Notes under the pieces: model-generated | The model's database searches: none | Seen by the model: the letters and a program-made list of their open reading frames with translations, nothing else | What the model was told of the DNA's origin: nothing | Shown: in pieces, positions 1-64,000 of the stretch | Numbering within the stretch: position 1 is the stretch's first letter | Layout of the letters: each line of letters begins with the position of its first letter | Source: Naegleria gruberi | Lineage: Eukaryota | DNA: 64,000 nt | Reading direction: 5' to 3' (one strand) | Assembly (NCBI GenBank): GCA_000004985.1 | Contig: GG738863.1 | Position numbers and translations under genes: made by a program

Positions 1-29
1 TGAAGAAGTTTAGAAAAATCAATAAGAGC

Positions 30-1787
30 TTGCACATCAATTTACCTATGGATCCAACATTTGTAAATGAATATTTTACAAAACACTCTCTCCTTATTAA
101 TAGAATTTTGGATCAGATGCATGTTGAGGATGCAGAAGAGAGAGAATTGTACACTACCTTTTGTTGGTTGAGTATTTTTAATTGGCAAATTTTGAATAAT
201 GCTGACCTTCCAACACTCTCCTGTAGACATTGCCAAATGACTCACTATTTGAAAGTTAAGAATAATTGCCTGACGAGTACAGAAAGTCTTCATCCACACT
301 CAATGCACAGATGGTGGTGCCCATGTGTTCATATAAATAAGCTCGTAGTCGATTATGAACAAATTGTAGAAAAGGAAGACCAAAGTTACATCAAATCACT
401 AACCAAACGTCAATTGAATGAAGAAGCAGGATGGAAACAAATGCTCGATTCGATTTCTACAGGTCTGTCATCAGAGAGTGAACTGACTCATATTCATAAG
501 GACTCTCTTGAAAATGAATTCAACGCTGCAACACTTGTGAAAAATATTCTTGCCAATTCAATCTCATCAGTTTTTGAAACTGAAAAGAAAAGAAAGGATC
601 ATTTGAAAAGTGTATACGATAAGGTTTATTACAAAAACGAACAAGTTACCAATGAATCATCCACAGTGGAAAATATCATACTTATTGAAAATAATCAAAT
701 TGTTAGTGAAAAGCCAGCTAGTGAAATTACAATTATTCATGATTTGCCACTCTTATCAAATAGCAATGGTGTTAGTATTACCCCTAAAGAAACCAATCAA
801 ACACTACTAATGGATACTTCTGATGATGACATTGAAATTGACAATTCTGAAATAATTATTGAAACTAGTGAGAAAATTCAACCAGCCCACTCGCCACCTA
901 AACATATTCTTCATCAGACAACTTTGGATAATTATTTTCATCCAAGTGAAACTTTACAACCCAATGATAATAATCAACCAACAGAGGAGGAGCTAGTCAC
1001 AGAGGCAGAGCAACCAATTAACGTGCCTTCCACTGATGCTGCAGAGAAACCTATTACTACAGAAATGGGAGATGATAACTTGATGATAGATACAGAAATT
1101 ATTCCAAATATTGACACTACTACTATCACAAGAAATGATTCACCTCCTGAGGAGAAGGTACTCTCTAACATTACACCTCCAACACCAGAAGTGGAATCAA
1201 CAACAGCAGATTTGAGTACACCACTATCAGCATCAGGTCTTTCAGAGTTTGAAGAAAAAACACCAAAAAAGATGGATTCAACCAATATTCATACATCTTC
1301 AAAGACTCCATTCGAATCGAGTATTACATCACCATTGTCTAGTACGAGTGATATTGTTTCTCCCTCTGTTTTTAAGGGTACAACACCTAGCTCAGAGTCC
1401 AAACAAGAGGCCAAATCTGAAACCAAGCCAAAACCACAACAACCAAAACCTCAAACACCTTCCAAATCCAATTCAGATGAAAAGCCTAAATCCAAGAATG
1501 TGGCACCTTCTCCATCAACAAACAAATCATCCTCCAAAGAAGAAACACAATCTACTCACAAACCATACAAATCCAGAGAGTCATCTTCAACACAAAACAG
1601 AAAGCCCTCTCAACCAAGAAAACCAAGAGAAGCTAGTAGCAGTAACAGTAACAGTACTGAGTCATCATCTTCCAAAAAACCTGCACAAACTAATGATAGA
1701 AGTACTCGTTCAAGCGAACAAAACAAGAGAAAGAAACCAAGTGGATATCAAACCTCAAATCCCAAGACAAAGAACAACAAACGTTGA
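30..1787 (+). CDS. hypothetical protein: N-terminal Cys/His/Trp-containing region followed by a long Ser/Thr/Pro/Lys-rich low-complexity tail (likely nuclear). The frame is open to the window edge, so the 5' end may be partial
   Basis: 1.76-kb ORF. The track start at 30 is TTG and the first in-frame ATG is at 48. No catalytic motif recognised. Basic/S-rich C-terminal half (KPKPQQPKPQTPSK...). Confidence 0.4.
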   Translation: MHINLPMDPTFVNEYFTKHSLLINRILDQMHVEDAEERELYTTFCWLSIFNWQILNNADLPTLSCRHCQMTHYLKVKNNCLTSTESLHPHSMHRWWCPCVHINKLVVDYEQIVEKEDQSYIKSLTKRQLNEEAGWKQMLDSISTGLSSESELTHIHKDSLENEFNAATLVKNILANSISSVFETEKKRKDHLKSVYDKVYYKNEQVTNESSTVENIILIENNQIVSEKPASEITIIHDLPLLSNSNGVSITPKETNQTLLMDTSDDDIEIDNSEIIIETSEKIQPAHSPPKHILHQTTLDNYFHPSETLQPNDNNQPTEEELVTEAEQPINVPSTDAAEKPITTEMGDDNLMIDTEIIPNIDTTTITRNDSPPEEKVLSNITPPTPEVESTTADLSTPLSASGLSEFEEKTPKKMDSTNIHTSSKTPFESSITSPLSSTSDIVSPSVFKGTTPSSESKQEAKSETKPKPQQPKPQTPSKSNSDEKPKSKNVAPSPSTNKSSSKEETQSTHKPYKSRESSSTQNRKPSQPRKPREASSSNSNSTESSSSKKPAQTNDRSTRSSEQNKRKKPSGYQTSNPKTKNNKR

Positions 1788-2500
1788 ATGTCTTGAACAA
1801 AGTATTCCACTAATTCATTGTTATCATTTGTAATTGGGAACAAAAAAGTATTAGCGGAAGCATGGATTTTGATACAAAAGGCGCATTAATGAAAAGAATC
1901 GAGTTTTAATACAAAAAACGACAATATTATTTAACGCAAACATTAATAAATTTGCCTTTTATGAAGAAATGGTGAAGCGGAGTTGACAGATTCTTCAGTG
2001 CAATGTCCATATTTTCAATCTATTTGTCCAGATGATATTTTTGAAATATTTTCCCTCGCAACACGATCTATTATCCGAAATTCGAAAACAAACAGAAAAA
2101 ATTATCATCAAGCGCCATTTGATATTCAAACAACCAATTTTACAATAGTATTGGTAGTATTGGAAATTCTTCATTACCGTTCGCTACACTTTTTAAACTG
2201 CCTTTCTTTATTACTGTACAAAACATTCATATTAGAAAGAATTAAAAAAAACGTCGTTATTTGTTAAATCGCCCGCAGCGAGTTCTTCCGAAAACCAAAT
2301 TTACGTTTTTATTATCTTCATCATTGTACGCCGCTGTTGTGCATAAGAATATTATTCTCATCAAACTATTATTGAAAAACAACAGCAACTTTGAAACGCT
2401 CTCTAATATTACACCAACATCATCATTACACTATCATTTATTAATATTTATTGTGAAATTATTGAAATACTATAACTACTACACCTTCAACAATTACAGA

Positions 2501-4438
2501 ATGAATCTACCAACAAATACTGCTTCTCCTATGGAAGTTAGTAACGGAAAGGCCCTCGATCTTTTATTTGGTCCTAATACCAATCATTATCAAAAGCAAA
2601 ATGTCTTACCATCAGTTCATCAATTTGAAAACTTTAGAAGTCCACCTCCACCACCTTATCACTTTCATACTCATGCTTCTTCATCATCTCAACAAGGAAC
2701 TCATCAATTGGGTTGGAAAGGTGGAAGTGGCCAAGCATGTGGTCATATGATGAAAGCTCCGAAGAGTAATAATGGGGAGAGTGCGACCACAACAGATGTC
2801 TTGACTGGATTGTACAAGACTTCTGATGCTATCTTGTACAACCATCAATACCATGACAATAATCAATACGTTGCTACTAATTACACTTCCATGGTTATGG
2901 GTACATCAAACACTACTTTTGATCAAAAACCAAATTGTACCACTACATCTCCATTTATCAATTATTCTGGTGCTGCAACTTGTGCTTCCTCATGGAATGT
3001 ATACCATTCAGCAAATAATGCGGAACAACACACTTTGCCTCCTTCTACTATCATTAACAATCACTTTGCTCATTCCTCCGTTTTCAAACAAGATCATTAT
3101 CAAGAGCAATATAATACCAATAAGCAACCAGTTATTGATAGAGTAGTAGCAGCGCCAATGTATTGTCATGACTCTGTTGTGGTCGCACGCCCTCAAAACG
3201 TTAGCGTCTCCAATGCTTTTGCATTGCCACAAACCAACAATAATATCCATATGAATCAATACCATTATCAGCTTACTAATTTTGCTGATGCTGCCCAACA
3301 ACAACAACCAACCCTTGATGTTTGTTATCATGATGAGAGTACCAACCTTGATAATTGCAAATGCCATTTGCGTATTATTCGTCCAACTCACATGCTTGCA
3401 AATATTGATGATCAACAACACAGCTATCCACTTGAACCTCACTCTAAAAAGATGAAACTTGCTGATTCTGTTGTTGAAACTCACTCATCCTCTTCAAGCA
3501 ATGCTAGTAACAGCGTTAGTGAAAGCACTGCTTCTAGAAAGAATTCCTTAGATGGTGTTAAACAAAATATTACTTCTAGTGAAACCACCAGCCCAGTAGC
3601 AGCTATTGCTCGTAAACCTATTGTTTCCAAGAAGAGTAATACTAAGAAACCAAAATCTGATGATAACTCTCAAACCAAGAAGAAGGTCACAACCACCAAG
3701 AAGACCTCTCCATCTCCAAAAGCTCCTGTAAAGTTCAATGTTGATTTGTCCAAGGAAAATTTGCAAGATACCGCTACTATTCCAATTCGTATCTTGGCCT
3801 ACAATCTTGGACTCACTAAGGATATTCAAAAGTCCTGGAGATATAGAGATATCAGAAGAGCTCTCTTTGAAAGAATGATTGATGAACATATCGAATTTGT
3901 TGATAATCAATTAGAACATTCTTTATTGAGAGAGAGACTTCCACACAAGTTGACTTATAGCAACTTTTGTAAGAGAGTAATGCTCCTTGTATTCCACTTT
4001 GTGGTCAGAGATGGTAAGGAACCAAAGTTCTTCAGAAGACCACTCGTTCAAAGAGATTACATTGAAAAGTTACTCAAGGATAATGATCCACACTTTTATT
4101 CACTTGTTGAAACTTGTCATGCTCATCAACTCCACAATCTCATGAATAGAGATGGCAAGACTTTCCAAGAAGCCATTACAATTGTCTTTAAGGATTTGAT
4201 CGATCCTACCAGTTTGCAAAGTTTGCATGGATCTTCCAATGCTGAAGCTTGTAGAAAGATTAGAAAGCCAAGATCTCAAAAGAAGTCATGCAGTGATGAT
4301 GAAGATGACGATGAAGTCAGTGAAGATGAAGACTTGGAAGATAAGCCATCTGCCAGATCAAGACGTAGAGCTAGTACTGACTTGAAACGTAAACTCAAAC
4401 CTGTCAGTGAAGATTCTGATGATGACGATGACTACTAA
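2501..4438 (+). CDS. Q/N/H-rich protein with a conserved ~200-aa C-terminal domain and an acidic Ser/Asp/Glu (CK2-site-like) tail; function unknown
   Basis: The track ORF 2261..4438 starts at TTG; the first in-frame ATG is 2501 (MNLPTNTASPMEV). A long poly-polar N-terminus is followed by a globular C-terminal region (LAYNLGLTKDIQKSWRYRDIRRALFERMIDEH...) and an SDDEDDDE...SEDSDDDDDY tail. Confidence 0.45.
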   Translation: MNLPTNTASPMEVSNGKALDLLFGPNTNHYQKQNVLPSVHQFENFRSPPPPPYHFHTHASSSSQQGTHQLGWKGGSGQACGHMMKAPKSNNGESATTTDVLTGLYKTSDAILYNHQYHDNNQYVATNYTSMVMGTSNTTFDQKPNCTTTSPFINYSGAATCASSWNVYHSANNAEQHTLPPSTIINNHFAHSSVFKQDHYQEQYNTNKQPVIDRVVAAPMYCHDSVVVARPQNVSVSNAFALPQTNNNIHMNQYHYQLTNFADAAQQQQPTLDVCYHDESTNLDNCKCHLRIIRPTHMLANIDDQQHSYPLEPHSKKMKLADSVVETHSSSSSNASNSVSESTASRKNSLDGVKQNITSSETTSPVAAIARKPIVSKKSNTKKPKSDDNSQTKKKVTTTKKTSPSPKAPVKFNVDLSKENLQDTATIPIRILAYNLGLTKDIQKSWRYRDIRRALFERMIDEHIEFVDNQLEHSLLRERLPHKLTYSNFCKRVMLLVFHFVVRDGKEPKFFRRPLVQRDYIEKLLKDNDPHFYSLVETCHAHQLHNLMNRDGKTFQEAITIVFKDLIDPTSLQSLHGSSNAEACRKIRKPRSQKKSCSDDEDDDEVSEDEDLEDKPSARSRRRASTDLKRKLKPVSEDSDDDDDY

Positions 4439-4628
4439 GATTACAACAACTATTGTATACTTGAATAGTACTATTATATATTGATAAATATTAAACTGAT
4501 ATTTTATTTATTATTTATTACCATTAAACCTCTTTTGTAAAGACGACTCGTCAGTGAACCGTTTAGAATAGAAACTAGTTGAGGAAATAAACTGTCACCC
4601 ATCACAATCCAGATCAAACATAAAAAAA

Positions 4629-4979
4629 ATGCAATCACAACGTAGTCTATCAACATCCAGTGCCGACCTTGTCACTGAAACATTCTTTGGCCAATTATCA
4701 GAGGAAAAACAACAAGTTATCAAGGAATTATTCGAAAGAATTGACAAGAACCACAACGGAGTTTTAGAAAAGGAAGAACTCAGAGGAATTCTCGAAGTTA
4801 TGATAAAACAAGATCCAAATTTAATTGAAAATTTGGGACTAAAGAATAACACACAATGTAATACAGATGAAGATATTTTGAATGCAATCTTTGATCAATT
4901 AGATTTGAACGGAGATGAAGTTTTGAGTTTTAGAGAATTTGCTGAACCATTTGCAAGAATGTTGACCAATCAAATGTAA
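4629..4979 (+). CDS. small EF-hand calcium-binding protein (two canonical EF-hand loops)
   Basis: ATG in AAAAAAAATG context. Loops DKNHNGVLEKEEL and DLNGDEVLSFREF match the 12-residue EF-hand consensus. 116 aa. Confidence 0.7.
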   Translation: MQSQRSLSTSSADLVTETFFGQLSEEKQQVIKELFERIDKNHNGVLEKEELRGILEVMIKQDPNLIENLGLKNNTQCNTDEDILNAIFDQLDLNGDEVLSFREFAEPFARMLTNQM

Positions 4980-5255
4980 ATAAATTAATTGAATATTTTT
5001 TTAAAAAAACAGTAAATATTTACAAGAAGCCTTATCTATTGTGAAAAATCTTTTCATCTCCATTTAGTAGTCCAAACGCACAATTGAGATTCCAATGTCA
5101 AACCTTAAACAACCCAAATTCATACTTTCATTGCAAAGATTAGAAAAATTTGTGCGACGTAGAAAGTTTCGATTTTCACAAATTAATGACGTGATGGTTA
5201 TGATTGTTTGCTAAGAGAGCAGACTCGCTCAGTCCATCCACTCATAAAAAAATAG

Positions 5256-6323
5256 ATGAACAACAAGATAGTTTCGGTTACTTTATTGTTCTTTCTAATA
5301 ATTGCATGTACTATAGAGTTGTCAAGCTCAGAACCAGCCCAATACACAATCAACAAATTGATTGGTCCCATTGCGGGGGATGGTAAGCCAAAAGAACAAG
5401 TTGGTTTCTACACCATTTACACCTTTACAATTGCACCTTTAAATGGTCAAATGATTGTAAACGAAAATGGAGCTGTAAAACAATTTTCACTTGATTCTGG
5501 CGCGCAAGGTTTAGTTTCTGTTATTCCTGGACTCAAAATATATTCTTCTTCTTCTTCAGTTAATGGTCAATCAACAGTGGTTTCGAATAGTGATGGAAGT
5601 GAATTGTATTACCTTGAAGAAAATTTGATAAAGAGATGGAAAAGCGGTGTGGTCAGTGTTATTGCTGGAAATGGTGTTATAGAAAATATTTACTATTTGA
5701 ACGAAACAGTTGCCACTCAAACTTTCTTAAATTCTCCAACGAGTTTAGTTTATCAAGACGATTGTTTATACATTGCTGGATATGGTATTGCCAAGTTGAA
5801 TTTAACCACTGGAATGATCAGTACTACATTTAGAATTGGTTTTATTACAGACATGTCCATTTCCACATTTGATGGATACATGTACTATTTACAAAATGAT
5901 CAATTGAAGAGATGTTCATTTTCTTCTGGTTGTTTAAATCAAGAGAATGTAATATCCAATTTGTTTATGAACACTTTTACTCTATCTTCAAATAGAAATG
6001 AATTATTCTATTTCTTTGGTAATCAAATTTACAGATTTAACATTACAACCAGAATTTCCACATCCATTTATCAAATTTCCTCATCAAATACTTATAAATT
6101 GGCTTACAGAAATGATATGATCTACTTTGCAGAAGGTTTTAAAATCAAGAAGAAATCAGTGGTGGATGGTTCACTTAGTGTTGAAGCTGGAAATGGATAT
6201 TATGGATATGTGGCTGAGAATGTGCCATCTCTACAAGCTGGTACTGCTGGTTATACTGTTTCAAGTATTGCATTGAGAAATGGAGAATTGTATTATGCTG
6301 ATATGAATATCATAAAAAGATGA
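5256..6323 (+). CDS. secreted NHL-type beta-propeller repeat protein, N-terminal part (signal peptide); probably the 5' portion of the gene that continues after the scaffold gap
   Basis: ATG 5256 followed by a hydrophobic signal peptide (VSVTLLFFLIIACTIELSSS). Repeated ...ELYY.../...IYF... blade-like motifs. A TGA stop at 6321-6323 sits directly against the 50-N gap. Confidence 0.5.
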   Translation: MNNKIVSVTLLFFLIIACTIELSSSEPAQYTINKLIGPIAGDGKPKEQVGFYTIYTFTIAPLNGQMIVNENGAVKQFSLDSGAQGLVSVIPGLKIYSSSSSVNGQSTVVSNSDGSELYYLEENLIKRWKSGVVSVIAGNGVIENIYYLNETVATQTFLNSPTSLVYQDDCLYIAGYGIAKLNLTTGMISTTFRIGFITDMSISTFDGYMYYLQNDQLKRCSFSSGCLNQENVISNLFMNTFTLSSNRNELFYFFGNQIYRFNITTRISTSIYQISSSNTYKLAYRNDMIYFAEGFKIKKKSVVDGSLSVEAGNGYYGYVAENVPSLQAGTAGYTVSSIALRNGELYYADMNIIKR

Positions 6324-6324
6324 A

Positions 6325-6374
6325 NNNNNNNNNNNNNNNNNNNNNNNNNNNNNNNNNNNNNNNNNNNNNNNNNN
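6325..6374. other. assembly gap (50 N)
   Basis: Run of N; interrupts the NHL/GPS gene. Confidence 0.99.
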
Positions 6375-8992
6375 ATATTTTCAGTGGTTCGAATGTGAAA
6401 GGAGATTCAATTGCATTACAAACTGAAATTAGTCCTGGATCAATTTCATTCTCTAAAAATGGAGAATTACATTTTGTTGATTATTCAAATATTGTTAGAA
6501 AACTTTCAGATAATGGAAATTTGTCATATGTTGGAGGAAATCCCTCTTCATTTGTTAGTAGTGATGGTACCGATGCATCAAAAGCTATCATTTCACCTTC
6601 TAAAGTTATTGAAATAGGTAATGAACTGATTATTTTAGAGTATCAAAAAATTAGAAAGGTTTCGTCTGAAGGAACAATCTCCACAATTATTGGTGGAGGT
6701 ATCTATCCATTTGTTGAAGGTGCATTGGCTACAAATACCTCCTTTACATCACTTCAGGATGTTGCAGTCAGTCCAATTGACAATTCTATTTATTTTATTG
6801 ACGCTAATTTCAATGCTATTCGAAAGTTGACTTCTACTGGAACAGTAATTACTTTATTCAGTACTTCTACGTATATTAACGCAATTGGAATAGATCAGAC
6901 TGGAATTATTTATTATAGTACTTCCAATTCGATTGGAAAATTGAATCCAGAAACTTTACAACAACAATTACTTTATTACAATACTGAAACATCCAGTTAT
7001 TTTTCAGTTTCTAATAGTGGTAATATTTATTATTTCGTAAATTGTAAAATTGTAATGATTGGAAATGGAACACTAAATGCACTTGCTGGAACAGGCACAT
7101 GCTTAACAGGATCATTATTTGATGGAATGAATGCAACACAAGATATTCCAAATGTGTATTCAGTTCATTATTCGAATCATGATAATCAATTATACTTTTC
7201 AACTGTGAATGGTATTTGGAAGATTGTTGATGGATTCATTCACAAGGTTGTCCAATCAATTCCAATGGCCAATGTAACTTCAACTGACTCTTCTAAATTT
7301 TTAAGTTTGCCAAGTTCATTGCTAGTTAAATCTAATGGAGATATTTTATTCATTGATGGAACAATTATTAGAAAGTACGATGTGCAACAAGATAGAATTG
7401 ACAATCTCTATATTGGAGATGGATCTATTGGTCCATTTTCGAATACATTTTCTTATTATTATTTCACAACATTCTGTGAAAATGAATTGGTCATTGTAAC
7501 TTCCAAAGGAATCAGACGAATTAATAGTGAAACATCAATAATGACACCTGTAACCTTTCCCTACCAATTTACGACTGTTAGGTCGTTTATTTCATGTTTG
7601 AATAATAATTTGTATTTCCTTGCTACTAATTTACAATCAATCAAGAAAGTTTCACTTTTAGATGGAAGTATTGATCATATTGCAGGTATTGCAGGTTCTT
7701 CTAGTCCATCACCTGATGGCAGTATTGCCAAATATTCAAAAATAGTTTCACTCATTAATTCAAGAGCGTTCGTTCTTCCAAACCAGGAAGTATTATATTT
7801 TGAAGGTCTAAAATTGAGAAAGATTGGTTTGGATGGAAAATGGCAAACCATTGCAGGAAATGGAAATTCTGGAACAACCCCAGATTTTTCTGAAAATGCA
7901 AAGAATGTACCTTTGACTATAGCTTTTTCATATGCTTATTCAGAGTTGAGTGGAACAATTTATTTAAGTTCAAATGGAATTTATTCACTGACACCTTATT
8001 GTAGAGATGGATACCAATTTGAAAACTCATTCAAAACATCATGTATTCCAATACCAGTTATTACTTGTTTTGGTAAGCTGGCCAATGATTCAAGTGTTTG
8101 TTCATCACGTGGTACTTGTACTGGAATGGATAACTGTCAATGCTCAAATTTGTACATTTCCTCTGATTGTTCTGTTTCATTGTGTCAAACTGAAAATGGA
8201 AAGCAAAATACAATTCTTTGTCCACCTGCACCAATTCCTTCACAAACTGGAACTACAAATCAACAAGTCGCATTGAACGTGACAGAGAGCAGAACTGAAA
8301 TTGTGAAAGACTTGACAAGTATTGACTCTAAGAATATCACATTTACATCTTCAAGTTCAGTTCAAATCACATTACCTTCAACCATTTCATCTTATGTTTC
8401 GAATCAAATTTCAACTAATGAAACAATTCAAATCATTTCAGCTATTTCAGAAAAGACTCAAATCAAACCTCAATCAAGTAACACCAATACTGGAAGTGAT
8501 GATGAAAAGTCAACAATTTCAACAGTTGAAGTTGTAAGCAAAGTTGTGAGTTTACTTTTATTGAAACAAGATGGTGAAAAGATTCAAGTGACAAATCTCA
8601 TCAATCCAATCACATTCACATTTTCCAATTTGATAATTCAATCATTTGAAAAATCAAATTTGACCTGCTCATACCTTGATGAAACATCAAAGGAATGGAA
8701 ATCTGATGGATTGAATACTTTCTTTATTGACATTCAATCTATTGGAAATGAGAAACAATTATCTATTAATTGTCAAACAAATCACTTGACTTCATTTGCA
8801 GTTATTGACATGAATTTAAAGAAAGGAAGTGTAAAAACAGACACTCTTCCTACAACACAAGATAACACTGTCGTGATTGCAGCAGTTGTTTCATCCGTTG
8901 TTGGTGTACTCATCTTGGTGGGTGTCATTTCCATTATTATTATTGCTTCTGTCTGTTTAATTAGGAGAAGAAAGCTCAATAGTAAGGAATAA
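6375..8992 (+). CDS. NHL-repeat / Cys-rich EGF-like / GPS-motif single-pass membrane protein (continuation after gap; 5' end lies in gap)
   Basis: The frame is open from the gap. More propeller-type repeats (YFID, YYAD-like) are followed by a Cys-rich module (CSSRGTCTGMDNCQCSNLYISSDCSVSLC). A GPS-type motif (CSYLDETSKEWKSDGLNTFFID...INCQTNHLTSFAVI) lies just before a single TM helix (VVIAAVVSSVVGVLILVGVISIIIIASV) and a basic stop-transfer (RRRK). Confidence 0.6.
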
Positions 8993-9091
8993 ACATTCAA
9001 TTTCAAAAAACTAAACTCTGGTAAATGATCTATTCACCAACCCTTAATACTTCCAATTTCGTTTCTAATTTCACGAAACTTTACAAAAAAA

Positions 9092-10036
9092 ATGCAACAT
9101 TCAAATAGAGGATGGACACTCGCCAATTTGCCACCCGAAATTCATCACAACATTTTTAATTTCTTGGATTATGTGCGTGATATTTGCTGTGATGAATATT
9201 TATTTGTTCCACTAATTGAAATGCCATCAACATTGGACGAATTTGAACGAAATGGTTATTGCAATGTTGATGAATTTGTTGATTTTGAACATCCGAACAG
9301 AGTACCATTCTTTCTTGCTTGTCAATCTTTGACAAATTCTGTGAAAACCTTCAGGCCAACTATTGTCAATTTGACCTTTACAACATCGAGGTATATTAAG
9401 AGATATTCCTTGGATGAATCGTACAAAAATTTGTTAAATCGTTTTTGGTTTAATCAACAGTGTGAGAATAGACTTACCTATGATGAATGGCCGAATATAG
9501 TGCAAGAACTAATTCGAAAGATGAAACGATTCTGTAAGGGAAATCCTTGGTCCAGAGTTGAGTTTATTTCAATTTCTGCCATTGTAGGAAAAAACTATTC
9601 TAACACTGGAGTTGTCTTTTTTAATTGGAACGACATTGTGTTCAATTTCTTCCCAACTGTTAAATATATGTTATTCGACTTTCCATCAATTAGAATCTTT
9701 AACTTGAACGAGTACAAAAACTCTGGCACTATTATATTTTCATATCCAGAAGATTATTACATTACAACTTTGAAACATGTTGATAATATTTATTATTCAT
9801 GTAAGAAGGATATTGTTCAAACTGAATCACAACTTCACGAATTAGCACATGCATTTCCAAGTCATTATCCGAGGAATGTTGAACTGTTCCTCTTTAACTC
9901 TATACTTTCTTATTCAGTTCAAGAATCGAATTATTTAATTGATAACTTTGAGTTGAATATTAATTTATTTTCTTATATTTGGAATGTTCGAGGATATAAT
10001 GCTGTTGTTAATAAGACATATACATTGAGAATTTAA
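9092..10036 (+). CDS. F-box-like protein (N-terminal LPPEIHHNIFNFL motif), function unknown
   Basis: ATG in AAAAAAAATG context. N-terminal F-box-like consensus LPxEIxxxIFxFLD. 314 aa, no other domain recognised. Confidence 0.5.
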   Translation: MQHSNRGWTLANLPPEIHHNIFNFLDYVRDICCDEYLFVPLIEMPSTLDEFERNGYCNVDEFVDFEHPNRVPFFLACQSLTNSVKTFRPTIVNLTFTTSRYIKRYSLDESYKNLLNRFWFNQQCENRLTYDEWPNIVQELIRKMKRFCKGNPWSRVEFISISAIVGKNYSNTGVVFFNWNDIVFNFFPTVKYMLFDFPSIRIFNLNEYKNSGTIIFSYPEDYYITTLKHVDNIYYSCKKDIVQTESQLHELAHAFPSHYPRNVELFLFNSILSYSVQESNYLIDNFELNINLFSYIWNVRGYNAVVNKTYTLRI

Positions 10037-10044
10037 AACAAATA

Positions 10045-11589
10045 TTGGATACACTAGAAAGAGTTTACAACAAGTATCCATCCTTTAAAGTATTTAGAAT
10101 TCATATAGGATCTGTGGAATGTTTGAAACTTATTCTGAGCTATCCATTTGTAGACATTAATGTAGGCAAAAATATTACTAAAAAATTTCTAGAATCCATC
10201 AATCAAACTGATATTGAAAATTTATCAAAAGATTACAATATTGATTTTTGTAAACTTGGAGAGTACAAATTCACTGCAGCTTGTTTTAGCGCATGTCATG
10301 CATTACAAATCGATAGCAACACTTGTGATATTTATGGTGTTAGTCCAGCCATGTTAATTTGCGAAAAAATTCAAAAGGAAAATCTTAAGGGAAGAGACAA
10401 ATTTGGAAATAACATTCTCCACTATTTGTTCTCTGTTAAAGGTAAAAACCTTGAGTTATTGAGCAATATTCCAGAAGAAGATATTAAATTAATGAGACAG
10501 GAGCCAAACATTTACGATATCACACCAAATGAAATTGCAATTGTAAATGGTTACAATATACAAGGAACTTTTACAAAGAAATTCAGTTATGAAGGATTAG
10601 TTAAAACTATTGGAAATTCTTGGAACCTATTTCCCATTGATGGATTAATTGTTAATGATAGAATTTTATATGCATGTATGAATAATCTGAAAAACACCTC
10701 AAGCTCTGAATTTTCTGAATATTTGGATATTAATTTTAGAGATGTGAATGGAAAGCATTTGGTACATTATTCCCCATATTGTTTTACTGAAACATTTACA
10801 AAGAATTTGAATTTATCATTGAAGGATATTTTATTTTGCAAAGATGGCAATCAAACAATGCCTTTTCAAACTTCTAGATCTTTCACAATTGACATTTTAG
10901 CAAAGATTGAGGAATTGCCAAAATTTAATTACATTTCGCATACTGATGACTTGGGAATGTTCAGATATTTATATAGATTTGCATTCGATTCATTTCACTC
11001 CCTTATACTGATGAAAGAAACCAATTTTATAGGTTTTGATTATTCTTCAGGTCAACCAGAGCTTGTTTCATTATGCACTCATCGTTCAGATGGTATTTAT
11101 TACTTTTCAATTGAAAAAAGTCCATTGAAACAATTGAGAAATGTACATTTCTTTGGAACTGTGGATGGTGATGATATTTCACATTATGTTGTGAGATATT
11201 ATTTACACTTTATAAGAAACCACCCACATCATTATGTAATGAAGGGAAAACCCATCCTCCAAGCACTAATAGCAAGAGGATTAAGAATGGATTTTGTTAA
11301 AAACTCAAAGGGACAAACAGCTTTTGATTTAATTAATGAATTAGCATGTAATACTCCTGTAATGCTTGCAAATTCTAAATATTTGAAGAAAGATGTTAAG
11401 AGAGGTCTAGGAAACAATTCGAAAGCACTTGCAAAGTTTATTATTGAACACAAAGGTCCAAAAGAGTTGATTGTGGAAGAAAGTGAAACAACGCTAGCTC
11501 TAAAATGTGAAAAGGTAGCTCACTTTAGTATCAAAATGAAACGAAAGCTTTATTTTGAATACAAGCCAAAACCGACTGAAAAGATTTGA
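10045..11589 (+). CDS. hypothetical protein, start uncertain (track start is TTG; first in-frame ATG at 10351)
   Basis: 1.5-kb ORF immediately after the previous gene's stop. No in-frame phase-compatible splice donor was found in the upstream gene. May be an independent gene starting at 10351 or have an unrecognised 5' exon. Confidence 0.35.
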   Translation: MDTLERVYNKYPSFKVFRIHIGSVECLKLILSYPFVDINVGKNITKKFLESINQTDIENLSKDYNIDFCKLGEYKFTAACFSACHALQIDSNTCDIYGVSPAMLICEKIQKENLKGRDKFGNNILHYLFSVKGKNLELLSNIPEEDIKLMRQEPNIYDITPNEIAIVNGYNIQGTFTKKFSYEGLVKTIGNSWNLFPIDGLIVNDRILYACMNNLKNTSSSEFSEYLDINFRDVNGKHLVHYSPYCFTETFTKNLNLSLKDILFCKDGNQTMPFQTSRSFTIDILAKIEELPKFNYISHTDDLGMFRYLYRFAFDSFHSLILMKETNFIGFDYSSGQPELVSLCTHRSDGIYYFSIEKSPLKQLRNVHFFGTVDGDDISHYVVRYYLHFIRNHPHHYVMKGKPILQALIARGLRMDFVKNSKGQTAFDLINELACNTPVMLANSKYLKKDVKRGLGNNSKALAKFIIEHKGPKELIVEESETTLALKCEKVAHFSIKMKRKLYFEYKPKPTEKI

Positions 11590-12488
11590 TAAAATTAAAC
11601 TATCAGAAACTATTGCGTAATCAAACATTTGAGAGATCACATGAATAAATAACTCATACTGTTCATCAACTAGACAAGCAAGACTCAGATGAAATTCCAA
11701 GTAGTCCATCTTCATTCCCTGGAACCAAGAACTCATTTTGAACAAGTTTACGTCACCAAATTGATGGGCATCAAAACAATTTACATGTAGATGTGTGGCA
11801 TGTGTTCATGTGGTGGCATGTTGATTGATTCCACACCGTACCTTAATACATGCGATGTGAAATACACATGAGTGAGGGATTTTACATCTATCGTTTGAAC
11901 ACAACATGTTGCTTTTTACTAATGAATGTCTGCAGATGTTGTGTTGTTGATTGTTGAAGTCGACACATGTGTGTTAAGCTACAGTATACAGTAGTGTTGT
12001 AAATTGGTTTTTTTGATTAATGCTTAAACATCCCAAGCTAGCACAACAACTCCAAACTCATCAACAAATGAAAACGTTGCGTCAATGTTGTGTGGTTATT
12101 AAGAATCTACAGTCCACTGAACCAGTGTGAGAGCTGTTGATTTTCAACAATGTTCAAATTTGGATGATGCAAAAGTTACAACTTGTTACCTTTGGTTTGA
12201 AGAGAACACAACAAGTCAAAACATTCAAAATAATACATGGTTCCAAACTATCCAAATAAGAACAATAATGGAAGTTTATCAAAATAGTGCAGAATCTGCA
12301 CCGTAACAAAATTTCAAAACCCAACATATGAGTGTAGGCATATCCTTATTATGCTATGTGGAAATGTGTTCTTGAGATGTGTGTGGTTGTTCAACTAGCA
12401 GGTGAGGAACAGCTTTGCCGCCAAATTTCCAAATTTACAAACAGCCATTTTTGGAAAATTAAATCTTGATCAAAAATTTAAAAAAAAA

Positions 12489-13811
12489 ATGCAACAAACA
12501 AATGGAAGGGAAAATCTACTTAAATTTCTCAAATTGAAAACTCCCATTAAAAAGCCACTACACAAATTGCTCACCCATATTTCTGGTTATTTTCATGATG
12601 AATATATTGATGGTGAATGTTTGAGTGAGGAAGATAATGATGATCCGAATCGATGTAACGATTGTCCAACAATTAAAGACATTGTTCCGATATTTAGATC
12701 ATTGCCATTACCTGTTCAAGTTCATATGTTTACTAATTTTGTTGTTAATTTATTGTGTTTAGATGAAGCATCAGTGACTGGAAGAGAATTTGTCGACAGA
12801 CGTGATTTGAATAATAATAATAATGTTAGACTCGATTATGAAGATATGTTCAGTGGATTGCCAGAAGAGAAAGTTAAGGAAAAGGAGATTTTGAGTTGTT
12901 TTATTGTCTACTTGTTTTTTAAAAGATATGCCATGACGAGGTTAGGTTTGGAATTAGAATTTTTCTTTGATTCGGAAAATGTCATGTCTTGGAATGATAG
13001 AGAAATGTTTTCTGAGGTGTTTAAAGAATTGAATCTTGATTATAAGGAATTGAGAAAAGTTTCCAAAGAAGAGTTGAATTTGAACCAATTAAAAAAGTCG
13101 AAAGATGGAGACATGTGGTATAAATTAGTATTAATGATCCACGAGGAATTCTTTGAGGATTTGTCAGATGAGGCCAAACAATTCAGAGAAAAGATTTCAA
13201 ATATTGTTTTTAATGAAATGGATAGAGCTAAATCTAATTGTGAAGAGTATACTTTATTGCAAAATTGGCATACTGATATTGTTTCTAATTATGCAAAGAT
13301 TTATAGAAAGAATCAACCACATAAGGATTTATTGAAACTTGGAATTGTTTGTCAAACTTCATCTCTTCACAATTCTGCAAGCCAAGATAAACATGTCAAT
13401 TACTTTTGGGATAATATCAAGAATGTGGATAATTTAGGAAATGTTCAAATGGGTTTATTCTCTCCCTCACCAAGAGCATACTTTACATTCTGTTGTTATG
13501 GAGCTAAGATGAAGCAACATAATTATGACTTTGGCGATCCAAAACAGAAATTGAGAGGATTCTTTGCCATGTGTGACTATCATAGAAAACATTCACTCTT
13601 TATCAACAGCTTTTGTGTGGGTCCATACGTTGTCGAGTTCAAAAGATTTCCTATTCTATCTCATTTCAACCACGAAAAGTGTAAGATGTGCAATACAAAG
13701 GGAAAACTCTGTCAGGCCTGTAAATCTGTAAGGTATTGTAGTTTGGCATGCCAGAAATCTGACTGGAACTCTCACAAGCAAAATTGTAAAATATATCAAT
13801 TATTTTTGTAA
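12489..13811 (+). CDS. MYND-type zinc-finger protein
   Basis: The track start 12402 is GTG; the first ATG is 12489 in an AAAAAAAAAATG context. The C-terminus CKMCNTKGKLCQACKSVRYCSLACQKSDWNSHKQNC matches MYND C4-C2HC spacing. Confidence 0.6.
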   Translation: MQQTNGRENLLKFLKLKTPIKKPLHKLLTHISGYFHDEYIDGECLSEEDNDDPNRCNDCPTIKDIVPIFRSLPLPVQVHMFTNFVVNLLCLDEASVTGREFVDRRDLNNNNNVRLDYEDMFSGLPEEKVKEKEILSCFIVYLFFKRYAMTRLGLELEFFFDSENVMSWNDREMFSEVFKELNLDYKELRKVSKEELNLNQLKKSKDGDMWYKLVLMIHEEFFEDLSDEAKQFREKISNIVFNEMDRAKSNCEEYTLLQNWHTDIVSNYAKIYRKNQPHKDLLKLGIVCQTSSLHNSASQDKHVNYFWDNIKNVDNLGNVQMGLFSPSPRAYFTFCCYGAKMKQHNYDFGDPKQKLRGFFAMCDYHRKHSLFINSFCVGPYVVEFKRFPILSHFNHEKCKMCNTKGKLCQACKSVRYCSLACQKSDWNSHKQNCKIYQLFL

Positions 13812-13934
13812 TAATTAAACAACTGTAATGAATCTATTAGAAAACAGCTCTTTCCCCATTTTCATTATCACTCTTCAATCAGATTGGTCAGCTTAAGTAT
13901 GTCAGAAAGCCTTAATAATCACAACTAAATGTAA

Positions 13935-14006
13935 GGGACCATGGTCTAGTGGTATGATTCTCGCTTTGGGTGCGAGAGGCCGTGGGTTCGATTCCCACTG
14001 GTCCCC
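13935..14006 (+). tRNA. tRNA-Pro (anticodon UGG)
   Basis: Cloverleaf by hand. The 7-bp acceptor GGGACCA/TGGTCCC pairs, with a D-loop AGTGGTA. The anticodon stem CTCGC/GCGAG carries the loop TTTGGGT, giving anticodon TGG. The T-arm is GTGGG-TTCGATT-CCCAC. Closely resembles canonical eukaryotic tRNA-Pro. Confidence 0.9.
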
Positions 14007-14049
14007 TTTCTTTAAATTTATCAATTCTTTTTCAAAGTCTATATTTCAT

Positions 14050-15424
14050 TTATTTCCACTCTACTGGGATAGCCTTTGTTTTAAACTCCCTTTCGAACGG
14101 AACCACATTTCCTTCAGCATTCTTTGCATTATTATCATTATAAATTGCAAACACAACCTGTTCGAAATGTCCATCAAATTCCTGAATTACTTGATTGAAG
14201 AGAGCCGCCATGTGTTGAGGAGGATTTTTGTAAGCTCCACATCCCAAAGAGGATAAAACAAGTGTTGTTACATTGTGTTCGATAGCCATTGCAAATATGA
14301 GACGAAGTTTCTTCTTGACATTTTCTACAAGTGAGGAGTGGAATCTGTTTGCATTCTTTGGATCCAAATCAGGATTTGAGTAAGCAGCCACACAAACAAC
14401 ATCTGTTTTGTAGATTTTATCCAAGAATGGATATCCTTTGAGTTCACTTCCTCTAATCACGGTGACATTTGGCACATAAACACCTCCAAATTCATCGAGT
14501 GGGTATTTTCCAGTTCGTTTCTTATCCCATTTCTCAATATCTTCGAGGGAGAAGGCTAGACTTGTTCTACGGAAAAGATTTTCTTCTTGGGCTCCAGCTC
14601 CTATATCAGTCAAAATCAATTTGGTCAACCAAGCAATAAATTGATTAGATTTCAAATTGACTGAAAAACTCACCTGTTTTGTAGCCTCCACCTGGTCTTT
14701 TTGCACTTGCCATATTTAATACAGCAACCTTCCTCACAATATTTTCCTCAATTTTTGCATTCTTTTGCAACAACAATGCAGCTTCCAAACAATCTCCTTC
14801 CATCACCAATACTTGAGTGTTTTTAAATAATTTTGGTGTTTTCAAAGTCTCCAAAATTGATTGGGCAGCACTATGATTTGAATAAAACTTGGTATTCACA
14901 CAACTCTCCATCAAATCATCTCTATTAATTGAAATAATGTTATCCTCCAATAATTCCTCTCCGACTGCTTGTGTACTGATTACTTCTCTATCAGGTTTAA
15001 AATACAAATTTCTAAATGCATGGAATGTTCCTTCTTGAACCACTTGTCTCATCATCTTTAAATTTTCCTTTCCAGATTTCTGATAATTTTCAAACCACTT
15101 CTTCCACTGTTTTCCACTAAATTCATACTTATCCATATACGAATATAAACTAGCCATATTCATGTTTTGATAATACTTGTCCGGAATTGAATATTTCATC
15201 ATTGAATTATCAGATAATTCCTCAGAAGCAGCACCAGCAGCAGTAGAACTATTCACGTTAGTAGAATAAAATTGTTTCGATTGTTTCGAATTTGAATTTT
15301 TAAATCCTCCCGATCGATTATTATTATTCTTTGAATGATTATTATTCAACATTTTCAAAATGGTATGATTTGTGGTGTTGAGATTTTTTTTAAAATTAAA
15401 TTTAGCAAACGATGAACTTTTCAT
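14050..15424 (-). CDS. bacterial-type poly(ADP-ribose) glycohydrolase-like macrodomain protein (DUF2263/TIGR02452 family), 2 exons
   Basis: complement(join(14050..14600,14674..15424)). The 73-nt intron (GTGAGT...TATAG) removes the in-frame stop between the two track ORFs. Spliced product contains ...LNMASAKRPGGGYKTG-AGAQEENLFRR... and LVLSSLGCGAYKNPP, the signature motifs of the microbial PARG/macro family. ATG confirmed at 15424. Confidence 0.75.
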
Positions 15425-15528
15425 TTTTTTTCAAGGGGTTTTGCAACTCGATTTTGAAATTGAAAATTGTGAATAGTTTACAATGAATCAATTTTTGATG
15501 AGTTTTAAAATAGAAATTTGAAAAAAAA
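15425..15528. promoter_or_regulatory. 104-bp divergent intergenic region shared by PARG-like gene (-) and ORF 15529 (+); putative bidirectional promoter
   Basis: Both ATGs confirmed, oriented head-to-head. AT-rich with oligo-A/T runs. Confidence 0.4.
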
Positions 15529-16914
15529 ATGAGCAAATTCATTGGCACTCTCAGCCATGATGTTTTCTATTATCAAATCCTTCCCTATCTACCCTATTTT
15601 TACTTGTCCATATTTCGGAGGGTGAGCAAAAGTTTTCGTAAATTTGTCGAAGGCTATCAAAAGTATTTGTTATTTAAGAGGTTTTTAACTCCCTCGGATA
15701 AGAAGAAACAAAAGACTTATTCGTATTGGAAAATGATGGAAACATCATCAACGCATCCAATTTGCAAAATGAATGATTTGAAATTGGTTGAGAAGATTGA
15801 TTTTGATAGATTTAATCTGATTAGGACACAGAATAATTATTCCCTGATGGCGAACATGATGAAGAGATTGTATTATTATAAGGAATTGAAATGGTTCTTG
15901 TACTATTTGGATAATTATGAAAATACGAAAGTGGAATGGACAGATAGATTGTTTATTAATGGATGTGATTTTGATCAATTGATAAATCATGGAGAAGATA
16001 ATATTTATGAAATGAATGATTATGAAATGGTGGAAGGAGATTATAATATTAGTTTATCATTGGTTGGTGTTACCATTGATGATGAAAATTATTTTAAATA
16101 TTTGCAGAATGAATTTGGAAATATTAGAATTAGTAATTTTGAATTGGTATTTGCACATACTGAGGAGTTTTCCTTTTGGATTAGGGAAGCAATTTACTAT
16201 ACTGATTGCTCTGAAATTAGCAATAAGATTTCATCATTCAAGACATCAAAAGTGGAAGCTTTAGGATATGTGAAAAGGTGTGCTCGTGCCTGTGGAGTGG
16301 TTCCATCACTTGTGCCAAGAGGAGATTTATTTTTCAAATTAATTTACAGGAATAATTCACTTGATTGGAAATTATGCAAGTGGATGTATAGGAATTCTGT
16401 CATTCCAATATTTGAAGTACTGAACTTTATGTATCGTTCTGATATCATGTGCTATTGTTTCGATCAGATTATTTCATTGGCAAAGTTTTACTATTTGGAA
16501 GAAAAGACATTTAATACTTTTCAATCTCAATATGCGACATTTAGAAAGCAACCCAAAGTGGTGGAATGTGTAGATCGGCTCATTGAACTCTTCTCCATTG
16601 TTGTAGAAAAGGGAAAGGAAGAAGAATTGTTCAATTCAACACAACCACCTAATGTTCTTAAAATGGCTCAACTCCTCGATAAGAAAACAATCACTCGATA
16701 TAACTACCTTAGATCCTCCTCATTAATTAATGAAGATGCTAGTATGAACTTTTCCTTTTATAGTTGGGAAAATGATTTCATCTATGCTTATTTTCAAAGA
16801 AAACCAAAGAATATTGTTTCACTTCAATTACCAACTACTTTACAAAATAACTCCAAGCAACAACTAGTGGATATTAATACCTTTGATTTGGAAGAACTTG
16901 ATTCTTACAAATAG
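15529..16914 (+). CDS. hypothetical protein with weak N-terminal F-box-like motif
   Basis: ATG in AAAAAAAAATG context, 105 bp from the divergent PARG-like start (shared promoter region). 461 aa, no catalytic motif recognised. Confidence 0.45.
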   Translation: MSKFIGTLSHDVFYYQILPYLPYFYLSIFRRVSKSFRKFVEGYQKYLLFKRFLTPSDKKKQKTYSYWKMMETSSTHPICKMNDLKLVEKIDFDRFNLIRTQNNYSLMANMMKRLYYYKELKWFLYYLDNYENTKVEWTDRLFINGCDFDQLINHGEDNIYEMNDYEMVEGDYNISLSLVGVTIDDENYFKYLQNEFGNIRISNFELVFAHTEEFSFWIREAIYYTDCSEISNKISSFKTSKVEALGYVKRCARACGVVPSLVPRGDLFFKLIYRNNSLDWKLCKWMYRNSVIPIFEVLNFMYRSDIMCYCFDQIISLAKFYYLEEKTFNTFQSQYATFRKQPKVVECVDRLIELFSIVVEKGKEEELFNSTQPPNVLKMAQLLDKKTITRYNYLRSSSLINEDASMNFSFYSWENDFIYAYFQRKPKNIVSLQLPTTLQNNSKQQLVDINTFDLEELDSYK

Positions 16915-17344
16915 ATTCTCAAAGTTTAATTATATCAATCAATCAACTTGAAAAACTAGCTGCAAATACATCATTTAAATTATTCGAATCTTCTTTTATT
17001 GATGGTGCCTTAATATCATTCCACTTTTTTAAAGTGAGCAAGCATCAATAATTCATTCCTATATTCATTTATTTAAGAAGAAGTTCCACTCAGTCTTTCC
17101 TCTTCAAACATCCTTTTGATGGTAGCTGCTGAATGTTCTTCTCTCCATTCGACTTCCATCTTCCACTCGAACCGTAAAATCAAAATCTTTTGGTTATTTG
17201 TAAATCAATTTAAAAACTTCAATTATAAAAAAAATTGAAAAAACATCAAACTCTTAATTGTTCATTCATCATAGTCAACGAATTTATTAAATATATTACT
17301 AATATTAATATACTAAATATTAATAGTTAAATAGAAAAATTACA

Positions 17345-17986
17345 ATGTGGGTTGAATATCATAAAAGTGTAGGCGATAATTGTCTTGTTTGTGGACAGGA
17401 AATTGATCAGGATGAATTATGTATTGGATTACAAGCCTTGCCCCGAGGTTTGATAGAACAAGTTTTTCCTTTTCATCCCGATAAGACAAATTCGAGAATT
17501 ATTAATTTGGGATCAATTCGTTTGGGAAAACACGTCGATTGGAATAGTTTAGACCCTATCAAGAATGATGATTTGGAGAACTCAGAGTTACCTCCAATAG
17601 GGAAGAATTACATTCATCTGCTGAAGAATTGTTTTTCACCTGCCATTCATAGACCTTTTCAATGTATGTTTGAGTATAAGAGTATTGAGAGTGAGGATGT
17701 GGCGATGGTGGAGAGAATGATTGTGGATTGGCAGAAATTGAGAAAGATATTGTCAAGTCCACAAAAGAAGAGAAAGGCAGTTAAGGAGGAGGATGAGGAT
17801 GAAGAAGATTCTCCATCTCCAAAGAGAGTTACAAGAAGCAGAAGTAGAAAGAAGGTAGTTGTAAAGGAAAGCAGTAGTGAAGAAGAAGAGAGCGAAAGTG
17901 ATAGTGAAGAGGAAAAAAAACCAAGAAGGTCTCGCCGGTTGAGTCGTCTTAGTGTGAAAAAGGAAAGTGTAAAGAAAGGAAATTGA
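17345..17986 (+). CDS. PARP-type zinc-finger (DNA-nick-sensor-like) domain protein with K/E/S-rich tail
   Basis: The N-terminus MWVEYHKSVGDNCLVCGQEIDQDELCIGLQ closely follows the zf-PARP start consensus (vEYAKSgra-CkkC-e-I-k-elRig). The C-terminal half is a charged low-complexity region (KKRKAVKEEDEDEED...). Confidence 0.55.
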   Translation: MWVEYHKSVGDNCLVCGQEIDQDELCIGLQALPRGLIEQVFPFHPDKTNSRIINLGSIRLGKHVDWNSLDPIKNDDLENSELPPIGKNYIHLLKNCFSPAIHRPFQCMFEYKSIESEDVAMVERMIVDWQKLRKILSSPQKKRKAVKEEDEDEEDSPSPKRVTRSRSRKKVVVKESSSEEEESESDSEEEKKPRRSRRLSRLSVKKESVKKGN

Positions 17987-18065
17987 GTCAAGCTCGATTG
18001 CAGAGGTCAAGAAGGAAGATGATGTACAAGATTTACTGGTAAAGGTTGAGGAAGATGACGGACCA

Positions 18066-18866
18066 GTGGATGAGAAACCATTATTCGAAACCTCATGCTA
18101 TTTACTTGGACTTTCAGATGAGATTTGGTGTGAAATTTTGGAATATTTAAATTTTGATGAATATTTCAATATTGCTCAAGTTTCCAAAGGAATGCACTTT
18201 TATTCGAATCTCAAAGTAGTTTGGAAGAATTTTATTTGTAGATATATTTGTCCAAATGCTCAGCAAGTGCAAACTACTCACTTTCCACAATTGGAGGACA
18301 ATTATAAGGAACTTTTCATGAAATTATACAATAATTGTTGTATTGTGTGTGGAGAATATTTGAGAGGAGATATTAAACTGGATAATCCAGTCTCTTTAGC
18401 TCAATCCAAGGGAGAAATAAGATTGGCTGCTCATCCTGCTTATTATAATTTTCTGGTAGATAATTGTGTTTGCACTTCCTGTCAATCCAATTCACTTGTG
18501 GAGACAATAAGTAAGACTGAATTGAAAAGATTCTACAATGTGAGCGATACTGAATTGTCTGATATGAGATGTATGAAATCACCTAATCCATTCCACAGAT
18601 CAACCCCAATGTTCAAATATTTAATTAGTCAAGCAAAAGTAGTCCACCAAAAGAAGCAAGAGAAAGCTCTATTACTTCTTCATAGCAAATTTAAGAAATT
18701 GAAAATTTCTAAGGGAGCCTATTTTGCTTTGATACAGAGAGGTAAACGAGGTCATTTTGGAAATGATTGTTTGGTTTACTTGGCCTTAACTGGAGACAAA
18801 TCCAATTACAAACAAAAGAAATTGGAGGAATATATTAGAAATTTGATTTTGACTAATCAAGATTAA
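18066..18866 (+). CDS. F-box-like protein with Cys-rich zinc-ribbon-like region; 5' end unresolved
   Basis: F-box-like LLGLSDEIWCEILEYLNFDEYFNIAQVSKGMHF plus CCIVCGEY...CTSCQ. The track start is GTG and there is no in-frame ATG between the upstream stop (17970) and the F-box. Either an upstream exon exists (possibly joined to the zf-PARP gene) or there is an indel. Confidence 0.45.
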   Translation: MDEKPLFETSCYLLGLSDEIWCEILEYLNFDEYFNIAQVSKGMHFYSNLKVVWKNFICRYICPNAQQVQTTHFPQLEDNYKELFMKLYNNCCIVCGEYLRGDIKLDNPVSLAQSKGEIRLAAHPAYYNFLVDNCVCTSCQSNSLVETISKTELKRFYNVSDTELSDMRCMKSPNPFHRSTPMFKYLISQAKVVHQKKQEKALLLLHSKFKKLKISKGAYFALIQRGKRGHFGNDCLVYLALTGDKSNYKQKKLEEYIRNLILTNQD

Positions 18867-19065
18867 ATTTGCAGTACACAAATTGTTTTATTTTGGCAAG
18901 TTGCTTCTCAAAACTCTCAACACATTTCCACCCATAATCTTGTTAATCTCTTCTTGATTAAAACCTTCTGAAATAAGGGCATCTGTCAGATAAACCAAAT
19001 GGTCAGCAGCTCCAAATGCATTGATAGCTCTATTTTGATTAAGCCAAATACTTAAATATTAATAC

Positions 19066-20349
19066 TTACCCATCCCAATCAGATCCTAAAGCAATATGAT
19101 CCACACCAACCATATTAGCAATATGTTTCATTGTCTTGGCAACTGATTTAAAGCCAAAACCACAAGTAGTAAATTCAAAGAAAGCAATACCCATAACACC
19201 ATTTCTCTTGGCAATTCTTCTTGCCACTTCTTCTGAAATATTTCTTGTATGGTTACAATCACTTTTAACTCCTGTATGTGAGACGATAACTGTTGTATTC
19301 CAAGGTTCAGTCAAATCCAGAACATCCTTCATGTGACTTTCAGAAGCATGAGCCATGTCAATAATCATATTCAAATCAACAACCTTCTTGATTACTTGTT
19401 TACCAAATTCTGAGAGACCATACTTTTCTGATCCATGCAATGATCCACCAACTTGATTATCTGTGAAATGGTTCAATCCAAACATTCTAACTCCCCAATC
19501 ATATAACTTTTGAACATTGTCTAAATTATATTCTAAAACTTGAGCTCCTTCAACGGACAATAATCCAGAGACTAGATTCTTATTGGTCTTTCTTCTCTCC
19601 AAGAAATTTTCAAGATTTCTTTGATTCTTAATAAAGGTAACAAGTCCATTTCCTTCATCTTCATAGGATTGGAGTAATCTACTCATAGCTCTAGCTCTAT
19701 AGAGAGGAGAAAACCAAGCATCCCTTTCATAGAGTTGAGCAAACATCAAGAATGGGAATATGTCAGTATAATTGACATTGTTTTGCATGTTCAATGTGTG
19801 TGGAATTGAATTTACTACAGCAAATGTTTGAAGAGCCATGTTGGACTTTTGCATCTTGGAAAGTGTCACATGTCCCCTAAAATATTATCATCATTCATTC
19901 AGCAACAATCGAATAGTATGTACATCACAACAATACCAGAATTAATTTTCATCAACAATTAAACTGATATAACACAACACCTACATTTCAGATTTCAAGA
20001 AACTACCTCTATGTTTCCACATTAATGTATCCGCATGCAAATCAGCAATAAATGGAATATTCTCATGTACTTGTTGTGCATTCTTATTTTCCAAAACTAA
20101 TAAATCCAAATACTTTTTATCAACTCTATTTGAAATCTTGTCAAATCCATACGGAAAGACAACAAATAGAAAAACCATCGACAAGACACTTCTCAATACA
20201 AAAGATCTGATCAGGGAGGAAACGGATTTCTTACCAATTTTAAATAAAAGGGACATCGGAAAGATTACCACACCAAAGATTACAAGGAACATCATTGATG
20301 TTATCAGTGTTCCTGCCAAACTTTCAAAAAACATTCGATCAGCAGACAT
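19066..20349 (-). CDS. membrane dipeptidase (peptidase M19 / renal dipeptidase family) with N-terminal signal-anchor, 2 exons
   Basis: complement(join(19066..19876,19985..20349)). A 108-nt intron with a GTAGGT donor and TTTTAG acceptor joins ...ADLHADTLMWKHRGSFLKSEM to GHVTLSKMQK.... Conserved M19 motifs present (DLHxDTL, HVxL, DHIALGSDWDG). An N-terminal TM segment is present. Confidence 0.75.
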
Positions 20350-20576
20350 TGTGTTTGTTATTTTTTTTTAAATTTTTCCTGTTTTTACCGCCAAAATTTA
20401 TTATTAGATTTTAATACTACTTTACAAAATATTAATAAAATTTGGCTTATTCCCCAAGATGGACTAACAGACAATGTATGAATCCTAGAGGTCAATATCC
20501 TTAGCTGAAGGTCCACTGGTGGTGTATTAGGTTAGTATACTATGAATGCTATCGAGATTCATTTATAATGATATTC

Positions 20577-22337
20577 CTAAATACTGAAAATATGATTGCT
20601 TGCTCTACACTTTTCAATACATGATTGATAGCGAGATTCATCCTTATTTGATTCCTTCTTGTTTGTAATATCAACATTGTTCAATTCATTGGACATTTCA
20701 TCTGTGATACAAGCAGAGAGACAGGTCATTTGCAAGTCAAACTTCCACTTGACGATTGAGTTCAGCTCTCTAACCAGCCTTGGAAATAATCTGTGTATCA
20801 TACGATATCTAGCTGCGAATGAATTCACCAACTTGATGTGCTGTAAAACTTTTTCAAAATACTTTTTTTCTTCCTCATCTTCAAATATGGATCTTATATT
20901 TCTTCCTTGTCCTATTTTTTCAATTATTCGAATTCTAATAGAATTAAATTGGTTAATTCTGTGACGGACAAAAACTGCCAAATTATGAAATGAATAAAGA
21001 GGAAGTATCAATGAAAAATTAAAGAGTAACAATTCAACCTTTTCGACCAATTCATTCAAACCATCTGCATTAAAATTTAAGAGCTTCAAAGTGGAATAAA
21101 GTCCGTAATTGTGCATCAGCTCAATAGTGGCATGCTTGATTTGTTTTTGAGGATCGGAGAGCTTCTTATTTGCAATCTTGTTATAGAGGAAATCTCTCAC
21201 TGAATATATTAGAGATAATGTAGAAGCTGCATTTTCTAAAGTAATACCATTATTAATAGATTCTGAATCATACTTGTTATCATTGACGTAATGATCATAA
21301 AATTTGGTAAATGATTTCCCAACAAACTTTGAATTTTCTAAATCATCATCCCCAATTGATATATGAGCCTCTCCTTTTGAAGCAATCATTTTGAATTTAA
21401 GTTTGTTTACATCATCCAAATATGGATCGTTTTCAAGGTCCTTGATATAGTTCAAATAATTCCAAGCCATTTCAGTTTGGCCATCGCCAATAGTAAACAT
21501 GGTAAGGAGAACCTTGGAAACCTTTGTACAAAAGTCAACTGGATGAGCCAATGAAGAGTAGTGCACTGACTCTCTAAAGGAATTAAGAGAACGCTCAGTT
21601 TGACTCATCGACTGTTCACACAAACTCTGCACAGCAGAAAGCAGTGTTCTTACAGAGTATTCTTTCTCATATAAATCAACATTCGCCACAATTTCCTCCA
21701 TCTGTTCTCTACTCAAAAAGTCAAAGTTAACATCCACAAAGTCAAAAAAGTAATTAACAATAGCATGATGAATGTTTCCTTTCACCAAGTTTCTCTCCCT
21801 TGTCAAGTATGTTTGTTGTTGTTTTGAGAGATAGGGATGGAATCCGTTAGTTGTTGCTCTCTTTGCTTCCTTGTTTGTTGTTGCTGATGGAGCAATTATT
21901 GCCAATTTCTTCTTCTTTGAATTGTTGTTGTTAGACATATTTACAGTTGTTATTATTGTAGAGGTATTTGTTGGTGATGTTGAAGAAGATGGAGACGATG
22001 ATGAAGAAGAGGAGTTATTACAGTCATTCTTCTTATTTCCTTTAACTCTTCCTCTCTTCTTTGGAGGTATGTATTGACAAGGTCGTTTTCTCATGATACA
22101 TTCAGAACACGATGGTTTGATACGATCACAAGCAAGGTGAGACTTTCTACAGCCTGAGCAAGCAATTTTAGCAAACTGACTCTCCAATTCATCCTTGCCA
22201 CTACTACTATTATCACTATTACTACTACTATTAATCACTTCAACAACAACACCTTGTTCTTCTTCTATTGGTTGGTTACCATTGTCCTCTCCGATATTTT
22301 CCAATTCTGCAATAAATTCATCAAAGATTTGATCCAT
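20577..22337 (-). CDS. Zn(II)2Cys6 (GAL4-type) zinc-cluster transcription factor
   Basis: Perfect C-x2-C-x6-C-x6-C-x2-C-x6-C motif (CSGCRKSHLACDRIKPSCSECIMRKRPC) followed by a basic stretch and S/N-rich linker. The track start 22352 is TTG; the first ATG is at 22337 (MDQIFDEF). Confidence 0.65.
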   Translation of the reverse strand: MDQIFDEFIAELENIGEDNGNQPIEEEQGVVVEVINSSSNSDNSSSGKDELESQFAKIACSGCRKSHLACDRIKPSCSECIMRKRPCQYIPPKKRGRVKGNKKNDCNNSSSSSSSPSSSTSPTNTSTIITTVNMSNNNNSKKKKLAIIAPSATTNKEAKRATTNGFHPYLSKQQQTYLTRERNLVKGNIHHAIVNYFFDFVDVNFDFLSREQMEEIVANVDLYEKEYSVRTLLSAVQSLCEQSMSQTERSLNSFRESVHYSSLAHPVDFCTKVSKVLLTMFTIGDGQTEMAWNYLNYIKDLENDPYLDDVNKLKFKMIASKGEAHISIGDDDLENSKFVGKSFTKFYDHYVNDNKYDSESINNGITLENAASTLSLIYSVRDFLYNKIANKKLSDPQKQIKHATIELMHNYGLYSTLKLLNFNADGLNELVEKVELLLFNFSLILPLYSFHNLAVFVRHRINQFNSIRIRIIEKIGQGRNIRSIFEDEEEKKYFEKVLQHIKLVNSFAARYRMIHRLFPRLVRELNSIVKWKFDLQMTCLSACITDEMSNELNNVDITNKKESNKDESRYQSCIEKCRASNHIFSI

Positions 22338-22597
22338 TCTATCTAATATCAATGACCAATCTTTTTTTACTTTTATCTCATGAATGTTGTCTCTTTACTC
22401 GCACTACATGCTTGAGGAAGGTGAAGTACAGATGTGGATTAATTTTTGCGCACGAGGAATTATTTCATCCAACAATTTTTTATTGTTTGATTTGGCGCCA
22501 CAAAAACGACCCAGCACAACGTCTTTTAGAAATTTGGATAAAAAAACAAATTATTTATTAACAAGCAAAGGAAGATGATAGGAGAGAAAGGAATTTA

Positions 22598-25500
22598 TTA
22601 ATTAATGGATAAAGGTTTGCATTGTTGGATAAATTCATAGAGTGGATAATATCTAACAATGGAATTACTAGCAGTCAAGGTATGAGCAACAACCTTAATA
22701 CAATATCCTCTATAGTACAATTCTGGATCACACAACAAGTAGAATTTGGCTTTACAATAGTCTCCGTTACCTTCCCACAAGAGAGTTTCTTCCATATTGG
22801 AGTGTTCAAATCTAAATCTCAATTGACCCAAATCATATGTCTTTTTAGCTTCACCTTCTTTGATTCCACTGTTGAAGAGAACAATTCCTTCATTGCCAGA
22901 ATCTAATTTAACTCCAACAAATGATTGCTCTCTATTAATAATATCACTACATTCATCAAAGAAGTCATTATCTCTCAAGTATGATTTGGTTTTAAATTCT
23001 TGAGGAGTAACAATTCCACTCAATTCTGGAGTCATGTAAACAATTTCCATTGATTTGGATTGATTAAGTGAGTCAGTAAAGCTGAATCTAAAAGTGCATG
23101 GATATGGTAAATCATATGGTGTCATATGAAGGGCTCTATAAGACTTTGGACAAATTCCTTGATAATCAACAGCAGCCTTGATGAGATACTCCTTGCTTGT
23201 TGATCCTGAACTGAGATTGATAGTTTTACCCCAAACATATTGACCTTGGGTTTCACTCTTTCTAACTACAAATTCAACATCTCTACCAAAGTTTGTAGAG
23301 GTAGCAGTGGCAACAGTTGCAGCTTCCCAATAGGCAGCTTCAACACCACCAAATGCTTTCCAAGTTGTTCCATCATGATCCAAATATTCAAGTTTCATGG
23401 AGGTAATTGAAATTGGTGAGTTCAATTTGTTTGTGAAACGGAGATTGATCAATTCCAAAATTATTTCTTTTCTAGAACCGACAATGGCAATAGATGTATA
23501 GGAGCTTCTTTCACTTAAGTTTTTAGAGGTAGCACAATCTGGCAAGACAATGGAGATTGAACTTGAACCAACAGCAACAGGATCGACCAAGAGAGAACGA
23601 TCATTTACGAGTTGCTTAAGTGGTCCCATTCCTTCAGTGACAGGGGTGAATTTTTCTTGAATAACTTTGGAATAATACTTCTCCAAACCTTGTAAGTCTT
23701 TGATATTGGTTGGCTTGGCATTATGAGAAGCACAGCCATGGTGAGTTTCTTCCTCTTCTGGTTCATCAGCAAGTGGTTGTAAAGCAACTCTTTCAGAAAT
23801 TTCGTGAGTTGGATTCTTCTTCTTGTGAACTTTGGCGTCACGTTCACACAAACCAACACCGCAAGTCTTACAATCCATGAGTGAATCAACATTTTCTTCT
23901 AAATCTTCTAAACAAACTTTACAATATTTAGTTTGTTCATGCAATTCAATCAACTTGTTGTGAGCTTCAATATTTTTCAACTTTTCTTGTAATTTGTACT
24001 TTTTGATATCACCATTAACTGGAAGAAGAGCTCCAGTTCTTGTTTCAGCAGGAACAAATTCACCAAATCCATAAACTCTAAAAGTACCCAATAATAAGAG
24101 ATTAGAAGTTTCGAATTTCCAGTATCTAGCCTTGAAGCCAGTTGAACTTTCATCAATTTCAAATCTATTCAAATATGGATATGGTTTGGATTCTTCAATA
24201 GTCTTATCGAAACTAATCCAAGGTTCAGTTTCTCTAATTCTGTAATACACTCTAATATCTGAGCAGAAATTGGTTTGGGTTTTTTCATTGTACAATGCAT
24301 GAGTATAATATTCAATATATTTGAAGAAGTGAATATTAGTATAACTTAAAATCAAAGTACCAAATGGTGAACAGATACCATATTCAGCAGAATCATCCAA
24401 AATACCTTTTTGATTATTTTCAGCTCTATCATAGGTATTAAATTTGGTTGCTTGTTTAGGTGTTTTGGTTTCATCATCTTCTCTTCCAATCATCATATCA
24501 TTTGGAACTAAACAATTGATTTCACTACCTCTGTATGGAGTCATGTGAATTGCTTCTTGTTGATCTCTAGAGAGGAGTAAACCCTTTGTAGTATTATATG
24601 GAACAAATGGAGCAACAGCAAAGAATTGAAGCATACCAAATGAAAAGTCACCACAAATTCTTTCAAATTTCCAGAATCTAGCAGTAATACCTTCATCACC
24701 ATTAAACTTCCAAATATTGAGTTTTGGCCAGTGGTAATACTTTTGATCAAAAGTATCAACTTTAGTCCAGGCATCACCTTCTTGAACCTTATAGTACAAA
24801 TTCAAACGGTGACGAAGCTCATCATCAAACTTGATAGTCTTTTGCTTCTTGAATTCCAAATATTTGAAAAGATGAACAGCTTCAAATTCAAGAACCATAT
24901 AGTTATGAACAGATTGACCTATAGCACATCCAGCCACTCCTGAATCATCAATAATACCTTCAATAGTGTTATTGGCTCTATTATTATTCTTTGATGAATA
25001 GAGTTTGATTGGAGCAACTACGTTAACATCTGGACATGTACTTTCAGTATAGATTGGATCAACAAGATTTGCTGGAGCAAGTTTTGGAATATCTGAGTGG
25101 TCATTTCTAATTGTTTCAATCTTGACTTCACCACTGTAGTCAGCATTACCAATCTTAAAGTTTTGAACTGGAGCCATAGCATAAAATTTGAGCATACCAA
25201 CTGCTAAAGTACCAGTCAATCCAGAGTGTGGAGTTTGTACAAAACGGAAATATCTAGCTCTATGTCCACATTCTCCAAAATCTACCATTAAAACACCTTG
25301 GACACTTGTCTTGATTTCTGTAATATGCTGCAAAGTAACCCATGGATCTCTACTTCTCATCTTGTATTCAAGTGAAACACCAACAATTGAAGAGGTTTGA
25401 GTTCTACCCCAACCATCTACTTTTTCAAATTGTTTACCATTAGGATGTTCTCTAAATGCCAAAACTCTGAAATTGTAAACACGTTCAAATGCAACTTCAA

Positions 25501-28468
25501 TAAATGATGAAGTACCATCATTTGTGGCAAAACCTGGTTTTCCATCTGATCTTAATAAATCATCAATAACTTTTGGATCAGTCTTGGTACGTCTATTAGT
25601 ACTGTGATACATAGCATGAGGTTTGATCAAGTTAATTTGATCACAACCTGGGAATGGATCCTTCAATTGTTCTTCAATTAATTCTGGTGGGAGAATTGGA
25701 CCACTCTTTGTTTCAATTGGAACAAATGGAGAATAACCAAAAGCTCTAAACATACCAATTTCAATACAACTGCTATAAGCAACCAATCTCAAATACTTGG
25801 CCTTGATTGGTTGTGGTAAAGTGATAGTATTTACGAGAGGAGTAATTTGAATTTGATTTTCTTCAATAGTAGTCAACAAGGTCCAAGTTTCAGAATCCTT
25901 CAACTTGTACTCAATTTTAGTATCTTTGAGATAATAAACTGGGTTGCTGACAGTTGTCAAAGTCATGTACTCAAAGTGGGTAAATAAGTAAACATGCTCA
26001 TATTCAAATTCAATTTCCTTATGATTAGAAGTAGTGACATAGCCAAAATCACCAGTATCATCTAATAAACCTTCCAATGTATTTTCACGTCTGGATTCTC
26101 CCTTGGAATTAAGTTTCTTGATTGGAATAAGATTAATTTCTGGACCAGTATATTTTGGTTCCCATTGAGCAAGAGCTTCCTTCACTGATAAAATAATACC
26201 ACTCTTAGTTTGAATTGGTACATAATCACAATAACCAAATAATCTAATCATACCAAAGAAGAGATAATCACGATCTTCCTTGAAGAATCTCCAATATCTT
26301 GCTTTGATTGGTGTATTGAATTGAATAGTATTGACTTGAGGATTGGTTTTGATTTCACTTCTCTTTAATTGAACAGCAAGTGTCCATGAATCTGATTCCT
26401 TAACTTTGTATTCAATTTTAACATTATCTAAACTACTTAATTGCATAGATTCTCCCAATTTACTTGTCTTAAATTCCATATAAGTGAATAAATAGACGGC
26501 ACCATATTTGATTTCAATAAATTGGTTAGAATTATTACCTGTACAAACACCCAATTTACCAGAATCATCAAATAATCCTTCTAAAGTATTATCACCCCAA
26601 CTGTCCTTTGAAGATTGCTTCATTTCAAGAGGAGGGATACAGTTGATATCACCTGAAGTAAATTTAGGTTCATCAGAAACTGTTGGTACAACAACTTGTT
26701 GAGCTACTACTGGTTGTTGAACAACTTGTGGTTGAGGAGTGGAAACAACAGGTGTTTGTGTTACTACTGGAGTAGATGTTACCGGTTGAGAAACTACTGG
26801 AGTGGTTGTTGTTTGTTGAACAACTGGAGTAGATGTAACAACAGGTTGTGAAGATCCAGGAACATAAGGTTGAACTGTACCTGACTTGGTCTTGTGAGCA
26901 ATATATGGAGCATAACCATACATTCTCAACATACCGTAGAACAAGTGGGTCCATTGCTTGAAAAATCTCCAATATTTAGCCTTGATAGGTGTTGTAAAAT
27001 TGATGGTATTGAGCTCTGGATTGAACTTGATATCTGACTTTTCAAGAGTCTTTAACTTGGTCCATTCATCACTTTCCTTAACCTTGTATTCAATTGTTGA
27101 ATCTTGAAGATAGTAGGTTTGATTTCCTTCACCCAATTTGCAAGCTTTAAACTCCAAGAATGTGAACAAGTAAACTTGATCGAAAATCAATCTAATTTCA
27201 GAGCTACCATTTGTTGTACAAGCACCAAATTTACCAGAATCATCCAATAATCCTTCAATGGTGTTATCTCCCCAACTATCTTTGCCAGACATTTTCAATT
27301 CAACTGGAGCAATGACACTAACTTCACCAGATGTATATTTTGGTTCATCTTGAGAAACAGCAACAGGAGGTGTCTGTGTAACTACTGGAGTTACAGTTTG
27401 TTGTTGAGAAACTACAGGAGTGGTTGTAGCTGGTTGAGTGACAACAGGTTCAGATACAACAGAAGATGGTGAAACATATCTAGAAACAACTCCTGAAAGT
27501 GTCTTGATTTCAGTATATGGATGATAAGCAAATAATTTCAACATTCCAAAGAATAATTGGACGAAACCATTTCCCAATTTTGTAAATCTGAAAGTTCTTG
27601 CTTTGACTGGTGTATCAAAATGGATAAATGTACTTTCTGGATTGAGCTTAATATCAGATTTACTGATTTCTCTCAATGGAATCCATTCTTGACTTTCGAA
27701 TTGTTTATATTCGATTAAAGTATCTTGTAATAAACCATATTGATTAATTTCTCCCAATCTATTTGTCTTGAATTCGAGTAATGTGAAAAGGTAAACTCTA
27801 TCAAAAGTGAGAACAATATTCTGCTTCAATCCATTTGAAGTACAAGCACCATGCTTTCCAGTTTCGTCTAATAATCCTTCAATGGTGTTATTTCCCCAAC
27901 TATCCTTAGTGGATAATACCAATTTTGATGGAGCAATTACACTGATTTCACCTTCTGTATATGGTGGTTCATCTAAATTCTCAGCAACAGTAACTTCTTG
28001 TACATTGGAAACTTGAACAATCTCACCAGTCTTTGTCTTTATATTCACAGCAGGAGCATCACTAGCTCTCAACCACAATCTACCAAAAGCCACATGATGA
28101 GTTCCAAATTTATCAAATTTGAAATAACGAGCTGCACATCCCAATTGCACTTTTTGAATGCCGTGTCCTTCTCTGAATGAATAAATTTCCTTCCACGGAT
28201 CACTTTCATTGGAACGACAATAAATATCAACACCCTTTAATCTCTGTTGATCATCGTAATACTTCTTGTTGGAGGTACATTCGAGAGTGGTAAATTGATA
28301 AACTCTATCAAATTTCAACTCTACACAAGGTTTGTTGATAAAATCTGTGGAACAACCATAATCACCAGATTCGTCCAATAAACCTTCAATGGTATTATCT
28401 GACTTTTTACATAAATTATGCACTATCAATTCTGTTGGTGCAACAATAAAACCCTCGCTACTGGACAT
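22598..28468 (-). CDS. giant (1956 aa) protein: eight tandem ~250-aa beta-sandwich (discoidin/galactose-binding-like) repeats separated by T/P/V/Q-rich linkers, then coiled coil, B-box-like zinc finger and a C-terminal domain
   Basis: Single 5.87-kb ORF, ATG confirmed. The repeat core ...SWG(N/D)NTIEGLLD(E/D)(T/S)GK.GACT.NG...VYLFT.LEFK...G...KA(R/K)YWRF... occurs 8 times. A B-box-like CKVCLEDLEENVDSLMDCKTCGVGLCERDAKVHKKKNPTH follows a predicted coiled coil. Confidence 0.7.
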   Translation of the reverse strand: MSSSEGFIVAPTELIVHNLCKKSDNTIEGLLDESGDYGCSTDFINKPCVELKFDRVYQFTTLECTSNKKYYDDQQRLKGVDIYCRSNESDPWKEIYSFREGHGIQKVQLGCAARYFKFDKFGTHHVAFGRLWLRASDAPAVNIKTKTGEIVQVSNVQEVTVAENLDEPPYTEGEISVIAPSKLVLSTKDSWGNNTIEGLLDETGKHGACTSNGLKQNIVLTFDRVYLFTLLEFKTNRLGEINQYGLLQDTLIEYKQFESQEWIPLREISKSDIKLNPESTFIHFDTPVKARTFRFTKLGNGFVQLFFGMLKLFAYHPYTEIKTLSGVVSRYVSPSSVVSEPVVTQPATTTPVVSQQQTVTPVVTQTPPVAVSQDEPKYTSGEVSVIAPVELKMSGKDSWGDNTIEGLLDDSGKFGACTTNGSSEIRLIFDQVYLFTFLEFKACKLGEGNQTYYLQDSTIEYKVKESDEWTKLKTLEKSDIKFNPELNTINFTTPIKAKYWRFFKQWTHLFYGMLRMYGYAPYIAHKTKSGTVQPYVPGSSQPVVTSTPVVQQTTTTPVVSQPVTSTPVVTQTPVVSTPQPQVVQQPVVAQQVVVPTVSDEPKFTSGDINCIPPLEMKQSSKDSWGDNTLEGLFDDSGKLGVCTGNNSNQFIEIKYGAVYLFTYMEFKTSKLGESMQLSSLDNVKIEYKVKESDSWTLAVQLKRSEIKTNPQVNTIQFNTPIKARYWRFFKEDRDYLFFGMIRLFGYCDYVPIQTKSGIILSVKEALAQWEPKYTGPEINLIPIKKLNSKGESRRENTLEGLLDDTGDFGYVTTSNHKEIEFEYEHVYLFTHFEYMTLTTVSNPVYYLKDTKIEYKLKDSETWTLLTTIEENQIQITPLVNTITLPQPIKAKYLRLVAYSSCIEIGMFRAFGYSPFVPIETKSGPILPPELIEEQLKDPFPGCDQINLIKPHAMYHSTNRRTKTDPKVIDDLLRSDGKPGFATNDGTSSFIEVAFERVYNFRVLAFREHPNGKQFEKVDGWGRTQTSSIVGVSLEYKMRSRDPWVTLQHITEIKTSVQGVLMVDFGECGHRARYFRFVQTPHSGLTGTLAVGMLKFYAMAPVQNFKIGNADYSGEVKIETIRNDHSDIPKLAPANLVDPIYTESTCPDVNVVAPIKLYSSKNNNRANNTIEGIIDDSGVAGCAIGQSVHNYMVLEFEAVHLFKYLEFKKQKTIKFDDELRHRLNLYYKVQEGDAWTKVDTFDQKYYHWPKLNIWKFNGDEGITARFWKFERICGDFSFGMLQFFAVAPFVPYNTTKGLLLSRDQQEAIHMTPYRGSEINCLVPNDMMIGREDDETKTPKQATKFNTYDRAENNQKGILDDSAEYGICSPFGTLILSYTNIHFFKYIEYYTHALYNEKTQTNFCSDIRVYYRIRETEPWISFDKTIEESKPYPYLNRFEIDESSTGFKARYWKFETSNLLLLGTFRVYGFGEFVPAETRTGALLPVNGDIKKYKLQEKLKNIEAHNKLIELHEQTKYCKVCLEDLEENVDSLMDCKTCGVGLCERDAKVHKKKNPTHEISERVALQPLADEPEEEETHHGCASHNAKPTNIKDLQGLEKYYSKVIQEKFTPVTEGMGPLKQLVNDRSLLVDPVAVGSSSISIVLPDCATSKNLSERSSYTSIAIVGSRKEIILELINLRFTNKLNSPISITSMKLEYLDHDGTTWKAFGGVEAAYWEAATVATATSTNFGRDVEFVVRKSETQGQYVWGKTINLSSGSTSKEYLIKAAVDYQGICPKSYRALHMTPYDLPYPCTFRFSFTDSLNQSKSMEIVYMTPELSGIVTPQEFKTKSYLRDNDFFDECSDIINREQSFVGVKLDSGNEGIVLFNSGIKEGEAKKTYDLGQLRFRFEHSNMEETLLWEGNGDYCKAKFYLLCDPELYYRGYCIKVVAHTLTASNSIVRYYPLYEFIQQCKPLSIN

Positions 28469-29000
28469 GATGACAATTAGAAGTGTTTAGGTTGGTTTAT
28501 TTTTTTAAAGTTGTTGAAAATGTTGTGTGGTCAATGGATGTGATCTTTTTAACAGATGATGAAAGAGAGATTTGGTAAGTGGTCGGATTTCGGGTTTTTA
28601 TGAACATGATAGGACTTGGATTTTCGATGAAACACAATATGTGTCCAATGCCCTAGATTCTTCAATTTGGTAGAATACCAGAACACATAGGAACACTATT
28701 TGATTTTCTTTTGTAAATCTACGGCATGATACATGTCAACAAAGATCATATTGGTCTAAAATTGGTAAATTAATTTTTTGCAAGAGTTTACAATGAGAAC
28801 GAACACAAATTGAAATGTTTAACAATAGTCATAATTTTAATAAGTTGATTTAATGATAATTCTAACGGAGGAATTACTCTTGACCCAATCATGAAATTGC
28901 TTTGCAGCTTCTAAATGAATGCAACCTGCAGAACACATGAATGGATACTGATTTGATTTTGCAAATATTATAATATAATCTCTTAAAAACATATTAGAAA

Positions 29001-29273
29001 CTATACCTGATGAATATAGACACCTGTTCTCCACTCAACTGGTCCAACAGCGTACGGCATGTCCACATTGAATTCTGTCGATTTTTTAGATTCATAACAA
29101 TCGGATGGTCGTACAGTTACATCGATATTGTAACTTCTATTTCCTGAAGCATTGCAAGGAACTGAAATTCCATTGTAAGTCAAAGTACCAAATGATGTAT
29201 TTCCCCAGCAGCCGTTATGTGGTGATTTTGGGCAATTTTCTACTCTGTTCAAGGTTATGGTTGCTTTGGACAT
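29001..29273 (-). CDS. possible small Cys-containing protein (90 aa), very tentative
   Basis: ATG ORF in an otherwise gene-free 900-bp interval; no homology recognisable. Confidence 0.2.
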   Translation of the reverse strand: MSKATITLNRVENCPKSPHNGCWGNTSFGTLTYNGISVPCNASGNRSYNIDVTVRPSDCYESKKSTEFNVDMPYAVGPVEWRTGVYIHQV

Positions 29274-29507
29274 TTTTTTTTGATTTTATTAGCGAATTCA
29301 CGTTTCGATCACGTTTTTTTCCAATTATTTAATATTTTTGTAAACCTTACTGTATAATATGCGCACTCGGAACATGTAATATATTAAAGAGTTGGTTAAA
29401 GACAGTTAGTGAAGGATGAACCTTGCAAGATATACCCCGAGAGAATACTACCAGATATTAAGGAAAAAATAAAGTAAAAAAAAGATCCTCTTTTATTATC
29501 AATCATC

Positions 29508-30915
29508 ATGCCATCAACAACCACTTCATCATCAAAAGCAAGTTCCTCCACTTCATCAAACACTTCATCAAATACTTCGGGAAAGAAGATTTCACCTGCT
29601 TCTTCATCGTCATCTGGGACAACAAGAGAGAAAACTGCTTCATCAAGAAAGGGAGAATCAACAAGTACTGATTTTTCTACCCTTATAAAAACCAATCCAA
29701 AACTTTCTGCCAAACCAATTACCAATAAGGATGGAGATGATATAACAGAATATTTTGATGAAACTAATGTTTTGAATGCCAAGATTGAACATTTAGTCAA
29801 TCTCATAAATCAATCCAAACATATTGTATTATATACAGGTGCTGGTATCAGTAGAGCAGCAGGTATTAGAGATTACAGATCTCCTAATGGTATGTTTACA
29901 ATAATTCTTTTCATGGAAATTAATTAAATTTCTGATAGGTGTTTGGACTATGAAAGAAAAGGGAGTAAAAACTGTAGCAAAGAAGGATGAATCAAAGATA
30001 ATCTTCCCAACTCGTACTCACATGGCTATTTCTACATTATACAATGCTGGAAAGATTCAATATGTAACTTCTCAAAATGTTGACGGATTGCATGTTAAAT
30101 CAGGAATTCCAAGAAAGAATATGAGTGAATTGCATGGTAATACCAATGTTGAGATTTGTCACAAATGTAACATAGAATATGTCCGTAATTTTAGATGTAG
30201 AAATAACAAGAATGTTCACGACCACAGGACTGGAAGATTCTGTGAAAAGTGTAAAAGTGAATTGGAAGATACAATTATTAATTTCAATGAAAATTTACCA
30301 ACTGATCAATTGGAAAGAGCAGAGGAGAATGCTTCCAAGGCTGACCTGGCTATTGTCGTAGGAACAAGTATGAGAGTTAATCCTGCATGTTCCCTTCCAC
30401 AGATGTGTAAAGAAAATGGAGGAAAATTAGTCATTATCAATCTCCAATTAACTCCAAAAGACAAGAAGGCAGATTTGAGAATTTTTGCAGAAGCTGACAA
30501 GGTTATTGATACGGTAATGAAAAAGCTGGCTTTGGAAATACCTCCATTCATTCTAGAAACTGAATATTCATTAGAAAGCTTTGAAAGTGTCAATCCAACA
30601 AGTGAGAAAAAGTTAATTGGATTCAAAATTACTAGTCCATCTCCTTTAGGACCAATGGGTTCAAAGGTATTGAGATCAATCAGCCTAAAGGTTCACGGCT
30701 CAAAAGTAGTGAGCTTTAAGGATACTATGATGCTCGATCCAATTCCATCCGATTGTACAAAGATATCAGCAGTACTGAAGTATAATCTGAATTCAATTGA
30801 TGAGAAGGAAGCCAAATGCACTATTGAACTGGAAAATCCACTGAACATTACTTCGAAATCCTTTGCTTTAAAGGTGAACACATCAACCAATGAAATTACA
30901 GTTACAGAAAAGTAA
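29508..30915 (+). CDS. sirtuin (Sir2 family, class IV SIRT6/7-like NAD-dependent deacylase/ADP-ribosyltransferase), 2 exons
   Basis: join(29508..29889,29939..30915). A 49-nt intron (GTATGT...GATAG) splits ...YTGAGISRAAGIRDYRSPNG|VWT.... Conserved GAGIS, QNVDGLH, HG and a Zn-binding CHKC...CEKC module are present. N-terminal S-rich extension. Confidence 0.8.
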
Positions 30916-31128
30916 ATAAAATTCGCCACTCTTAATCACTTCAATAAGTGTCATTTAAAAAATTGTAAAATTCACTCAGCAGCGTAATGTCAAGCACGGA
31001 GGAACAGAGCTATGCGCCACCCGACTCTGCGACATGCCGCAATTAATTTCCATTCAAATTTGATGCGAAACACTCGAGTTTGGTCAAAAAAATTCAACTA
31101 AAAAAACAAACAGTAAACACATTGAAAA

Positions 31129-32985
31129 ATGATTTGGGTGTGGTTGTTAACAGCATGCATTGGATACCTTTCATTTGTTGCTCTGAAAATTTATTTAAAT
31201 TACAGAAAGGTGGCACACATTCCTGGACATTGGCAAATTGTTTCGCTTTTTTGGAGAGTGCCAATTATTTCTCCCTATTTACACATGAATAATCAACGTT
31301 CAGTGACTGAGTTGATGGAAAAGTATGGTGATAAGGAGAGTGGTATTACTAGAATGTCACTAATGGATAGAAATATGGTCATTATTAATGATAAGGATCT
31401 GTTAAAGGAAGTTATCATTACAAAGGGATCAATCTTTACAAAATTCACAGAAGTTTATGAAGTTTTCAAAGTGTTTGGAGAGAATATCTTGACAGTTTTG
31501 GATGCTTCTTCAGATTCATGGAAAAATCATCACAAGATATGTTCGCCTGCATTCACAACTCAGAATTTGCAATATTTGTGTGAATATGCTGCCAAGTCTG
31601 TAGAAAAATTATTCGAATCTAGATGGGAGAAACAAAAGGGAGATCATACTCTCAAGAATGGAGAAAATTATCAAGATGCTTATTTGACAAGTGACATTAA
31701 GGGTGATTTCAGTGATGTCACATTGGATATATTGGGTCAAGTTGGTTTCGGTTTGGATTTTGAAATTTTCAAGGAAAAAACAGGAACTTTATCCGAAGGT
31801 CAACAATTCAGAAAGAGTTTGGAAGTTTTATTCACTACAGGAATCTTTGTAAAATTATTTATTGGAATGAGTAAGGTGTGGAAGTTTTTATATCCATTTG
31901 CTCAAAAATTATTCAAGGTTGATGTTGCTTATAACATTGTCAGTTCTAAATTGGACGAAATCCTCAAGGAAAGAACCAAAGAAATTGAATTAGCTTATGC
32001 CAACTCTGGAGAAATTCAAACTGGAGAAAGAAGAGACTTGTTGAGTTGTCTCATTGAGGCCAACTATGTTCAAAAGGGAGTTTTGACTGAGGATGAAGTT
32101 AAATCAGATGCATTCATCTTTTCGCTTGCTGGGTTTGTATTCAAATTTTAAAACTATTTTTCCTAATTTTATTGAAATAGACATGAGGTGAGTTTTTGCA
32201 AATTTACAATTTTTTGTAATGATGAATTTTTTATTTGAAATTTTAGACAACTTGTAAGTTTCGATTAATATTTGATTTTTGTTAACATGAGTGATAGCTA
32301 CTACATTACAGGTAAGTTTTCAATGAAAATTCAAGAAAATTCGAATAATATTAAGTGGACTTGTTACGAACTTGGTAAAAGACCTGAAATACTCAAGAAA
32401 GCTCAAGAAGAAGTTGATCGCATACTTGAGAATGGATCAAGAATTGCAACCTATGATGATTTCCCTAAAATGAACTATCTCAACATGATCATTATGGAAA
32501 GTCTCAGAGTTCATCCTCCTGTCAGTGCTGCCTATAGAGTTGCCAAAAAGGCAACCACCATTGGAAAGTATCACATTCCAAAAGATACAATTATTCAAAT
32601 GGAATTTGCTAACACTCATTGGAATGAAAAATTCTGGGAACAAGCCAATGAATATAATCCAGAACGATTCCCAACTGATTTTGAGGATAGACAAAAGATT
32701 CACAGCGATTTCACATGGGTTCCATTCTCAATGGGAAATAGAAAATGTGTAAGTATGACAGTTTTAGTTTATAATAATGATTTGCCTTAATAGATTGGCT
32801 ATAAATTTGCTCAATATGAAGCCTTTGCCATCATGTCACGACTTTTACAATTATACGATATTAAATTGGTCAATGATGAGAGACTTCCTGAAGATCAAGT
32901 GACTGAAGAAAAGGGTCCAACTGTCGGCCCAGGAAATTTACATTTGATTTTCAAGAGAAGATCATCTGTGAATGCATCTCAATAA
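31129..32985 (+). CDS. microsomal cytochrome P450 monooxygenase, multi-exon
   Basis: Proposed join(31129..32132,32181..32187,32247..32253,32312..32748,32794..32985). N-terminal TM anchor, ExxR (ESLRVHPP), PERF-like (NPERFP) and heme loop FSMGNRKC|IGYKFAQ, the latter split by a 45-nt GTAAGT...AATAG intron. The I-helix AGHETT motif appears to be assembled from two 7-nt micro-exons (uncertain). Confidence 0.75.
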
Positions 32986-33048
32986 TTTGAAAATAAACAA
33001 CTTTTCATTGTTCATTGTTCGTTGTAATAATTTAACAAAGAAAAAAAA

Positions 33049-34295
33049 ATGGAACAACACAAAACCAGTTCCATCACCAGTAATAATAATAATTTTTCAA
33101 ATGCTGATCACGAGCACGAACATTCGGAAGTAACAAAAGAAAATCAATTATCAATTTTCGACCAAGTATTGAATGATGATATTTTCCGAATTGTTCTTTC
33201 GTTTTTAAATGTTTCAGAATTGATGATTCTGGCAATTGTTTCTAAAAAATTGAGAATTGGTCAGCTCTCATCAGAAGACTATTTATGGAAGGAATATTAT
33301 GTGAATAGAGTGAAGGTACTCAATGATAATTTCAAAAATCAGTACAGATATCAATTATTGAGGAAAGTCGATAACACCAATTTATTTGAAAAGTATTTAC
33401 GTTTTGATTGTGATTTTAAGAAACATTTAATTGAACTGGGAGCTGAAATGGCATTGAAATCTGAGCAAGATTATAAAAAGAGAACAGAATATATTGAAAA
33501 ATTAAAACAGCTTGAGTATGGGAGAGTGGGCTTTCATACACGAGAGGAAATTCTTGCATGTGATTTGAAAATCAAATATTTACAACCTCAGTACAAAATC
33601 ATTCAAATTGGTAAGTTTTGTTTTTGAAATATTCAACTCAATTTGGATTTAAAGGTGATCAAGCTGTGGGAAAGACCAGTATTTACATGCGAATGCAGAA
33701 TTATGAGATGCCAACAGAGTATACACCAACTGTTTTTGACAATTTTAGTGACACCTATAAATACATAGATAGAAACACAATTAATCTGCACTATTGGGAT
33801 ACTGCTATTCATGAAGGTAAGTTTTCTAATTCAATACATATATTAGAAGTAATTGCAAGATGTGGATCAGTAAGTTGTTTTCTTTGTAACAATATTGACA
33901 CCAATCAAAAAAGATTCAGGATTTTTAGAATTTTCCCTGGTGTAGAGTTATTTCTTTTGAGTTTCAGTTGTGGATCTGATTCTAGTATGGAAAGTTTGAT
34001 ATCAAAGTGGTTTCCTGAATGTATTAAATATTGCCCAAATATTATTCTGGTTTGCACCAAAACTGATTTGAGAAATGAAAAAACCTTTTGTAAGAGATTA
34101 ACTGAGAAATTTCAAAGAAAGCCAATTGGATTCGAACAAGGAGAGCTACTTGCAAGAAAAATGGGATGTATTACCTATTTGGAAACCAGCTCTTTTAACA
34201 ATGAAGGTATCAAAGATTTGACTGAAATTATTGCCAAATCTATTGTGATAGCTTCAAATTCAACTCTGAAACAAAAGAAATGCATGCTGCAATAG
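33049..34295 (+). CDS. F-box-like N-terminal domain fused to an atypical (predicted GTPase-deficient) Rho-family GTPase with C-terminal CaaX (CMLQ)
   Basis: join(33049..33610,33655..33816[,33847..34295 or read-through]). A 44-nt GTAAGT intron joins ...KIIQIG|DQAVGKTS (P-loop, with G12-equivalent Gln). Switch II reads WDTAIHE (His at the catalytic Gln61 position). Also ILVCTKTDLR, IGFEQGELLARKMGCITYLETS, CMLQ end. N-terminus has the F-box-like IFDQVLNDDIFRIVLSFLNVSEL. Confidence 0.6.
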
Positions 34296-34330
34296 TTCAC
34301 TTTCAATAATAACTCATGGAAGTGAAAAAT

Positions 34331-34933
34331 TTACTTTATTTTAGAGACCAACCATTCAATACTCTCAGTAATATTAAACTCATTAATTATACTGGTCATG
34401 AAAACTTCGAGAGGACGTTGAGGATTCGACTCGTTAACACCCTTAGTAGGACCAGTTCTCAAATGAGAAACTCCCATTGTACAACAGAGTTCAAATTCAG
34501 ACATGGCTTGAGGATTATCAACCTTATTACCCAGAATTACTACTGGAACATTGGCCAAGTCTGGATCATTTAAAATCTTGGCCAATTCCTTAGCAGCAAC
34601 CTGAGATCTCTTTCTATCCATTGAATCGACAATGAAAACAATACCATTCACATCAATGCAATATTGTTTCCAAAGCTGACGTGCCAGATCATGTCCTCCC
34701 ATATCTATGGCTTCCACAGAACATGTCGATGAAATTTCAATGGATTCCTTATTGGGAGTAGTTGTACTTTGATAGGCACCAATAAGATTACTCTTCAATT
34801 TGTGCAATAGTGTTGTCTTTCCAGCATTGTCTAATCCTAGAAATATAATCTTTCCCTTCACTGATGACATTAATCCCAATAATTTCAGCAAGTCAGAGCA
34901 ATAATTTAAAATCCAACTGAAAAATGAAGACAT
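34331..34933 (-). CDS. sar1: SAR1 small GTPase (COPII vesicle coat)
   Basis: Intronless 200-aa ORF, ATG confirmed. GLDNAGKTTLLH, DMGGH (DxxG), ILGNKVD (NKxD) and the RPLEVFM C-terminal region are all SAR1-typical. Confidence 0.85.
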   Translation of the reverse strand: MSSFFSWILNYCSDLLKLLGLMSSVKGKIIFLGLDNAGKTTLLHKLKSNLIGAYQSTTTPNKESIEISSTCSVEAIDMGGHDLARQLWKQYCIDVNGIVFIVDSMDRKRSQVAAKELAKILNDPDLANVPVVILGNKVDNPQAMSEFELCCTMGVSHLRTGPTKGVNESNPQRPLEVFMTSIINEFNITESIEWLVSKIK

Positions 34934-35597
34934 TTTTGATTACAATATTTTACAATATGAGTGAAAGAAGTAGGTAGAAGTTTGTTTAATTGAGAACTGA
35001 GCAGTTACCAATTATTGTTGTTTTTTTTGATTATGAAAATTTCATTATTATCAACTCATTAGAGTTTTTAAATAGATTCGTATCAAACACCTCACCACAC
35101 GTGTCGGTTGGACAAATTTGGAAATCAATGACGTATACTCCAACGTCATCCCTCAACAAACAAATTGTGTTATTCTGAAACTTTTGTTTATTAGTCCTCA
35201 GAAAACATGTTCATCCAATAAAGTGGAAATATGTTATTGATTAATATTTAATAAATTTTGTTCTTTATAAAAATGATTGAGATGGTCATTCTCTACTTTA
35301 ACTTGGCATTTGCTTTGATTCCAACAAGAGTTTCTCAAAAGAATATAGTACTGCTTCTCATCAATCTTCCAAAGGTACATTTGAAGGAATGAACGAAAAG
35401 ATATGAACAAGCATTTTCCGAATGTTCCAGTACCTTCTCTGCTAAGGCATTGGAAAAATGTGGATTCTCCACTCAACATGCATTCATTATGCTGATTATG
35501 AGATTACCAAAGATCAAAAGGTTCTCAAACCATTCGTTCATGTTCCACTTCCACAAATCTATGAATTTAGTTTAGAATTATCATTTGTAAATAACAA

Positions 35598-37359
35598 TCA
35601 TTGTAATAGGCATTTGACATTTTTCAATAAAACTAATTCCTTGTAAGGAAATGTTTTCCATTGTGGGTCTTTCTTAATTTCTTTCAAATGTGAAGCAAAG
35701 GAATATAAAACCACTTTTTGTAATTGTAGAGCTTGGTAGGTTTCTGAAATTTCAAAAATGGTAAACAAGTCAATAGAGCAGTCTTTGAGAGGAGTTTCCA
35801 ATTCTTCATTTACTATTGAAGCAATGTATAATTCGCATATAGAACTCAATGAACTGATCATATACTTATTCGATAGGGTTAGAAGACTTATTGCATTCTC
35901 TTCGGTCATTTCTACCTTTCCAGTACTAATATATTCCACAATTGATTTGAAATGATAATAAAACTTTTCGTCTCCTTCTGAATCATTTGTCAAGTCCACA
36001 ATACAAGATTCACTCTCTGTAAAATTGCCTTCAAACATAATTTGAAAATATTCACAAGCACACGACAGAAAGTTTCTATTCGATTTCAAAATATTGTTCC
36101 CAATCATAAACGAAACATCCAACCAATGAGAATTTTCCAATGTAGATTGCCTAATATTATTGAAATAGGCATTATTAATACTGTTCTTGATATGTTCACG
36201 ATCTAATAAATTCTTATTTAAGTGTGTTATTGCCTCATAGTCTGAGAAAGAAAATGGATTTTGAAAATTAATTCCCTCACTCCAATCTCCAGAGTAAACT
36301 AGTTTCAAAATATCAAGAAGGTCTTTTTTCGAAATATTTTCGAAAGCAATACGAACTACTGATATGTTACTATCCAATTCAATACTAAGGTCAATCTGAA
36401 ACTCTTGCTGAATGGAAATAATTTCGCGTTGATCCAAAGATTGACCATTCGAATTAATGATCACTTCTGAAATTCTTTTCAGTAAAGGACAGGGACAACA
36501 ATATAAAATCCAAGAATGTCCAAATAATTTCCCCTCCACGCCACATTCAAAAATCAAATCGCTCTTCCACTCATTATTCAATAACTTGGAGAACTTGTCC
36601 ACTAGAAAATAATCCTCCACTTCAAATTCAGTCAAATTACTTGGCTCAATTGGTCCTCTGTTGAGAAGGTATTCAAAAAAGTTGTTAACACTCAATTCAG
36701 ACTTGGAGGAACAACTAAAAAATCGATCAATTCTTGGATGTCTTCTCATGAAATTTCTAATTTTCTCTTCGCTCACTCCCTGAAATTTCTCATCAGAAAT
36801 TAAATCATTTTTCATTCCAACCAAAACTACAAAATCTATCTGTGTAGATTTTATAATTTTCATCCATTTAGATTCCAAACTTTCAAAGGTCGTTTCATCA
36901 ACCATTGAAAAACTAAATCCAGTCAATAATAATTTCACACAATCACAAACTCACCAAAGAACCAACACATTCATTGAATTAATAAAAGCTCTTTCAACTT
37001 TAATTATGACATCACATTAAATTCCAATTTCCACTAAAACTCACCACTAATAATTCAAATTGTTTGTTTGAATTTAATTTCCTCACTAAATTACTTACTG
37101 AATTTCATCTCCGATCACATCAAATAATGACAAACAAACAGTTGACGAATTTTTCAACTTGATATTAGCAGACTTTTAAAATTGCAAAATAATATTAGTG
37201 GTGATCGGAATTAAAGAAACTCACATAACTATCCAATCGTCTGGGAACGTATTCTCCTTCGAATAGGGTTTCATCATCAACACCTGTATATTTTAATAGG
37301 AATGTGGTTTTCCCACAACCAATGTCGCCAAGCAATAGCACGGCCAGTGGTGGATCCAT
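35598..37359 (-). CDS. RhoBTB-type atypical Rho GTPase with tandem BTB domains, 4 exons incl. two micro-exons
   Basis: Proposed complement(join(35598..36912,36955..36990,37099..37172,37225..37359)). Introns of 52, 108 and 42 nt all have GTGAGT/GTAAGT donors and AG acceptors. The spliced GTPase domain reads MDPPLAVLLLGDIGCGKTTFLLKYTG...EGEYVPRRLDSY|SANIKLKNSSTVCLSLFDVIGDEI|QAFINSMNVLVLC|FSMVDETTFESLESKWMKII...VVLVGMKNDL, collinear with Rho (P-loop, switch II, LCFS, xKxDL). Two BTB-like regions follow. Confidence 0.7.
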
Positions 37360-37782
37360 TTTTTTTTTACAAATCCAGTCTTGCAAACTTTACAATATTT
37401 CATATTTTCATATTTCAATGAACATTCACAATGCTCAATAAATTTTCGGTCTACACTTGATTTTACTAACAAAACTGAAACTTTTAATTTTACTATCACA
37501 GCGTAAAACGAACATCTCATGATATCTGTAGATGTTATTTTTAGAAACCAACTTTAAAAAAATTCTCGTCATTCTTCTTTATAAAATTCTTCTTATCTGA
37601 TAATTGGACACAACAACGACCAAACGGGATTGTTAATTCATAATTTCGTACCAATATAGAAAAGCAAGTAGCTCCCGATCAAAACTACTCTACTGTATTG
37701 AAAAACTTGGACAAAATAACAAAATAATATCATCATCATTAAATATTAGTTTAATTTAAAGTTTTTGTGTTTGCTGTACAGT

Positions 37783-39111
37783 ATGATAACAACACCAATT
37801 TCTCCTGCACACATTTTGAAGGGTTCTCCCTCACCAACATCATCAACATCAGGAACGGGTGGAAAGAAAACCTCTCGACCTCCTAAAGGATCAAAACAAT
37901 TATCATCTCCTATTTCCAATCAATCTTCCTCCACCACTTCATCAATACCACCAATGACGCCCAATGATCAACTCCCACAGCAACACGTACCTTCTTTTAA
38001 AGGTCCTGTGATACCTCCTCCAACACATTTTCCTTACTTTCCAATGAATCCAATGGCTATGCCTAATGTTCCCATGATGTATGCTCCAATTAATACGATG
38101 CACATGATTCCTACCACCACACCAATGTTTGGCATGTTTCCACAGCCTGTAATGCCAAATATTCCTCCTCCAACAACTCCCCATAATACTTCTTTTCATA
38201 AGGTTCCGACTCCAATTCAACCAAAGCCTAGTACAAGCCCTCCATCATCAACCCAATCCACCATCACCACCACACAGTCTTCTAAAACAAAACCAAAGAA
38301 GAAAAAGAGACCACCAACAAGTAATAGGAATGTGAACACTGCTGATAATAGTAATAATACATCACCAGTAGTTATTTCTAGTAATATATCGAAAACGGCC
38401 GAAACAACAAGCAATCAAAAAAGAAAAGAACCTCCAACAACTAGTCGTTCAGTTCATCAGCATATAATTTCATATTTGTGGGAATTGGGACTCAGGGATA
38501 GTGCTAAAATTTTGGAAAATGACCTCAATAATCCTCTTTTGTTGAATGCTTCAGAAGATCGTGTAAGCTCTTTTGTGAATAATTTGAGTAATGAAGTTGA
38601 GCGTCACTCACACACAATACCCCCTTCCAATAAGAAAATTTCCACCAACGAAAAATCTTCCAGTAGTAATTTTACAACAACCGATGAAACATCAATAATT
38701 AATTCAAACGAAAATGATAGTTTTATGAGTGAATCAAATAATTCAACAATGGACAAGTACAACTCTGAAAATTATCTCAACATTCTCAAACAAACCACCA
38801 AATCTGAGAGCTACAACAAACCAACTGCTGAGTATGTCAATGAAAGATTGGAAAACTTGGAACAAACACTAGGCGTAAAGGAACAAAAAGTGCAAGTATT
38901 TGCCAGAATGAAAGAAGTGGAAGAAAGAATGCTCAAATTGGATGTTAACAATAATGAGATAGCACAACAGCAACCGTTACTTGGCAGTTCTGGTACTGCT
39001 GCTAATGATAATGTGCATGATGACAACTTCTTTGATAGCTTTTTTGAAGATGACACAGATAACCACCAAATGTCTGAATCACATTTTCAATTAGATAATA
39101 CAGACTGTTAA
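37783..39111 (+). CDS. Pro/Ser/Thr-rich low-complexity protein with a LisH-like motif; function unknown
   Basis: The track start is TTG; the first ATG is 37783. The sequence is P/T/S-rich. HQHIISYLWELGLRDSAKILENDL resembles a LisH dimerisation motif. Confidence 0.4.
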   Translation: MITTPISPAHILKGSPSPTSSTSGTGGKKTSRPPKGSKQLSSPISNQSSSTTSSIPPMTPNDQLPQQHVPSFKGPVIPPPTHFPYFPMNPMAMPNVPMMYAPINTMHMIPTTTPMFGMFPQPVMPNIPPPTTPHNTSFHKVPTPIQPKPSTSPPSSTQSTITTTQSSKTKPKKKKRPPTSNRNVNTADNSNNTSPVVISSNISKTAETTSNQKRKEPPTTSRSVHQHIISYLWELGLRDSAKILENDLNNPLLLNASEDRVSSFVNNLSNEVERHSHTIPPSNKKISTNEKSSSSNFTTTDETSIINSNENDSFMSESNNSTMDKYNSENYLNILKQTTKSESYNKPTAEYVNERLENLEQTLGVKEQKVQVFARMKEVEERMLKLDVNNNEIAQQQPLLGSSGTAANDNVHDDNFFDSFFEDDTDNHQMSESHFQLDNTDC

Positions 39112-39227
39112 TTTACCTTTCAAATTATTAAATTAATTCTTTAACTGTCTTGTAATCTAGCATGATAACATAACTTAATATGTTTTGTTTAATTTTACAA
39201 CTAGTTGGTGTTTAGTATATATATAAA

Positions 39228-40277
39228 TTATTCTTCCTTAGTTTCTGCTGATTCTGATTCCTCCTTTCCGTTAGCAGCTGTTTCAGTTTCGGATTCGCCC
39301 GACTTTTTGGTTTGCTTCTTTTTCTTATTTTTAGCTGAAGAAGCAGCCTTACGTTTTCTCTTCTTGGTTGGGTATCCTTTGTTTTGTGGATCTTCATTGA
39401 AATCCAAGATTCTCTTGATGAGTTCCTTCTTAGTACCTGTTGAGTTGACACCATTTGTTTTACAGAATTCTTTAAGTTCCTCAGTCCAATAATTTTGGAA
39501 TATTTCTTCATAGTCCTTGCAATCTTTCAACTCTGATCTGTTGGCTTTAATTTGTTCATTATGTTCTTCACGTCTAGCCTTTGAATCCTTTCTACCATCA
39601 ACTGTCTTTTTCTTCTTCTCCTTCTTTTCCTTCTTTTCCTTCTTTTCTTTTGGTTTCTTTTCCTTCTTATTGTTCTTCTTTGGTTCCTCCTCTTCATCTT
39701 CATCAGGGAGAATACCACTGAATACTTGACCTAGAATCAAGTCTGTATAGTTTGCCTTGGTAAATTTAGCCTTGGTTTTAAGTTTGAGATTTTCACAGGT
39801 TTGTTTCAATTGTTCCTCTGATAAATGACCAATAATTATAATTGTTCCATCCAATAAAAACTGATCAGCAATATCTTCGGCAAATTGTTTTTCATCGGAT
39901 GCATCTGTCTCAAAATTAAGTATTTGAGCAAACTTTTTAAGTGTGGACATTTTCATCTTGCTCAAAAAACCTTCTGGGCCATTAGGATCCAGTTCAACAC
40001 TATCAAGGAATTTTTCTCCAAGAGTTGATAATGCTGTTACATCATCAGCAAGTTCAACACTAGCTTCCTTCATCGATGATTTTAATGTTTTAGCATCAAG
40101 CTTTTCTACAAATTTTCTGATACCTTGCTCGTATGCCCAATCGATCAGGTCGTCACTCATTTCATTAACATTATTTTTATAATCCATTTTGGTTGCCTCC
40201 ACCATGGTTTTTAAAACATCTTCATTAAACTTTTTAAGTAACTTTGACAAATCTTCTACCGTAGTTTTAGATGACAT
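39228..40277 (-). CDS. SAP-domain containing K/E-rich nuclear (chromatin-associated) protein
   Basis: ATG confirmed. TEELKEFCKTNGVNSTGTKKELIKRIL fits the SAP helix-extension-helix consensus. (KEKKEKKEKK)n and KRKRK NLS-like stretches; acidic C-terminus. Confidence 0.55.
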   Translation of the reverse strand: MSSKTTVEDLSKLLKKFNEDVLKTMVEATKMDYKNNVNEMSDDLIDWAYEQGIRKFVEKLDAKTLKSSMKEASVELADDVTALSTLGEKFLDSVELDPNGPEGFLSKMKMSTLKKFAQILNFETDASDEKQFAEDIADQFLLDGTIIIIGHLSEEQLKQTCENLKLKTKAKFTKANYTDLILGQVFSGILPDEDEEEEPKKNNKKEKKPKEKKEKKEKKEKKKKTVDGRKDSKARREEHNEQIKANRSELKDCKDYEEIFQNYWTEELKEFCKTNGVNSTGTKKELIKRILDFNEDPQNKGYPTKKRKRKAASSAKNKKKKQTKKSGESETETAANGKEESESAETKEE

Positions 40278-40621
40278 TTTGATGATCTAGAGTGTCAATA
40301 TAATAAATTAATTTCCTACTATTATTTCTTATCCGTTTTAAACAATCACAAAATTTTTCCAACAAAGCCTCTGTTGTTGTATGATTAAAAATGTGGCCGG
40401 GTGTTGCAAAAAGAGAGTGTGGTTATTTTTTTTGAAAAATAAAAAATTAATTTTTTCTTACAACTGCCAGAATCCTTTTTAGCGGGTGAAAAATTATCTT
40501 GAAATAAGTTCCGCAAAAGAAAGGATTCTGCTTGGTGTTGTTTTTTTGGTTGACAATTTTTGTAAACTAAAAGTTTTTATTGTTTTCACACGCAAAAAAC
40601 TTTTATTGAACAACATCAACA

Positions 40622-42442
40622 TTACACTTCAAATTGACTTGCCCAATCAATGACGTTTTCTAATAATTCAATAATAGTCTTTTCTTCGTCTGACATTTCT
40701 TCTTCTTGAATATAGTCGTGGACAAGGTCTAATGTACTTGGAATGTTCTTTGTATTACTGAGTTGCATAATGTATAAAAGTAAGCCGTAGAGAGTTGTAT
40801 CACTCAGTGAACTGTAATCAGTAACTTGATTACAAATTTCAACAATCTTTTTGTGGAAGTTTACGAGAGTATCAAGAGTGGCATAGGGTGTCTTTCCAAT
40901 ATTTAAATTATCTAAAATAATAATGGCAGGTTCAAACAAGTCGGCTGATCTCAGTATTCCCTCATCATCCACTCCTAAATCATCAAATGTCACTGGACCA
41001 ATATCTTCCAACTTTCCTTCAATTTCCTTGTTTTGATTTTGAGTTTCATAGACTTCGACAAGAGTTCTATATACACGTTTCATGACACCCTCAGCAAATG
41101 CTTTGGTAATGTAATGTCTCAATTCCATACTTTGAAGTGAGCTCCAATATTGTTCAAGCGAGTTGACTATTGCTGTTGCAAGGTCAGCAATTTGTTTGTT
41201 TGCCTCTCCTACATTAAGCCAGGCTGTATCCTCTTGTTTTTGGAATTCAGCATTGAATTTCTGAGTAAAATGAATTAATAGATTATTAATTGGATGTTGG
41301 GAGACTTGATCTGCAATTTCAGAAATGTGTGAACGAATCATGGCCCATTGATCTTCAGGGGATTCTGTCAATGATAATTCTCTATCAAAGAGCTCATCCC
41401 TAGTCTTGAAAGTTCTCTCCTTTGTATAGATTGAAACGAATTTGGATGATACAAGCTTATTCCAAGGATTACCATCCGATCCATCAAAAGTTGTAGATTC
41501 TCCATCCCAGGCCTCTCCCAATTTGATACTCTTTCTCTTCTCCGAAGGATCAACACCAAATGTTGAAACATCAGAAAGTGAAACAGAAGCACGGTTTCTT
41601 GCCGAATCGAGAGGAGAATTAATTCTTGGAGTGATTGCTCCTGGAGGAGGTTGGAACTCAATAACAGGTCCAGAAAGTTGAACAGAAGATCTATTAGACA
41701 TTGTTCCTAAAGGTGGTTGAATTGCCGATTGTAAAGAGTCTCTTCCATAAGAGCTTGTTGATTGTCTAAGTGTTGATTGAATGATTGGTGAGTTTGAAAG
41801 TTGTGGCGAGATTGTTGGTGATGAATTATTGGAAATATTTGGTTGCAAGTTTGTTGATGGAAGCGAAGGTGCTGATGGATTAGTACTGCCATTACTGAAT
41901 GGCATGTTGTTACTGATTGGAGGAGGTGTATTGAAAGTCATAGATGATCTCAATGAATTGACATCACTAGGTGTGTTGCTTGTTGTTGAAGTAATGGAAG
42001 ATCTATTGGAGAAATGGAAGGATGAATTCATAGAGGTTGGTATTTGTTGTAAAGATGATGAAGATGAAGAATTGAAACCACTACTTGGTATATTAATCAT
42101 TGAAGTTGATAGATTTGAATTTCCGGTAACTCCAATACCAAATGAATTATTAGGAGTCAAAGTATTGCCACCTGAAGAAGAATTTGGTATTTCCTTGTCC
42201 ACAATATCGGAAACTCTTTCAAAGCACATTTTACAAATCTTTAAAGCTTGAGAAACTTGTTTAAATGTTTGTGCATTTGATTTCAATTCCTCTGCCAAGT
42301 TATCTTCCTTCAATAATTGTCCAAGTGAAAGCATACAAGCACCATATTGCTTCAGTGCTTCACTAAAATTACGTTGTTCATCTCTTTTAATTGCTTCACT
42401 ACTTTTCAATTTGATAGAGTGAATATTAAATTGATTCACCAT
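40622..42442 (-). CDS. hypothetical protein: N-terminal MIT-like helical region, long S/N/T-rich linker, conserved ~270-aa C-terminal domain (possibly VPS9/RUN-like, unverified)
   Basis: ATG confirmed. 606 aa. No catalytic motif recognised. Confidence 0.45.
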   Translation of the reverse strand: MVNQFNIHSIKLKSSEAIKRDEQRNFSEALKQYGACMLSLGQLLKEDNLAEELKSNAQTFKQVSQALKICKMCFERVSDIVDKEIPNSSSGGNTLTPNNSFGIGVTGNSNLSTSMINIPSSGFNSSSSSSLQQIPTSMNSSFHFSNRSSITSTTSNTPSDVNSLRSSMTFNTPPPISNNMPFSNGSTNPSAPSLPSTNLQPNISNNSSPTISPQLSNSPIIQSTLRQSTSSYGRDSLQSAIQPPLGTMSNRSSVQLSGPVIEFQPPPGAITPRINSPLDSARNRASVSLSDVSTFGVDPSEKRKSIKLGEAWDGESTTFDGSDGNPWNKLVSSKFVSIYTKERTFKTRDELFDRELSLTESPEDQWAMIRSHISEIADQVSQHPINNLLIHFTQKFNAEFQKQEDTAWLNVGEANKQIADLATAIVNSLEQYWSSLQSMELRHYITKAFAEGVMKRVYRTLVEVYETQNQNKEIEGKLEDIGPVTFDDLGVDDEGILRSADLFEPAIIILDNLNIGKTPYATLDTLVNFHKKIVEICNQVTDYSSLSDTTLYGLLLYIMQLSNTKNIPSTLDLVHDYIQEEEMSDEEKTIIELLENVIDWASQFEV

Positions 42443-42924
42443 TATTATGATCTGATTATATTAAAATAATTTGAAGTTTTCACAAGAGAGAGTAGCAGTA
42501 TTTCTTCGGAAGAATAAAATATATCACTGTTAATAATATTGAAGATGATGGTGATGTTGTCAATGTTCCAATCGCCGATTAAAAATATCTTTGTGTTGAG
42601 GGGGCAACAACAGTATCTTGATGTTCAGTTATTTTTTTTTTAATATGAAAGAACATCCGAGTTCCACTTGTCTTCCAATTAGCTATCCTCTTTTTTCGCT
42701 GTGATCTGATAATACAATTGTTTGAAAGGAAGTTAGAAACTTGTATCGAATCTTATTTAAATTTGTTAAATTAGATATGCAGTGAAAATCAAAGATGTTG
42801 TAACGTGGTCTTATCTTTTCCGAAAATTTCTAGAAAAAAAAACTCCCAAGTTCGTTCCACTTCAAGCATCACAATGTAACGTCCTACAACAACAAAATAA
42901 TACAGAAAAAACTAGAAGAAAAAA

Positions 42925-43237
42925 ATGATCAACAATAACAATGCGGAGTCTCATCATCAACAGGGGAGCGGTATGATGGCCAATCAGACAAACCGAAGAG
43001 TTGTGGCTTCTTCTTCGAAACAATCGGCCATTGTGAGAGGACAATGTTTATTTTTATTGGGAAGTCCGTATCTTGGAAAGAGTGGTTATTTTGAACAAGA
43101 ATACGAAATTAAAGGATTTGAGAGGATTAGCTTTGAAAAGGATAGAAGGAAAACGTTTGAAAGGATTTTTAATTTGCTCTCACAAAATAGGAATATAGTA
43201 ATTGATGATGAACAAATCATGTCTCTTACTGAAGCTA
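42925..43237 (+). CDS. P-loop NTPase/kinase-like N-terminus (LLGSPYLGKSGYF), 3' end lost in scaffold gap; may be 5' part of the following gene
   Basis: ATG in AAAAAAATG context. Walker-A-like GSPYLGKSG. The ORF runs into the 50-N gap at 43238. Confidence 0.4.
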
Positions 43238-43287
43238 NNNNNNNNNNNNNNNNNNNNNNNNNNNNNNNNNNNNNNNNNNNNNNNNNN
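43238..43287. other. assembly gap (50 N)
   Basis: Run of N; interrupts the P-loop/SWIM-OB gene region. Confidence 0.99.
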
Positions 43288-45475
43288 TAAGTTTTGATTT
43301 GATTGAACAAATCAAATTGAATGAAAAATTTATCATGGATATTCAAGCTTCACTAGGAGAAAATAATGGAAATTCATCTCTAATTTACCCAACCAGTGAG
43401 GAAAAATTTGACAAGTCCACTAAGAAGGAAATGTCACTCTATGTGAATAGAAGTGAATCAGAATTTTCCTACCACACACTCATACTAGATGCCTGTTCCT
43501 CTAATTTATTTACCTATGATACAAAGAAGAGAAAAATTCATTTCAAAGATGCACAAAAAATTAAGGAATTGATTTTGAAATGGACTGAAAGGAGTAAGGA
43601 TACACGAGTAGTTGTCATTTTCAGTGATAAAGACTCTTTCAGAGTTTCTCTCAATATACCTGCTAATCATGTCAATTCTTTAAATGTAATGCATTTGTTG
43701 AGAAATGCCATAATGGAATTGTCATTACCATCACCTGTTTATTATTGTACAGATAATGAAAATAAGGATATTTTTCTACTTATTTGCCAGGTAAGTTTAT
43801 ATTTTATTATTTACCGATTTAATCTATCCTATAATAATTATTCCAGATATTTTACGTTTATTCTATTAAAACGAGTGAATCATTATTAATTTCAGATAAC
43901 AAGATTGATTTACCAAAGACTATATTCAAATTATTCCCAAAACTTTCCTTAATAGATTATTCGAGCTTCTTCTCATTGGAAGATTTAAAATCACATTCAT
44001 TAGAACATAACAATACACCAATATCTAACAATGAAATTATTCCATTAGATTTCAATTCAAATGCAAGAAATATTGAAGCACCAAAACAAAGAAGATATCC
44101 ATTACTGAATCTTTTAAGCGAATCTGAGAATATGACGGATGAGTCTTACGTAGAGTACACTAAAAAGGGAATGTATCACGGTATGATTCTACAGAGACAA
44201 TACATTTCATATTTCGAATATAAGGAAGACTTTTTCGAATGCTCTGAACCAATTTTACTGAATGAAGAAAGTCAATCGAGAGTTATTCTATTTGATGACT
44301 TGGATAGAATGGAAGATGATGACAATCAGGAAGAGGAGCAGGAAGAGAATCCACTAGAAAGACTGAAAAGATTAAAAGAAATGTACAATAGGACAAAACA
44401 TTTAGATTCACAAGGAAGAGCCAATAGTAACGAAGCATATACGAGTGTTACTGTCGCGGGGTCATCTTCTACTGGAGTGTTTGCCATCAAAGATCCCTTT
44501 GGAAGAACAAATTCAACAAATATACCATCCCAAAATGATGGTATGGAACTTTCAACAGCTTCTCAAATGGAAAATGCTGCTCACAATCAGACATCATCAA
44601 CTGGTGTGATGGCCAATAGCGTTTTAGCTGACAGTAAAGTACTTTCAGCTCTCGTTGTGAACATGTCCATTCACCAAGTTATGAATCATTTTGGAATGAC
44701 ATTCTTTCAAAGAGGAAGAGACTATAAGAATGAATACAGAATTGATAATTTCAAAACTAAAATTATCAATAATGTTGCTTTCAAGCTCTATAGTACCTGT
44801 GTTGGTACGAGACCTGAACCATACAAGCAAGAAAGTATCATTAAGGAAGGAAAACTTTTGAAGGCTATTTGTAATTGTCCTATTGGAGCAGAAGGCACAT
44901 GCAAACATATTTGTGCTCAAATTCTAGCATTTAGAGAAAAGGACAAGTATATGAGAGAAAAGTTTGAATCTTTGAACAGTTCCAAGTCTGATAGGTTACT
45001 TCCTCCACCAATACCATTCTCTCAATTAGATCCAGTTCTAGATGATTGGTGTATCAAGGTAAAGGTTATCAAGAAACACAATGAGAAATCATGGGCCAAC
45101 GAGAGAGGTTCTGGACGTGTAGCTGCCATCACCATTGCTGATGAGCTTTCAGGAGATATGTCCCTCTCCTCAAAACAAAACAAGGTTAAATTGATCATGT
45201 TTAATGATTGTATCAATGAATTTTATGATCAAATGGAAGAAGGCGAAAGTTATTATGTCAATAAGGGACATTTAATCAAAAAGCCACACGAAGATTTCTT
45301 TGAAATTCAATTATGTACCAATACTGTAGTAAGAAATATTCATCAGCTCAATGTTAAATTTAAGGATCAACATAATACAAGCGCAGACTATTCAAGAATA
45401 TTCCAAGAGAAACTTCAAACTAAAAATATAGGAATTGAATTTGAGGAATATCCACTCAATTCAAGTACCACATAA
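43288..45475 (+). CDS. SWIM-type zinc finger + OB-fold (RPA-like) protein, 2 exons, 5' end in gap
   Basis: Reading frame open from gap. join(43288..43790,43847..45475) with a 56-nt GTAAGT...TCCAG intron, both phase 0, which removes the apparent TTG start of the track ORF. SWIM motif CNCPIGAEGTCKHICAQ. OB-fold-like WCIKVKVIKKH...GSGRVAAITIADELSGDM...FNDCINEFYDQMEEGESYYV. Confidence 0.5.
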
Positions 45476-45482
45476 TAATTCC

Positions 45483-46673
45483 ATGATTGAACCATCTCCT
45501 GAAAAGAAGAGAAAGATTGAGCAAGTCATTTCTCAAAATAATGCAGAGAATGAAAATATTGAGGATCAAGAAGAGGAGGACCAACCAGAAAGAAGAATAG
45601 TGAATAATGAATACGAATCACCAAATAAGAAGGCAAAACTACCATCCATTGATACTAGGTTTGATGATATTATGAATGCTCAAACAATGGAAAGCCAACA
45701 CTCAATCATTGCATCTCAACCAATGACCTCAACATCCAACGAATCCTGCAAGTCACAAATTATCAATACTCCAAGTACAGGTAAAAAGTCTCAGGTCATT
45801 GAAGAGGAAGTATTCAATGTTGATGAAGATGAGGAAATTCATCAAGTAATTGTTCAAGATGTAGATGAGGAGGAGGATGGGCCAATATTTACTAGTGACA
45901 ATTATCAGAAACCGGCCACTGAGTCTATCCTCGCTAAATCACAACCTTTGAGTTCATCAGAACTAGCAACAAAACCAAACACATCCTCTTCCACTGTACC
46001 ATCCAATAACAACTCACAAAAGAGTAACCATTCCAGTAACAGCTCGAGCACACCCACTCCAAAACCTCATTATTACTTTGATGAAAATGAACAGAGTCAA
46101 ACATTTGAAGATATTTTCTTTACTCCATTCAAAACTCCACAAACTTGCTCCACAAACAAAACAACACCTTCATCCACCTTCTCCCTCAATGCCAAACTAG
46201 AGAATATTCTTATTGACGATGAATCTTCCCCATTCTATCAAAGTGAATCAAAAACTAAGGACTTGATTCCTGATGATGATGTTCAAGAAATTGTAAATAG
46301 TCAAGAATTTGAAAGAAAACCAATGAGCCCTAAATCCCTAAGTCAACACAACAAGCCACAAGTTTTGGATTATGTTGTTTTGAGTGACAATGAAGAAGTG
46401 GAAATTTTGGACTTTGTCACTCCAAGAAAACCAATTCGTAAAAAGACCAAACCTCAATCCCCAATATTTCAACCTCCACCTCCTACCGATATTATTGTAA
46501 GGAAACCTTCTGCTTCAATAATTGTTGAAGAAAAACCAAACCAGCAACCAGAATCTTCCAATAATTCCACCTCAGCTTTAGATAATTCCACAACAACCCC
46601 TTCTTCCACCAAAACTCCTAAAAAAGTCAGTCTCAAATTCCTTCTCGATAACAATGACATGTCTGACTGGTAA
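45483..46673 (+). CDS. acidic Ser/Thr/Pro-rich low-complexity protein (possibly a C-terminal extension of the previous gene)
   Basis: The track start is TTG; the first ATG is 45483, 8 nt after the previous stop, in a different frame. Confidence 0.3.
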   Translation: MIEPSPEKKRKIEQVISQNNAENENIEDQEEEDQPERRIVNNEYESPNKKAKLPSIDTRFDDIMNAQTMESQHSIIASQPMTSTSNESCKSQIINTPSTGKKSQVIEEEVFNVDEDEEIHQVIVQDVDEEEDGPIFTSDNYQKPATESILAKSQPLSSSELATKPNTSSSTVPSNNNSQKSNHSSNSSSTPTPKPHYYFDENEQSQTFEDIFFTPFKTPQTCSTNKTTPSSTFSLNAKLENILIDDESSPFYQSESKTKDLIPDDDVQEIVNSQEFERKPMSPKSLSQHNKPQVLDYVVLSDNEEVEILDFVTPRKPIRKKTKPQSPIFQPPPPTDIIVRKPSASIIVEEKPNQQPESSNNSTSALDNSTTTPSSTKTPKKVSLKFLLDNNDMSDW

Positions 46674-47099
46674 ATCAATAATTTTCCTCAATAATAGTGT
46701 TCTTTTACTTTAATTCCATGCCTTTACCAATTTTACCTATCTATTAATAAGTTTTGTTTGTTGGTGGAATTTGCAATTTGCAGAAAGCACATTCTCTTAA
46801 AAAGAGCTCTGACAAAATCGTTGTTTTCAATTAAAATTAATTTAAATCTGAATTGAAAAAATATTCATCACAAGAGGTATGTACCCATCGTTCCGCTTTT
46901 ATGAACCGTGTTTTTGTTTGCTTTCCTTTTTTTTAACAATGATCATCATCAACAACATTAAACAACAATTCTGACAATAATATTTAACAATAATATATTT
47001 GCGGCAATTTGTGGATAATGAAAATGTGTGATGATATTCTTCTTGATAAATAATTTATTTCTTTGATGATGGACAAATTAATAATATTGTTAACAGAAA

Positions 47100-48524
47100 A
47101 TGCTCGATATCAACTTGTTAAGAGAATACAAGAACGGAAACCCTGAAATTGTCAGAGAATCCCAACGTAGAAGACACAAGGATGTTGCTCTCGTCGATAA
47201 AGTCATTGAATTGGATGCAGAATGGAGAAAGCTTACTGGTGAAGTTAATGGTATCAAGAACTTGGGCAACATTGTCAGCAAGGAAGTTGGTCAAAGAATG
47301 AAGGCTAAACAACCACTCGGTGATGATATTGAAATCCCACAAGAAATTTTGGCTACTGTCGATAAGAATTTTACAAAGGAAACTCTTGAAAGTGTTTTCC
47401 CTCAACTCAACACAAATCAATTGAAGAAACTTTCTAATCATATTACCGAAGTTCACGTCAAGCAAGCTGATACTGATGCTTCTAATAAGGAAAAGGAAAG
47501 AGATGAAGTTTTGCTTCAACTTGGTAACCTTGTTCACGAAACTGTTGTTGTTAGTGATAATGAAGATAACAATGGTATTGTTCGTTTGGTTGGTAATCCA
47601 AGACCAAAGGTTGATGACAGTGGATTCAAATGTCTTAAACATATTGATATCATGAGAAAGCTCGGATGTTTGGCTACTGAAGAAGGTACTCAAGTTGGTG
47701 GTGGTAGAGGTTATTTCTTGATGGGAGATTTGGTTAGATTGAACTTGGCTCTCCAAAATTATGCTATTCAATTTTTGACTGAAAAGGGATTCTGTCCAAT
47801 GTACACACCATTCTTCATGACAAAGGATCAAATGAAGAGAGTTGCTCAATTATCTCAATTTGATGAAGAATTATATACTGTTTCTGGTGAAGGTGAAGAC
47901 AAGTATTTGATTGCCACTTCTGAACAACCAATTGCTGCTTTCCACTTGGATAAGAGATTTGACGAAAGTGAACTTCCATTGAAGTATTGTGGTATGTCCA
48001 CTTGTTTCAGAAAGGAAGTTGGTGCTCACGGTAAGGATACTTTGGGTATTTTCCGTGTCCATCAATTTGAAAAGATTGAACAATTCGTTGTCACTTCTCC
48101 AAAGGACAATAAGAGTTGGGAAATGTTCGAAGATATGATTGGTAACTCTGAAGCTTTCTATCAATCTCTTGGTCTCTCCTACAGAGTTGTTAATATTGTC
48201 AGTGGTGCTTTGAACAATGCTGCTGCTAAGAAGTTAGATTTGGAAGCTTGGTTCCCAGGTGCTGAAGAAGGTAACGAATATCGTGAATTGGTTTCTTGCT
48301 CTAATTGTACTGACTATCAAGCCAGAAGATTGAACGTCAGATATGGTAAGGCTGCTACTAAGGGTGATGCTGAATTCTGTCACATGTTGAACTCTACATT
48401 GAGTGCTACTTCTAGAACTATTTGTTGTATTGTTGAAAATTACCAAACTCCAGAAGGTGTTAATATTCCAGAAGTTTTACAACCATACATGGGTGGTACC
48501 AAATTCATTCCATACAAGAAGTAA
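47100..48524 (+). CDS. serS: seryl-tRNA synthetase (class II aaRS), cytosolic type, intronless
   Basis: 474 aa. N-terminal coiled-coil arm, class II motifs (FRKEVGAHGKDTLGIFRVHQFEKIEQF, GxGxGxxR-like GGGRGYFL) and C-terminal ...CCIVENYQTPEGVNIPEVLQPYMGG typical of eukaryotic SerRS. Confidence 0.9.
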   Translation: MLDINLLREYKNGNPEIVRESQRRRHKDVALVDKVIELDAEWRKLTGEVNGIKNLGNIVSKEVGQRMKAKQPLGDDIEIPQEILATVDKNFTKETLESVFPQLNTNQLKKLSNHITEVHVKQADTDASNKEKERDEVLLQLGNLVHETVVVSDNEDNNGIVRLVGNPRPKVDDSGFKCLKHIDIMRKLGCLATEEGTQVGGGRGYFLMGDLVRLNLALQNYAIQFLTEKGFCPMYTPFFMTKDQMKRVAQLSQFDEELYTVSGEGEDKYLIATSEQPIAAFHLDKRFDESELPLKYCGMSTCFRKEVGAHGKDTLGIFRVHQFEKIEQFVVTSPKDNKSWEMFEDMIGNSEAFYQSLGLSYRVVNIVSGALNNAAAKKLDLEAWFPGAEEGNEYRELVSCSNCTDYQARRLNVRYGKAATKGDAEFCHMLNSTLSATSRTICCIVENYQTPEGVNIPEVLQPYMGGTKFIPYKK

Positions 48525-48728
48525 ATTTATTAATCTTTTGTTTTTAAATTTTACTTTCTTATGTGAGAAGGAACATAAGGAATCTAAATTTGAAAAATTC
48601 AAGTTAAGTTGGACTTGTTTCTATCCTGTGGTATCCTGCGGTGATCTATTCAGCTCAGAATTTCGAAACAATTCACGCCAAAGGAATCAAGTGAATTCAT
48701 TTATATTTCAGATTTTATGATAGTGGAT

Positions 48729-48819
48729 GGCTACGGCGTCCGATTTGAGAAGTTAAGCATCGTCGAGCCACATCAGTACTGAGGTTGGAGACAACTTGGG
48801 AACCTGTGGTGCTGTAGTC
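48729..48819 (+). rRNA. 5S rRNA gene copy with internal 27-nt deletion (91 nt; likely pseudogene or variant), followed by T-run
   Basis: GGCTACGGC|GTCCGATTTGAGAAGTTAAGCATCGTCGAGCC...GGTTGGAGACAACTTGGGAACCTGTGGTGCTGTAGTC TTTT is 100% identical to the full copy at 53607-53724 apart from lacking nt 10-36 (helix II/loop B). Confidence 0.7.
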
Positions 48820-48875
48820 TTTTATTTTGAAAACCTTTTGGCTATTTTCATCTTCAAAAAAAATGCAAGAAGAAA

Positions 48876-51389
48876 ATGCCACCCTCAATAACTGCAAGTA
48901 ACGAGAAACTAAAATCAAAGAAAACGACAAAGAGGAAAAATGAAGAGGAATATATTCCTTTTGATAATGATGAATTTATTGAGGCAGAGGATGAAACTAC
49001 GAAAGCAAAAAAACCAACAAAAACAAATATTAAGGTTACTACTCACAACAATCCTGTGCCAAGCACACCCAAAAAGAGAAAAACAGGATCTACTGTTGAC
49101 TTTGTTCCTGTAACCACCCCATCCACATATACAAATTCAAACCATAATCCTGTTAAAGTGGATTTTTGCCAGTCAGACCTGGCTAACGATGATAGCCTGT
49201 TTAAAATACCATTTATTAACAGAGAATATGTTTCTCAACAATTAGCAGAATCTCTATTACTCCAAAAATCCACACAAAAAGGAATCCTGCCAATTTTGAG
49301 CCAACATTTTGGAAGTGGAAAGACAGCCCTTGTTGAAAACTTTAGACAAGTTTTAACAAGAAACAATATTTCTCTTGTTGGCACAGAAGAAAATGTCAAG
49401 AGTTTGATGCAGGCTGCCTTGGTTTATTTGGACGTATCAATTGAGGCTCCTTCTGATAAGTTTGAGGATTTAGATTTAAAAGGTATTTTTTTTGAAAATT
49501 GCTTGGAAAGAACATGTGATGCTTTAAAACAGGTTGATGCAACATTCTTGGACGAATCAGAAAAGGAAAAATTGAAAATGAGTTTGTCTGTGATTCAGAA
49601 TATGGTTTGTAATGAAGAACCACTCTACTTGCATCAGAAAGTTGTTGCCTCATTCAAGGATTGTGGTAACATTTTCAACTTTTTTCAAAGATGGTCAAAA
49701 AACCAACTTTTTCCCTTACTTTTATTTTTTGATGAATTTTCCCACTTGGGAGAGAGTGTAATTCTCAAATTTTGGCAAAGGTTGAAACTGCTCTTTGGAT
49801 GTACAAACCCTGGAAAAACTATTAGATATCCAGGTATATATATTGTGGTTGCTGGTAAATCGGCTGCCCTCGCCAAATTAGGAAGAGGTTTCATTGTTTC
49901 TCCAACGCCATCTATTCACATTGTATTGGACATGCTGAAAGTTGAGCATATAGCTGAACTGATAACTGAGTTAGAAATTTCACCAAACAAAAGTATTACA
50001 ATGAAACAATTTTTGGAACAGGAATTCAAAATTGGGAAACATTTTGAGTTTTTTTGTAAAGTTCTTCATGAATATTCTGGAGGAATACCTAGACTAATTA
50101 TCAAAACAGCATTCTCTTTTGTGGACTATTGGCGTAGAACAGGAAAAGCAGTGGAATTGTCTTCACGAGAAAAAATTGAGCTAGTATTTAAAAGTTTCAA
50201 AACAAGTGAAATATTGAGCCATGTAAGAAACCTTTCTGAAATAATTCCATTAACATTTGAGGCTGACCATCCTTCATATTCAACCTTGAAAAGATTTTTC
50301 TATTTTGCAACTGTCGGAATTCCAGTAGAACCAAAAGCAAATATGATTGATCTAATATATGATTTGAATATTGGAGTGGAAACCATGTTGGTAGCAGAGG
50401 AAGATGTTTCACACCAATATTTTCGACCAATTGTTCCAAAATTTATTTCACTTTCAGAAATAGAAATACCTGAAAAAATTCAAATGTTGCAACAAATATT
50501 CTCTCATGGATTTAAAGAGTCTCAATATGTTGACAAAGGAGCATTGCTAGAAATACTTGTACGAGATACCATCATTAGCAAAATTGTTTTTCTTATCACA
50601 GAAAACAAGTTGAAAGGAGGCAAATGGAAAACAATACATCCATGTTTTGCAAAATCAAATCTCTTGAGAGATAAAATTGTCAAGATGGATACACAGTATG
50701 TGAGATACATGCCAAAAATTATTACCAGCAATAAGGCCAAGTGTCATAAAGATTCAGAATACTTTGAAATGGATATTCCTTGGGACCATACAGCATCTGA
50801 TCAAAACTGGAAAAAAGTGAAACAAGTCTTTTTTATTGGTGATTGCCTTGTTCATCCAGCTCCTAAATCAAGGTCAAGTGATTTTTACATCAACCTCCCT
50901 CCTGATTGTGCACTTGCTTTTGCAGTTAAGAATTATCCAAAAACTGTATTTTCAATTCAAATGCTACAACAAGAGATTGATACGTGTTTTTTATCTACAC
51001 AGAAAGGCACTTTTTCAAAGATTACATTATTCGTATTTTGTAGTGGTATTGAACATTCTGATCTTAATAACTATTGCGATCGTGATGGATGTTTGGTTCT
51101 TGAATCTGGAGTTTATGAGTTTGAGGAGAATAATACTATCAAAACAACTCAATCAAGTTTTAAACCAGTTTTTAAAAAACTTAGAAATACACCAAATAAT
51201 ATATCAGAGTACTCACCGCCACACCACGATCTCAAAATTTATATCCCTGACGACATGGAAGTTATCGTTTTAGGCAAGCAAAGTTTTGACTCTTTTTTCA
51301 ATGAAAATGATAGGTCATTATTGCAACGCTTATCAACAGACTTGCCAACTGTTCAACACCTAGAAAGCATTTTACCAAATATTTATTAA
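48876..51389 (+). CDS. uncharacterised P-loop NTPase (837 aa) with basic N-terminal NLS-like region
   Basis: ATG confirmed. Walker A LSQHFGSGKTALVENF, candidate Walker B LLLFFDEFSHLGE, and a large C-terminal region of unknown fold. Lies between the two 5S copies. Confidence 0.55.
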   Translation: MPPSITASNEKLKSKKTTKRKNEEEYIPFDNDEFIEAEDETTKAKKPTKTNIKVTTHNNPVPSTPKKRKTGSTVDFVPVTTPSTYTNSNHNPVKVDFCQSDLANDDSLFKIPFINREYVSQQLAESLLLQKSTQKGILPILSQHFGSGKTALVENFRQVLTRNNISLVGTEENVKSLMQAALVYLDVSIEAPSDKFEDLDLKGIFFENCLERTCDALKQVDATFLDESEKEKLKMSLSVIQNMVCNEEPLYLHQKVVASFKDCGNIFNFFQRWSKNQLFPLLLFFDEFSHLGESVILKFWQRLKLLFGCTNPGKTIRYPGIYIVVAGKSAALAKLGRGFIVSPTPSIHIVLDMLKVEHIAELITELEISPNKSITMKQFLEQEFKIGKHFEFFCKVLHEYSGGIPRLIIKTAFSFVDYWRRTGKAVELSSREKIELVFKSFKTSEILSHVRNLSEIIPLTFEADHPSYSTLKRFFYFATVGIPVEPKANMIDLIYDLNIGVETMLVAEEDVSHQYFRPIVPKFISLSEIEIPEKIQMLQQIFSHGFKESQYVDKGALLEILVRDTIISKIVFLITENKLKGGKWKTIHPCFAKSNLLRDKIVKMDTQYVRYMPKIITSNKAKCHKDSEYFEMDIPWDHTASDQNWKKVKQVFFIGDCLVHPAPKSRSSDFYINLPPDCALAFAVKNYPKTVFSIQMLQQEIDTCFLSTQKGTFSKITLFVFCSGIEHSDLNNYCDRDGCLVLESGVYEFEENNTIKTTQSSFKPVFKKLRNTPNNISEYSPPHHDLKIYIPDDMEVIVLGKQSFDSFFNENDRSLLQRLSTDLPTVQHLESILPNIY

Positions 51390-51725
51390 GTATTGGAATA
51401 GCTTACAAGGTTGAAATTACTTCATTGCAATTAAATGACAGATGACATTAATAAACTTTCACGTTTTTCTATGCTAATATTAAGTGATGTTATGTTTCAT
51501 TTCACTTATATTTGACTCATTCATCAATTAGATTGCCAAGTTTTATCAAGCGATGTTAATTGTTTCATTTCACTAATGTAACCTTCTTGTTTTACCATGA
51601 TGATGACAATGATGCTGTAATTACAGAAGAGTTTTTTACATTTATCCTAAATCCACAAGCACTTGGAACTTATTGGTCAACTTGCTTTTCGAAATGGTAT
51701 TCATGGAAACACAACATTGAAAAAA

Positions 51726-53588
51726 ATGAATACAAATAACCTTCCCACAGATTGCTTGTTGTACTTGTGTGATTTTATGATCCTTCAATTGAATGATTAT
51801 TGCAATATTTTCCTAGTTAACAAACATTGGAGGAATTCATTGGAATTGAATAATCATTTCTGGTTGAGGCAAGTGTGTGGTATTGTTAAAATGGCTTCCG
51901 ATGATCATCATCATTCCTTTGATCAATTGTGTAGCATGGTAATTTATGGAAATTGGACTGAATTCAAATTAAAGTATAAAGGAAATGTGTATTTACATAA
52001 ATTTTGGAAGAGAATTGAAAAGTTAAAGGAAATGAGTAGTGATATTGAACTCTTAAAATCAGCAGCTTTTCAAGTGATTGTGCAATTTCATAGAAATGCA
52101 TCGAGTCAATTTCAAAAAGAACGGTTAAAATTGGAGAACACTCACTATTTGGAAAGGTTTGAAAAGTATCACTTCTTTTATCAAGATGAATATCAGTCGA
52201 ATGTCAATATGATTTTAACAATAGATAGCATGTTCATGACTCATTTCTCTCAGTATTGGGTTTATTTGATAGGCTTTGATACTAAATATCCAAATACACC
52301 AACCAGATTAACAACCATGTTTTTACAGAAATGTATCGAGTCGAAACAGAATTATTGTGGTAAAATGGCAAGTCTATTGTCATTTACTTTGAATAGTGAG
52401 ACACTCATTGGTATAGATGTTGAGAATTTTCTATCAACCTTGATCAATTCATTGCTAAAGTATTTCACAAACCCTAGTATTAGCAAGAATCACAAGCAAA
52501 AGCTCGATCTTTATCAAAAATTGATTGATGAAATGTTTTTGAATTTGAATGAGTATCATAGTGGTGAAATATTTGTTTCAATAATGAAACGACTTCAGTC
52601 TGATATTTTCCCACTTGTTTCCAAAGAAAAGCAACAATGTGAGATTGTCACAATACCAAAATTGTCAAAACAATTATTGAATATTATTTGCCAAGATGGA
52701 AATATGAGAGAAAATATTATCCCTTTCGTATTTTCTAATTTTCGAGTGGAGAGTAACATGTTACAAACCTTATTGAAAAGTTCAAGAGATTCATTTATAG
52801 TGAAATGGTACTATACTACTTTACGAGATGAATTCACATGTGTGATCTATCCTCAAATCGAATATGTGATGGGAGAAGAGTTGATTTCATTTCAAGAATT
52901 GATCCAAACATTGGCTAATCATTACATGAAACGAGGGAAGACATTTAAGAAACTGTTGCAAGATATTCAAAAAACTAGCTGTCCATTCAAAATGGTACTT
53001 AGAAAGGGCGTGGGATTATTAGAAACCATTGAGCATTTGGAATATTACTACCAACTCTACTCGACCAATATGAAGAAGGATGTTGTAAAAGAGTATTTGG
53101 CTGAAGCACTTGGAGAAATGTTTCCAAGTATGATAGAAAGTAGTGGCGTTCCTTTCGCCAAGAGTATTGTCGATCATTACAAGACCAATTTCCATATTCC
53201 TCTTCACAAATGCTCAAAAAAGAATCATGACGCAAACATGTGCTTTGATATTTGTGAGATTTTGACTGCCAATCAAAATTGTCCAAAGAATTGGAAAGAT
53301 AATCAAGCTTACTTTACGATTCATCCAATAGCTTTATATTTAATTGGAAATAGGTATTGTTATGGTGGAAATCTTGATCTTTCGAGCTTTCTTCCTGAAT
53401 ATGGAGAAACTATAATTACAGTTCCAATTTTGATAGATTTTGTGAGAACCTATACTGGTAATGATAGTTCACCAATTTATAGTTTTCCCTATTCGAAAGT
53501 TCCACCAACATCTATTCGATTCATTTTGAAGAAGGTCACATTGAAAACCTTACTTGAAAATCCAATGCTTATTCTGGATCACCTGTAG
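51726..53588 (+). CDS. F-box-like protein (620 aa), function unknown
   Basis: The track start 51663 is TTG; the first ATG is 51726 in an AAAAAAATG context, giving MNTNNLPTDCLLYLCDFMILQLNDYCNIFLVNKHWRNS (F-box-like). Second gene between the 5S copies. Confidence 0.5.
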   Translation: MNTNNLPTDCLLYLCDFMILQLNDYCNIFLVNKHWRNSLELNNHFWLRQVCGIVKMASDDHHHSFDQLCSMVIYGNWTEFKLKYKGNVYLHKFWKRIEKLKEMSSDIELLKSAAFQVIVQFHRNASSQFQKERLKLENTHYLERFEKYHFFYQDEYQSNVNMILTIDSMFMTHFSQYWVYLIGFDTKYPNTPTRLTTMFLQKCIESKQNYCGKMASLLSFTLNSETLIGIDVENFLSTLINSLLKYFTNPSISKNHKQKLDLYQKLIDEMFLNLNEYHSGEIFVSIMKRLQSDIFPLVSKEKQQCEIVTIPKLSKQLLNIICQDGNMRENIIPFVFSNFRVESNMLQTLLKSSRDSFIVKWYYTTLRDEFTCVIYPQIEYVMGEELISFQELIQTLANHYMKRGKTFKKLLQDIQKTSCPFKMVLRKGVGLLETIEHLEYYYQLYSTNMKKDVVKEYLAEALGEMFPSMIESSGVPFAKSIVDHYKTNFHIPLHKCSKKNHDANMCFDICEILTANQNCPKNWKDNQAYFTIHPIALYLIGNRYCYGGNLDLSSFLPEYGETIITVPILIDFVRTYTGNDSSPIYSFPYSKVPPTSIRFILKKVTLKTLLENPMLILDHL

Positions 53589-53601
53589 ATTTTTCTAAGA
53601 C

Positions 53602-53606
53602 AAAAA
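53602..53606 (-). terminator. RNA polymerase III oligo-T terminator of the 5S gene
   Basis: TTTTT directly 3' of the 5S 3' end on the minus strand. Confidence 0.6.
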
Positions 53607-53724
53607 GACTACAGCACCACAGGTTCCCAAGTTGTCTCCAACCTCAGTACTGATGTGGCTCGACGATGCTTAACTTCTCAAATCGGACGGGATGAGGTGC
53701 ATTCATCGTGATATGGCCGTAGCC
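53607..53724 (-). rRNA. 5S rRNA gene (118 nt), Pol III T5 terminator immediately 3'
   Basis: Minus strand reads GGCTACGGCCATATCACGATGAATGCACCTCATCCCGTCCGATTTGAGAAGTTAAGCATCGTCGAGCCACATCAGTACTGAGGTTGGAGACAACTTGGGAACCTGTGGTGCTGTAGTC. This matches the universal eukaryotic 5S pattern (GGCTACGGCCATA..., ...GAAGTTAAGC..., ...AGTACT..., ...TGGGAGAC-like..., GGTGCTGTAG) and has helix I pairing between the two ends. TTTTT follows at 53602-53606. Confidence 0.85.
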
Positions 53725-53976
53725 ATCATTGTTATTAAAATATGAAATTTCAATCAAAAGAGATTCGGGACCTAGTAGCAAAAGGACCGTTTTTATCTCC
53801 ACCGAACAAATGATATTCAAGTAAATGAAATTAATATTTTAATAAATTGTTTTAGGTATTATTTGATCTGGGACGAAAGTGAACGAATTACATTATTTTT
53901 GTAATTTGAAATTTAAATACTATTCACAATTTAATAATAGTGAATGAACTTTCTCATTTCATTATAATTTGAATAT

Positions 53977-54690
53977 CTAGAATAATTGATTATCATTGGT
54001 TCTAGTCGCCATTTGTGAGAAATGTAATACACAATCAGAATTTGGTTTACCAAAAGGAATTCTTGATTCAATGTTTGTATCAATTACACCAGTTTCGTCC
54101 ACTTTCACTTGAATATCAAAGAAGAATCTTCTATTAGAAAGTGTCAAAATTAATGGAATAATTACAAATTCACCTTTCTTCAATTCCAAAAGCAAATCTC
54201 CTGCAATAGGATTGTGAAAAATCAATTCAAATCTTGTCAATTGATACAAAACTGGATGAGATTCATTAATTTCCAAATTATAGAAATTTGGAGTTGTAAA
54301 TTCAAATTTGTGAGTTTTTAATTCCAATTCCAAAATTGTTCCACTAATTCTTTGACATAATGTCACATGCTGTTGAAATCTAGTTTCGTCATACAATTGA
54401 TAGGATTGGAATTTTGATCGCAACAATAAATTTCTGCATTGTAATTTGATTTTTCCATTGGTGATGAAGAAAGGATGTACAGTTGGAAGAGTACTTGCAT
54501 TCGAAACAAGATCAGTTTCGGCTACCACATTCATGTTGGTAGATGCCACATGTTGAGATGTATTTTGAGCAATATTTTGTACATCTGCTGCAACAGTTTT
54601 GCTCACGCTTTCAGATTCATGTGGATTGGTTGAATTATTTGCACTTTGTTGTTGCTCTTGCTCATTATTCGAATGTTGTTGTTGTAACAT
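53977..54690 (-). CDS. hypothetical protein with Q-rich N-terminus
   Basis: The track start 54774 is TTG; the first ATG is 54690. 237 aa, no motif recognised. Confidence 0.35.
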   Translation of the reverse strand: MLQQQHSNNEQEQQQSANNSTNPHESESVSKTVAADVQNIAQNTSQHVASTNMNVVAETDLVSNASTLPTVHPFFITNGKIKLQCRNLLLRSKFQSYQLYDETRFQQHVTLCQRISGTILELELKTHKFEFTTPNFYNLEINESHPVLYQLTRFELIFHNPIAGDLLLELKKGEFVIIPLILTLSNRRFFFDIQVKVDETGVIDTNIESRIPFGKPNSDCVLHFSQMATRTNDNQLF

Positions 54691-55174
54691 GTTGCTTGAG
54701 GATGTGAATTCTTCGATTTGTGTTTGTTTTGGGATTAGTTGTTGTTGGCGTGGCAGATGATGAACCAGTCCCAACTAAAGAATACGAAACTATTAGCAAT
54801 GAAAGGGAGTCTTGAATTGATTGTTTTTTTGTGCTCAAATTTGGAAAGTGCAAGATGATGGCTAGACAGCTTTGCTTCTGTTAGCAGCAACGTAACCTTT
54901 CGAATAGTATTTTCAAGTAGGAATTTCCAAGCATGTAAGCTGTTGAAACATGTTGTATTCAATCGTTTTTTTATGTGGTTAGAAAAAGAAAGCAGTTCAA
55001 ACGTGACAATAACTCGTTTCTTTCATCACGTTTTCAATTCGAAACTAAATTCACAAATCTCTCATTGTAATCATTAAACACTATTAAATAATAGTTAAAT
55101 ACTCCAAATTTGGAAACACTCCAAAAATTGCAAATTCGAAAAACCCTTTTATGAAACTTTGAAAACAAAAAAAA

Positions 55175-55552
55175 ATGCTAGACTCCATCTACTCTCTCTT
55201 TACCTACGGAAAATCCCTTTTGATTCCCACCCCATCGGAACCAGGATCCACCAATAAGAATGAAAACAATCAACTAGAACAACAATATCCAATTGATAGA
55301 ATGTCCACCACAAGAAACTTTTCCGACTATCGTTTTGAATATTACTACAATTTAGATGATGATTCGCTCTTTTATAAACGCTCGGGATGGGCTGAATATT
55401 GTAATAACAAATTGGGACTTGTTTTTAGATATCCAACAGTGAATAATTTGTGTATTGAAGTGTTGCCTTTGGGTGATGGTGTAATTTCTGTACAACTCAG
55501 AGAGAAGGAATCAGAAACAACAACTAATGGGTGCTCCTCCTCCTCCTCCTGA
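55175..55552 (+). CDS. hypothetical protein (125 aa) ending in poly-Ser; may be the 5' part of the downstream gene if the (CCT)5 tract carries an indel
   Basis: ATG in AAAAAAAATG context. Non-repetitive sequence until a CCTCCTCCTCCTCCT tract (55533-55550). The +1 frame over the same tract reads MGAPPPPPDVMSGMV and continues into a GTAAGT intron. Confidence 0.35.
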   Translation: MLDSIYSLFTYGKSLLIPTPSEPGSTNKNENNQLEQQYPIDRMSTTRNFSDYRFEYYYNLDDDSLFYKRSGWAEYCNNKLGLVFRYPTVNNLCIEVLPLGDGVISVQLREKESETTTNGCSSSSS

Positions 55553-57385
55553 TGTCATGAGTGGAATGGTTGGTAAGTTGTTTATTATTATTTGAATTAA
55601 TTGGGGAGAATTAATGATGTGATTTGTGATTCATATGAAATAGCCACCATGTTTAATATTGAAGATGTTTCTAGTATTGTCCTTCAACAGAATAGTAATA
55701 CTTCATCTAATGATAATAATAATTCATCCTCTCGTTCCAATATTCTCAATCAGCATCATCAGAAAGAAGAAGAAGAAGAACAAGTGGTGGACATGACAAC
55801 ATTTGGACCAAAGGAGCACTTACTCAATTCATTGAAAAAGTTTGAAGAAAATAATTTTCCTTACAAGGTTTTACAACAACGAGCTGTTAAAATTAATTCA
55901 AGAAAGGCATATGAATGTAAATTGGAATTGGAAATGAAAAAGTCTATTCTCAGTAAGCATTTCAAACAATTTGAAAAGAGTGAAAGTGGTGATTCTGTTA
56001 AGGTTTTACTTTATTTGGTAGCTTTGAAATCTGATGAAACAAACAAATTCTTCACTCTTCAACACATGACTCCTAATCTTGATTTGGAAAACTTTGAAAA
56101 TGAAATTGAAAATAACATTTCACACATGGTGAGAAGTATTAAACTTGTGCAGACACAACAAGTTGGTGGATTCACTTTGGAAAGGAAAGATTTGGGAATC
56201 TCCATGAAGTTATTGGATGAAGCTTGGCAATGTTGGAAAGTTTCTGAATTAGAACATGATTTTACAGCTCCAACTAGGAAGAGTAAGGCAACAGATAGCT
56301 CAACCAAACTCAAAATGGAATCCTTAATTGAACTTCCAAACCATTTGAGGAATGAGAATGTATTGCTCTATCTAGTTTCACAACACTCAAAAGATCAGAT
56401 TGGAAAGGAGTTTGCTCTCATTGAATGTACCACAGCAGAACAACAAGAAACATTTGAACAAATTCTAGAACATAGAAAGGTTTCCTTGAAGAAATTCGAT
56501 AACTTTATTGAAATTTCAGAAAGAATCAACTTTGGCGATGAATTGGCATCGGAAGGAATTTTATTTGCCTATATTACTGAATTCGAGTCATCACCAGTTC
56601 ACTCCTCCAAGCTTCTCCCAACTGATCTTACTCAGTCATTCGAAAGATACAATGCCATAGAGTGCTACTTTACCAGAGACTCCAAGATTTACAAAATATT
56701 TTCCAGATCTCACTTTTCACAATCACTTTCTTCCTTCAGAGAAAGTATCATTTCACAATTCAAATGCCTCACATTCAAGCAACCTGAAACAACTACAGAT
56801 TTATTGGATAATACATTCATGACATTTAAGAGTGAAGAGCACAAGTTTGAGATTCAAGTCCCACTTTTGTATCAAGTTTCTGCTAAGGAATCTCTCGGAA
56901 ATACTCCAGTTTGCCAATTCTTCTCCAGATACTCCATGCTCAATGTCCTTCACATGTTTGAAACTCAAATCTACTTTGAATTAATTGGACACATTTCCAA
57001 GAATGAACACATACTCACAGATGCCACTCAAAGATTGGAAACTCTAAAACAATCTCTCCACTCTCAAATGGTTAGAAATCTTGGAAAGCCAATTCCTTTA
57101 CGATCAGAGAGCACCTTAGTTTTTAATGATATTGAGGCAAGGCATGTTGTCTTTTCCACACCAATTGGTTCTCCAATTCATCAAAAGAATTTAATTCATG
57201 CGCATACCAACTTTTTGTGGGTTTGCCCTTCACCTCAAGCAATACTCAGTCAGTCTAAATCACCTCAATCTGATACTGTATATGTTGTAACTATCAAGTC
57301 GAATGTAATGGAGTCATTCTTTACGGAATCTATTGAAAAACTGCTTCAACAGATTCATTCTACTTTCAAACTTGTCAAAGAATAG
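55527..57385 (+). CDS. hypothetical protein (~600 aa), 2 exons; first exon possibly continuous with 55175 ORF
   Basis: join(55527..55572,55644..57385). A 71-nt intron (GTAAGT...AAATAG) in phase 1 joins ...MSGMVG to ATMFNIEDVSS.... No domain recognised. Confidence 0.45.
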
Positions 57386-57531
57386 CTTTGAGATTTAACT
57401 CTCAAAGAGATGTGGATTAGTAAAAAGGCTCACTTTTACATTCTACAGTTTTTAACATGTCTCATTAGCTCCTAACCAAATTTACCAAAATAGAAAGTAA
57501 GGATCTTTCAGCATGTCCTGAACGCGTTCAA

Positions 57532-58026
57532 ATGAGCCAAAATAGAATGTTTACAATGCCTCTTTGTTACCTTCAAAAAAACTATTTGATCTCATCGAGA
57601 GTGAGAGAATCATTCACACTAAAAAAAATCAACTCAACTCTTAAAATGGCCTCTCAAGCAGATCTCGAAATTGTTGCCCAAGGTAACAAGAAATGGATGG
57701 AAGTCTTTGCCTCTGAAAAGATTTCACAAGGATTAGGTGATTGTTATCATCATGATGCTCAATTGACTCACTTTGGAACTTTTGGAGCTTTCCATGGCCC
57801 ACAACCAATTGCTGACTTTTTCCAAAACTTTTTACATGGTCAAGTTGGTGCTAGAAATCCAGTGTTGACTTCACACGTAGTTCAGAGAATTGATGAGAAT
57901 ACAATTTATGAATTGGGTAAAGTAAAGGCAAGTTTGGCTGCTGGTGGTGAAATTGAAGCTCCATACACTGTTGTTTGGACTAAAGGAAGCAATAATGAAT
58001 ATAAGATTAAATATGACACTTTCTAA
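57532..58026 (+). CDS. SnoaL-like / NTF2-like fold protein with 38-aa basic N-terminal extension
   Basis: The core MASQADLEIVAQGNKKWMEVFAS...DAQLTHFGTFGAFHGPQPIADFF...EIEAPYTVVWT resembles SnoaL/ketosteroid-isomerase-like proteins. The upstream in-frame MSQNRMFTMPLCYLQKNYLISSRVRESFTLKKINSTLK could be a targeting presequence (alternative start 57647). Confidence 0.5.
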   Translation: MSQNRMFTMPLCYLQKNYLISSRVRESFTLKKINSTLKMASQADLEIVAQGNKKWMEVFASEKISQGLGDCYHHDAQLTHFGTFGAFHGPQPIADFFQNFLHGQVGARNPVLTSHVVQRIDENTIYELGKVKASLAAGGEIEAPYTVVWTKGSNNEYKIKYDTF

Positions 58027-58325
58027 ATAAACAAGAATTATGAAATCTAACATGAGTGAAACCCTGTTCGGTTCTGTAACCAGTGACACTTTGTCGGTTC
58101 AGAAAATGGGTCAGCTGATACTTTTTATTTTTTGCATCATTATCGAGCTATTTGATTTGATCCTAAAAAGGAATTGCTTAGACAATACAAGAAACTTAGC
58201 TTTATTCGAAACAGTCTTGCTGAGTTCATAGAACACAAAGGGAGATCACGTTTAAGATCACGTTTCGAGGTTAGATTGATTAATTGGTAAACGTGATCCT
58301 ATACTTATTTTTATTAGAAATTAAA

Positions 58326-59621
58326 ATGAAAAAATTCCAAACTCAACTAATCTTACTTGTTGCAATACTGTGCCTAGTATCATCATGTCACTCTATTCAA
58401 CAAGAATTAGAAAGGAAAATATCAGCAGTTTCCTTTGAATATTCAACTCAAGATGGTTTCATCTTTAAACAACCAATTCAAACAAAACTCTATCAATCAG
58501 TTGACCCGTCCAATAATCCAATAGTTAGTGAAATTGATGGAGTATGCGACCCTCCAAACACATCCACTAATTCTCTTCTCCAACTCTTTACCTCACCATT
58601 CGCCTACTACTTTCGAATGAAAGATTATTCAACTTTCTTTGGGCCTGTTTTGTCTCATAAGGAAGTTTGTACTGTAAGGGTTAAAATGGGAATTTCTCAA
58701 TTACCTGCGAATATTGATAATGCAGAGTACGATTCCTCTTTCTTGGAAGGTTTGAGAGTAATTTCAGATTCGAATAGTGTTTCTAATTTTCAAAGTATTT
58801 TCGGTCCGTTTATTGCAACTAACATTCAATACGGAAATAGTGAATTGACCTCCTTTTACAAAAGTCTTCCTGTAGGAATTTACCAAACTCCAATACTGTC
58901 CAGTGAATCTCTAATCCCATTCAAACAAGTGAAAAATTCAAATGTTTGGTTTTCAAATGGAAATATTGTAAACTTTACAATTTCAACATTATCAAACTTT
59001 GTCAAAGTGAACAATTTAGCTCCCTCCAACGTTATCGCTTCCATTCAAAAGCTAGAAACCGATTCGTTCATTGATCCTTTACAAATTCAATCATTGTATC
59101 AATCATCCTATTCCACTAACTTTCCAATTTGTGAAAATTCAAGAATTTTCAATTTAATTGAAGCCAATTTGGATTCTGGATTCATGACCTATGTGATTAC
59201 TTATGCTTACCAGATGTATGGTGTCACTATTGGTCAAATAAGAAATGGTTTTGAATCTAAGGGAATATTTTCAAATGTCAAATTGACTTCAATTGCTGGA
59301 TTGTCACTTGACAGAAATCATATTACTGGCATTCCAATATTCAAAGTGAATAGAGCAGCAAGTTCTTCAATTAGAGAATCTTATTTGACCATGGATGAAA
59401 GTGAGGCTAAATCCATTTCATCTGATTACTCAATTCTTGGATATTGCTCATCTGTCAGTACTCATCCAGATATGATTCCACTATACAGATTCAATTTTGA
59501 TAGACATTATTACAGAACTAGCGAGAAGGGAGAGTCAGGTTGGATTATAGAAGGTTTAATGTGTTATGTGTATTCACATATAGTTTCAATTCCATCAGCT
59601 CAAATTTGTATTGTAAATTAA
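58326..59621 (+). CDS. secreted protein with C-terminal bacterial-type YR..DHYYT..E...GW..EG motif
   Basis: The track start is TTG; the first ATG is 58326 in a TTAAAATG context, followed by the signal peptide MKKFQTQLILLVAILCLVSSCHS. The C-terminus reads IPLYRFNFDRHYYRTSEKGESGWIIEGLMCYVYS. Confidence 0.5.
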   Translation: MKKFQTQLILLVAILCLVSSCHSIQQELERKISAVSFEYSTQDGFIFKQPIQTKLYQSVDPSNNPIVSEIDGVCDPPNTSTNSLLQLFTSPFAYYFRMKDYSTFFGPVLSHKEVCTVRVKMGISQLPANIDNAEYDSSFLEGLRVISDSNSVSNFQSIFGPFIATNIQYGNSELTSFYKSLPVGIYQTPILSSESLIPFKQVKNSNVWFSNGNIVNFTISTLSNFVKVNNLAPSNVIASIQKLETDSFIDPLQIQSLYQSSYSTNFPICENSRIFNLIEANLDSGFMTYVITYAYQMYGVTIGQIRNGFESKGIFSNVKLTSIAGLSLDRNHITGIPIFKVNRAASSSIRESYLTMDESEAKSISSDYSILGYCSSVSTHPDMIPLYRFNFDRHYYRTSEKGESGWIIEGLMCYVYSHIVSIPSAQICIVN

Positions 59622-59720
59622 AATCTTACTTCAGTAATTATCTCTGTAATTCAACAATTTCAACATTTCACAGATTTACAAAATGTTTTATGACATTGTT
59701 CACCATATGTTCCATTAAGA

Positions 59721-61226
59721 TCAATATCGTTTTTGCATCAATTTCAATGGTTCAAATATTTGAGCTGCCTCATTTTGATCAATATTATTCCCGTGAATAT
59801 CCAAATAATCTAATTCTTCCAAATGTACCAATGATTTGACTCCCTCAATACTAATCTTATTTTCGGACAGGTCAAGCTTTTTTAAAGGTTTCAATTTGTT
59901 GACAATAATCTCAACACCATCATTGGAAATTGCATTACATCCTATATAGAGATATGTAAGCTTTTTGAGATGTTGAATATCATTCAATCCATTATCGGAT
60001 ATTCTGTTGCTTGAAACGTTCAAAATGGTCAGTTGCCTCATGAAATTCGAAATTAGTTTTAATCCAGTGTCCTCGATATTGTTTAGTTCAATTTCTAGTA
60101 ATGTTAAACAGCTTAACGTACATAACTTATCTACGCCAATGCATCCAATAATATTGTTGGATAAACTCAGACTGGTCAATCCAGTTAGTTCAGAAAGTCC
60201 TTCTGTTTCATTCTGAATAAAGTTGACGTCCATGGAAAGGGATTTCAACTGCTGCATTTTACGGAGAATACCAACACTACCAGAATATCCCATGCCTCTT
60301 AGACCCAGCTCTGTCAAATTAGGCAAAGAACACAGACCAATAAGAGACTGCTGTGGAATAAGATGCCAATAATTACTTAAATCCAGGCTTGTTAATTGCT
60401 TCATGGTAGAAATAAGGAGAGGTGTGTTTTCCTCAAAGTCATCATTTTTTTGAAGACTGAGTGCTGTCAAGGATTCCATTGAAGTAATAAATTCAACACC
60501 ATCATTAGAAATTCCAATTCCATCCGCAATTAATTCATTCAAATTTTTCAAATTGCTAATAAATTTAGCTCCTGTGTCCGCTATGATATTTTGTGAAATA
60601 TTCAAAGTTATTAAATTTTGTAAAGAACTAATCGATTCAGCTCCAATAGATGTAACTCTATTACAAGGTATTGACAATTTCACAAGTTGATGCATTGAAC
60701 CAAGTAATACAGCTCCCTTATCACCAACACTTGCACCTGATAGATGTAAATTTTCCAAACTTGTCATTGTACTAATCACTTTTGCTCCATCCTCTCCCAG
60801 AAATGAATTATAAATCTTTAAAGTTTTCAATCGTTTCATCTCCTTACTGATAATGTGCAAATAATCACGTGAAAACAAACAATGAGCAAAATCCAACTCT
60901 ATCATGTTTTTCAAGTAAGAGAGTGGATAGTCAGGATCGAAAAAGTAATCAATATTCGAAACTCTTGAAACATAAAACAAATACATTTCCCTTCCAACAT
61001 TATTCCACTGTTTGCTAATGAGAAAACAATTTTGAACCACTGGTTGAAAAGTTAAATATTCCATGATTAAAAAACAAATATCATCAGCAAATACATTCAA
61101 TCTTCTTTCATTGCTTTTAAGAGTTTTCATTTTCTTCTCCTTTTTTTCCATACTACTTTCATCAAAAGGTTGCTTTGAATTTTCTTCTTCCGAAGCTTCA
61201 CCATCACTCGATTGCTTTCTTTTCAT
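59721..61226 (-). CDS. F-box / leucine-rich-repeat protein (FBXL-like)
   Basis: The track start is TTG; the first ATG is 61226. After an acidic N-terminus comes an F-box-like LNVFADDICFLIMEYLTFQPVVQNCFLISKQWNNV, then >12 LRR units (L.xL.xLxLs.N.I...G). Confidence 0.7.
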   Translation of the reverse strand: MKRKQSSDGEASEEENSKQPFDESSMEKKEKKMKTLKSNERRLNVFADDICFLIMEYLTFQPVVQNCFLISKQWNNVGREMYLFYVSRVSNIDYFFDPDYPLSYLKNMIELDFAHCLFSRDYLHIISKEMKRLKTLKIYNSFLGEDGAKVISTMTSLENLHLSGASVGDKGAVLLGSMHQLVKLSIPCNRVTSIGAESISSLQNLITLNISQNIIADTGAKFISNLKNLNELIADGIGISNDGVEFITSMESLTALSLQKNDDFEENTPLLISTMKQLTSLDLSNYWHLIPQQSLIGLCSLPNLTELGLRGMGYSGSVGILRKMQQLKSLSMDVNFIQNETEGLSELTGLTSLSLSNNIIGCIGVDKLCTLSCLTLLEIELNNIEDTGLKLISNFMRQLTILNVSSNRISDNGLNDIQHLKKLTYLYIGCNAISNDGVEIIVNKLKPLKKLDLSENKISIEGVKSLVHLEELDYLDIHGNNIDQNEAAQIFEPLKLMQKRY

Positions 61227-61681
61227 TTTTTTCTGGTTGATCAAAGCCTTAAAATTTGGCGGGAAAATAGTTCTTTCATTTTTGAGTGAATAAACAATTG
61301 ATTCAAAATCAGATTTTCATTACAAACTCTCTTGATGGTGTCATTATTTTGCCAAGAGACCATTTTGATGTACATCAATATTCGATTGACAGTCAAAACA
61401 TGAATTTATTGATGTTGAATTCACTTCAAAAATTGGCGCCTAACAAAATTTTTCAACTCAAAAAAAAAACTTAACAACACTCTCTGCATACATAGTTTCG
61501 CTTCAGAGTTTCATCCTTTTCCTCTGTATAAACAGTACTCTCAGATTCTGTTGATACCAATAATACGTGTATACTTCTCCGGTTGTGAGACTACAAATAG
61601 TAGAAGAGCAAGAGAAGAATTTTTACAAACTCTATTTAAATATATTAATATATATAATAACATAGCCACAACAGACCACAT

Positions 61682-62683
61682 ATGATAAATTTAACTCCTA
61701 GAAAGGCATCAAGAAACTCTGTTTCTTCCTTTCCATCTCCCGATAGTTTGCCACAACAACAAGAACAAATAGAAGCCATGGCAACACCACAAAGTATTAT
61801 TAATCCTCCTTCTTCAATTCATCAACAATCATCAGCCTTTGTTACACCTACTTCATCCTCCTTTAATAATGATATCAACAGAGAAGGCACAATGTATAGC
61901 CAATTTATGAACACGAATAACGCATCCAATTCACACCATCATCAATATTCCTTCAAACCATCAACAACCTCCTCCTATTTAAAGCCTTTCATGTCTTACT
62001 TTTTTGCTCATCGAAAGAATATTCACGATAATCCTTCCAACAAGAAGGGAGAATCCATATGGCCAGAGAGGATTGTTTACATCATTGGTTCCATCATCTT
62101 TTTCACACTCTCTTCAGTGATTCTTATTAATGTCCTCAACTTTATGTTTAGACAAAAGACTCTTCCAAAATCATCATCAGCAAAGGATGTGATATATTTT
62201 CTAATTGGAGAAGTTTGCACAACACTCCTTTTGGTAGTTATTCGTTTATTCTTTAACCTGGAGAATTCTGATTATGACCCTTCCATTACAAAACACCGAC
62301 ACAAGATTTCACAACATGGAGCTGAAGTAGGAGTTTTATTCGAATATTTCACTTTGGAAGAAAGAGAAATATTGTTCTACTTGTCCAATGTTTCAATCTA
62401 TCTTATTGGATATGCTACTAATTCATTGTGCTATGCAATTTTATTTGAATTAATTATTGTTCAAGCTGGCTCAAAATATGGATTTTTCAAAAAGGATTTG
62501 TTAGGCTTGTGTGTAGTATTGGCCAACATATTTTGCGTATTTTTGGGATGGTTTAATGTGAGAATGAATGATTCTTTGGAAGTTTTTCTCATTTCTTGTT
62601 CTGCTGATTCAGTACTTCCAGAGGAAAGTGTCTTTATCCTTCCAAAATTTTCCGTCTTGCACACATTATTCTCATTCATTTGA
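61682..62683 (+). CDS. multi-pass membrane protein (S/T/Q-rich N-terminus, >=5 predicted TM helices)
   Basis: ATG confirmed; hydrophobic segments throughout the C-terminal two thirds. Confidence 0.45.
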   Translation: MINLTPRKASRNSVSSFPSPDSLPQQQEQIEAMATPQSIINPPSSIHQQSSAFVTPTSSSFNNDINREGTMYSQFMNTNNASNSHHHQYSFKPSTTSSYLKPFMSYFFAHRKNIHDNPSNKKGESIWPERIVYIIGSIIFFTLSSVILINVLNFMFRQKTLPKSSSAKDVIYFLIGEVCTTLLLVVIRLFFNLENSDYDPSITKHRHKISQHGAEVGVLFEYFTLEEREILFYLSNVSIYLIGYATNSLCYAILFELIIVQAGSKYGFFKKDLLGLCVVLANIFCVFLGWFNVRMNDSLEVFLISCSADSVLPEESVFILPKFSVLHTLFSFI

Positions 62684-63156
62684 GGGCTGATGCAAAGAAA
62701 GATTCGTACATTGAAATGTTTCTTGTAATGTTTATTGGTATCCTTGGATCAATCATTGTATTCAGAACCTACAATGCCTATATCAGTGCTATGAGGAGAC
62801 CACCAAAATATATTAATCTTGGAAGACCAATCAGAAGATATCCACAATACCAACAATACCCTCAACAATCAAAAGGACAATTTTTCAATCCATCTCTTTC
62901 ACCTCAACAACAACAACAACAACAACCAGGATATTACCCTCAACAAGCTCAACCTTTTGGCACACCACAACAAAATCCTTACAACCCATATCAATCACAA
63001 TATTCACAAATGCAAACTCAACCAGCCTTTAATCCACAACAACAACAACAATTCATCTTTTCCACACCACAATCCGAACAGAAATTATTCTATCCTCCAC
63101 CACCATCAAACACTAGAATCAATTTTACTCCTCAAAGCATTCCACAAAGATATTGA
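62680..63156 (+). CDS. probable 3' continuation of the previous gene in another frame (TM helix + basic stretch + Q/P/Y-rich prion-like tail)
   Basis: No ATG. The frame is open from 62608 and overlaps the end of the previous ORF, so an unrecognised short intron or a 1-nt indel is likely. Tail QQQQQQPGYYPQQAQPFGTPQQNPYNPYQSQYSQMQTQP. Confidence 0.3.
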   Translation: MRADAKKDSYIEMFLVMFIGILGSIIVFRTYNAYISAMRRPPKYINLGRPIRRYPQYQQYPQQSKGQFFNPSLSPQQQQQQQPGYYPQQAQPFGTPQQNPYNPYQSQYSQMQTQPAFNPQQQQQFIFSTPQSEQKLFYPPPPSNTRINFTPQSIPQRY

Positions 63157-63482
63157 AAATTTTATTGAATAAAGATTTCACACACAGACATACACACCAT
63201 TGTAAACATCATCTCTCAGATTCTTTTCGAGAAGGTTATTTCTCCCTCTTCGTAATCTTCACAAAACAGACAAAAACTTGTCCAAAGGAAATTAGAGGAG
63301 AATTGAACAGAAAAAAAAAAGCCATCACCCACTTTCCCGCCAAGATTTTTGAAACTCTTGTGCGTACATTAATTGCTGCTTTATATTCATCACATCATCA
63401 AATTGTTCATCTCTCACGAGTACATTTTAGTATCATCACTCTACATAAAACACAATCATCTTATCAATTTTAATAGAGAGAA

Positions 63483-64000
63483 TGAATTCGGAAGATTTTC
63501 TGATGGATTTCTTCTCCGATCAAACTTCATCAACACCCTCTGCTTCTATGCAATTTGACAATACAATGGAGATGATGAATAATGGAGAGGAGAACAACAA
63601 CAGCAGTTGTAGTACAAGGCTTGCAGAGGACTCTGATGATGATATTACCATGATGATGATTTCCACAAATTTGGATTCAGTTGAGCAATCCTGTAATGCA
63701 GGTGCTGCAGGTGAAGGGGCAATTGAAATGAATTCATGCTCTGCTGCACAATGTAACATGATGGAAAAAGTGGGCAGTTTAGCAGAGCAAGTAAATTCAC
63801 AGCTGTCACATTCGAATACAGCAGCAAAGGTAGTTCATGAAATTAGTCCTGTGCTATTGGAACAGTCGACAAGTGAAGGATTGAAAAGTGCTTATCGTGG
63901 ATATAGAAATGCAATTGTAACTGGTGTGAAAATTAGAATTCCATATATTTTACAATCAGTTATTTATGCTCTGATATTTCAAACACCTTCTGAGATTAAG
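63483..64000 (+). CDS. hypothetical protein, 3' partial (runs off window)
   Basis: ATG 63483 (MNSEDFLMDFFSDQTSS...), open to the end of the window; acidic/Ser-rich. Confidence 0.3.

Follow-up and report, generated by a model that had tools for sequence, protein, structure and literature searches.

Does the stretch of Naegleria gruberi DNA that appears to encode a bacterial-type poly(ADP-ribose) glycohydrolase (PARG) represent an intact nuclear gene, and if so, which class of PARG does it specify, where are its relatives found and what would its product do? The question was raised by an earlier note on the window, by which we mean the whole 64,000-nucleotide stretch of contig GG738863.1 (GCA_000004985.1) that was analysed, and it concerns a gene family that is often cited as horizontally transferred. 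We are confident that the locus is the N. gruberi nuclear gene NAEGRDRAFT_66573, an intact, intron-containing gene for a microbial-type PARG. It belongs to a set of paralogues for microbial-type (DUF2263/PF10021) poly(ADP-ribose) glycohydrolases in this organism, from which up to seven bactPARG genes, three carrying the signature in full, have been reported (Perina et al. 2014, PMC4245714).

Gene structure and start codon

The gene lies on the minus strand (15424..14050) and consists of two exons and one intron: exon 1 (15424..14674, minus strand; 751 nt) comprises codons 1-250 and the first base of codon 251, the intron (14673..14601, minus strand; 73 nt, phase 1, GT-AG, GTGAGTTT...GATATAG / ...GACTGATATAG) falls within the glycine-251 codon, and exon 2 (14600..14050, minus strand; 551 nt) runs from the last two bases of codon 251 to codon 433 and the TAA stop codon (14052..14050, minus strand), which is counted within it. 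The spliced open reading frame of 1302 nt (433 codons and stop) specifies a product of 433 amino acids. Codons 75-230 of exon 1 encode a helical N-terminal region that is also present in homologues, whilst the macrodomain core starts at codons 231-250 (VAVLNMASAKRPGGGYKT) of the same exon and takes its remainder from exon 2.

Residues 25-433 of the spliced product are identical to RefSeq XP_002678161.1 (EFC45417.1; UniProt D2VCH5), a 409-residue 'predicted protein' whose public record carries no functional name; this is the same gene, and given this identity the public gene model has the same splice junction. The two models differ in their start: the public one begins at Met25, the open reading frame of the earlier note 24 codons upstream at 15424. 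There are three candidate starts, namely Met1 (15424), Met25 (15352, the RefSeq model) and Met75/76 (15202), where conservation sets in. The 74-residue N-terminal extension is basic and unconserved, and acidic residues are absent from its first 67 positions; residues 25-73 are predicted to be disordered (pLDDT below 50 in the structural model), and codons 1-74 have accumulated differences between strains at a faster rate than codons 75-250. For these reasons the start codon is uncertain, and the extension is either a species-specific disordered targeting tail or untranslated. The A-rich start context, which had been taken as a eukaryotic sign, does not discriminate in a genome of 33% G+C.

The surroundings of the gene are eukaryotic: Naegleria genes and a tRNA-Pro gene flank it within 100-250 nt, zf-MYND, F-box and Zn2Cys6 genes are its eukaryotic neighbours in the window, and the G+C content of the gene (31-39%) is in line with that of the window (33.5%). 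A tblastn search found no tandem paralogue in the window, and a scan of the locus for bacterial promoters and terminators gave no enrichment, as expected at a eukaryotic locus.

Evidence for splicing

Read unspliced, the frame of exon 1 runs into a stop after 9 codons of intron sequence, and because 73 is not a multiple of 3, exon 2 is in a different frame from exon 1. Judged from the sequence, the pre-mRNA must lose the 73-nt GT-AG intron to give one open reading frame. The intron has a G+C content of 28.8% and leaves an exon junction of CAG|G; its acceptor at 14601 is the first in-frame AG, and its donor follows a GTRAGTTT pattern common to it and two other candidate introns in the window. 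The GTGAGT...ATAG boundaries, together with the single conserved frame that removal restores, would place it among the U2-type GT-AG introns. No introner-like copies of the intron were found within the window, and the hairpin that it can form is marginal (z = -2.2; 9 of 200 shuffles fold equally well).

The splice junction (...SAKRPGGGYKTG|AGAQEENLFRR...) cuts through the middle of the GGG-X7-QEE signature, the family's best-conserved motif, and alignments with D. radiodurans PARG and with 45 homologues span it ungapped. Chance cannot, on the strength of these alignments, account for such an ungapped match with invariant residues on both sides of the junction. A second strain allowed the intron to be compared with its surroundings: 2 of its 73 positions differ, whereas the conserved coding sequence that flanks it (codons 75-250) has 1 difference in 529, and pooling the intron with intergenic DNA gives 7/177 against 1/529 (Fisher p = 3.6e-4). 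The one difference in codons 75-250 is synonymous, with 0 non-synonymous differences. This pattern points to purifying selection on the spliced product. The 73-nt GTGAGT...AG intron put forward in the earlier note is thus borne out: it lies precisely where it had been placed, its removal brings the signature back into one reading frame, and the RefSeq model includes it.

The same evidence bears on two less favourable readings of the locus. If the locus were a pseudogene or its transcript were not spliced, the 73 nt would be retained and a truncated product of 259 amino acids would result that lacks the QEE catalytic residues, and a prokaryotic gene caller has indeed annotated exactly this 259-residue frame on a metagenome contig (P0001). 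We regard this as very improbable given that exon 2 is an open frame of 183 codons in which every invariant family residue is intact, that the splice sites are canonical and that the strain differences spare codons 75-250 relative to the intron. Bacterial contamination or mis-assembly in the window has a negligible probability in our estimation, its sole supporting point being the bacterial name of the family; it is effectively refuted by the spliceosomal intron that is required to read the gene, the close-set Naegleria genes and tRNA-Pro gene, the matching G+C content and an independent contig from another strain, in which the gene joins its upstream neighbour in the same way (98.8% identity). 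The earlier note had likewise argued against contamination, and its position is upheld by the eukaryotic neighbours and base composition of this N. gruberi window.

Family assignment, motifs and fold

Profile searches assigned the protein to the microbial PARG family above both curated cutoffs: PF10021 was matched with 96.5 bits (E 2.6e-27; cutoff 23.5) in a Pfam scan and TIGR02452 with 115.6 bits (E 2.7e-33; cutoff 50) over model positions 32-259 of 266. At E <= 0.1, the Pfam scan returned PF10021 and a sub-threshold Macro match and nothing else. The latter represents the generic MacroD/Af1521-type family (PF01661), which we reject, as its 13.5 bits fall short of the cutoff of 22 (E 0.071); canonical PARG (PF05028) gave no match at E <= 0.1. 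Sequence matches in the PDB, obtained with phmmer, were exclusively to bacterial PARGs (5zdb, 2.4e-15; 3sig, 4.7e-13).

The catalytic signature GGG-YKTGAGA-QEE (residues 245-257; 14581..14692, minus strand, split by the intron) corresponds to the GGG-X(6-8)-QEE definition of the family (Rack et al. 2020, PMC7050489; Perina et al. 2014), and this paralogue carries the motif in full, with X being 7 residues. In an alignment of 46 sequences G246, G247, G251, A254, Q255, E256 and E257 are invariant and G245 is nearly so; E257 occupies the second Glu position of QEE, which is the putative catalytic one. The second motif quoted in the earlier note is also present in the spliced product (...LVLSSLGCGAYKNPP...). 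In the diphosphate-binding loop GCGAYKNPP (residues 370-378; 14218..14244, minus strand), G370, G372 and P377 are invariant among the 46 sequences and C371, A373, N376 and P378 are conserved at >=90%. The loop aligns with GCGVFRNDP of D. radiodurans PARG, and its G372-A373-Y374 segment matches the G[A,V][F,Y] hydrophobic patch described by Rack et al. (PMC7050489).

An AF2 model built from the RefSeq protein, that is residues 25-433 (pLDDT 84.4, pTM 0.84), is predicted to adopt a single macrodomain fold that is closest to the solved bacterial PARGs and lacks the canonical accessory domain. Foldseek placed PARG from T. curvata and D. radiodurans (3sih/3sig/3sij, 5zd*) at ranks 1-13 with E values of 5.5e-18 to 7e-13 and target TM scores of 0.77-0.82, whilst other macrodomains start at E 3.7e-7; MacroD2 and macroH2A structures were matched only at E >= 2.5e-6 with a query TM of ~0.3, and canonical PARG was not among the best 50 structure matches. 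These results support a microbial-type PARG that is neither a canonical PARG nor a generic macrodomain protein. They agree with the earlier reading in its essentials: the DUF2263/TIGR02452 assignment holds by profile, by sequence and by fold, the diagnostic motifs occur as quoted, canonical eukaryotic PARG is a different protein, and the profile search proposed as a check led to neither a canonical nor an unrelated macro family.

Relatives, intron history and probable function

The nearest named homologues are from Heterolobosea sp. BB2, Balamuthia and many Amoebozoa; Pandoraviruses come next, and cnidarians after them. In a neighbour-joining (NJ) tree with 500 bootstrap replicates, all named eukaryotes other than Anaeramoeba group on one side, whilst the other holds the single named bacterial sequence and a large unnamed metagenomic cluster that surrounds it; the PGGGY and PGGGV variants of the signature track this split. 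A monophyletic eukaryotic clade does not receive bootstrap support (deep nodes 0/500 and 87/500). Phylogeny as a check on the earlier note, which had named an ancient transfer or lineage-specific retention as likely origins, gave a divided answer: the closest named relatives of the gene are eukaryotic, but the deep nodes are unsupported, and we therefore take no position on when, or in which direction, any transfer occurred. The placement in a clade of mostly eukaryotic sequences argues for a long-resident eukaryotic gene, neither a recent bacterial import nor a contaminant. BactPARGs have been reported from every supergroup of eukaryotes apart from Plantae, that is five of six (PMC4245714).

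Within this clade, two metagenomic sequences (P0003 and P0004), both uninterrupted open reading frames, group with the Naegleria pair as its sisters in a clade of four that has 94% bootstrap, and P0003 adjoins a Ser/Thr kinase on what is a eukaryote-like contig. The N. lovaniensis homologue lacks the codon-251 intron and has introns at codons 289 and 371 instead; the codon-251 intron is also absent from both Balamuthia genes, Nematostella, Anaeramoeba, P0003 and P0004, and the Pelomyxa homologue yielded no gene model under GT/GC-AG rules. The most parsimonious account is that the N. gruberi lineage gained the intron, at a CAG|G proto-splice site. There is no synteny between the two Naegleria genes, with RRN3, a Na/sulphate symporter, a WD40 protein and V-ATPase A as neighbours in N. 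lovaniensis and zf-MYND, tRNA-Pro and an unknown ORF here; as seven genes are reported, the two could be paralogues, which weakens the case for intron gain. Phase-1 introns inside the 13-codon catalytic signature occur in four distant eukaryotic lineages, and a weaker possibility is that this clustering may be what is left of a single ancestral eukaryotic intron whose position has since slid; were this true, the gene would be ancient in eukaryotes.

As to function, the family mechanism of Slade 2011, in the outline that the summary in Rack 2020 (PMC7050489) provides, suggests the following course. The enzyme would bind the terminal ADP-ribose of a poly(ADP-ribose) (PAR) chain, with the distal ribose strained by the diphosphate loop; E257, as the second Glu of QEE, would protonate the leaving group, the 2'-OH of the O-glycosidic bond that joins ribose to ribose, and the resulting oxocarbenium intermediate would be resolved by water. 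Acting in this manner as an exo-glycohydrolase, the enzyme would take ADP-ribose units off the end of the chain and so undo what the N. gruberi PARPs have made. Both the substrate (PAR as opposed to ADP-ribosylated nucleic acids) and the exo rather than endo mode are points that we infer by analogy; that PAR is the main physiological substrate is the reading we favour, albeit with reserve.

Origin and substrate each admit of another account. Recent direct acquisition from bacteria by the Naegleria lineage, with introns picked up later, seems improbable to us: although the family is predominantly bacterial and Bacteroidaceae-type proteins reach 37-43% identity across 57-75% of the query, similar to many eukaryotic matches, the best non-Naegleria matches are eukaryotic or lie on a eukaryote-like contig (Heterolobosea sp. 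BB2, Balamuthia, P0003). The differing intron positions in the two Naegleria species and the intronless closest relatives are what would be expected of young introns, and the eukaryote/bacteria split lacks bootstrap support; against this stand the separation of the named eukaryotes, Anaeramoeba excepted, from the bacterial sequence, the signature variant that follows the same split and the presence of bactPARGs in five of six supergroups (Perina et al. 2014). With respect to substrate, the same protein might serve mainly to strip nucleic acids of ADP-ribose (at RNA 2'-OH or 5'/3'-phosphate ends) instead of breaking down protein-linked PAR, a role that would shield a bacterivorous amoeba from the ADP-ribosyltransferase toxins of prey or endosymbionts. 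We consider this unlikely, if less so than a recent acquisition. An expansion to as many as seven copies is typical of conflict genes, and some homologues are fused to NADAR (PF08719) or ARH (PF03747), which are other ADP-ribose-removing modules; on the other hand N. gruberi encodes PARPs (PMC4245714), the window offers no toxin, immunity or defence context, and the linkage made by RhsP2 is chemically the same ribose-ribose bond as in PAR, so that activity on it is compatible with PAR as the physiological substrate. The broader proposal that the expanded microbial-type PARG set, NAEGRDRAFT_66573 included, forms an immunity layer that removes toxin-added ADP-ribose from RNA/DNA, in place of housekeeping PAR erasers, is a long shot; it would be the eukaryotic counterpart of the protection by bacterial PARG against RhsP2 shown in 2025 and, if true, would link bacterial ADP-ribosylation warfare to protist grazing.

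Comparison with known systems

Much of this was already known: the gene model has been on record since the N. gruberi genome release, and the bactPARGs of this organism were catalogued in 2014, so that the recognition of a split microbial-type PARG from raw sequence is a correct re-discovery. What is added is a functional name for the RefSeq 'predicted protein', together with a caution that the N-terminus given in its annotation is open to doubt; evidence that introns have turned over between two Naegleria species, with one inside the catalytic signature that is specific to its lineage; and a list of nearest relatives, which stands beside the intron-position comparison and the start-codon uncertainty.

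Canonical PARG (PF05028; human, Tetrahymena) is a distant macrodomain relative with the same signature and the same proposed mechanism (PMC7050489), but it has a helical accessory domain, and the Naegleria protein is not a member of PF05028. The eukaryotic bactPARGs of Perina et al. 2014 (filamentous fungi, Monosiga, Bigelowiella, N. gruberi and others) are of the same class, single-domain and nuclear-encoded, with no categorical difference from this locus. The characterised bacterial-type enzymes, PARG from T. curvata (PDB 3SIG/3SIH) and from D. radiodurans (DRB0099; 5ZDA-5ZDG), have in common with the Naegleria protein the Pfam and TIGRFAM family, the catalytic and diphosphate loops and a single macrodomain fold (target TM 0.82), and their predicted chemistry is the same, at 21-25% identity in the structural alignment. 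The two bacterial enzymes differ around the proximal ribose: in T. curvata a 'ribose cap' shields it and makes the enzyme a strict exo-hydrolase, whereas D. radiodurans PARG is open at this point. Compared with these solved enzymes, the Naegleria protein also carries the 74-residue extension, predicted to be disordered at 25-73, and an extra conserved helical region of ~155 residues (75-230), which lies outside the short phmmer matches to the two bacterial structures and over which Bacteroidaceae-type and eukaryotic homologues align.

Gene structure and evidence for splicing

The microbial-type PARG (bactPARG) gene lies on the minus strand and consists of a 751-nt exon 1 (15424..14674), which opens with the ATG at 15424 and ends ...GGC TAC AAA ACA G, a 73-nt intron (14673..14601) that starts GTGAGTTT and ends GATATAG, and a 551-nt exon 2 (14600..14050) closed by a TAA stop at 14052..14050. 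Unspliced, the exon-1 frame meets a stop after 9 codons of the 73-nt segment, and the ORF further downstream is in a different frame; joined, the exons amount to 1302 nt or 433 codons. The spliced product contains ...NMASAKRPGGGYKTG|AGAQEENLFRR... and, further on, ...LVLSSLGCGAYKNPP..., which matches exactly the motifs quoted in an earlier note on this DNA, and its observation of an intron-split PARG gene is confirmed. The intron is in phase 1 within the Gly251 codon (exon junction CAG|G). Exon 1 has 31.4% G+C, the intron 28.8% and exon 2 38.8%; the window as a whole has 33.5%.

The evidence that 14673..14601 is a spliced intron is consistent, though indirect. With the intron removed, a single frame runs exactly through the 13 residues that are best conserved in the family. 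Downstream of the donor, 14601 is the earliest in-frame AG, and use of the next acceptor, 14598, would shorten a spacer (X7) that is kept in 46/46 aligned sequences. The donor GTRAGTTT is common to this intron and to candidate introns at 33611 and 43791 (+), the only others in the window to pass a strict two-ORF test. Comparison with a second strain, represented by a 2.2-kb metagenome contig (L002, 98.8% identical), revealed differences at 5/104 intergenic and 2/73 intron positions, whilst within codons 75-250 only 1/529 positions differs, and this synonymously (intron and intergenic versus coding, Fisher p = 3.6e-4).

Two side observations concern these introns. The GT-AG candidates at 33611 (+) and 43791 (+) carry the donor GTAAGTTT and join long ORFs, with ambiguous acceptors. 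The RNA of the PARG intron can form a hairpin that brings both splice sites together through an 8-nt perfect inverted repeat (TCAATTTG/CAAATTGA); at -15.6 kcal/mol and z = -2.2, with 9/200 shuffles folding equally well, this signal is marginal.

N-terminus and genomic neighbourhood

The start codon of the gene is uncertain on several grounds. All homologues begin at the N. gruberi MMKYSIPDKYY (Met75/76), with codons 1-74 (15203-15424, minus strand) absent from every one of them; the N. lovaniensis protein starts MISKFPTPDKFY... and an in-frame stop lies 27 codons upstream of its ATG, so there is no N-terminal extension in that species. Residues 25-73 are predicted to be disordered (AlphaFold2 pLDDT < 50), and the first 67 residues include 0 Asp/Glu and 11 Lys/Arg. 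Against the second strain, 4/222 positions of codons 1-74 differ, 3 of them non-synonymously, compared with 1/529 downstream (p = 0.029). The true start may thus be Met1, Met25, at which the RefSeq protein begins, or Met75, where conservation starts. We infer that the extension, if translated, would be a disordered basic tail and possibly a targeting signal.

A convergent tRNA-Pro(UGG) gene (13935-14006, +) lies 43 nt beyond the PARG stop, and any PARG 3' UTR longer than 43 nt would be antisense to it. On the other side a 461-aa ORF (15529-16914, +) is divergent from PARG, with 104 nt between the ATGs; it has no Pfam match and in the second strain carries an in-frame 3-nt insertion near 16730. 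The further neighbours encode a zf-MYND protein (12402-13811, +), an F-box protein (18066-18866, +), a membrane dipeptidase (M19) fragment (19069-19869, -), a fungal-type Zn2Cys6 cluster protein (20580-22352, -) and a 1956-aa ORF (22598-28468, -). These five ORFs are typical eukaryotic content, and none of them shows a link to ADP-ribosylation.

Family assignment and proposed activity

Profile searches place the spliced protein in the microbial-type PARG family: Pfam PF10021, the catalytic domain, scores 96.5 bits (E 2.6e-27, cutoff 23.5) and NCBIfam TIGR02452 scores 115.6 bits (cutoff 50) over model positions 32-259 of 266. Solved structures matched by sequence are exclusively bacterial PARGs, from Deinococcus radiodurans (5zdb, 2.4e-15) and Thermomonospora curvata (3sig, 4.7e-13), and the alignment to solved bacterial PARG is ungapped across the exon junction. 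Alignment to 45 homologues shows no variation at G246, G247, G251, A254, Q255, E256, E257, G370, G372 or P377 and almost none at G245. PARG-like hydrolases are characterised by a GGG-X7-QEE signature and a diphosphate loop with a G[A,V][F,Y] patch (Rack et al. 2020, PMC7050489); the N. gruberi protein exhibits the signature and a G-C-G-A-Y diphosphate loop with this patch. The AlphaFold2 model of residues 25-433 (mean pLDDT 84.4, pTM 0.84) retrieved T. curvata PARG first in a Foldseek search of the PDB (E 5.5e-18, target TM 0.82), followed by D. radiodurans PARG and then by other macrodomains from E 3.7e-7 upward. Every family feature analysed is present, and profiles, motifs and structural comparison agree with the earlier assignment to the microbial rather than the canonical type.

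Canonical PARG and MacroD-type macrodomain identities were both rejected. The canonical PARG family was not reported in the Pfam search at E <= 0.1, nor were its structures among the top 50 Foldseek matches in the PDB; the generic Macro domain scored below threshold in the Pfam search.

The fold, catalytic loop and diphosphate loop of the protein are intact, and by analogy with the mechanism described for the family (PMC7050489) we infer the following activity. The enzyme would bind the ADP-ribose at the terminus of a PAR chain, with the distal ribose strained by the GAY patch; E257 would then act as proton donor to the leaving 2'-OH of the alpha(1''-2') ribose-ribose bond, and water would resolve the oxocarbenium intermediate, so that ADP-ribose is freed from the ends of the chain (predicted exo activity). 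It is also plausible that the protein removes ADP-ribose from RNA 2'-OH or nucleic-acid phosphate ends and so protects against bacterial ART toxins, a function that bacterial members have been shown to perform (PMC11833690). This role would suit N. gruberi, which feeds on bacteria and has an expanded set of these genes. The window itself offers no specific support for it.

Intron positions across lineages

The N. lovaniensis gene (L001 6001-7210) is uninterrupted through GGGYKTGSGAQEE and lacks the N. gruberi intron. It instead contains introns of 60 nt (L001 6629-6688) and 88 nt (L001 6933-7020), both with GTAAGT donors, in the codons equivalent to G289 and C371, where N. gruberi is uninterrupted; the two species have no intron position in common. 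The nearest relatives outside Naegleria, the metagenomic sequences P0003 (located beside a Ser/Thr kinase gene, on a contig of 6.8 kb) and P0004, are uninterrupted ORFs, and NJ analysis groups the Naegleria pair in 499 of 500 bootstrap replicates, with P0003 added in 453 and P0004 in 470. Given these intron-free relatives and this grouping, parsimony favours gain of the codon-251 intron in the N. gruberi lineage, on the assumption that the two Naegleria genes are orthologues; their loci show no synteny, and several paralogues have been reported.

Introns of four further eukaryotic genes were mapped to N. gruberi numbering. That of Nematostella (L007) falls in codon 245, the first G of GGG, that of Anaeramoeba (L009) in codon 247, the third G, and that of both Balamuthia paralogues (L005, L006) in codon 257, the second E of QEE, all in phase 1 as is the N. 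gruberi intron in codon 251. Four distant eukaryotic lineages each have an intron inside the 13-codon GGG-X7-QEE motif with no position common to two of them, a clustering with P about 0.0025 in a uniform-placement simulation, this test having been chosen post hoc. The motif introns could represent one old intron that slid; the simplest reading is that introns were inserted in parallel at proto-splice sites of a motif that is rich in glycine and conserved at the nucleotide level. Every exon junction is either AG|G or AG|A.

Origin and relation to the public record

Among named sequences, the closest relatives come from eukaryotes or giant viruses: Heterolobosea sp. BB2, Balamuthia and Pelomyxa, transcriptomes (Copromyxa, Stenamoeba, Ceratiomyxa, Flabellula, Cavostelium, Pyxidicula), Ancoracysta, the cnidarians Nematostella and Exaiptasia, and Pandoraviruses. 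In a midpoint-rooted NJ tree, all of the named eukaryotic and giant-virus relatives except Anaeramoeba fall on one side, with a large metagenomic cluster including the sole named bacterial sequence (a Bacteroidaceae MAG) on the other; this split lacks bootstrap support (0/500 for the exact set, 87/500 for the extended set). Neither contamination nor a very recent transfer is likely, and the window is identified as N. gruberi by identity to XP_002678161.1. The origin may equally lie in ancient transfer, eukaryote-to-eukaryote spread or vertical retention. The interpretation in the earlier note is supported.

Among the homologues, PF10021 is fused to PF08719 (NADAR) in P0011, P0014 and P0023, including the amoebozoans Copromyxa and Ceratiomyxa, and to PF03747 (ARH-type ADP-ribosylglycohydrolase) in P0089 and P0109; such fusions are two-module ADP-ribose erasers.

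The best named homologue is the N. lovaniensis protein (59% identity). Neither the other reported N. gruberi paralogues nor a Naegleria fowleri protein occur among the 120 best homologue matches; those N. gruberi copies must have diverged far more, and in N. fowleri the gene may be missing or unannotated. By exact-sequence look-up, the 90% cluster of the exon-1 ORF includes N. gruberi XP_002678161.1 / EFC45417.1 / D2VCH5. This 409-aa 'predicted protein' (NAEGRDRAFT_66573) has the same sequence as our spliced product over residues 25-433, so the splice junction is already part of the public gene model. BactPARGs are described from every eukaryotic supergroup except Plantae, with copy numbers 'from one to up to seven, as seen in Excavata N. 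gruberi', an organism that also has PARPs (Perina et al. 2014, PMC4245714, section 3.2). Since the RefSeq gene model exists and N. gruberi bactPARGs have been on record from 2014, the finding is a correct re-discovery of what was already known, to which our analysis makes minor additions: an intron position specific to the lineage, doubt over the start codon and the concentration of introns within the catalytic motif.

What the first reader, a model, noticed from the sequence alone, without database searches (positions are those of the whole stretch)
22598..28468. 1956-aa protein with 8 tandem beta-sandwich repeats preceding a coiled coil and B-box: an 'inverted TRIM-like' architecture
A single intronless 5.9-kb ORF has eight repeats of a ~250-aa module with conserved W/G/C/Y positions and a ...KA(R/K)YWRF... 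strand, resembling discoidin/galactose-binding-like domains. After the repeats come a coiled coil, a B-box-like zinc finger (CKVC...CKTCGVGLC...H...H) and an unassigned C-terminal domain. B-box plus coiled coil normally sit N-terminal to substrate-binding domains (TRIM), so here the order is reversed and the putative ligand-binding part is an octad. Linkers are T/P/V/Q-rich (mucin-like), which is odd for a cytosolic zinc-finger protein.
Basis: partly seen in the sequence, partly recalled or inferred. Interest (0 to 1): 0.55.

Follow-up and report, generated by a model that had tools for sequence, protein, structure and literature searches.

The report
Naegleria eight-discoidin protein with B-box finger
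This is a real 1956-residue protein of the amoeba Naegleria gruberi, made of eight discoidin (sugar-binding-type) domains, one B-box-type zinc finger and an uncharacterised tail domain known only from Naegleria's relatives; it is an unusual domain combination, not a reversed TRIM ubiquitin ligase.

Summary
The ORF at 22598..28468(-) is the annotated single-exon Naegleria gruberi protein XP_002678164 ([quoted passage not shown]).

- **Repeats:** there are eight homologous F5/8-type-C (discoidin, CBM32-like) domains. The period is 165-225 aa, not 250.
- **"Coiled coil":** this is one helix of about 28 aa, placed before the finger.
- **C-terminal 370 aa:** a confidently modelled beta-rich domain with no Pfam family. 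All named members of the family come from Heterolobosea.
- **TRIM reading:** there is no RING, no B-box2 and no long coiled coil. Two N. gruberi paralogues lack the helix-plus-finger module. "Inverted TRIM" is therefore not supported.
- **Location:** no homologue has a signal peptide, and the partner domains seen elsewhere in the family are intracellular types.

Most likely it is a cytosolic, multivalent ligand-binding scaffold. Its function is inferred, not shown. Interest is moderate to low.

The parts
22598..28468 (-). Whole single-exon gene (1956 codons plus stop), N. gruberi XP_002678164
28019..28468 (-). Discoidin repeat R1 (aa 1-150). It starts at the initiator Met, with no signal peptide.
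   Evidence: repeat HMM 180 bits; alignment; hydropathy
27479..27973 (-). Discoidin repeat R2 (aa 166-330)
   Evidence: Pfam F5_F8_type_C 1.7e-4
27350..27478 (-). V/T/S/P/Q-rich flexible linker 1 (aa 331-373)
   Evidence: composition
26864..27349 (-). Discoidin repeat R3 (aa 374-535), a duplication specific to this gene. It is 58-59% identical to R2 and R4 and has no positional counterpart in the paralogue or in N. lovaniensis.
26678..26863 (-). V/T/Q/P-rich flexible linker 2 (aa 536-597). It contains a weak 18-bp tandem repeat at 26696-26734.
26189..26677 (-). Discoidin repeat R4 (aa 598-760)
   Evidence: Pfam F5_F8_type_C 4.1e-7, above the gathering score
25685..26173 (-). Discoidin repeat R5 (aa 766-928)
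   Evidence: Pfam F5_F8_type_C 8.5e-8, above the gathering score
25133..25675 (-). Divergent discoidin repeat R6 (aa 932-1112)
   Evidence: no Pfam hit alone, but 183 bits to the repeat HMM and shared motifs
24569..25072 (-). Divergent discoidin repeat R7 (aa 1133-1300)
24023..24559 (-). Divergent discoidin repeat R8 (aa 1304-1482), with a 15-aa insertion near its start
23930..24013 (-).
   Evidence: AF2 helix at model residues 12-37 with low pLDDT; 7 aa shorter in N. lovaniensis
23804..23923 (-). B-box type-1-like zinc finger (aa 1516-1555): C-x2-C-x13-C-x2-C-x4-C-x2-D-x3-H-x6-H
23708..23803 (-). Acidic, poorly conserved linker (aa 1556-1587)
   Evidence: pLDDT below 50; gapped alignment
22601..23707 (-). 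C-terminal beta-rich domain (aa 1588-1956). It has no Pfam family, and named members come only from Heterolobosea.

Best explanation
The gene encodes a large, probably cytosolic, modular binding protein specific to Naegleria.

**Parts and their likely roles**
- **Ligand-binding array (inferred).** Eight discoidin domains (F5/8 type C, CBM32-like), each conserved at its own position, form a multivalent array. The ligands are most likely glycans or glycolipids.
- **Hinges.** One or two flexible T/P/V/Q hinges separate the N-terminal pair R1-R2 (plus the extra R3 here) from a tightly linked block R4-R8.
- **Self-association or partner docking (inferred).** A short helix plus a B-box1-type zinc finger follows the array. 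By analogy with other B-boxes it would mediate self-association or partner docking.
- **Family-defining tail.** A 370-aa beta-rich C-terminal domain known only from Heterolobosea defines the family. It is presumably the effector or anchoring module.

**Shown:** the domain identities, their order, conservation across three Naegleria species, the absence of a signal peptide or TM segment, and the accessory nature of the B-box.

**Inferred:** cytosolic location, carbohydrate-type ligands, and oligomerisation through the B-box.

It is not a TRIM-type E3 ligase.
For: **Discoidin repeats**
- Pfam F5_F8_type_C scores 5.8e-24, and R2-R5 hit individually.
- The repeat profile's best solved relative is the CBM32 sugar-binding module of C. 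perfringens NagH, 2W1Q, E=9.8e-4.
- Each repeat in the paralogue P0002 and in N. lovaniensis P0003/P0004 is most similar to the repeat at the same position here: 57-82% in P0002 and 40-67% in P0003/P0004, against about 30-58% to the next-best repeat. R3 is the exception, being an extra copy. The repeats are therefore individually maintained, not a homogenised array.

**Zinc finger**
- All 8 ligand positions are invariant in 5 sequences.
- The finger is present in N. gruberi, N. lovaniensis and N. fowleri.
- It is 78% identical to N. lovaniensis, against about 50% for the neighbouring domain.
- Best PDB sequence hit: the MID1 B-box1, with ligands aligned.
- AF2 model topology is beta-beta-alpha-beta.
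- The nearest homologue is P0029 (tblastn E=1.9e-8). There the finger lies N-terminal to a Pfam-significant zf-B_box, a helical region and NHL repeats.

**Location**
- No signal peptide or TM segment: the maximum Kyte-Doolittle 19-mer average is 1.5.
- All homologues begin directly with the first discoidin domain.
- Distant members pair the C-terminal domain with WD40, the Par3 N-terminal domain or CHORD-like domains, all intracellular types.

**C-terminal domain**
- Modelled at pLDDT 80-95.
- 35 relatives at E<=1e-3 among 1.84 billion proteins.
- Every relative that carries an organism name is from Heterolobosea.
Against: - No ligand, localisation or expression data exist. A literature search for the accessions found nothing.
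- Pfam B-box models hit only below threshold: ANCHR-like_BBOX 0.0076-0.036 and Trim66 B-box 0.021, while FYVE_2 also hits 2 of 5 fingers.
- T/P/V/Q linkers and CBM32-like domains are more typical of extracellular proteins.
- In the Dictyostelium discoidins, glycan binding maps to the H-type lectin domain, not the discoidin domain. That analogy for cytosolic lectin function is therefore imperfect.
- The discoidin repeats themselves were not modelled structurally.
Confidence: 0.55

Rival explanations
1. It is an extracellular or surface adhesin/lectin exported without a classical signal peptide. The discoidin array would bind bacterial prey, substrate or cyst-wall polysaccharide, and the T/P/V/Q linkers would act as O-glycosylated mucin-like spacers.
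For: - The closest solved relative of the repeats is a secreted bacterial CBM32.
- The PT-type linkers resemble those of secreted glycoside hydrolases and mucins.
- Dictyostelium discoidin I also lacks a signal peptide yet reaches the outside (own knowledge, not tested here).
Against: - There is no signal peptide or TM segment in this protein or in any of its homologues.
- It carries a Cys/His zinc finger of an intracellular type.
- The family's other partner domains (WD40, Par3 N-terminal, CHORD-like) are cytosolic types.
- Only two linkers are PT-rich.
Confidence: 0.2
2. It is an 'inverted TRIM-like' ubiquitin-system component. B-box plus coiled coil would act as in TRIM E3 ligases, with the discoidin octad as the substrate-recognition part (compare the DOC/APC10 jelly-roll domains in E3 ligases).
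For: - A B-box1-type finger is present.
- Its closest homologue lies in a TRIM-NHL-like B1-B2-CC-NHL protein.
Against: - No RING, U-box, HECT or F-box was found. Pfam at E<=1 shows only F5_F8_type_C.
- A six-frame pattern scan finds a single cross-brace finger in the whole window.
- There is no B-box2 and no long coiled coil after the finger. There is only a helix of about 28 aa before it, and it is shorter in N. lovaniensis.
- The module is missing from paralogues P0002 and P0005 and from all distant family members.
Confidence: 0.07
3. The finger is a different cross-brace zinc finger (FYVE-like, RING-like or ArfGAP-like) rather than a B-box. It would then more likely bind lipid or a small GTPase.
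For: - FYVE_2 hits 2 of 5 fingers, best E=7.5e-4. FYVE and C1 also give weak hits.
Against: - The ligand spacing fits the B-box1 pattern, not RING C3HC4 or the FYVE signature motifs. There is no WxxD, R(R/K)HHCR or RVC motif (sequence).
- B-box1 domains are the top hit in both the sequence search and the structure search.
- In P0029 the finger occupies the position of a B-box1.
Confidence: 0.1

Closest known systems
F5/8 type C (discoidin) / CBM32 carbohydrate-binding modules, e.g. C. perfringens NagH CBM32 (PDB 2W1Q)
   Same: The repeat sequences match Pfam PF00754 and the CBM32 module. They carry the usual N-terminal 'N-x-x-D-G...' type motif and the 'ARY(W/V)R(F/L)' strand.
   Different: Here there are eight copies in one eukaryotic protein without a signal peptide, and no attached catalytic domain. 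Ligand binding is untested.
B-box type 1 zinc fingers of TRIM proteins (MID1 2FFW, TRIM28 6O5K, PML 2MVW)
   Different: The sixth ligand is Asp and the first loop is 13 residues. The finger stands alone near the C-terminus, without RING, B-box2 or a following coiled coil. Pfam scores are sub-threshold.
RING-less TRIM-NHL-like protein P0029 (environmental contig; B1-B2-coiled coil-NHL)
   Same: Its first finger is the closest homologue of the finger here, 44% identical over 43 aa, with the shared motif LC.RDAKVH.KK.PTH.
   Different: Everything else differs. P0029 has a canonical B-box2, a long helical region and NHL repeats, and it has neither discoidin domains nor the C-terminal domain.
Dictyostelium discoidins (cytosolic lectins)
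   Same: Both are discoidin-domain proteins of a bacterivorous amoeba that lack a signal peptide. A 2026 preprint shows the Dictyostelium proteins act as cytosolic sensors of bacterial surface glycolipids.
   Different: The Dictyostelium proteins have one discoidin domain plus an H-type lectin domain, and the lectin domain does the binding. No H-type lectin domain is present here. There is no detectable orthology.
Adaptor appendage / arrestin-VPS26-type beta-sandwich modules

Membership tests
F5/8 type C (discoidin) domain, Pfam PF00754 | Significant match to the family profile | tested here: met
   The whole protein scores 85.1 bits against a cutoff of 28.2. R4 (30.6 bits) and R5 (32.8 bits) pass the cutoff alone. 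R2 and R3 score E about 2e-4. R1 and R6-R8 are recognised only through homology to the other repeats.
F5/8 type C (discoidin) domain, Pfam PF00754 | Eight-stranded distorted jelly-roll fold with ligand-binding loops at one end | not tested
   No structure model of a repeat was made. Both prediction jobs went to the C-terminal region and the finger.
F5/8 type C (discoidin) domain, Pfam PF00754 | Binding of carbohydrate, phospholipid or collagen ligand | not testable with these tools
   Needs glycan or lipid arrays with recombinant repeats.
B-box zinc finger (type 1) | Eight Zn ligands with spacing C-x2-C-x7-12-C-x2-C-x4-C-x2-[CH]-x3-4-H-x4-9-H | tested here: met
   The finger reads C-x2-C-x13-C-x2-C-x4-C-x2-D-x3-H-x6-H, and all eight positions are invariant in 5 sequences. 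There are two deviations: the first loop is one residue longer, and Asp is the sixth ligand (Asp ligands are known in B-box2; own knowledge).
B-box zinc finger (type 1) | Significant match to a curated B-box profile | tested here: not met
   All hits fall below the gathering scores: ANCHR-like_BBOX E 0.0076-0.036 in 4 of 5 fingers, zf-B_box_Trim66 E 0.021 in 2 of 5, and zf-B_box no hit. The profile search against PDB puts MID1 B-box1 first, but at E=0.4.
B-box zinc finger (type 1) | B-box fold (beta-beta-alpha cross-brace) | tested here: met
B-box zinc finger (type 1) | Binds two zinc ions | not testable with these tools
   Needs metal analysis or an experimental structure.
TRIM / RBCC family | N-terminal RING finger | tested here: not met
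   There is no RING or U-box Pfam hit at E<=1. The protein has only one cross-brace finger, and the six-frame scan of the window finds no other.
TRIM / RBCC family | B-box2 present (obligatory when only one B-box is present) | tested here: not met
   The single finger has B-box1 spacing and B-box1 top hits.
TRIM / RBCC family | Long (about 100 aa) coiled coil directly after the B-box | tested here: not met
   The finger is followed by an acidic disordered linker with pLDDT below 50. The only helix is about 26 aa and lies before the finger.
Dictyostelium discoidin I/II lectins | Discoidin domain followed by an H-type lectin domain | tested here: not met
   No H_lectin Pfam hit. The C-terminal domain has no Pfam match.
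Heterolobosean C-terminal domain family (undescribed) | Homology to the ~370-aa beta-rich domain with the conserved LP.P...R.....DS and LLCD motifs | tested here: met
   The profile search returned 35 proteins at E<=1e-3 among 1.84 billion. Named members come from N. gruberi, N. lovaniensis, N. fowleri, Willaertia magna, Percolomonas and Pharyngomonas.

The most novel reading that the evidence does not exclude
The protein is a one-polypeptide cytosolic pattern-recognition device of a bacterivorous amoeba. Eight discoidin domains of differing specificity would read glycans or glycolipids on bacteria, or on damaged phagosome membranes exposed to the cytosol. The B-box1 finger would drive higher-order self-assembly on the target, as B-boxes do in TRIM5alpha and PML. 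The heterolobosean C-terminal domain would recruit downstream machinery. That would be a fused, independently evolved analogue of the galectin-TRIM16 and Dictyostelium discoidin surveillance systems.
Probability: 0.12. Interest if true: 0.65.

Novelty: new variant of a known kind. Interest (0 to 1): 0.35.

Why it matters
The protein is already in the databases, labelled only by its discoidin domains. This analysis adds four things.
- It has a conserved B-box1-type finger outside any TRIM context.
- The real family signature is an undescribed beta-rich domain known only from Heterolobosea. In other members that domain is combined with WD40, Par3 N-terminal or discoidin domains.
- The eight discoidin domains are individually conserved, so they are probably functionally distinct.
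- Everything points to an intracellular location.

Intracellular discoidin arrays are unusual. If they bind glycans, they would bear on how free-living and pathogenic Naegleria (the family is present in N. fowleri) sense prey or damaged compartments. Without functional data this remains a lineage-specific architecture of moderate interest.

Tried and rejected
1. A literature search for the accessions and locus tags found no paper. Searches on Naegleria plus discoidin or B-box found nothing on this protein. The Naegleria genome paper that defined 'AM' genes could not be found in the library, so the 'AM28' label on paralogue P0005 stays unexplained.
2. I tried to fetch the genomic locus of paralogue P0002, to see whether its missing helix-plus-finger is a mis-called intron. 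It is not on record. The genome-contig collection holds only prokaryotes, so it was not used.
3. The word-indexed homology search with the finger profile returned only P0031.
4. I tested whether the C-terminal domain is a ninth, degenerate discoidin domain, because its motif 'KLEYLDHDGTTW' resembles 'KIEYKVKESDSW'. This was rejected: hhalign probability is 1% and only the shared overlap aligns.
5. phmmer of the whole protein and of the finger against PDB gave only chance hits: thiol peroxidase, and the ATP7B metal-binding domain through a CxxC plus acidic stretch.
6. The AFDB Foldseek library was unavailable.
7. Three multi-stretch hits of the C-terminal profile (P0010, P0027, P0028) carry PKD/Ig repeats. 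I treated them as generic Ig-like similarity, not family members.

Full report
**Origin and reality of the feature**

The window is nuclear DNA of the heterolobosean amoeba Naegleria gruberi.
- The ORF 22598..28468(-) (1956 aa) is 100% identical over its full length to NCBI XP_002678164 / EFC45420 / UniProt D2VCI0. The deposited name is 'coagulation factor 5/8 type, C-terminal domain-containing protein'.
- Neighbouring ORFs are eukaryotic genes, some split by short introns: P450 in two pieces, a Ras/Roc GTPase, F-box proteins, Sir2, and a Zn2Cys6 protein.
- At 33-35% GC, a 1956-codon open frame cannot arise by chance.
- The deposited gene model is the same single exon.

**The repeats**
- A repeat HMM finds eight units at aa 1-151, 163-329, 371-533, 596-760, 766-926, 933-1112, 1133-1299 and 1305-1482.
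- Pfam assigns F5_F8_type_C to the protein at 5.8e-24. R2-R5 hit individually, and R4 and R5 pass the gathering score.
- R1 and R6-R8 are too divergent for Pfam alone. They align with the others (17-33% identity) and share the NT(I/L)EGLLDDxG and ARY(W/F)(R/K)F motifs.
- A profile of eleven repeats finds the CBM32 sugar-binding module of Clostridium perfringens NagH (2W1Q) as its closest solved relative, E=9.8e-4.
The module size is 150-180 aa with a period of 165-225 aa, not 250.
- Only two linkers are long and T/P/V/Q-rich (aa 331-373 and 536-597). The remaining repeats are joined by 3-20 residues.

**Repeat history**
- Homologues have different repeat numbers: 8 here, 7 in N. gruberi P0002, 7 and 5 in N. 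lovaniensis P0003 and P0004, 6 in P0005, 2 in P0007, and 1 in Willaertia P0009.
- The order is conserved. Each repeat of P0002, P0003 and P0004 is most similar to the repeat at the same position here. For example, R2 is 82% identical and R4 76% identical in P0002.
- R3 has no positional counterpart. It is 58-59% identical to R2 and R4, so it is a duplication specific to this gene that also copied the PT linker.
- The repeats are thus individually maintained and probably not equivalent.

**The zinc finger**
- Residues 1516-1555 read C-x2-C-x13-C-x2-C-x4-C-x2-D-x3-H-x6-H. All eight ligand positions are invariant in five sequences.
- The finger is present in N. gruberi, N. lovaniensis and N. fowleri.
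- It is better conserved than its surroundings: 78% identical to P0003, against about 50% for the adjacent domain.
- Pfam gives only sub-threshold hits. ANCHR-like_BBOX hits 4 of 5 fingers (best 0.0076), Trim66 B-box hits 2 of 5, and FYVE_2 hits 2 of 5.
- The profile search of PDB ranks the MID1 B-box1 (2FFW) first, with ligands aligned, but at E=0.4.
- An AlphaFold model of the finger (mean pLDDT 71, core 82-88) has beta-beta-alpha-beta topology.
- The exhaustive profile search found the nearest homologue of the finger in P0029, which matches the window at tblastn E=1.9e-8. In P0029 the finger lies N-terminal to a Pfam-significant zf-B_box (7.8e-9), a long helical region and NHL repeats. That is the B-box1 position of a RING-less TRIM-NHL-like protein.
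- Together these lines support a B-box1-type finger, although no single curated profile reaches significance.

**The 'coiled coil'**
- This is one predicted helix (aa 1487-1512) of low confidence.
- It shows about 2.5-3 heptads of a/d hydrophobics: L1493, L1497, I1500, N1504, I1507 (read).
- It lies before the finger and is one heptad shorter in N. lovaniensis.
- After the finger comes an acidic disordered linker.

**The C-terminal domain**
- It spans aa 1588-1956 and has no Pfam match even at E<=10.
- With five homologues, AlphaFold models it at pLDDT 80-95 as a helix followed by beta-rich subdomains.
- Foldseek ranks the AP2 beta2-appendage first (E 5.8e-6), followed by factor XIII, arrestin, VPS26 and ARRDC3 lobes. 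TM-scores are only 0.1-0.2, so there is no global match.
- It is not a ninth discoidin domain: hhalign probability is 1%.
- A profile search of 1.84 billion representatives found 35 relatives.
- Every relative that carries an organism name is heterolobosean: Naegleria spp., Willaertia magna, Percolomonas and Pharyngomonas.
- In those relatives the domain is combined with one discoidin domain, WD40 repeats, a Par3 N-terminal domain, or a weak CHORD-like match.

**Architecture and the TRIM comparison**
- The conserved core of the family is [discoidin]n + C-terminal domain.
- The helix-plus-finger module is a clean ~95-aa presence/absence. It is present in the query, in both N. lovaniensis proteins and in N. 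fowleri. It is absent from N. gruberi P0002, P0005 and P0007 and from all distant members.
- P0002 is closer to the query than the N. lovaniensis proteins are in R1, R2, R4, R5, R7 and R8 (62-82% against 53-67% identity; R6 is 57% against 48%). Its lack of the module is therefore probably a secondary loss or a gene-model artefact. I could not check the DNA.
- No RING, B-box2 or post-B-box coiled coil is present. The protein fails the defining features of TRIM/RBCC proteins, and 'inverted TRIM' is not an apt description.

**Likely mode of action (inferred)**
- The protein and all its homologues start directly with the first discoidin domain and have no signal peptide or TM segment.
- The finger and the family's other partner domains are intracellular types.
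- I therefore favour a cytosolic multivalent binding scaffold. The discoidin array would bind ligands, carbohydrate or glycolipid being the default for CBM32-like domains. The B-box would mediate self-association or partner docking. The C-terminal domain would be the family-specific effector or anchor.
- A precedent for cytosolic discoidin-family lectins in amoebae exists in Dictyostelium, where discoidins decorate intracellular mycobacteria. [quoted passage not shown]
- The main rival is an unconventionally secreted adhesin, suggested by the PT linkers and the CBM32 affinity.

**Verdict**

The TRIM-like interpretation is not. The protein is a lineage-specific new combination of known domain types plus an undescribed heterolobosean domain. 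Its function is unknown and was not tested here. Interest is moderate to low.

Noticed in passing
paralogue P0005 (N. gruberi XP_002676469, UniProt D2VHS6), not in the window: This 2132-aa paralogue has six discoidin repeats plus the C-terminal domain, then about 650 aa of low-complexity sequence and a Cyclin_N domain. UniProt calls it 'AM28'. It may be a fused gene model. The origin of the AM label (probably the amoeboid-motility gene set of the genome paper; own recollection) could not be verified.
   Followed up: partly
window 20577-22352 (-): The gene immediately downstream of the finding (591-aa ORF) carries a fungal-type Zn(2)-Cys(6) binuclear cluster domain. It scores 23.8 bits against a cutoff of 21, an uncommon transcription-factor type outside fungi.
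   Followed up: no
window 31129-32151 (+) and 32272-32790 (+): Two adjacent ORFs match consecutive parts of the cytochrome P450 profile (positions 12-275 and 279-412). This looks like one gene split by a ~120-bp intron.
   Followed up: no
window 18066-18866 (+) and 33049-33627 (+): Two F-box ORFs. The first also gives a weak XPA C-terminal-like match (E 1e-3). The second overlaps the start of a Ras/Roc GTPase ORF at 33618-34295.
   Followed up: no
window 19066-19869 (-) and 29950-30915 (+): The M19 membrane dipeptidase ORF begins at profile position 86, and the Sir2 ORF begins at profile position 55. Both are probably missing an upstream exon; small ORFs lie at 19981-20349(-) and 29508-29927(+).
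   Followed up: no
window 6320-8992 (+): An 890-aa ORF with a Teneurin-NHL-like beta-propeller match (1.9e-8). No B-box pattern accompanies it anywhere in the window.
   Followed up: partly
window 13935-14006 (+): A single tRNA-Pro(TGG) gene.
   Followed up: no
window 40622-42442 (-) and 59721-61244 (-): A VPS9-domain ORF (Rab5 GEF type) and a leucine-rich-repeat ORF. Several other long ORFs (2261-4438, 48876-51389, 51663-53588, 55601-57385) have no Pfam match at E<=1e-4.
   Followed up: no
P0029 (environmental ENA contig, 3051 bp): A RING-less B-box1-B-box2-coiled-coil-NHL protein whose first finger shares the motif LC.RDAKVH.KK.PTH with the Naegleria finger. The source organism is unknown, though it is presumably a heterolobosean or another protist.
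   Followed up: partly

What the first reader, a model, noticed from the sequence alone, without database searches (positions are those of the whole stretch)
32133..32311. P450 I-helix motif AGHETT apparently built from two consecutive 7-nt micro-exons
Exon 1 ends ...FIFSLAG (phase 2). Within the next 180 nt, ACATGAG (32181-87) and ACAACTT (32247-53) are each bounded by an AG acceptor and a GTGAGT/GTAAGT donor. Splicing them gives A-G-H-E-T-T-C followed in frame by KFSMKIQENSNNIKWTCYELGKRPEIL. This recreates the canonical oxygen-binding I-helix signature. Two tandem 7-nt exons would be exceptional, so the alternative is a decayed region or another splice pattern.
Basis: inference. Interest (0 to 1): 0.5.

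Follow-up and report, generated by a model that had tools for sequence, protein, structure and literature searches.

The report
Three tandem micro-exons in Naegleria P450
A cytochrome P450 gene of the amoeba Naegleria gruberi encodes its catalytic I-helix motif on three consecutive tiny exons (7, 7 and 14 bases) separated by four very short introns. The sequence evidence supports this structure, which is unusual but not unprecedented, and it is already in the public gene annotation.

Summary
The window is Naegleria gruberi NEG-M, not a dictyostelid. The correct splice is exon 1 | ACATGAG | ACAACTT | CTACTACATTACAG | exon 5, giving AGHETTSTTLQWTCYELGKRPEIL.

- This aligns without gaps to every Naegleria and Willaertia homolog and to solved P450s.
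- It is the best of 4,817 in-frame GT-AG paths.
- It cannot be matched by shuffled sequence.
- It is identical to the deposited protein XP_002678059.1/EFC45315.1 from residue 53 on.

The gene is not decayed: pN/pS is 0.18 against a 98.6%-identical metagenome relative, whose differences concentrate in the proposed introns. Three of the four intron positions recur in other heterolobosean P450 genes. Willaertia has a 14-nt micro-exon equal to micro-exons 1+2. Several Naegleria paralogs have the AGHE|TT intron.

No transcript data could be examined. The likely mechanism is constitutive, intron-defined, probably ordered splicing. Verdict: real on sequence and comparative evidence, unusual in an intron-poor genome, but already annotated and of a known kind.

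The parts
31129..32132 (+). P450 exon 1 (1004 nt). Runs from the ATG to ...FIFSLAG and ends in phase 2 (GG of the Gly codon).
   Evidence: ORF and translation. Residues 1-52 align to homolog N-termini. The public model starts only at M53 (31285).
32133..32180 (+). Intron 1, 48 nt, GTTTGT...AAATAG, 17% GC. Position 'a' (Gly codon, phase 2).
   Evidence: Willaertia magna P0007 has an intron at the same position and phase.
32181..32187 (+). Micro-exon 1, 7 nt, ACATGAG. Completes Gly and encodes His-Glu.
   Evidence: Unchanged in L001.
32188..32246 (+). Intron 2, 59 nt, GTGAGT...TTTTAG. Position 'b' (after Glu of AGHE, phase 0).
   Evidence: The same position is used in the N. fowleri L002 gene and in N. 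lovaniensis P0009 and P0010. Seven aligned differences, including an indel, against L001.
32247..32253 (+). Micro-exon 2, 7 nt, ACAACTT. Encodes Thr-Thr and the first base of Ser.
   Evidence: Unchanged in L001.
32254..32297 (+). Intron 3, 44 nt, GTAAGT...TGATAG. Position 'c' (Ser codon, phase 1).
   Evidence: W. magna P0007 has the same position and phase. N. lovaniensis P0012 and N. fowleri P0013 have an intron 1 nt away (phase 2).
32298..32311 (+). Micro-exon 3, 14 nt, CTACTACATTACAG. Completes Ser and encodes Thr-Thr-Leu-Gln.
   Evidence: Required to reproduce the deposited protein.
32312..32355 (+). Intron 4, 44 nt, GTAAGT...ATTAAG. Position 'd' (after Gln, phase 0).
   Evidence: Not seen in any other homolog examined. 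One substitution against L001.
32356..32748 (+). Exon 5 (393 nt). Runs from WTCYELGKRPEIL to FSMGNRKC and contains ExxR (ESLR), PERF and most of the heme-binding loop.
32749..32793 (+). Intron 5, 45 nt, GTAAGT...TAATAG, phase 0 between Cys and Ile of NRKC|IGY.
32794..32985 (+). Exon 6 (192 nt including the TAA stop).

Best explanation
This is an intact, selected cytochrome P450 gene of Naegleria gruberi (NAEGRDRAFT_66581) with six exons.

Structure:
- The I-helix oxygen-activation motif AGHETTSTTLQ is encoded across exon 1 and three consecutive micro-exons of 7, 7 and 14 nt.
- Four AT-rich introns of 48, 59, 44 and 44 nt separate them. All are GT-AG, and three have GTRAGT donors.

Mechanism (inferred):
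- All four introns are removed constitutively by intron-definition splicing, the default for such short introns.
- A 7-nt exon cannot hold an upstream 3'-splice-site complex and a downstream U1 snRNP at once. The introns are therefore probably removed one after another, each step lengthening the neighbouring exon.
- The lengths 7, 7 and 14 are not multiples of three, so skipping any single micro-exon shifts the frame. The only in-frame skip (micro-exons 2+3, 21 nt) deletes the catalytic Thr. Full inclusion is therefore required for an active enzyme.

Origin (inferred):
- The intron cluster is mostly inherited from an older, intron-denser heterolobosean P450 gene.
- Other lineages lost different subsets of these introns, and some copies lost all of them.
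For: Shown by tool results:
- The window is N. gruberi NEG-M.
- The three-micro-exon CDS gives a 538-aa protein with Pfam p450 at 265.7 bits, E=1e-78.
- It aligns without gaps through AGHETTSTTLQWTCYEL to CYP97A3 and CYP97C1 structures and to 12 Naegleria and Willaertia homologs.
- It is the only stop-free 28-nt path, at 10/10 identity against at most 4/10 in 1000 shuffles.
- It ranks first of 4,817 in-frame paths against a family HMM built without N. gruberi.
- Residues 53-538 are identical to the deposited EFC45315.1/XP_002678059.1.
- Against contig L001, differences run at 12/240 in introns and 12/1617 in exons (Fisher p=1e-5), with none in the micro-exons. pN/pS is 0.18.
- Intron positions a and c recur in W. 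magna P0007, which has a 14-nt micro-exon.
- Position b recurs in N. fowleri L002 and in N. lovaniensis P0009 and P0010.
- N. lovaniensis P0012 has another 7-nt micro-exon.
- Other candidate introns in the window are 41-73 nt long.

From the literature:
- Intron definition is the default for short introns, and micro-exons are sterically unfit for exon definition (PMC8378409).
- Adjacent 5+12-nt micro-exons have been validated in rice (PMC8831610).
Against: - No transcript evidence (EST or RNA-seq junctions) could be examined here.
- I do not know what evidence the JGI model rests on. It may be homology-guided, so its agreement is not independent experimental proof.
- The intron 1 donor is GTTTGT, off the GTRAGT consensus, although it is identical in L001.
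- Acceptors are short (TAG or AAG) and lack obvious polypyrimidine tracts.
- The zero differences in 28 nt of micro-exon are not significant on their own.
- Ordered splicing and the ancestral origin of the introns are inferences. Parallel intron gain at the same sites is not excluded, and the deeper tree nodes are weak (31% bootstrap).
Confidence: 0.88

Rival explanations
1. One reading: only two micro-exons. Micro-exon 2 joins the acceptor at 32311, and 32312-32355 is coding. The result is AGHETT followed by CKFSMKIQENSNNIKW, a 548-aa protein.
For: It is in frame and free of stops. It still scores as a P450 (241.2 bits; rank 18 of 4,817). It could exist as a minor isoform.
Against: - It scores 24.5 bits lower on Pfam and 26.5 bits lower on the family HMM.
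- It inserts 10 residues into the I-helix right after the catalytic Thr, where none of 12 homologs or the solved structures has a gap.
- It ignores the perfect CAG|GTAAGT donor at 32312.
- It disagrees with the deposited protein.
Confidence: 0.04
2. The region is a decayed stretch of a pseudogene, and the apparent motif is a remnant.
For: The region is AT-rich (17-25% GC). It breaks the ORF for prokaryote-style gene callers (P0001, P0051).
Against: - The spliced ORF is complete, with all P450 signature motifs.
- pN/pS is 0.18 against L001.
- Every boundary is canonical GT-AG and is kept in L001.
- The motif is rebuilt at 10/10 by the only available path.
- Homologous intron positions occur in other species.
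Confidence: 0.02
3. Origin rival: the four introns are not ancestral. They were gained independently and recurrently at a hot spot, the highly conserved GCN GGN CAY GAR ACN ACN sequence, in different heterolobosean lineages.
For: - Of 11 distinct intron positions in the family, 5 fall within 28 nt of the I-helix motif and 3 within 15 nt of the heme motif.
- Position c and its variant c' differ by 1 nt between clades.
- Position d is unique to N. gruberi.
- Deep tree nodes are poorly supported.
Against: - Exact position and phase are shared across genera and across deep paralog clades.
- The N. fowleri/N. lovaniensis ortholog pair P0014/P0003 differs by having two introns against none. This is the classic signature of complete intron loss.
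- The introns show no similarity to each other or to other window sequence, so there is no sign of an introner-type element.
Confidence: 0.3
4. The micro-exon cluster acts as a regulatory device. Inefficient or conditional removal of one of the four introns gives frame-shifted, NMD-targeted transcripts, so splicing gates P450 expression.
For: Any single failure shifts the frame (7, 7 and 14 nt; arithmetic). The intron 1 donor is weak (GTTTGT). Plant micro-exons tend to have detained flanking introns (PMC8831610).
Against: There is no expression data. Paralogs lacking these introns encode the same motif, so the introns are dispensable for the protein. Nothing beyond the splice signals is visibly conserved in the introns.
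Confidence: 0.1

Closest known systems
Deposited gene model NAEGRDRAFT_66581 (EFC45315.1 / XP_002678059.1, 'predicted protein', N. gruberi NEG-M)
   Same: Identical protein from residue 53 to the end, including AGHETTSTTLQW, so it uses the same 7+7+14-nt micro-exon splice pattern.
   Different: The deposited model starts at an internal Met (window 31285). It lacks 52 N-terminal residues (membrane anchor and the KV.HIPG.WQ region) that align to homologs. It is named only 'predicted protein'. I found no paper that comments on its exon structure.
Conserved constitutive coding micro-exons of land plants (<=15 nt; Yu et al. 2022, PMC8831610)
   Same: They are very small coding exons of any phase, flanked by GT-AG introns with strong GTRAGT donors. 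They lie in conserved protein motifs, are often missed by annotation, and are lost in some lineages when flanking introns are lost. Two adjacent micro-exons (5+12 nt) were validated by RT-PCR in a rice peptidase M1 gene.
   Different: This case has three in a row, in a protist with only 1.7 exons per gene (PMC8296547). Its flanking introns are 44-59 nt rather than typical plant introns.
Willaertia magna P450 (ABK040_002401, P0007), 14-nt micro-exon
   Same: It belongs to the same P450 family (45% identity). Its introns sit at the same positions and phases as window introns 1 and 3. Its micro-exon ACACGAAACAACAA corresponds to window micro-exons 1+2.
   Different: It lacks the AGHE|TT intron and the intron after Gln, so it has one 14-nt micro-exon instead of 7+7+14.
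Schistosoma micro-exon genes (MEGs)
   Same: They contain runs of many consecutive very short exons (3-81 bp) within one gene (abstract of 10.1101/2023.06.21.545858).
   Different: MEG exons are symmetric, are flanked by long introns (up to 5 kb), and encode variable secreted proteins through exon skipping. Here the exons are asymmetric (7, 7 and 14 nt), the introns are tiny, and the product is a conserved enzyme motif that tolerates no skipping.
Animal neuronal micro-exons (SRRM4- and PRP-40-dependent)
   Same: The exons are too short for exon definition, so recognition must go through the flanking introns (PMC8378409).
   Different: Those exons are mostly multiples of 3, alternatively spliced, tissue-regulated, and flanked by long introns that need auxiliary factors. 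Here short introns should allow default intron definition (inference).

Membership tests
Cytochrome P450 (PF00067) | Profile match above the curated threshold over the full domain | tested here: met
   265.7 bits against a cut-off of 22.8, E=1e-78, profile positions 12-443 of 462. Best solved relatives are CYP97A3, CYP97C1, CYP3A4 and CYP46A1.
Cytochrome P450 (PF00067) | I-helix (A/G)Gx(D/E)T(T/S) oxygen-activation motif | tested here: met
   AGHETT is present only after splicing exon 1 to micro-exons 1 and 2. It aligns to AGHETS and AGHETT of CYP97A3 and CYP97C1.
Cytochrome P450 (PF00067) | Heme-binding loop FxxGxRxCxG with the cysteine ligand, K-helix ExxR, and PERF | tested here: met
   FSMGNRKCIG (split by intron 5 after Cys), ESLR and NPERF are all present in the translation and aligned.
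Cytochrome P450 (PF00067) | Monooxygenase activity and heme binding | not testable with these tools
   No biochemical data. The substrate is unknown.
Coding micro-exon (<=15 nt by the plant definition; <=27-30 nt by the animal definition) | Internal exon of that size bounded by canonical acceptor and donor, needed to keep frame and homology | tested here: met
   7, 7 and 14 nt. Each has an AG acceptor and a GTGAGT or GTAAGT donor. Together they form the only path restoring the motif.
Coding micro-exon (<=15 nt by the plant definition; <=27-30 nt by the animal definition) | Junctions seen in transcripts | not testable with these tools
   No RNA-seq or EST access. No transcript-derived protein fragment appeared in the protein search or in the cluster.
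Coding micro-exon (<=15 nt by the plant definition; <=27-30 nt by the animal definition) | Evolutionary conservation of the micro-exon and its flanking intron positions | tested here: met
   Identical in L001. Positions a, b and c are shared with Willaertia and other Naegleria genes. Position d is not shared.
Introner-like or transposon-derived introns | Introns similar in sequence to each other or to many other copies in the genome | tested here: not met
   Pairwise local alignments do not exceed shuffles (best uncorrected p about 0.01 among 10 pairs). There are no other matches in the 64-kb window. The rest of the genome was not available.
Schistosoma-type micro-exon gene (MEG) | Symmetric exons (multiples of 3) that allow combinatorial skipping, with a secreted variable product | tested here: not met
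   7, 7 and 14 nt are not multiples of 3. The product is a conserved enzyme core.

The most novel reading that the evidence does not exclude
The tandem 7-nt exons may be ancient. A heterolobosean ancestral P450 would already have carried three or four introns within the 28 nt encoding HETTSTTLQ, plus more within the heme-binding loop. N. gruberi would then have kept this extreme structure since before the Naegleria-Willaertia split, while sister genes lost the introns piecemeal or all at once. If so, introns lying inside the most constrained codons are preferentially retained (or repeatedly gained) in an otherwise intron-poor genome. This gene would be the longest known run of constitutive, frame-shifting micro-exons in a protist. 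It would be a natural substrate for testing obligatory ordered splicing under intron definition.
Probability: 0.45. Interest if true: 0.45.

Novelty: already known. Interest (0 to 1): 0.3.

Why it matters
- **Annotation lesson.** The catalytic motif of an enzyme can disappear from naive translations because it is spread over 7-nt exons. Prokaryote-style callers cut this gene into fragments (P0001, P0051, P0049), and the N. fowleri paralog was truncated at the same place (P0014).
- **Splicing.** Three consecutive exons too short for exon definition, separated by 44-59-nt introns, make a compact natural test of intron-defined, possibly ordered splicing.
- **Intron evolution.** Intron positions cluster in the two most conserved P450 motifs and are shared across heterolobosean genera, in a lineage with only about 0.7 introns per gene. 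This bears on differential intron retention against hot-spot gain.

None of this changes a major view, and the gene model itself has been public since the 2010 genome.

Tried and rejected
The deposited model surfaced only by listing the members of the P0001 cluster. That explains why the homology search showed no N. gruberi entry.
- **Fetching the annotated N. gruberi locus** through a neighbouring protein failed: nothing was on record.
- **Two metagenome scans** for closer relatives gave no help. The single protein found nothing. The family alignment found only P450s of 30% identity or less, which I did not examine further.
- **Introner or repeat origin of the introns:** no similarity among them or elsewhere in the window.
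- **Skipping the whole 223 nt as one intron:** out of frame.
- **Another P450 copy in the window:** none.
- **Rfam and tRNA scans of 29-35 kb:** nothing.
- **Literature searches** for Naegleria micro-exons or P450 gene structure found no relevant paper.

Full report
**Observation.** Window 30500-33800 was read directly.
- On the + strand an ORF starts at ATG 31129 and runs to ...GCT GG at 32132 (FIFSLAG, phase 2).
- ACATGAG occupies 32181-32187, after AATAG and before GTGAGT.
- ACAACTT occupies 32247-32253, after TTTAG and before GTAAGT.

**A third micro-exon.**
- The 14 nt before it (CTACTACATTACAG, 32298-32311) follow a TGATAG acceptor.
- A further acceptor, ATTAAG, ends at 32355, directly before TGG ACT TGT TAC GAA.
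- Using these sites gives exon 1 | 7 nt | 7 nt | 14 nt | exon 5, with introns of 48, 59, 44 and 44 nt.
- With a fifth, 45-nt intron at 32749-32793, the product is a 538-aa protein reading ...FIFSLAGHETTSTTLQWTCYELGKRPEIL....
- Treating the whole 223 nt as one intron is out of frame.

**Which model is right.**
- Against solved structures, the segment slAGHETTsttLqWTcYeL aligns without gaps to CYP97A3 and CYP97C1.
- The closest proteins are Naegleria lovaniensis, N. fowleri and Willaertia magna P450s at 39-52% identity. All carry AGHETT[S/A]T.[L/M]QW with no insertion at this point.
- With the outer boundaries fixed, only one GT-AG path of 28 exonic nt is free of stops. It matches the consensus GHETTSTTLQ at 10/10. 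The best of 1000 dinucleotide shuffles reached 4/10.
- I then enumerated all in-frame, stop-free GT-AG paths with up to five introns, 4,817 in total. I scored them with a family HMM built without any N. gruberi sequence.

**Identity of the locus and prior knowledge.**
- Four ORFs of the window are exact matches to N. gruberi NEG-M proteins such as seryl-tRNA synthetase XP_002678063.1. The organism is a heterolobosean amoeboflagellate, not a dictyostelid.
- The homology search listed no N. gruberi entry because that entry was hidden inside the 90% cluster represented by P0001.
- Listing the cluster revealed EFC45315.1 / XP_002678059.1 (NAEGRDRAFT_66581, 'predicted protein', 486 aa).
- That protein is identical to residues 53-538 of my model.
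- The three-micro-exon splice pattern has therefore been in the public annotation since the genome release.
- I could not determine whether that model rests on ESTs or on homology.
- I found no paper discussing it.

**Not a pseudogene, not an artefact.** A metagenome contig (L001, ENA ERZ929261) is 98.6% identical over 3.9 kb and has the same structure.
- Differences run at 12 per 240 nt in the five proposed introns and 12 per 1617 nt in exons (Fisher p = 1e-5). They include GTGAGT to GTGGGT and an indel in intron 2.
- None falls in the 28 nt of micro-exons. That is not significant by itself.
- In the CDS there are 7 synonymous and 5 non-synonymous changes, giving pN/pS = 0.18.
- All P450 signature motifs are present: AGHETT, ESLR, PERF and FSMGNRKCIG.

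**Comparative intron map.** I rebuilt the exon structures of the annotated homologs from their genomic loci with a small exact spliced aligner and read the key regions directly.

| Position | Location and phase | Genes carrying it |
|---|---|---|
| a | Gly codon of AGHE, phase 2 | N. gruberi; W. magna P0007 |
| b | After Glu (AGHE\|TT), phase 0 | N. gruberi; N. fowleri L002 gene; N. lovaniensis P0009 and P0010 |
| c | Ser codon, phase 1 | N. gruberi; W. magna P0007 |
| c' | Ser codon, phase 2 (1 nt from c) | N. lovaniensis P0012; N. fowleri P0013 |
| d | After Gln, phase 0 | N. gruberi only |

- W. magna P0007 therefore has a 14-nt micro-exon (ACACGAAACAACAA, L007:1460-1473), equal to N. gruberi micro-exons 1+2 without the intron between them.
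- P0002, P0003, P0005 and P0008 have no intron in this motif, and P0004 has one elsewhere.
- The N. fowleri L002 gene has two introns, at position b and at GN|R phase 2. Its N. lovaniensis ortholog P0003 has none, which is the classic picture of wholesale intron loss.
- N. lovaniensis P0012 has a further 7-nt micro-exon (GTAACCG) inside the heme-binding loop.
- The family shows 11 distinct intron positions. Five lie within the 28 nt of the I-helix motif and three within 15 nt of the heme loop.
- By my own arithmetic, 3 of 9 foreign positions coinciding with the 5 N. gruberi positions in a roughly 1600-nt CDS has a probability of about 3e-6 under uniform placement.
- A neighbour-joining tree puts the N. 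gruberi gene sister to a N. lovaniensis/N. fowleri clade (75% bootstrap). Willaertia and the clade containing P0009 and P0010 lie outside it, but those deeper nodes are weak.

**Context in the genome.**
- N. gruberi has 1.7 exons per gene and a mean intron length of 203 bp (table in PMC8296547).
- A strict scan of the window for GT[AG]AGT introns bridging ORFs of at least 60 codons found only five. They are 41-73 nt long and include intron 5 of this gene.
- The intron sizes here are therefore typical, but four introns within 223 nt is a strong local excess.
- The introns are 17-25% GC. They show no similarity to each other or to other window sequence, so nothing points to an introner-type element.

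**Mechanism.**
- Shown: canonical splice signals; a unique frame- and homology-restoring path; purifying selection; conserved intron positions.
- Inferred from established splicing biology: introns of 44-59 nt are recognised by intron definition. A 7-nt exon cannot carry the upstream 3'-splice-site complex and the downstream U1 snRNP at the same time (the steric argument reviewed in PMC8378409). The four introns are therefore probably removed sequentially.
- Because 7, 7 and 14 are not multiples of three, every single skip shifts the frame. The only in-frame skip (micro-exons 2+3, 21 nt) removes the catalytic Thr pair. Inclusion must therefore be constitutive for an active enzyme.
- A regulatory role for inefficient splicing is possible but unsupported.

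**Comparison with known cases.**
- The closest described phenomenon is the set of conserved coding micro-exons (15 nt or less) of land plants. They are often misannotated, have strong GTRAGT donors, and are lost when flanking introns are lost. A validated pair of adjacent 5+12-nt micro-exons occurs in rice (PMC8831610).
- Schistosoma MEGs also have runs of tiny exons, but those are symmetric, alternatively used and flanked by long introns.
- Neuronal micro-exons of animals are regulated and need auxiliary factors.
- This case is a constitutive, asymmetric triple run in an intron-poor protist.

**Verdict.**
- The structure is unusual but belongs to a known kind and is already deposited, so interest is modest (0.3).
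- The most novel reading still open is that tandem 7-nt exons have persisted since before the Naegleria-Willaertia split, within a hot spot of intron retention in the most constrained P450 motifs.
- Transcript junction evidence is the one missing decisive test.

Noticed in passing
window 31129-31284: The deposited model XP_002678059.1 starts at an internal Met (31285). The 52 codons upstream, from ATG 31129, encode a hydrophobic anchor and a KV.HIPG.WQ...P..SPY region that aligns to all homologs. The public model is therefore probably truncated at the N-terminus.
   Followed up: partly
L056:2229-2235 (N. lovaniensis PYSW02000018.1, gene C9374_003523): A second kind of 7-nt micro-exon (GTAACCG) lies inside the heme-binding loop FSGGNRKCIG, flanked by introns of 84 and 50 nt. 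The N. fowleri ortholog (L010) has no intron there.
   Followed up: partly
L007:1418-1523 (Willaertia magna JBEGDK010000140.1): A 14-nt micro-exon ACACGAAACAACAA encodes (G)HETT(S). It is flanked by 42- and 50-nt introns at the same positions and phases as window introns 1 and 3.
   Followed up: yes
L002:4015-4152 and about 4566-4619 (N. fowleri, Logan SRR29240419_287): This N. fowleri paralog has introns at AGHE|TT (138 nt) and at MGN|R phase 2. A prokaryote-style caller cut it into three ORFs (P0014 ends AGHEVSE...). Its N. lovaniensis ortholog P0003 is completely intronless.
   Followed up: partly
Family-wide: The 11 distinct intron positions in this heterolobosean P450 family are strongly clustered. 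Five lie within 28 nt of the I-helix motif and three within 15 nt of the heme-binding loop. GKAGF|G phase 1 and GN|R phase 2 are each shared by several paralog clades.
   Followed up: partly
L001 (ENA ERZ929261, contig k127_585116): An environmental metagenome contig is 98.6% identical to the window over 30860-34747, so it comes from a close N. gruberi relative. Its gene calls split the P450 into 340-, 167- and 50-aa fragments. This shows how micro-exon genes are mis-called in metagenomes.
   Followed up: yes
window 30970-31050: An 80-nt block of 52% GC sits in the otherwise AT-rich intergenic region just upstream of the P450 start. It is unique in the window and conserved in L001 at about the background level. 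There is no Rfam or tRNA match.
   Followed up: partly
window 33029-33700: The downstream + strand gene has a 44-nt GTAAGT...AAAG intron at 33611-33654 (phase 1). In L001 the corresponding ORF carries a Ras-family (PF00071) domain.
   Followed up: no
L003:1-308 (N. lovaniensis PYSW02000013.1): A gene call with an HTH_OrfB_IS605 (PF12323) domain lies about 1.2 kb upstream of the intronless P450 P0003. This is a transposon-type protein next to the copy that lost its introns.
   Followed up: no

Follow-up and report, generated by a model that had tools for sequence, protein, structure and literature searches.

A locus with three small GTPase genes

The window analysed here, a stretch of 64,000 nucleotides from Naegleria gruberi (contig GG738863.1), harbors three small GTPase genes within 4.3 kb, one on the forward strand (gene 1) and two on the reverse strand (genes 2 and 3), at the positions given by the original prediction (Table 1). 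Gene 1 encodes a protein of 371 aa that runs from an F-box-like motif through a helical linker and a Rac-like Rho domain to the CaaX box CMLQ, a terminus which had been correctly foreseen. It is virtually certain that the window comes from N. gruberi, that gene 1 is the already catalogued "Rac + F-box" gene XP_002678060.1, part of a multi-paralogue family with named members in heteroloboseans, and that genes 2 and 3 are, respectively, a lineage-specific SAR1 paralogue and a gene of the RhoBTB type.

Table 1. Positions of the three GTPase genes and their features in the window
Feature	Position	Strand	Remarks
Gene 1	33049-34295	+	ATG at 33049, TAG at 34293-34295
Gene 1, exon 1	33049-33610	+	residues 1-187 and first base of Gly188 (translation)
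Gene 1, F-box-like motif (LNDDIFRIVLSFLNVSELMILAIVSKKLRIGQLSSEDYLWKEYY)	33169-33300	+	residues 41-84; PF00646 match
Gene 1, predicted helical linker	33301-33588	+	residues 85-180, about 95 aa; alignment A1
Gene 1, intron 1	33611-33654	+	44 nt, GTAAGT..AG
Gene 1, exon 2	33655-33816	+	P-loop to switch II (translation; Rac1 alignment, E = 2.8e-36)
Gene 1, DQAVGKT (rest of G1 motif)	33657-33677	+	translation, Rac1 alignment
Gene 1, DTAIHE (G3)	33798-33815	+	Ile239 and His240 at the Rac1 G60 and Q61 positions
Gene 1, intron 2	33817-33859	+	43 nt, GTAAGT..AG
Gene 1, microexon (ATGTGGATCA)	33860-33869	+	10 nt; codons for ED-VDQ-F
Gene 1, intron 3	33870-33913	+	44 nt, GTAAGT..AG
Gene 1, exon 4	33914-34295	+	rest of Rho domain: TKTD (G4), Rho insert, SSF (G5)
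Gene 1, CaaX box CMLQ	34281-34292	+	directly before the TAG
Gene 2, divergent SAR1 paralogue	34331-34933	-	single exon, 200 aa; Pfam Arf 9.6e-45
Gene 3, RhoBTB-like	35598-37359	-	525 aa (curated model); reconstructed with the help of the Herman et al. sequence (PMC8296547), as far as printed there
Gene 3, exons	37359-37225, 37172-37099, 37033-37016, 36990-36955, 36912-35598	-	curated model

Structure of gene 1

The original prediction joined the two parts of gene 1 across a single 44-nt intron. The 33610/33655 junction stands, with ...YKIIQIG joined in frame to DQAVGKT across a GTAAGT..AG intron, but the gene has three introns (44, 43 and 44 nt) and a 10-nt microexon. From the N-terminus on, exon 1 encodes a low-complexity tail, then the F-box-like motif and the helical linker, and lastly strand 1 of the GTPase domain (KIIQIG). 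The Pfam Ras match (2.2e-24) begins at residue 183, within this exon, and the GTPase domain thus straddles intron 1; since KIIQIG and the F-box share one open reading frame, the fusion does not depend on the splice alone. Introns 2 and 3 and the microexon are needed for an uninterrupted reading frame and for a switch II of the Rho type (EDVDQFR, compared with EDYDRLR in Rac1). Enumeration of the splicings around switch II gave 30 ORF-preserving combinations, 29 of them besides the chosen model; in two of the 30, switch II is followed by a stretch of 21-22 residues, and only the microexon model reproduces EDxDxxR. The other splicings, such as a single 30-nt intron leaving a 19-residue insertion, were dropped in favor of this model, which alone restores EDxDxxR, has introns (43 and 44 nt) resembling intron 1, and equals the model curated by Herman et al. 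(PMC8296547).

Automatic callers split gene 1, giving a 191-aa product (P0009) that is exon 1 read into the intron and, on contig L001 of a second strain, a separate 201-aa Ras ORF. One could therefore suppose that separate F-box and Rho genes have been wrongly joined in our gene model, an explanation to which we give almost no credence. Unspliced exon 1 stops 4 codons into intron 1, a G domain without exon 1 would lose its first strand, many paralogues show the same architecture as continuous proteins, and the expert-curated model is identical (PMC8296547). The predicted fusion is real: the Ras domain begins in exon 1, the introns are short and canonical, and paralogues share the architecture.

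Contig L001 is about 99% identical, and the 371-aa ORF and the splice sites are intact in it. Intron 1 measures 45 nt there, this 1-nt indel being the only non-triplet one, and all exon indels are of 3 nt. As the divergence is only ~1%, the support for the exon/intron model from this comparison is modest and rests on the indel pattern and the unchanged G-domain residues. Within the G domain (residues 188-345), the strains differ at 2 synonymous sites and at no nonsynonymous one; in exon 1, 5 differences are nonsynonymous and 2 synonymous, which suggests that the N-terminus is weakly constrained.

A family of F-box-Rho proteins

A search with exon 1 alone recovered 25 relatives; paralogues occur in N. 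gruberi, N. fowleri, N. lovaniensis and Willaertia magna, and all named members of the family are heteroloboseans. Full-length F-box-linker-Rho members include P0017, P0019, P0020, P0021, P0029 and P0033, and some proteins bear N-terminal Kelch repeats, such as P0016 (Kelch-F-box-Rho). Proteins of this family consist of an F-box, optionally preceded by Kelch repeats, a helical linker that is conserved, a Rho domain of the Rac-like kind and a CaaX(Q) box, in this order. The exon 1 search brought up no close orthologue of gene 1 from N. fowleri or N. lovaniensis; apart from gene 1 itself, the top match had 36% identity in the N-terminal region. The full-length protein retrieved only generic Rho proteins (<=38% identity) and no orthologue from a word-indexed protein collection that includes N. 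gruberi proteins; a profile search of this collection with alignment A1 returned only 4 proteins, not enough for a deeper alignment.

The architecture had been thought to be undescribed, which is incorrect. In the 2021 Naegleria GTPase survey of Herman et al. (BMC Biol 19:142, PMC8296547), Additional file 10 Table S8 lists an N. gruberi "Rac", XP_002678060.1*, with "F-box" as extra domain and without a pseudogene flag. Its 371-aa sequence equals our gene 1 model exactly, microexon residues included, and the two are the same gene without sequence differences. The neighboring RhoBTB gene appears in the same table as XP_002678166.1*. The methods of the survey name SMART, Pfam and CDD, and GTPase-dependent ubiquitination is proposed in Supplementary Material 4 (Additional file 4); the passages considered here contain neither an analysis of catalytic substitutions nor functional data for XP_002678060.1. 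The names in UniProt and public annotation are "F-box domain-containing protein" and "Rho family small GTPase". The literature and public annotation thus already cover both the gene and its architecture, and their inclusion in the 2021 survey makes gene 1 uncharacterised rather than new.

A fusion of an F-box with a small GTPase has also been described in Euglenozoa: TbFRP from Trypanosoma brucei is a FYVE-F-box-Ras-like GTPase, which the 2013 TbFRP paper attributes to Field (2005) (PMC3593210). Like gene 1, it belongs to a discoban protist and has its F-box N-terminal to a Ras-superfamily GTPase domain, and a link to ubiquitination or turnover has been proposed for it. Unlike gene 1, it has a FYVE domain and a GTPase nearest to Rab18, not Rho. 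Considering these differences and that no TbFRP orthologue was found in N. gruberi by the same authors (PMC3593210), the two fusions are independent.

The N-terminal domain

The Pfam scan agrees with the predicted combination of domains. With PF00646, gene 1 is borderline alone, at 19.7 bits for the full protein and 20.8 bits for the N-terminal segment (cut-off 20.5). At the level of the family, PF00646 is found in 17 of 23 members and PF12937 in 14 of 23 (E < 0.01), and the family profile matches the FBXO3 F-box at E = 7e-7, other F-box proteins coming next (FBXL5 at 1.7e-3). This family-level evidence clearly points to an F-box. The Leu-Pro at the start of F-box helix 1 is absent, the family consensus being L-N-D-D with Asn opposite the Pro of FBXO3. 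F-boxes usually read L-P-x-E at this site, and the Pro is absent from some genuine F-boxes too. The linker contains a motif conserved in the family, (N/D)(F/Y)(K/R)xxLIE in alignment A1, of which gene 1 has the version DFKKHLIE. AlphaFold2 models are all-helical, but their confidence (pLDDT 44 for exon 1 alone, 42 with a 5-sequence alignment) is too low for a fold search.

The module might instead be a degenerate F-box that does not bind Skp1 and serves as a lineage-specific helical extension for regulation, dimerisation or targeting. The borderline score of the gene 1 protein, Leu-Asn for Leu-Pro throughout the family, the low-confidence models and the fast N-terminal divergence between strains would all be in keeping with this. 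We nevertheless consider it unlikely, given the match of the family profile to FBXO3 and then to other F-box proteins, the presence of PF00646 in most members, and the independent F-box annotation in the UniProt names and by Herman et al. (PMC8296547).

An atypical Rho domain

The G domain of gene 1 is Rac-like, its top PDB matches all being Rac1/2/3, RhoG and RhoA (E = 2.8e-36 for Rac1), and a Rho insert helix is present between G4 and G5 (KTDLRNEKTFCKRLTEKFQRKPI, which aligns to Rac1 with a 1-residue gap). The nucleotide-binding residues are kept (P-loop Lys/Thr, Thr35, TKxD, SAx-like motif) and switch I is intact. In place of the catalytically competent G1 and G3 motifs (GxGxxGKT, DxxGQ), gene 1 has GDQAVGKT (G12Q) and DTAIHE (G60I, Q61H), and all three substitutions are kept in the second strain. 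The original prediction had recognized Gln at G12 and His at Gln61 (WDTAIHE) but overlooked Ile at G60. Its description of these substitutions as typical of constitutively GTP-bound atypical Rhos holds for positions 12 and 61, but not for G60I, by which the DxxG glycine is lost.

In Rnd and RhoH, which are prenylated, stand-alone and GTP-locked, hydrolysis is lost through substitutions at the positions equivalent to Gly12 and Gln61. Gene 1 shares the substitution of both positions; unlike these proteins, which are stand-alone G domains with the DxxG glycine, it has G60I and an F-box. This glycine is kept in Rnd, RhoH and RhoBTB, and also in nine other members of the family (P0016, P0017, P0019-P0021, P0026, P0029, P0032, P0033). 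G60I is a more drastic change than Q61H and sets gene 1 apart from Rnd, RhoH and RhoBTB, so that a switch-dead pseudoGTPase is as likely as a GTP-locked form. The domain probably binds nucleotide without hydrolysis or normal switching, and G60I could abolish productive GTP binding wholly.

These three catalytic substitutions could also reflect relaxed selection on a decaying paralogue, an incipient pseudogene of a birth-and-death family. The lack of a close N. fowleri or N. lovaniensis orthologue in the exon 1 search (36% for the best non-self match over the N-terminal region) would be consistent with such a fate, and birth-and-death evolution with pseudogenes is described for Naegleria F-box Rab-like clades (PMC8296547). 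However, both strains have an unbroken ORF and intact splice sites, residues 188-345 show no nonsynonymous change against two synonymous ones, the protein retains its nucleotide-binding motifs and its CaaX box, and the gene is unflagged in Table S8 (PMC8296547). Decay is thus very unlikely.

Possible role of the fusion protein

In fusions of small GTPases with cullin adaptors, ubiquitin ligation is linked directly to a nucleotide switch. Known examples are RhoBTB with Cul3 and Rab40 with Cul5. RhoBTB proteins of metazoa, as well as Dictyostelium RacA, resemble gene 1 in combining a cullin-adaptor module with an atypical Rho domain that is off consensus at positions 12 and 61. They differ in retaining the DxxG glycine and in their layout, an N-terminal Rho domain being followed by tandem BTB domains (Cul3), whereas gene 1 has an N-terminal F-box (presumed Skp1/Cul1), a C-terminal Rho domain and a CaaX box. 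Rab40 of metazoa, a Rab with a C-terminal SOCS box (Elongin B/C-Cul5), is a substrate receptor; like gene 1, it is a small GTPase with a cullin-RING adaptor motif, but the position of this motif, the Rab-type G domain and the metazoan distribution set it apart. The analogy between gene 1 as a putative SCF component and RhoBTB/Cul3, drawn in the original prediction, is a reasonable hypothesis.

We tentatively propose, as a plausible rather than a probable mechanism, that the gene 1 product is a farnesylated, Skp1-binding SCF receptor with a non-cycling Rho domain as its binding module. Farnesylation at CMLQ would bring the protein to a membrane, where the F-box would bind Skp1 and thereby recruit an SCF ligase built on Cul1. 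In the position of the WD40, LRR or Kelch modules of ordinary F-box proteins there would be the Rho domain, whose effector face, with switch I intact, may present partners for ubiquitination. Having lost Gly12, Gly60 and Gln61, the protein would act as a constitutive receptor or a pseudoGTPase and would not be GTP-gated. As a whole, a catalogued Rac + F-box gene of a heterolobosean family with a putative SCF-receptor mechanism is in our view probably the best explanation of the locus.

Alternatively, the F-box may serve the turnover of the GTPase itself, binding Skp1/SCF in cis and making the protein short-lived, with no third-party substrates. F-box proteins are commonly auto-ubiquitinated, and the TbFRP paper ties the F-box of TbFRP to its rapid proteolysis (PMC3593210). 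The conserved linker (NFKxxLIE) between F-box and Rho domain and the extra Kelch repeats of some members look like features of a receptor and not of a simple degron, and we hold a role in self-turnover to be rather unlikely.

A wider version of the receptor proposal, which we consider doubtful, is that heterolobosean F-box-linker-Rho proteins are genuine SCF receptors, membrane ubiquitination being nucleotide-gated in the canonical members and the G12Q/G60I/Q61H paralogue being a constitutively engaged pseudoGTPase receptor. In print, the SCF-receptor idea for F-box-Rho proteins exists as a one-line suggestion only (PMC8296547). If SCF assembly holds true, these proteins would provide an amoeboflagellate genus, to which the pathogen N. 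fowleri also belongs, with a naturally occurring set of E3 receptors that are either gated by GTP or anchored in a membrane.

The neighboring GTPase genes

Gene 2, predicted as SAR1, does belong to this family, since it matches SAR1 structures at 3.4e-44 over its full length (residues 1-197) vs about 1e-25 for Arf; it keeps LDNAGKTT and DMGGH. However, it is a divergent, lineage-specific paralogue, and the canonical Sar1 of COPII is probably another gene. The switch-I Thr of SAR1 (HPT) is replaced by Asn, TPN being aligned there, which fits a divergent paralogue of this kind. Herman et al. list three N. gruberi Sar1 genes, and only one of them has orthologues outside Heterolobosea (PMC8296547). 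An exact look-up of the gene 2 product gave no record. Genes 1 and 2 are convergent, their stop codons lying 35 nt apart.

Gene 3 is RhoBTB-like with an atypical G domain (GDIGCGKT, FDVIGDE), as originally predicted; it further contains MKND and terminates in CLLQ. Pfam detects Ras (2.3e-18), one BTB (2.1e-14) and a weak BACK-like tail. A tandem BTB arrangement depends on a first BTB seen by eye only (SDLIFECGVEGKLFGHSWIL ... DLLDILKLVYSGD) and missed by Pfam. The gene model equals the Table S8 sequence over its printed part, about 400 residues; Herman et al. assign it to RhoBTB, without a mark for orthologues outside Heterolobosea (PMC8296547). Models with a 2-nt "microexon" or a single 118-nt intron were replaced by the curated one, which has an 18-nt microexon (PMC8296547, as printed). 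The curated model includes a suspicious 25-nt GTGATG intron.

It is very improbable that the three genes form a functional unit of co-regulated, ubiquitin-linked GTPases in one pathway. Such a unit would accord with their adjacency within 4.3 kb and with the cullin-adaptor-type domains of two of the three (F-box, BTB), both of which end in CxxQ. However, the genes differ in subfamily and strand, and identity between the gene 1 and gene 3 G domains is only 26%, which also means that the cluster did not arise by tandem duplication. The N. gruberi genome contains several hundred Ras-superfamily genes and, by a rough estimate, ~0.1 small GTPase triplets would be expected by chance genome-wide. Three adjacent small GTPase genes are only mildly unusual, and their adjacency is most likely coincidental. 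The assignment of the window to Naegleria is further supported by a SerRS ORF that matches PDB 6blj, the N. fowleri enzyme, at 881 bits.

Gene structure of the F-box-Rho fusion

A Pfam Ras-family match in gene 1 (E = 2.2e-24) begins at residue 183, within exon 1, so that strand 1 of the G domain and the F-box-like motif share one ORF; the fusion claimed in the original prediction rests on more than a splice prediction. Manual curation by Herman et al. 2021 (PMC8296547) arrived at the identical gene model, and our translation agrees letter for letter with the 371-aa entry in its Table S8. That the gene is a wrongly joined model is extremely improbable.

The predicted junction at 33610/33655 was upheld in the sequence as a 44-nt GTAAGT..AG intron between ...KIIQIG and DQAVGKT; a single intron, however, was not sufficient, and two more introns and a 10-nt microexon were needed. 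When the GT..AG combinations around switch II were enumerated exhaustively, 30 kept the ORF, two of which gave a length from switch II to strand 4 within one residue of Rac1; only the microexon model among these two restores EDxDxxR, in the product WDTAIHE-DVDQ-FRIFRIFPGVELFLLSFS, parallel to the Rac1 switch II region. All three introns start with GTAAGT and measure 43-44 nt. A P450 gene upstream has an intron of the same short class directly after its heme-binding Cys (FSMGNRKC/IGYKF). Genes 1 and 2 are convergent, with stop codons 35 nt apart, which leaves room only for very short or overlapping 3' UTRs.

Features of the window discussed in the text
Feature	Position	Strand	Remark
Assembly gap (run of N)	~6323-6376		Inside ORF of NHL/teneurin-like repeat protein
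F-box-like N-terminus, ORF a	15529-16914	+	By eye
Zn(2)-Cys(6) ORF	20577-22352	-
Discoidin-repeat ORF	22598-28468	-	1956 aa, single exon
P450 intron	32750-32794		45 nt, GTAAGT..AG
Gene 1 start ATG	33049	+	Translation
Gene 1 exon 1	33049-33610	+	Ends ...QPQYKIIQIG
Gene 1 intron 1	After exon 1	+	44 nt, GTAAGT..AG
Gene 1 exon 2	33655-33816	+	DQAVGKT... to WDTAIHE
Gene 1 intron 2	33817-33859	+	43 nt, GTAAGT start
Gene 1 microexon	33860-33869	+	10 nt, between introns 2 and 3
Gene 1 intron 3	33870-33913	+	44 nt, GTAAGT start
Stop codons, genes 1 and 2	34293-34333
Gene 2	34331-34933	-	Single exon, 200 aa
Gene 3	35598-37359	-	Curated model rebuilt: five exons, 525 aa
Gene 3 C-terminus	35598-35615	-	KCLLQ
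Gene 3 switch II region, curated	37098-36955	-
Gene 3 microexon, curated	37033-37016	-	18 nt
Gene 3 alternative intron	37098-36981	-	118 nt, in frame
VPS9 ORF	40622-42442	-	606 aa
Seryl-tRNA synthetase ORF	47100-48524
F-box-like N-terminus, ORF b	51663-53588	+	By eye
F-box-like N-terminus, ORF c	59721-61244	-	By eye

Conservation in a second strain

A 191-aa public protein (P0009) with 97% identity to exon 1 proved to be exon 1 read on into intron 1 (...IQIGKFCF*). It is encoded on a 3.9-kb metagenome contig (ENA ERZ929261, 1-3884), on which prokaryote-style gene calling divided gene 1 into two products. This contig shares ~99% DNA identity with 30800-34800 of the window, with synteny of P450, gene 1 and SAR1-like genes, indicating that a close N. 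gruberi-like strain was present in that environmental sample. The four-exon model yields an intact 371-aa ORF on the contig: of the indels in the gene, a 1-nt insertion in intron 1 is the only one whose length is not a multiple of three, and both exon indels are 3 nt long. Over G domain residues 188-345 the strains differ at two synonymous sites and at no nonsynonymous one, Gln190, Ile239 and His240 being identical, and exon 1 shows five nonsynonymous and two synonymous differences. The comparison lends modest support to a maintained gene as against a pseudogene, modest because strain divergence is low; a decaying paralogue is very unlikely.

A degenerate Rac-like G domain

The solved structures nearest to the G domain are Rac1, Rac2 and Rac3 (E = 2.8e-36), then RhoG and RhoA. 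It keeps the P-loop Lys and Thr, switch-I Thr35 (YTPTVFDN), Asp57, the G4 (TKTD) and G5 (SSF) motifs, the Rho insert and, as originally noted, the CaaX box CMLQ. Comparison with Rac1 bore out the predicted Gln for Gly12 (GDQAVGKT) and His for Gln61 (WDTAIHE), and Gly60 is replaced by Ile. Substitutions at GTPase positions 12 and 61 abolish hydrolysis, whether intrinsic or GAP-stimulated, as Rnd and RhoH illustrate, and the prediction that the product is GTPase-dead is well supported. The proposal of a constitutively GTP-bound atypical Rho is not, because gene 1 lacks the DxxG glycine, which couples switch II to the gamma-phosphate and is kept, to our knowledge, in all of Rnd, RhoH and RhoBTB, as well as in the nine relatives read (P0016, P0017, P0019, P0020, P0021, P0026, P0029, P0032 and P0033, public proteins matching exon 1). 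An equally plausible product is a pseudoGTPase which binds nucleotide but does not switch. Canonical motifs occur in several relatives (P0033 and P0026 have GDGAVGKT with WDTAGQ or WDTGGQ), so the degenerate domain of gene 1 is derived.

An F-box-linker-Rho family

With exon 1 as the query, a HMMER scan across 1.84 billion representatives returned 26 proteins at E ≤ 1e-3, P0009 among them. The same fusion occurs in relatives: the matches carry the whole architecture and are not isolated F-box proteins, the F-box being followed by a conserved linker of ~95 residues with an (N/D)(F/Y)(K/R)xxLIE motif and then by the Rho domain. The full-length members, most of which end in a CaaX box with X = Gln, include P0017 (376 aa, CILQ), P0020 (358 aa, CMLQ), P0029 (CSIQ), P0021, P0019 and P0033. 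A subfamily bears N-terminal Kelch repeats (P0016, 731 aa; also P0010-P0012, P0014 and P0015, which are cut off shortly into the G domain). Every named member belongs to N. gruberi, N. fowleri, N. lovaniensis or Willaertia magna, under automatic labels ('F-box domain-containing protein' or 'Rho family small GTPase'). The top non-self match to the N-terminus has 36% identity, and the scan found no close gene 1 orthologue in N. fowleri, N. lovaniensis or W. magna.

The expectation that the N-terminus would match an F-box profile held for the family and only marginally for gene 1. The full protein scores 19.7 bits against PF00646 (cut-off 20.5; 20.8 bits for its 152-aa N-terminal segment) and 14.8 bits against PF12937 (cut-off 24.3); 17 of 23 family members match PF00646 and 14 of 23 match PF12937 (E < 0.01). 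Against PDB sequences, the family profile hits the FBXO3 F-box first (E = 7e-7), then FBXL5 (1.7e-3) and, weakly, FBXW7, FBXO4 and beta-TrCP. Borderline by itself, the gene 1 F-box is thus identified by the family evidence at the level of sequence. AlphaFold2 models were unconfident (pLDDT 44 from the single sequence, 42 from a 5-row alignment), and the F-box fold is a prediction from sequence. The aligned consensus, LNDDxxRxILSFLxIxDLxxLxLVSKxxRxxQLxxEDxxWKxxY, has one clear departure, family-wide: Leu-Asn for the usual Leu-Pro where helix 1 begins. Loss of Skp1 binding by the F-box is unlikely. Three further ORFs of the window have F-box-like N-termini by eye (DVFYYQILPYLP..., LPTDCLLYLCDFM... 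and FADDICFLIMEYL...), none with a Pfam F-box at E 0.001 or better; ORF c has strong LRR matches.

The original prediction took this architecture to be undescribed, which is refuted by Table S8 of Herman et al. 2021 (PMC8296547): at least a dozen N. gruberi 'Rac' proteins with an F-box, some with Kelch or BTB in addition, appear there. The architecture is already catalogued, and Supplementary Material 4 of that study, on multidomain GTPases of Naegleria, puts forward GTPase-dependent ubiquitination. An earlier, independent F-box-GTPase fusion is the FYVE-F-box-Rab-like TbFRP of Euglenozoa, for which its authors found no N. gruberi orthologue (PMC3593210). Overall, the original observation holds with corrections and its interpretation in part: gene 1 is a real, curious gene of a known kind, already named in the literature.

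Starting from the observed domain composition, gene structure, substitutions and family conservation of gene 1, we tentatively propose a composite role. CMLQ would be farnesylated, anchoring the protein to a membrane (a CaaX box with X = Gln favours farnesyltransferase), and the F-box would bind Skp1/Cul1; the conserved helical linker would set the Rho domain where F-box proteins usually hold their substrate-binding module, and the non-cycling G domain would present partners via its intact switch-I face. That the F-box serves self-turnover of the protein, as proposed for TbFRP, is a somewhat doubtful alternative.

The neighbouring GTPase genes

The SAR1 assignment of gene 2 was upheld by an end-to-end alignment (E = 3.4e-44, against ~1e-25 for Arf); LDNAGKTT and DMGGH are kept, and switch I is divergent, with TPN at the SAR1 HPT position. 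Herman et al. 2021 (PMC8296547) count three N. gruberi Sar1 genes, only one with orthologues outside Heterolobosea. Gene 2 is probably XP_002678165.1, since that number adjoins the RhoBTB accession.

Gene 3 is RhoBTB-like, with an atypical G domain (GDIGCGKT, FDVIGDE, MKND), and is listed as the RhoBTB XP_002678166.1* by Herman et al. 2021 (PMC8296547), whose Supplementary Material 4 also places RhoBTB in Naegleria. Pfam reports Ras (2.3e-18), one BTB (2.1e-14) and a weak BACK; the first BTB is recognised by eye only. In the curated switch II region, a microexon precedes a 25-nt GTGATG..AG intron that looks too short beside nearby introns of 42-65 nt; a single longer intron is the in-frame alternative. 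The stretch coding for switch II contains microexons in both Rho-type genes of the window. KCLLQ, directly before the gene 3 stop, is CaaX-like, a C-a-a-Q type end as in gene 1 and many Naegleria Rho proteins; we know of no metazoan RhoBTB with a CaaX box.

Between genes 1 and 3, G-domain identity is only 26%; gene 1 lies on the strand opposite to genes 2 and 3, and each of the three represents a different subfamily. On the assumption of ~300 small-GTPase genes among ~15,700 N. gruberi genes, chance would give roughly 0.1 triplets of neighbouring GTPase genes. We treat the adjacency as coincidence; a functional three-gene unit is highly doubtful. By PF00071, the original N. gruberi genome analysis counted 182 Ras-like GTPase genes, and Herman et al. 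2021 (PMC8296547) count >80 Rho, 80 Ras and 60 G-alpha genes. Three kb from the cluster lies an ORF with a VPS9 domain at its C-terminus (Rab5-GEF type, 4.8e-8) and, weakly, a MIT match.

Species and other features of the window

The window is AT-rich (G+C ~33%) and gene-dense, its long ORFs broken by very short introns. Its seryl-tRNA synthetase ORF matches PDB 6blj, presumably the N. fowleri enzyme, over its full length (881 bits). The species is settled by Table S8 of Herman et al. 2021 (PMC8296547), which gives genes 1 and 3 as Naegleria gruberi; the gene 3 model agrees with its entry over the ~400 residues printed there.

The discoidin-repeat ORF consists of many ~170-residue repeats matching the F5/8 type C domain, with a cysteine-rich stretch, CKVCLEDLEENVDSLMDCKTCGVGLCERDAKVHKKKNPTHE, in its C-terminal part. 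The NHL/teneurin-like ORF includes a GPS motif, with a transmembrane segment at its C-terminus, and another ORF of this heterolobosean genome encodes a Zn(2)-Cys(6) binuclear cluster domain of fungal type (4.7e-5).
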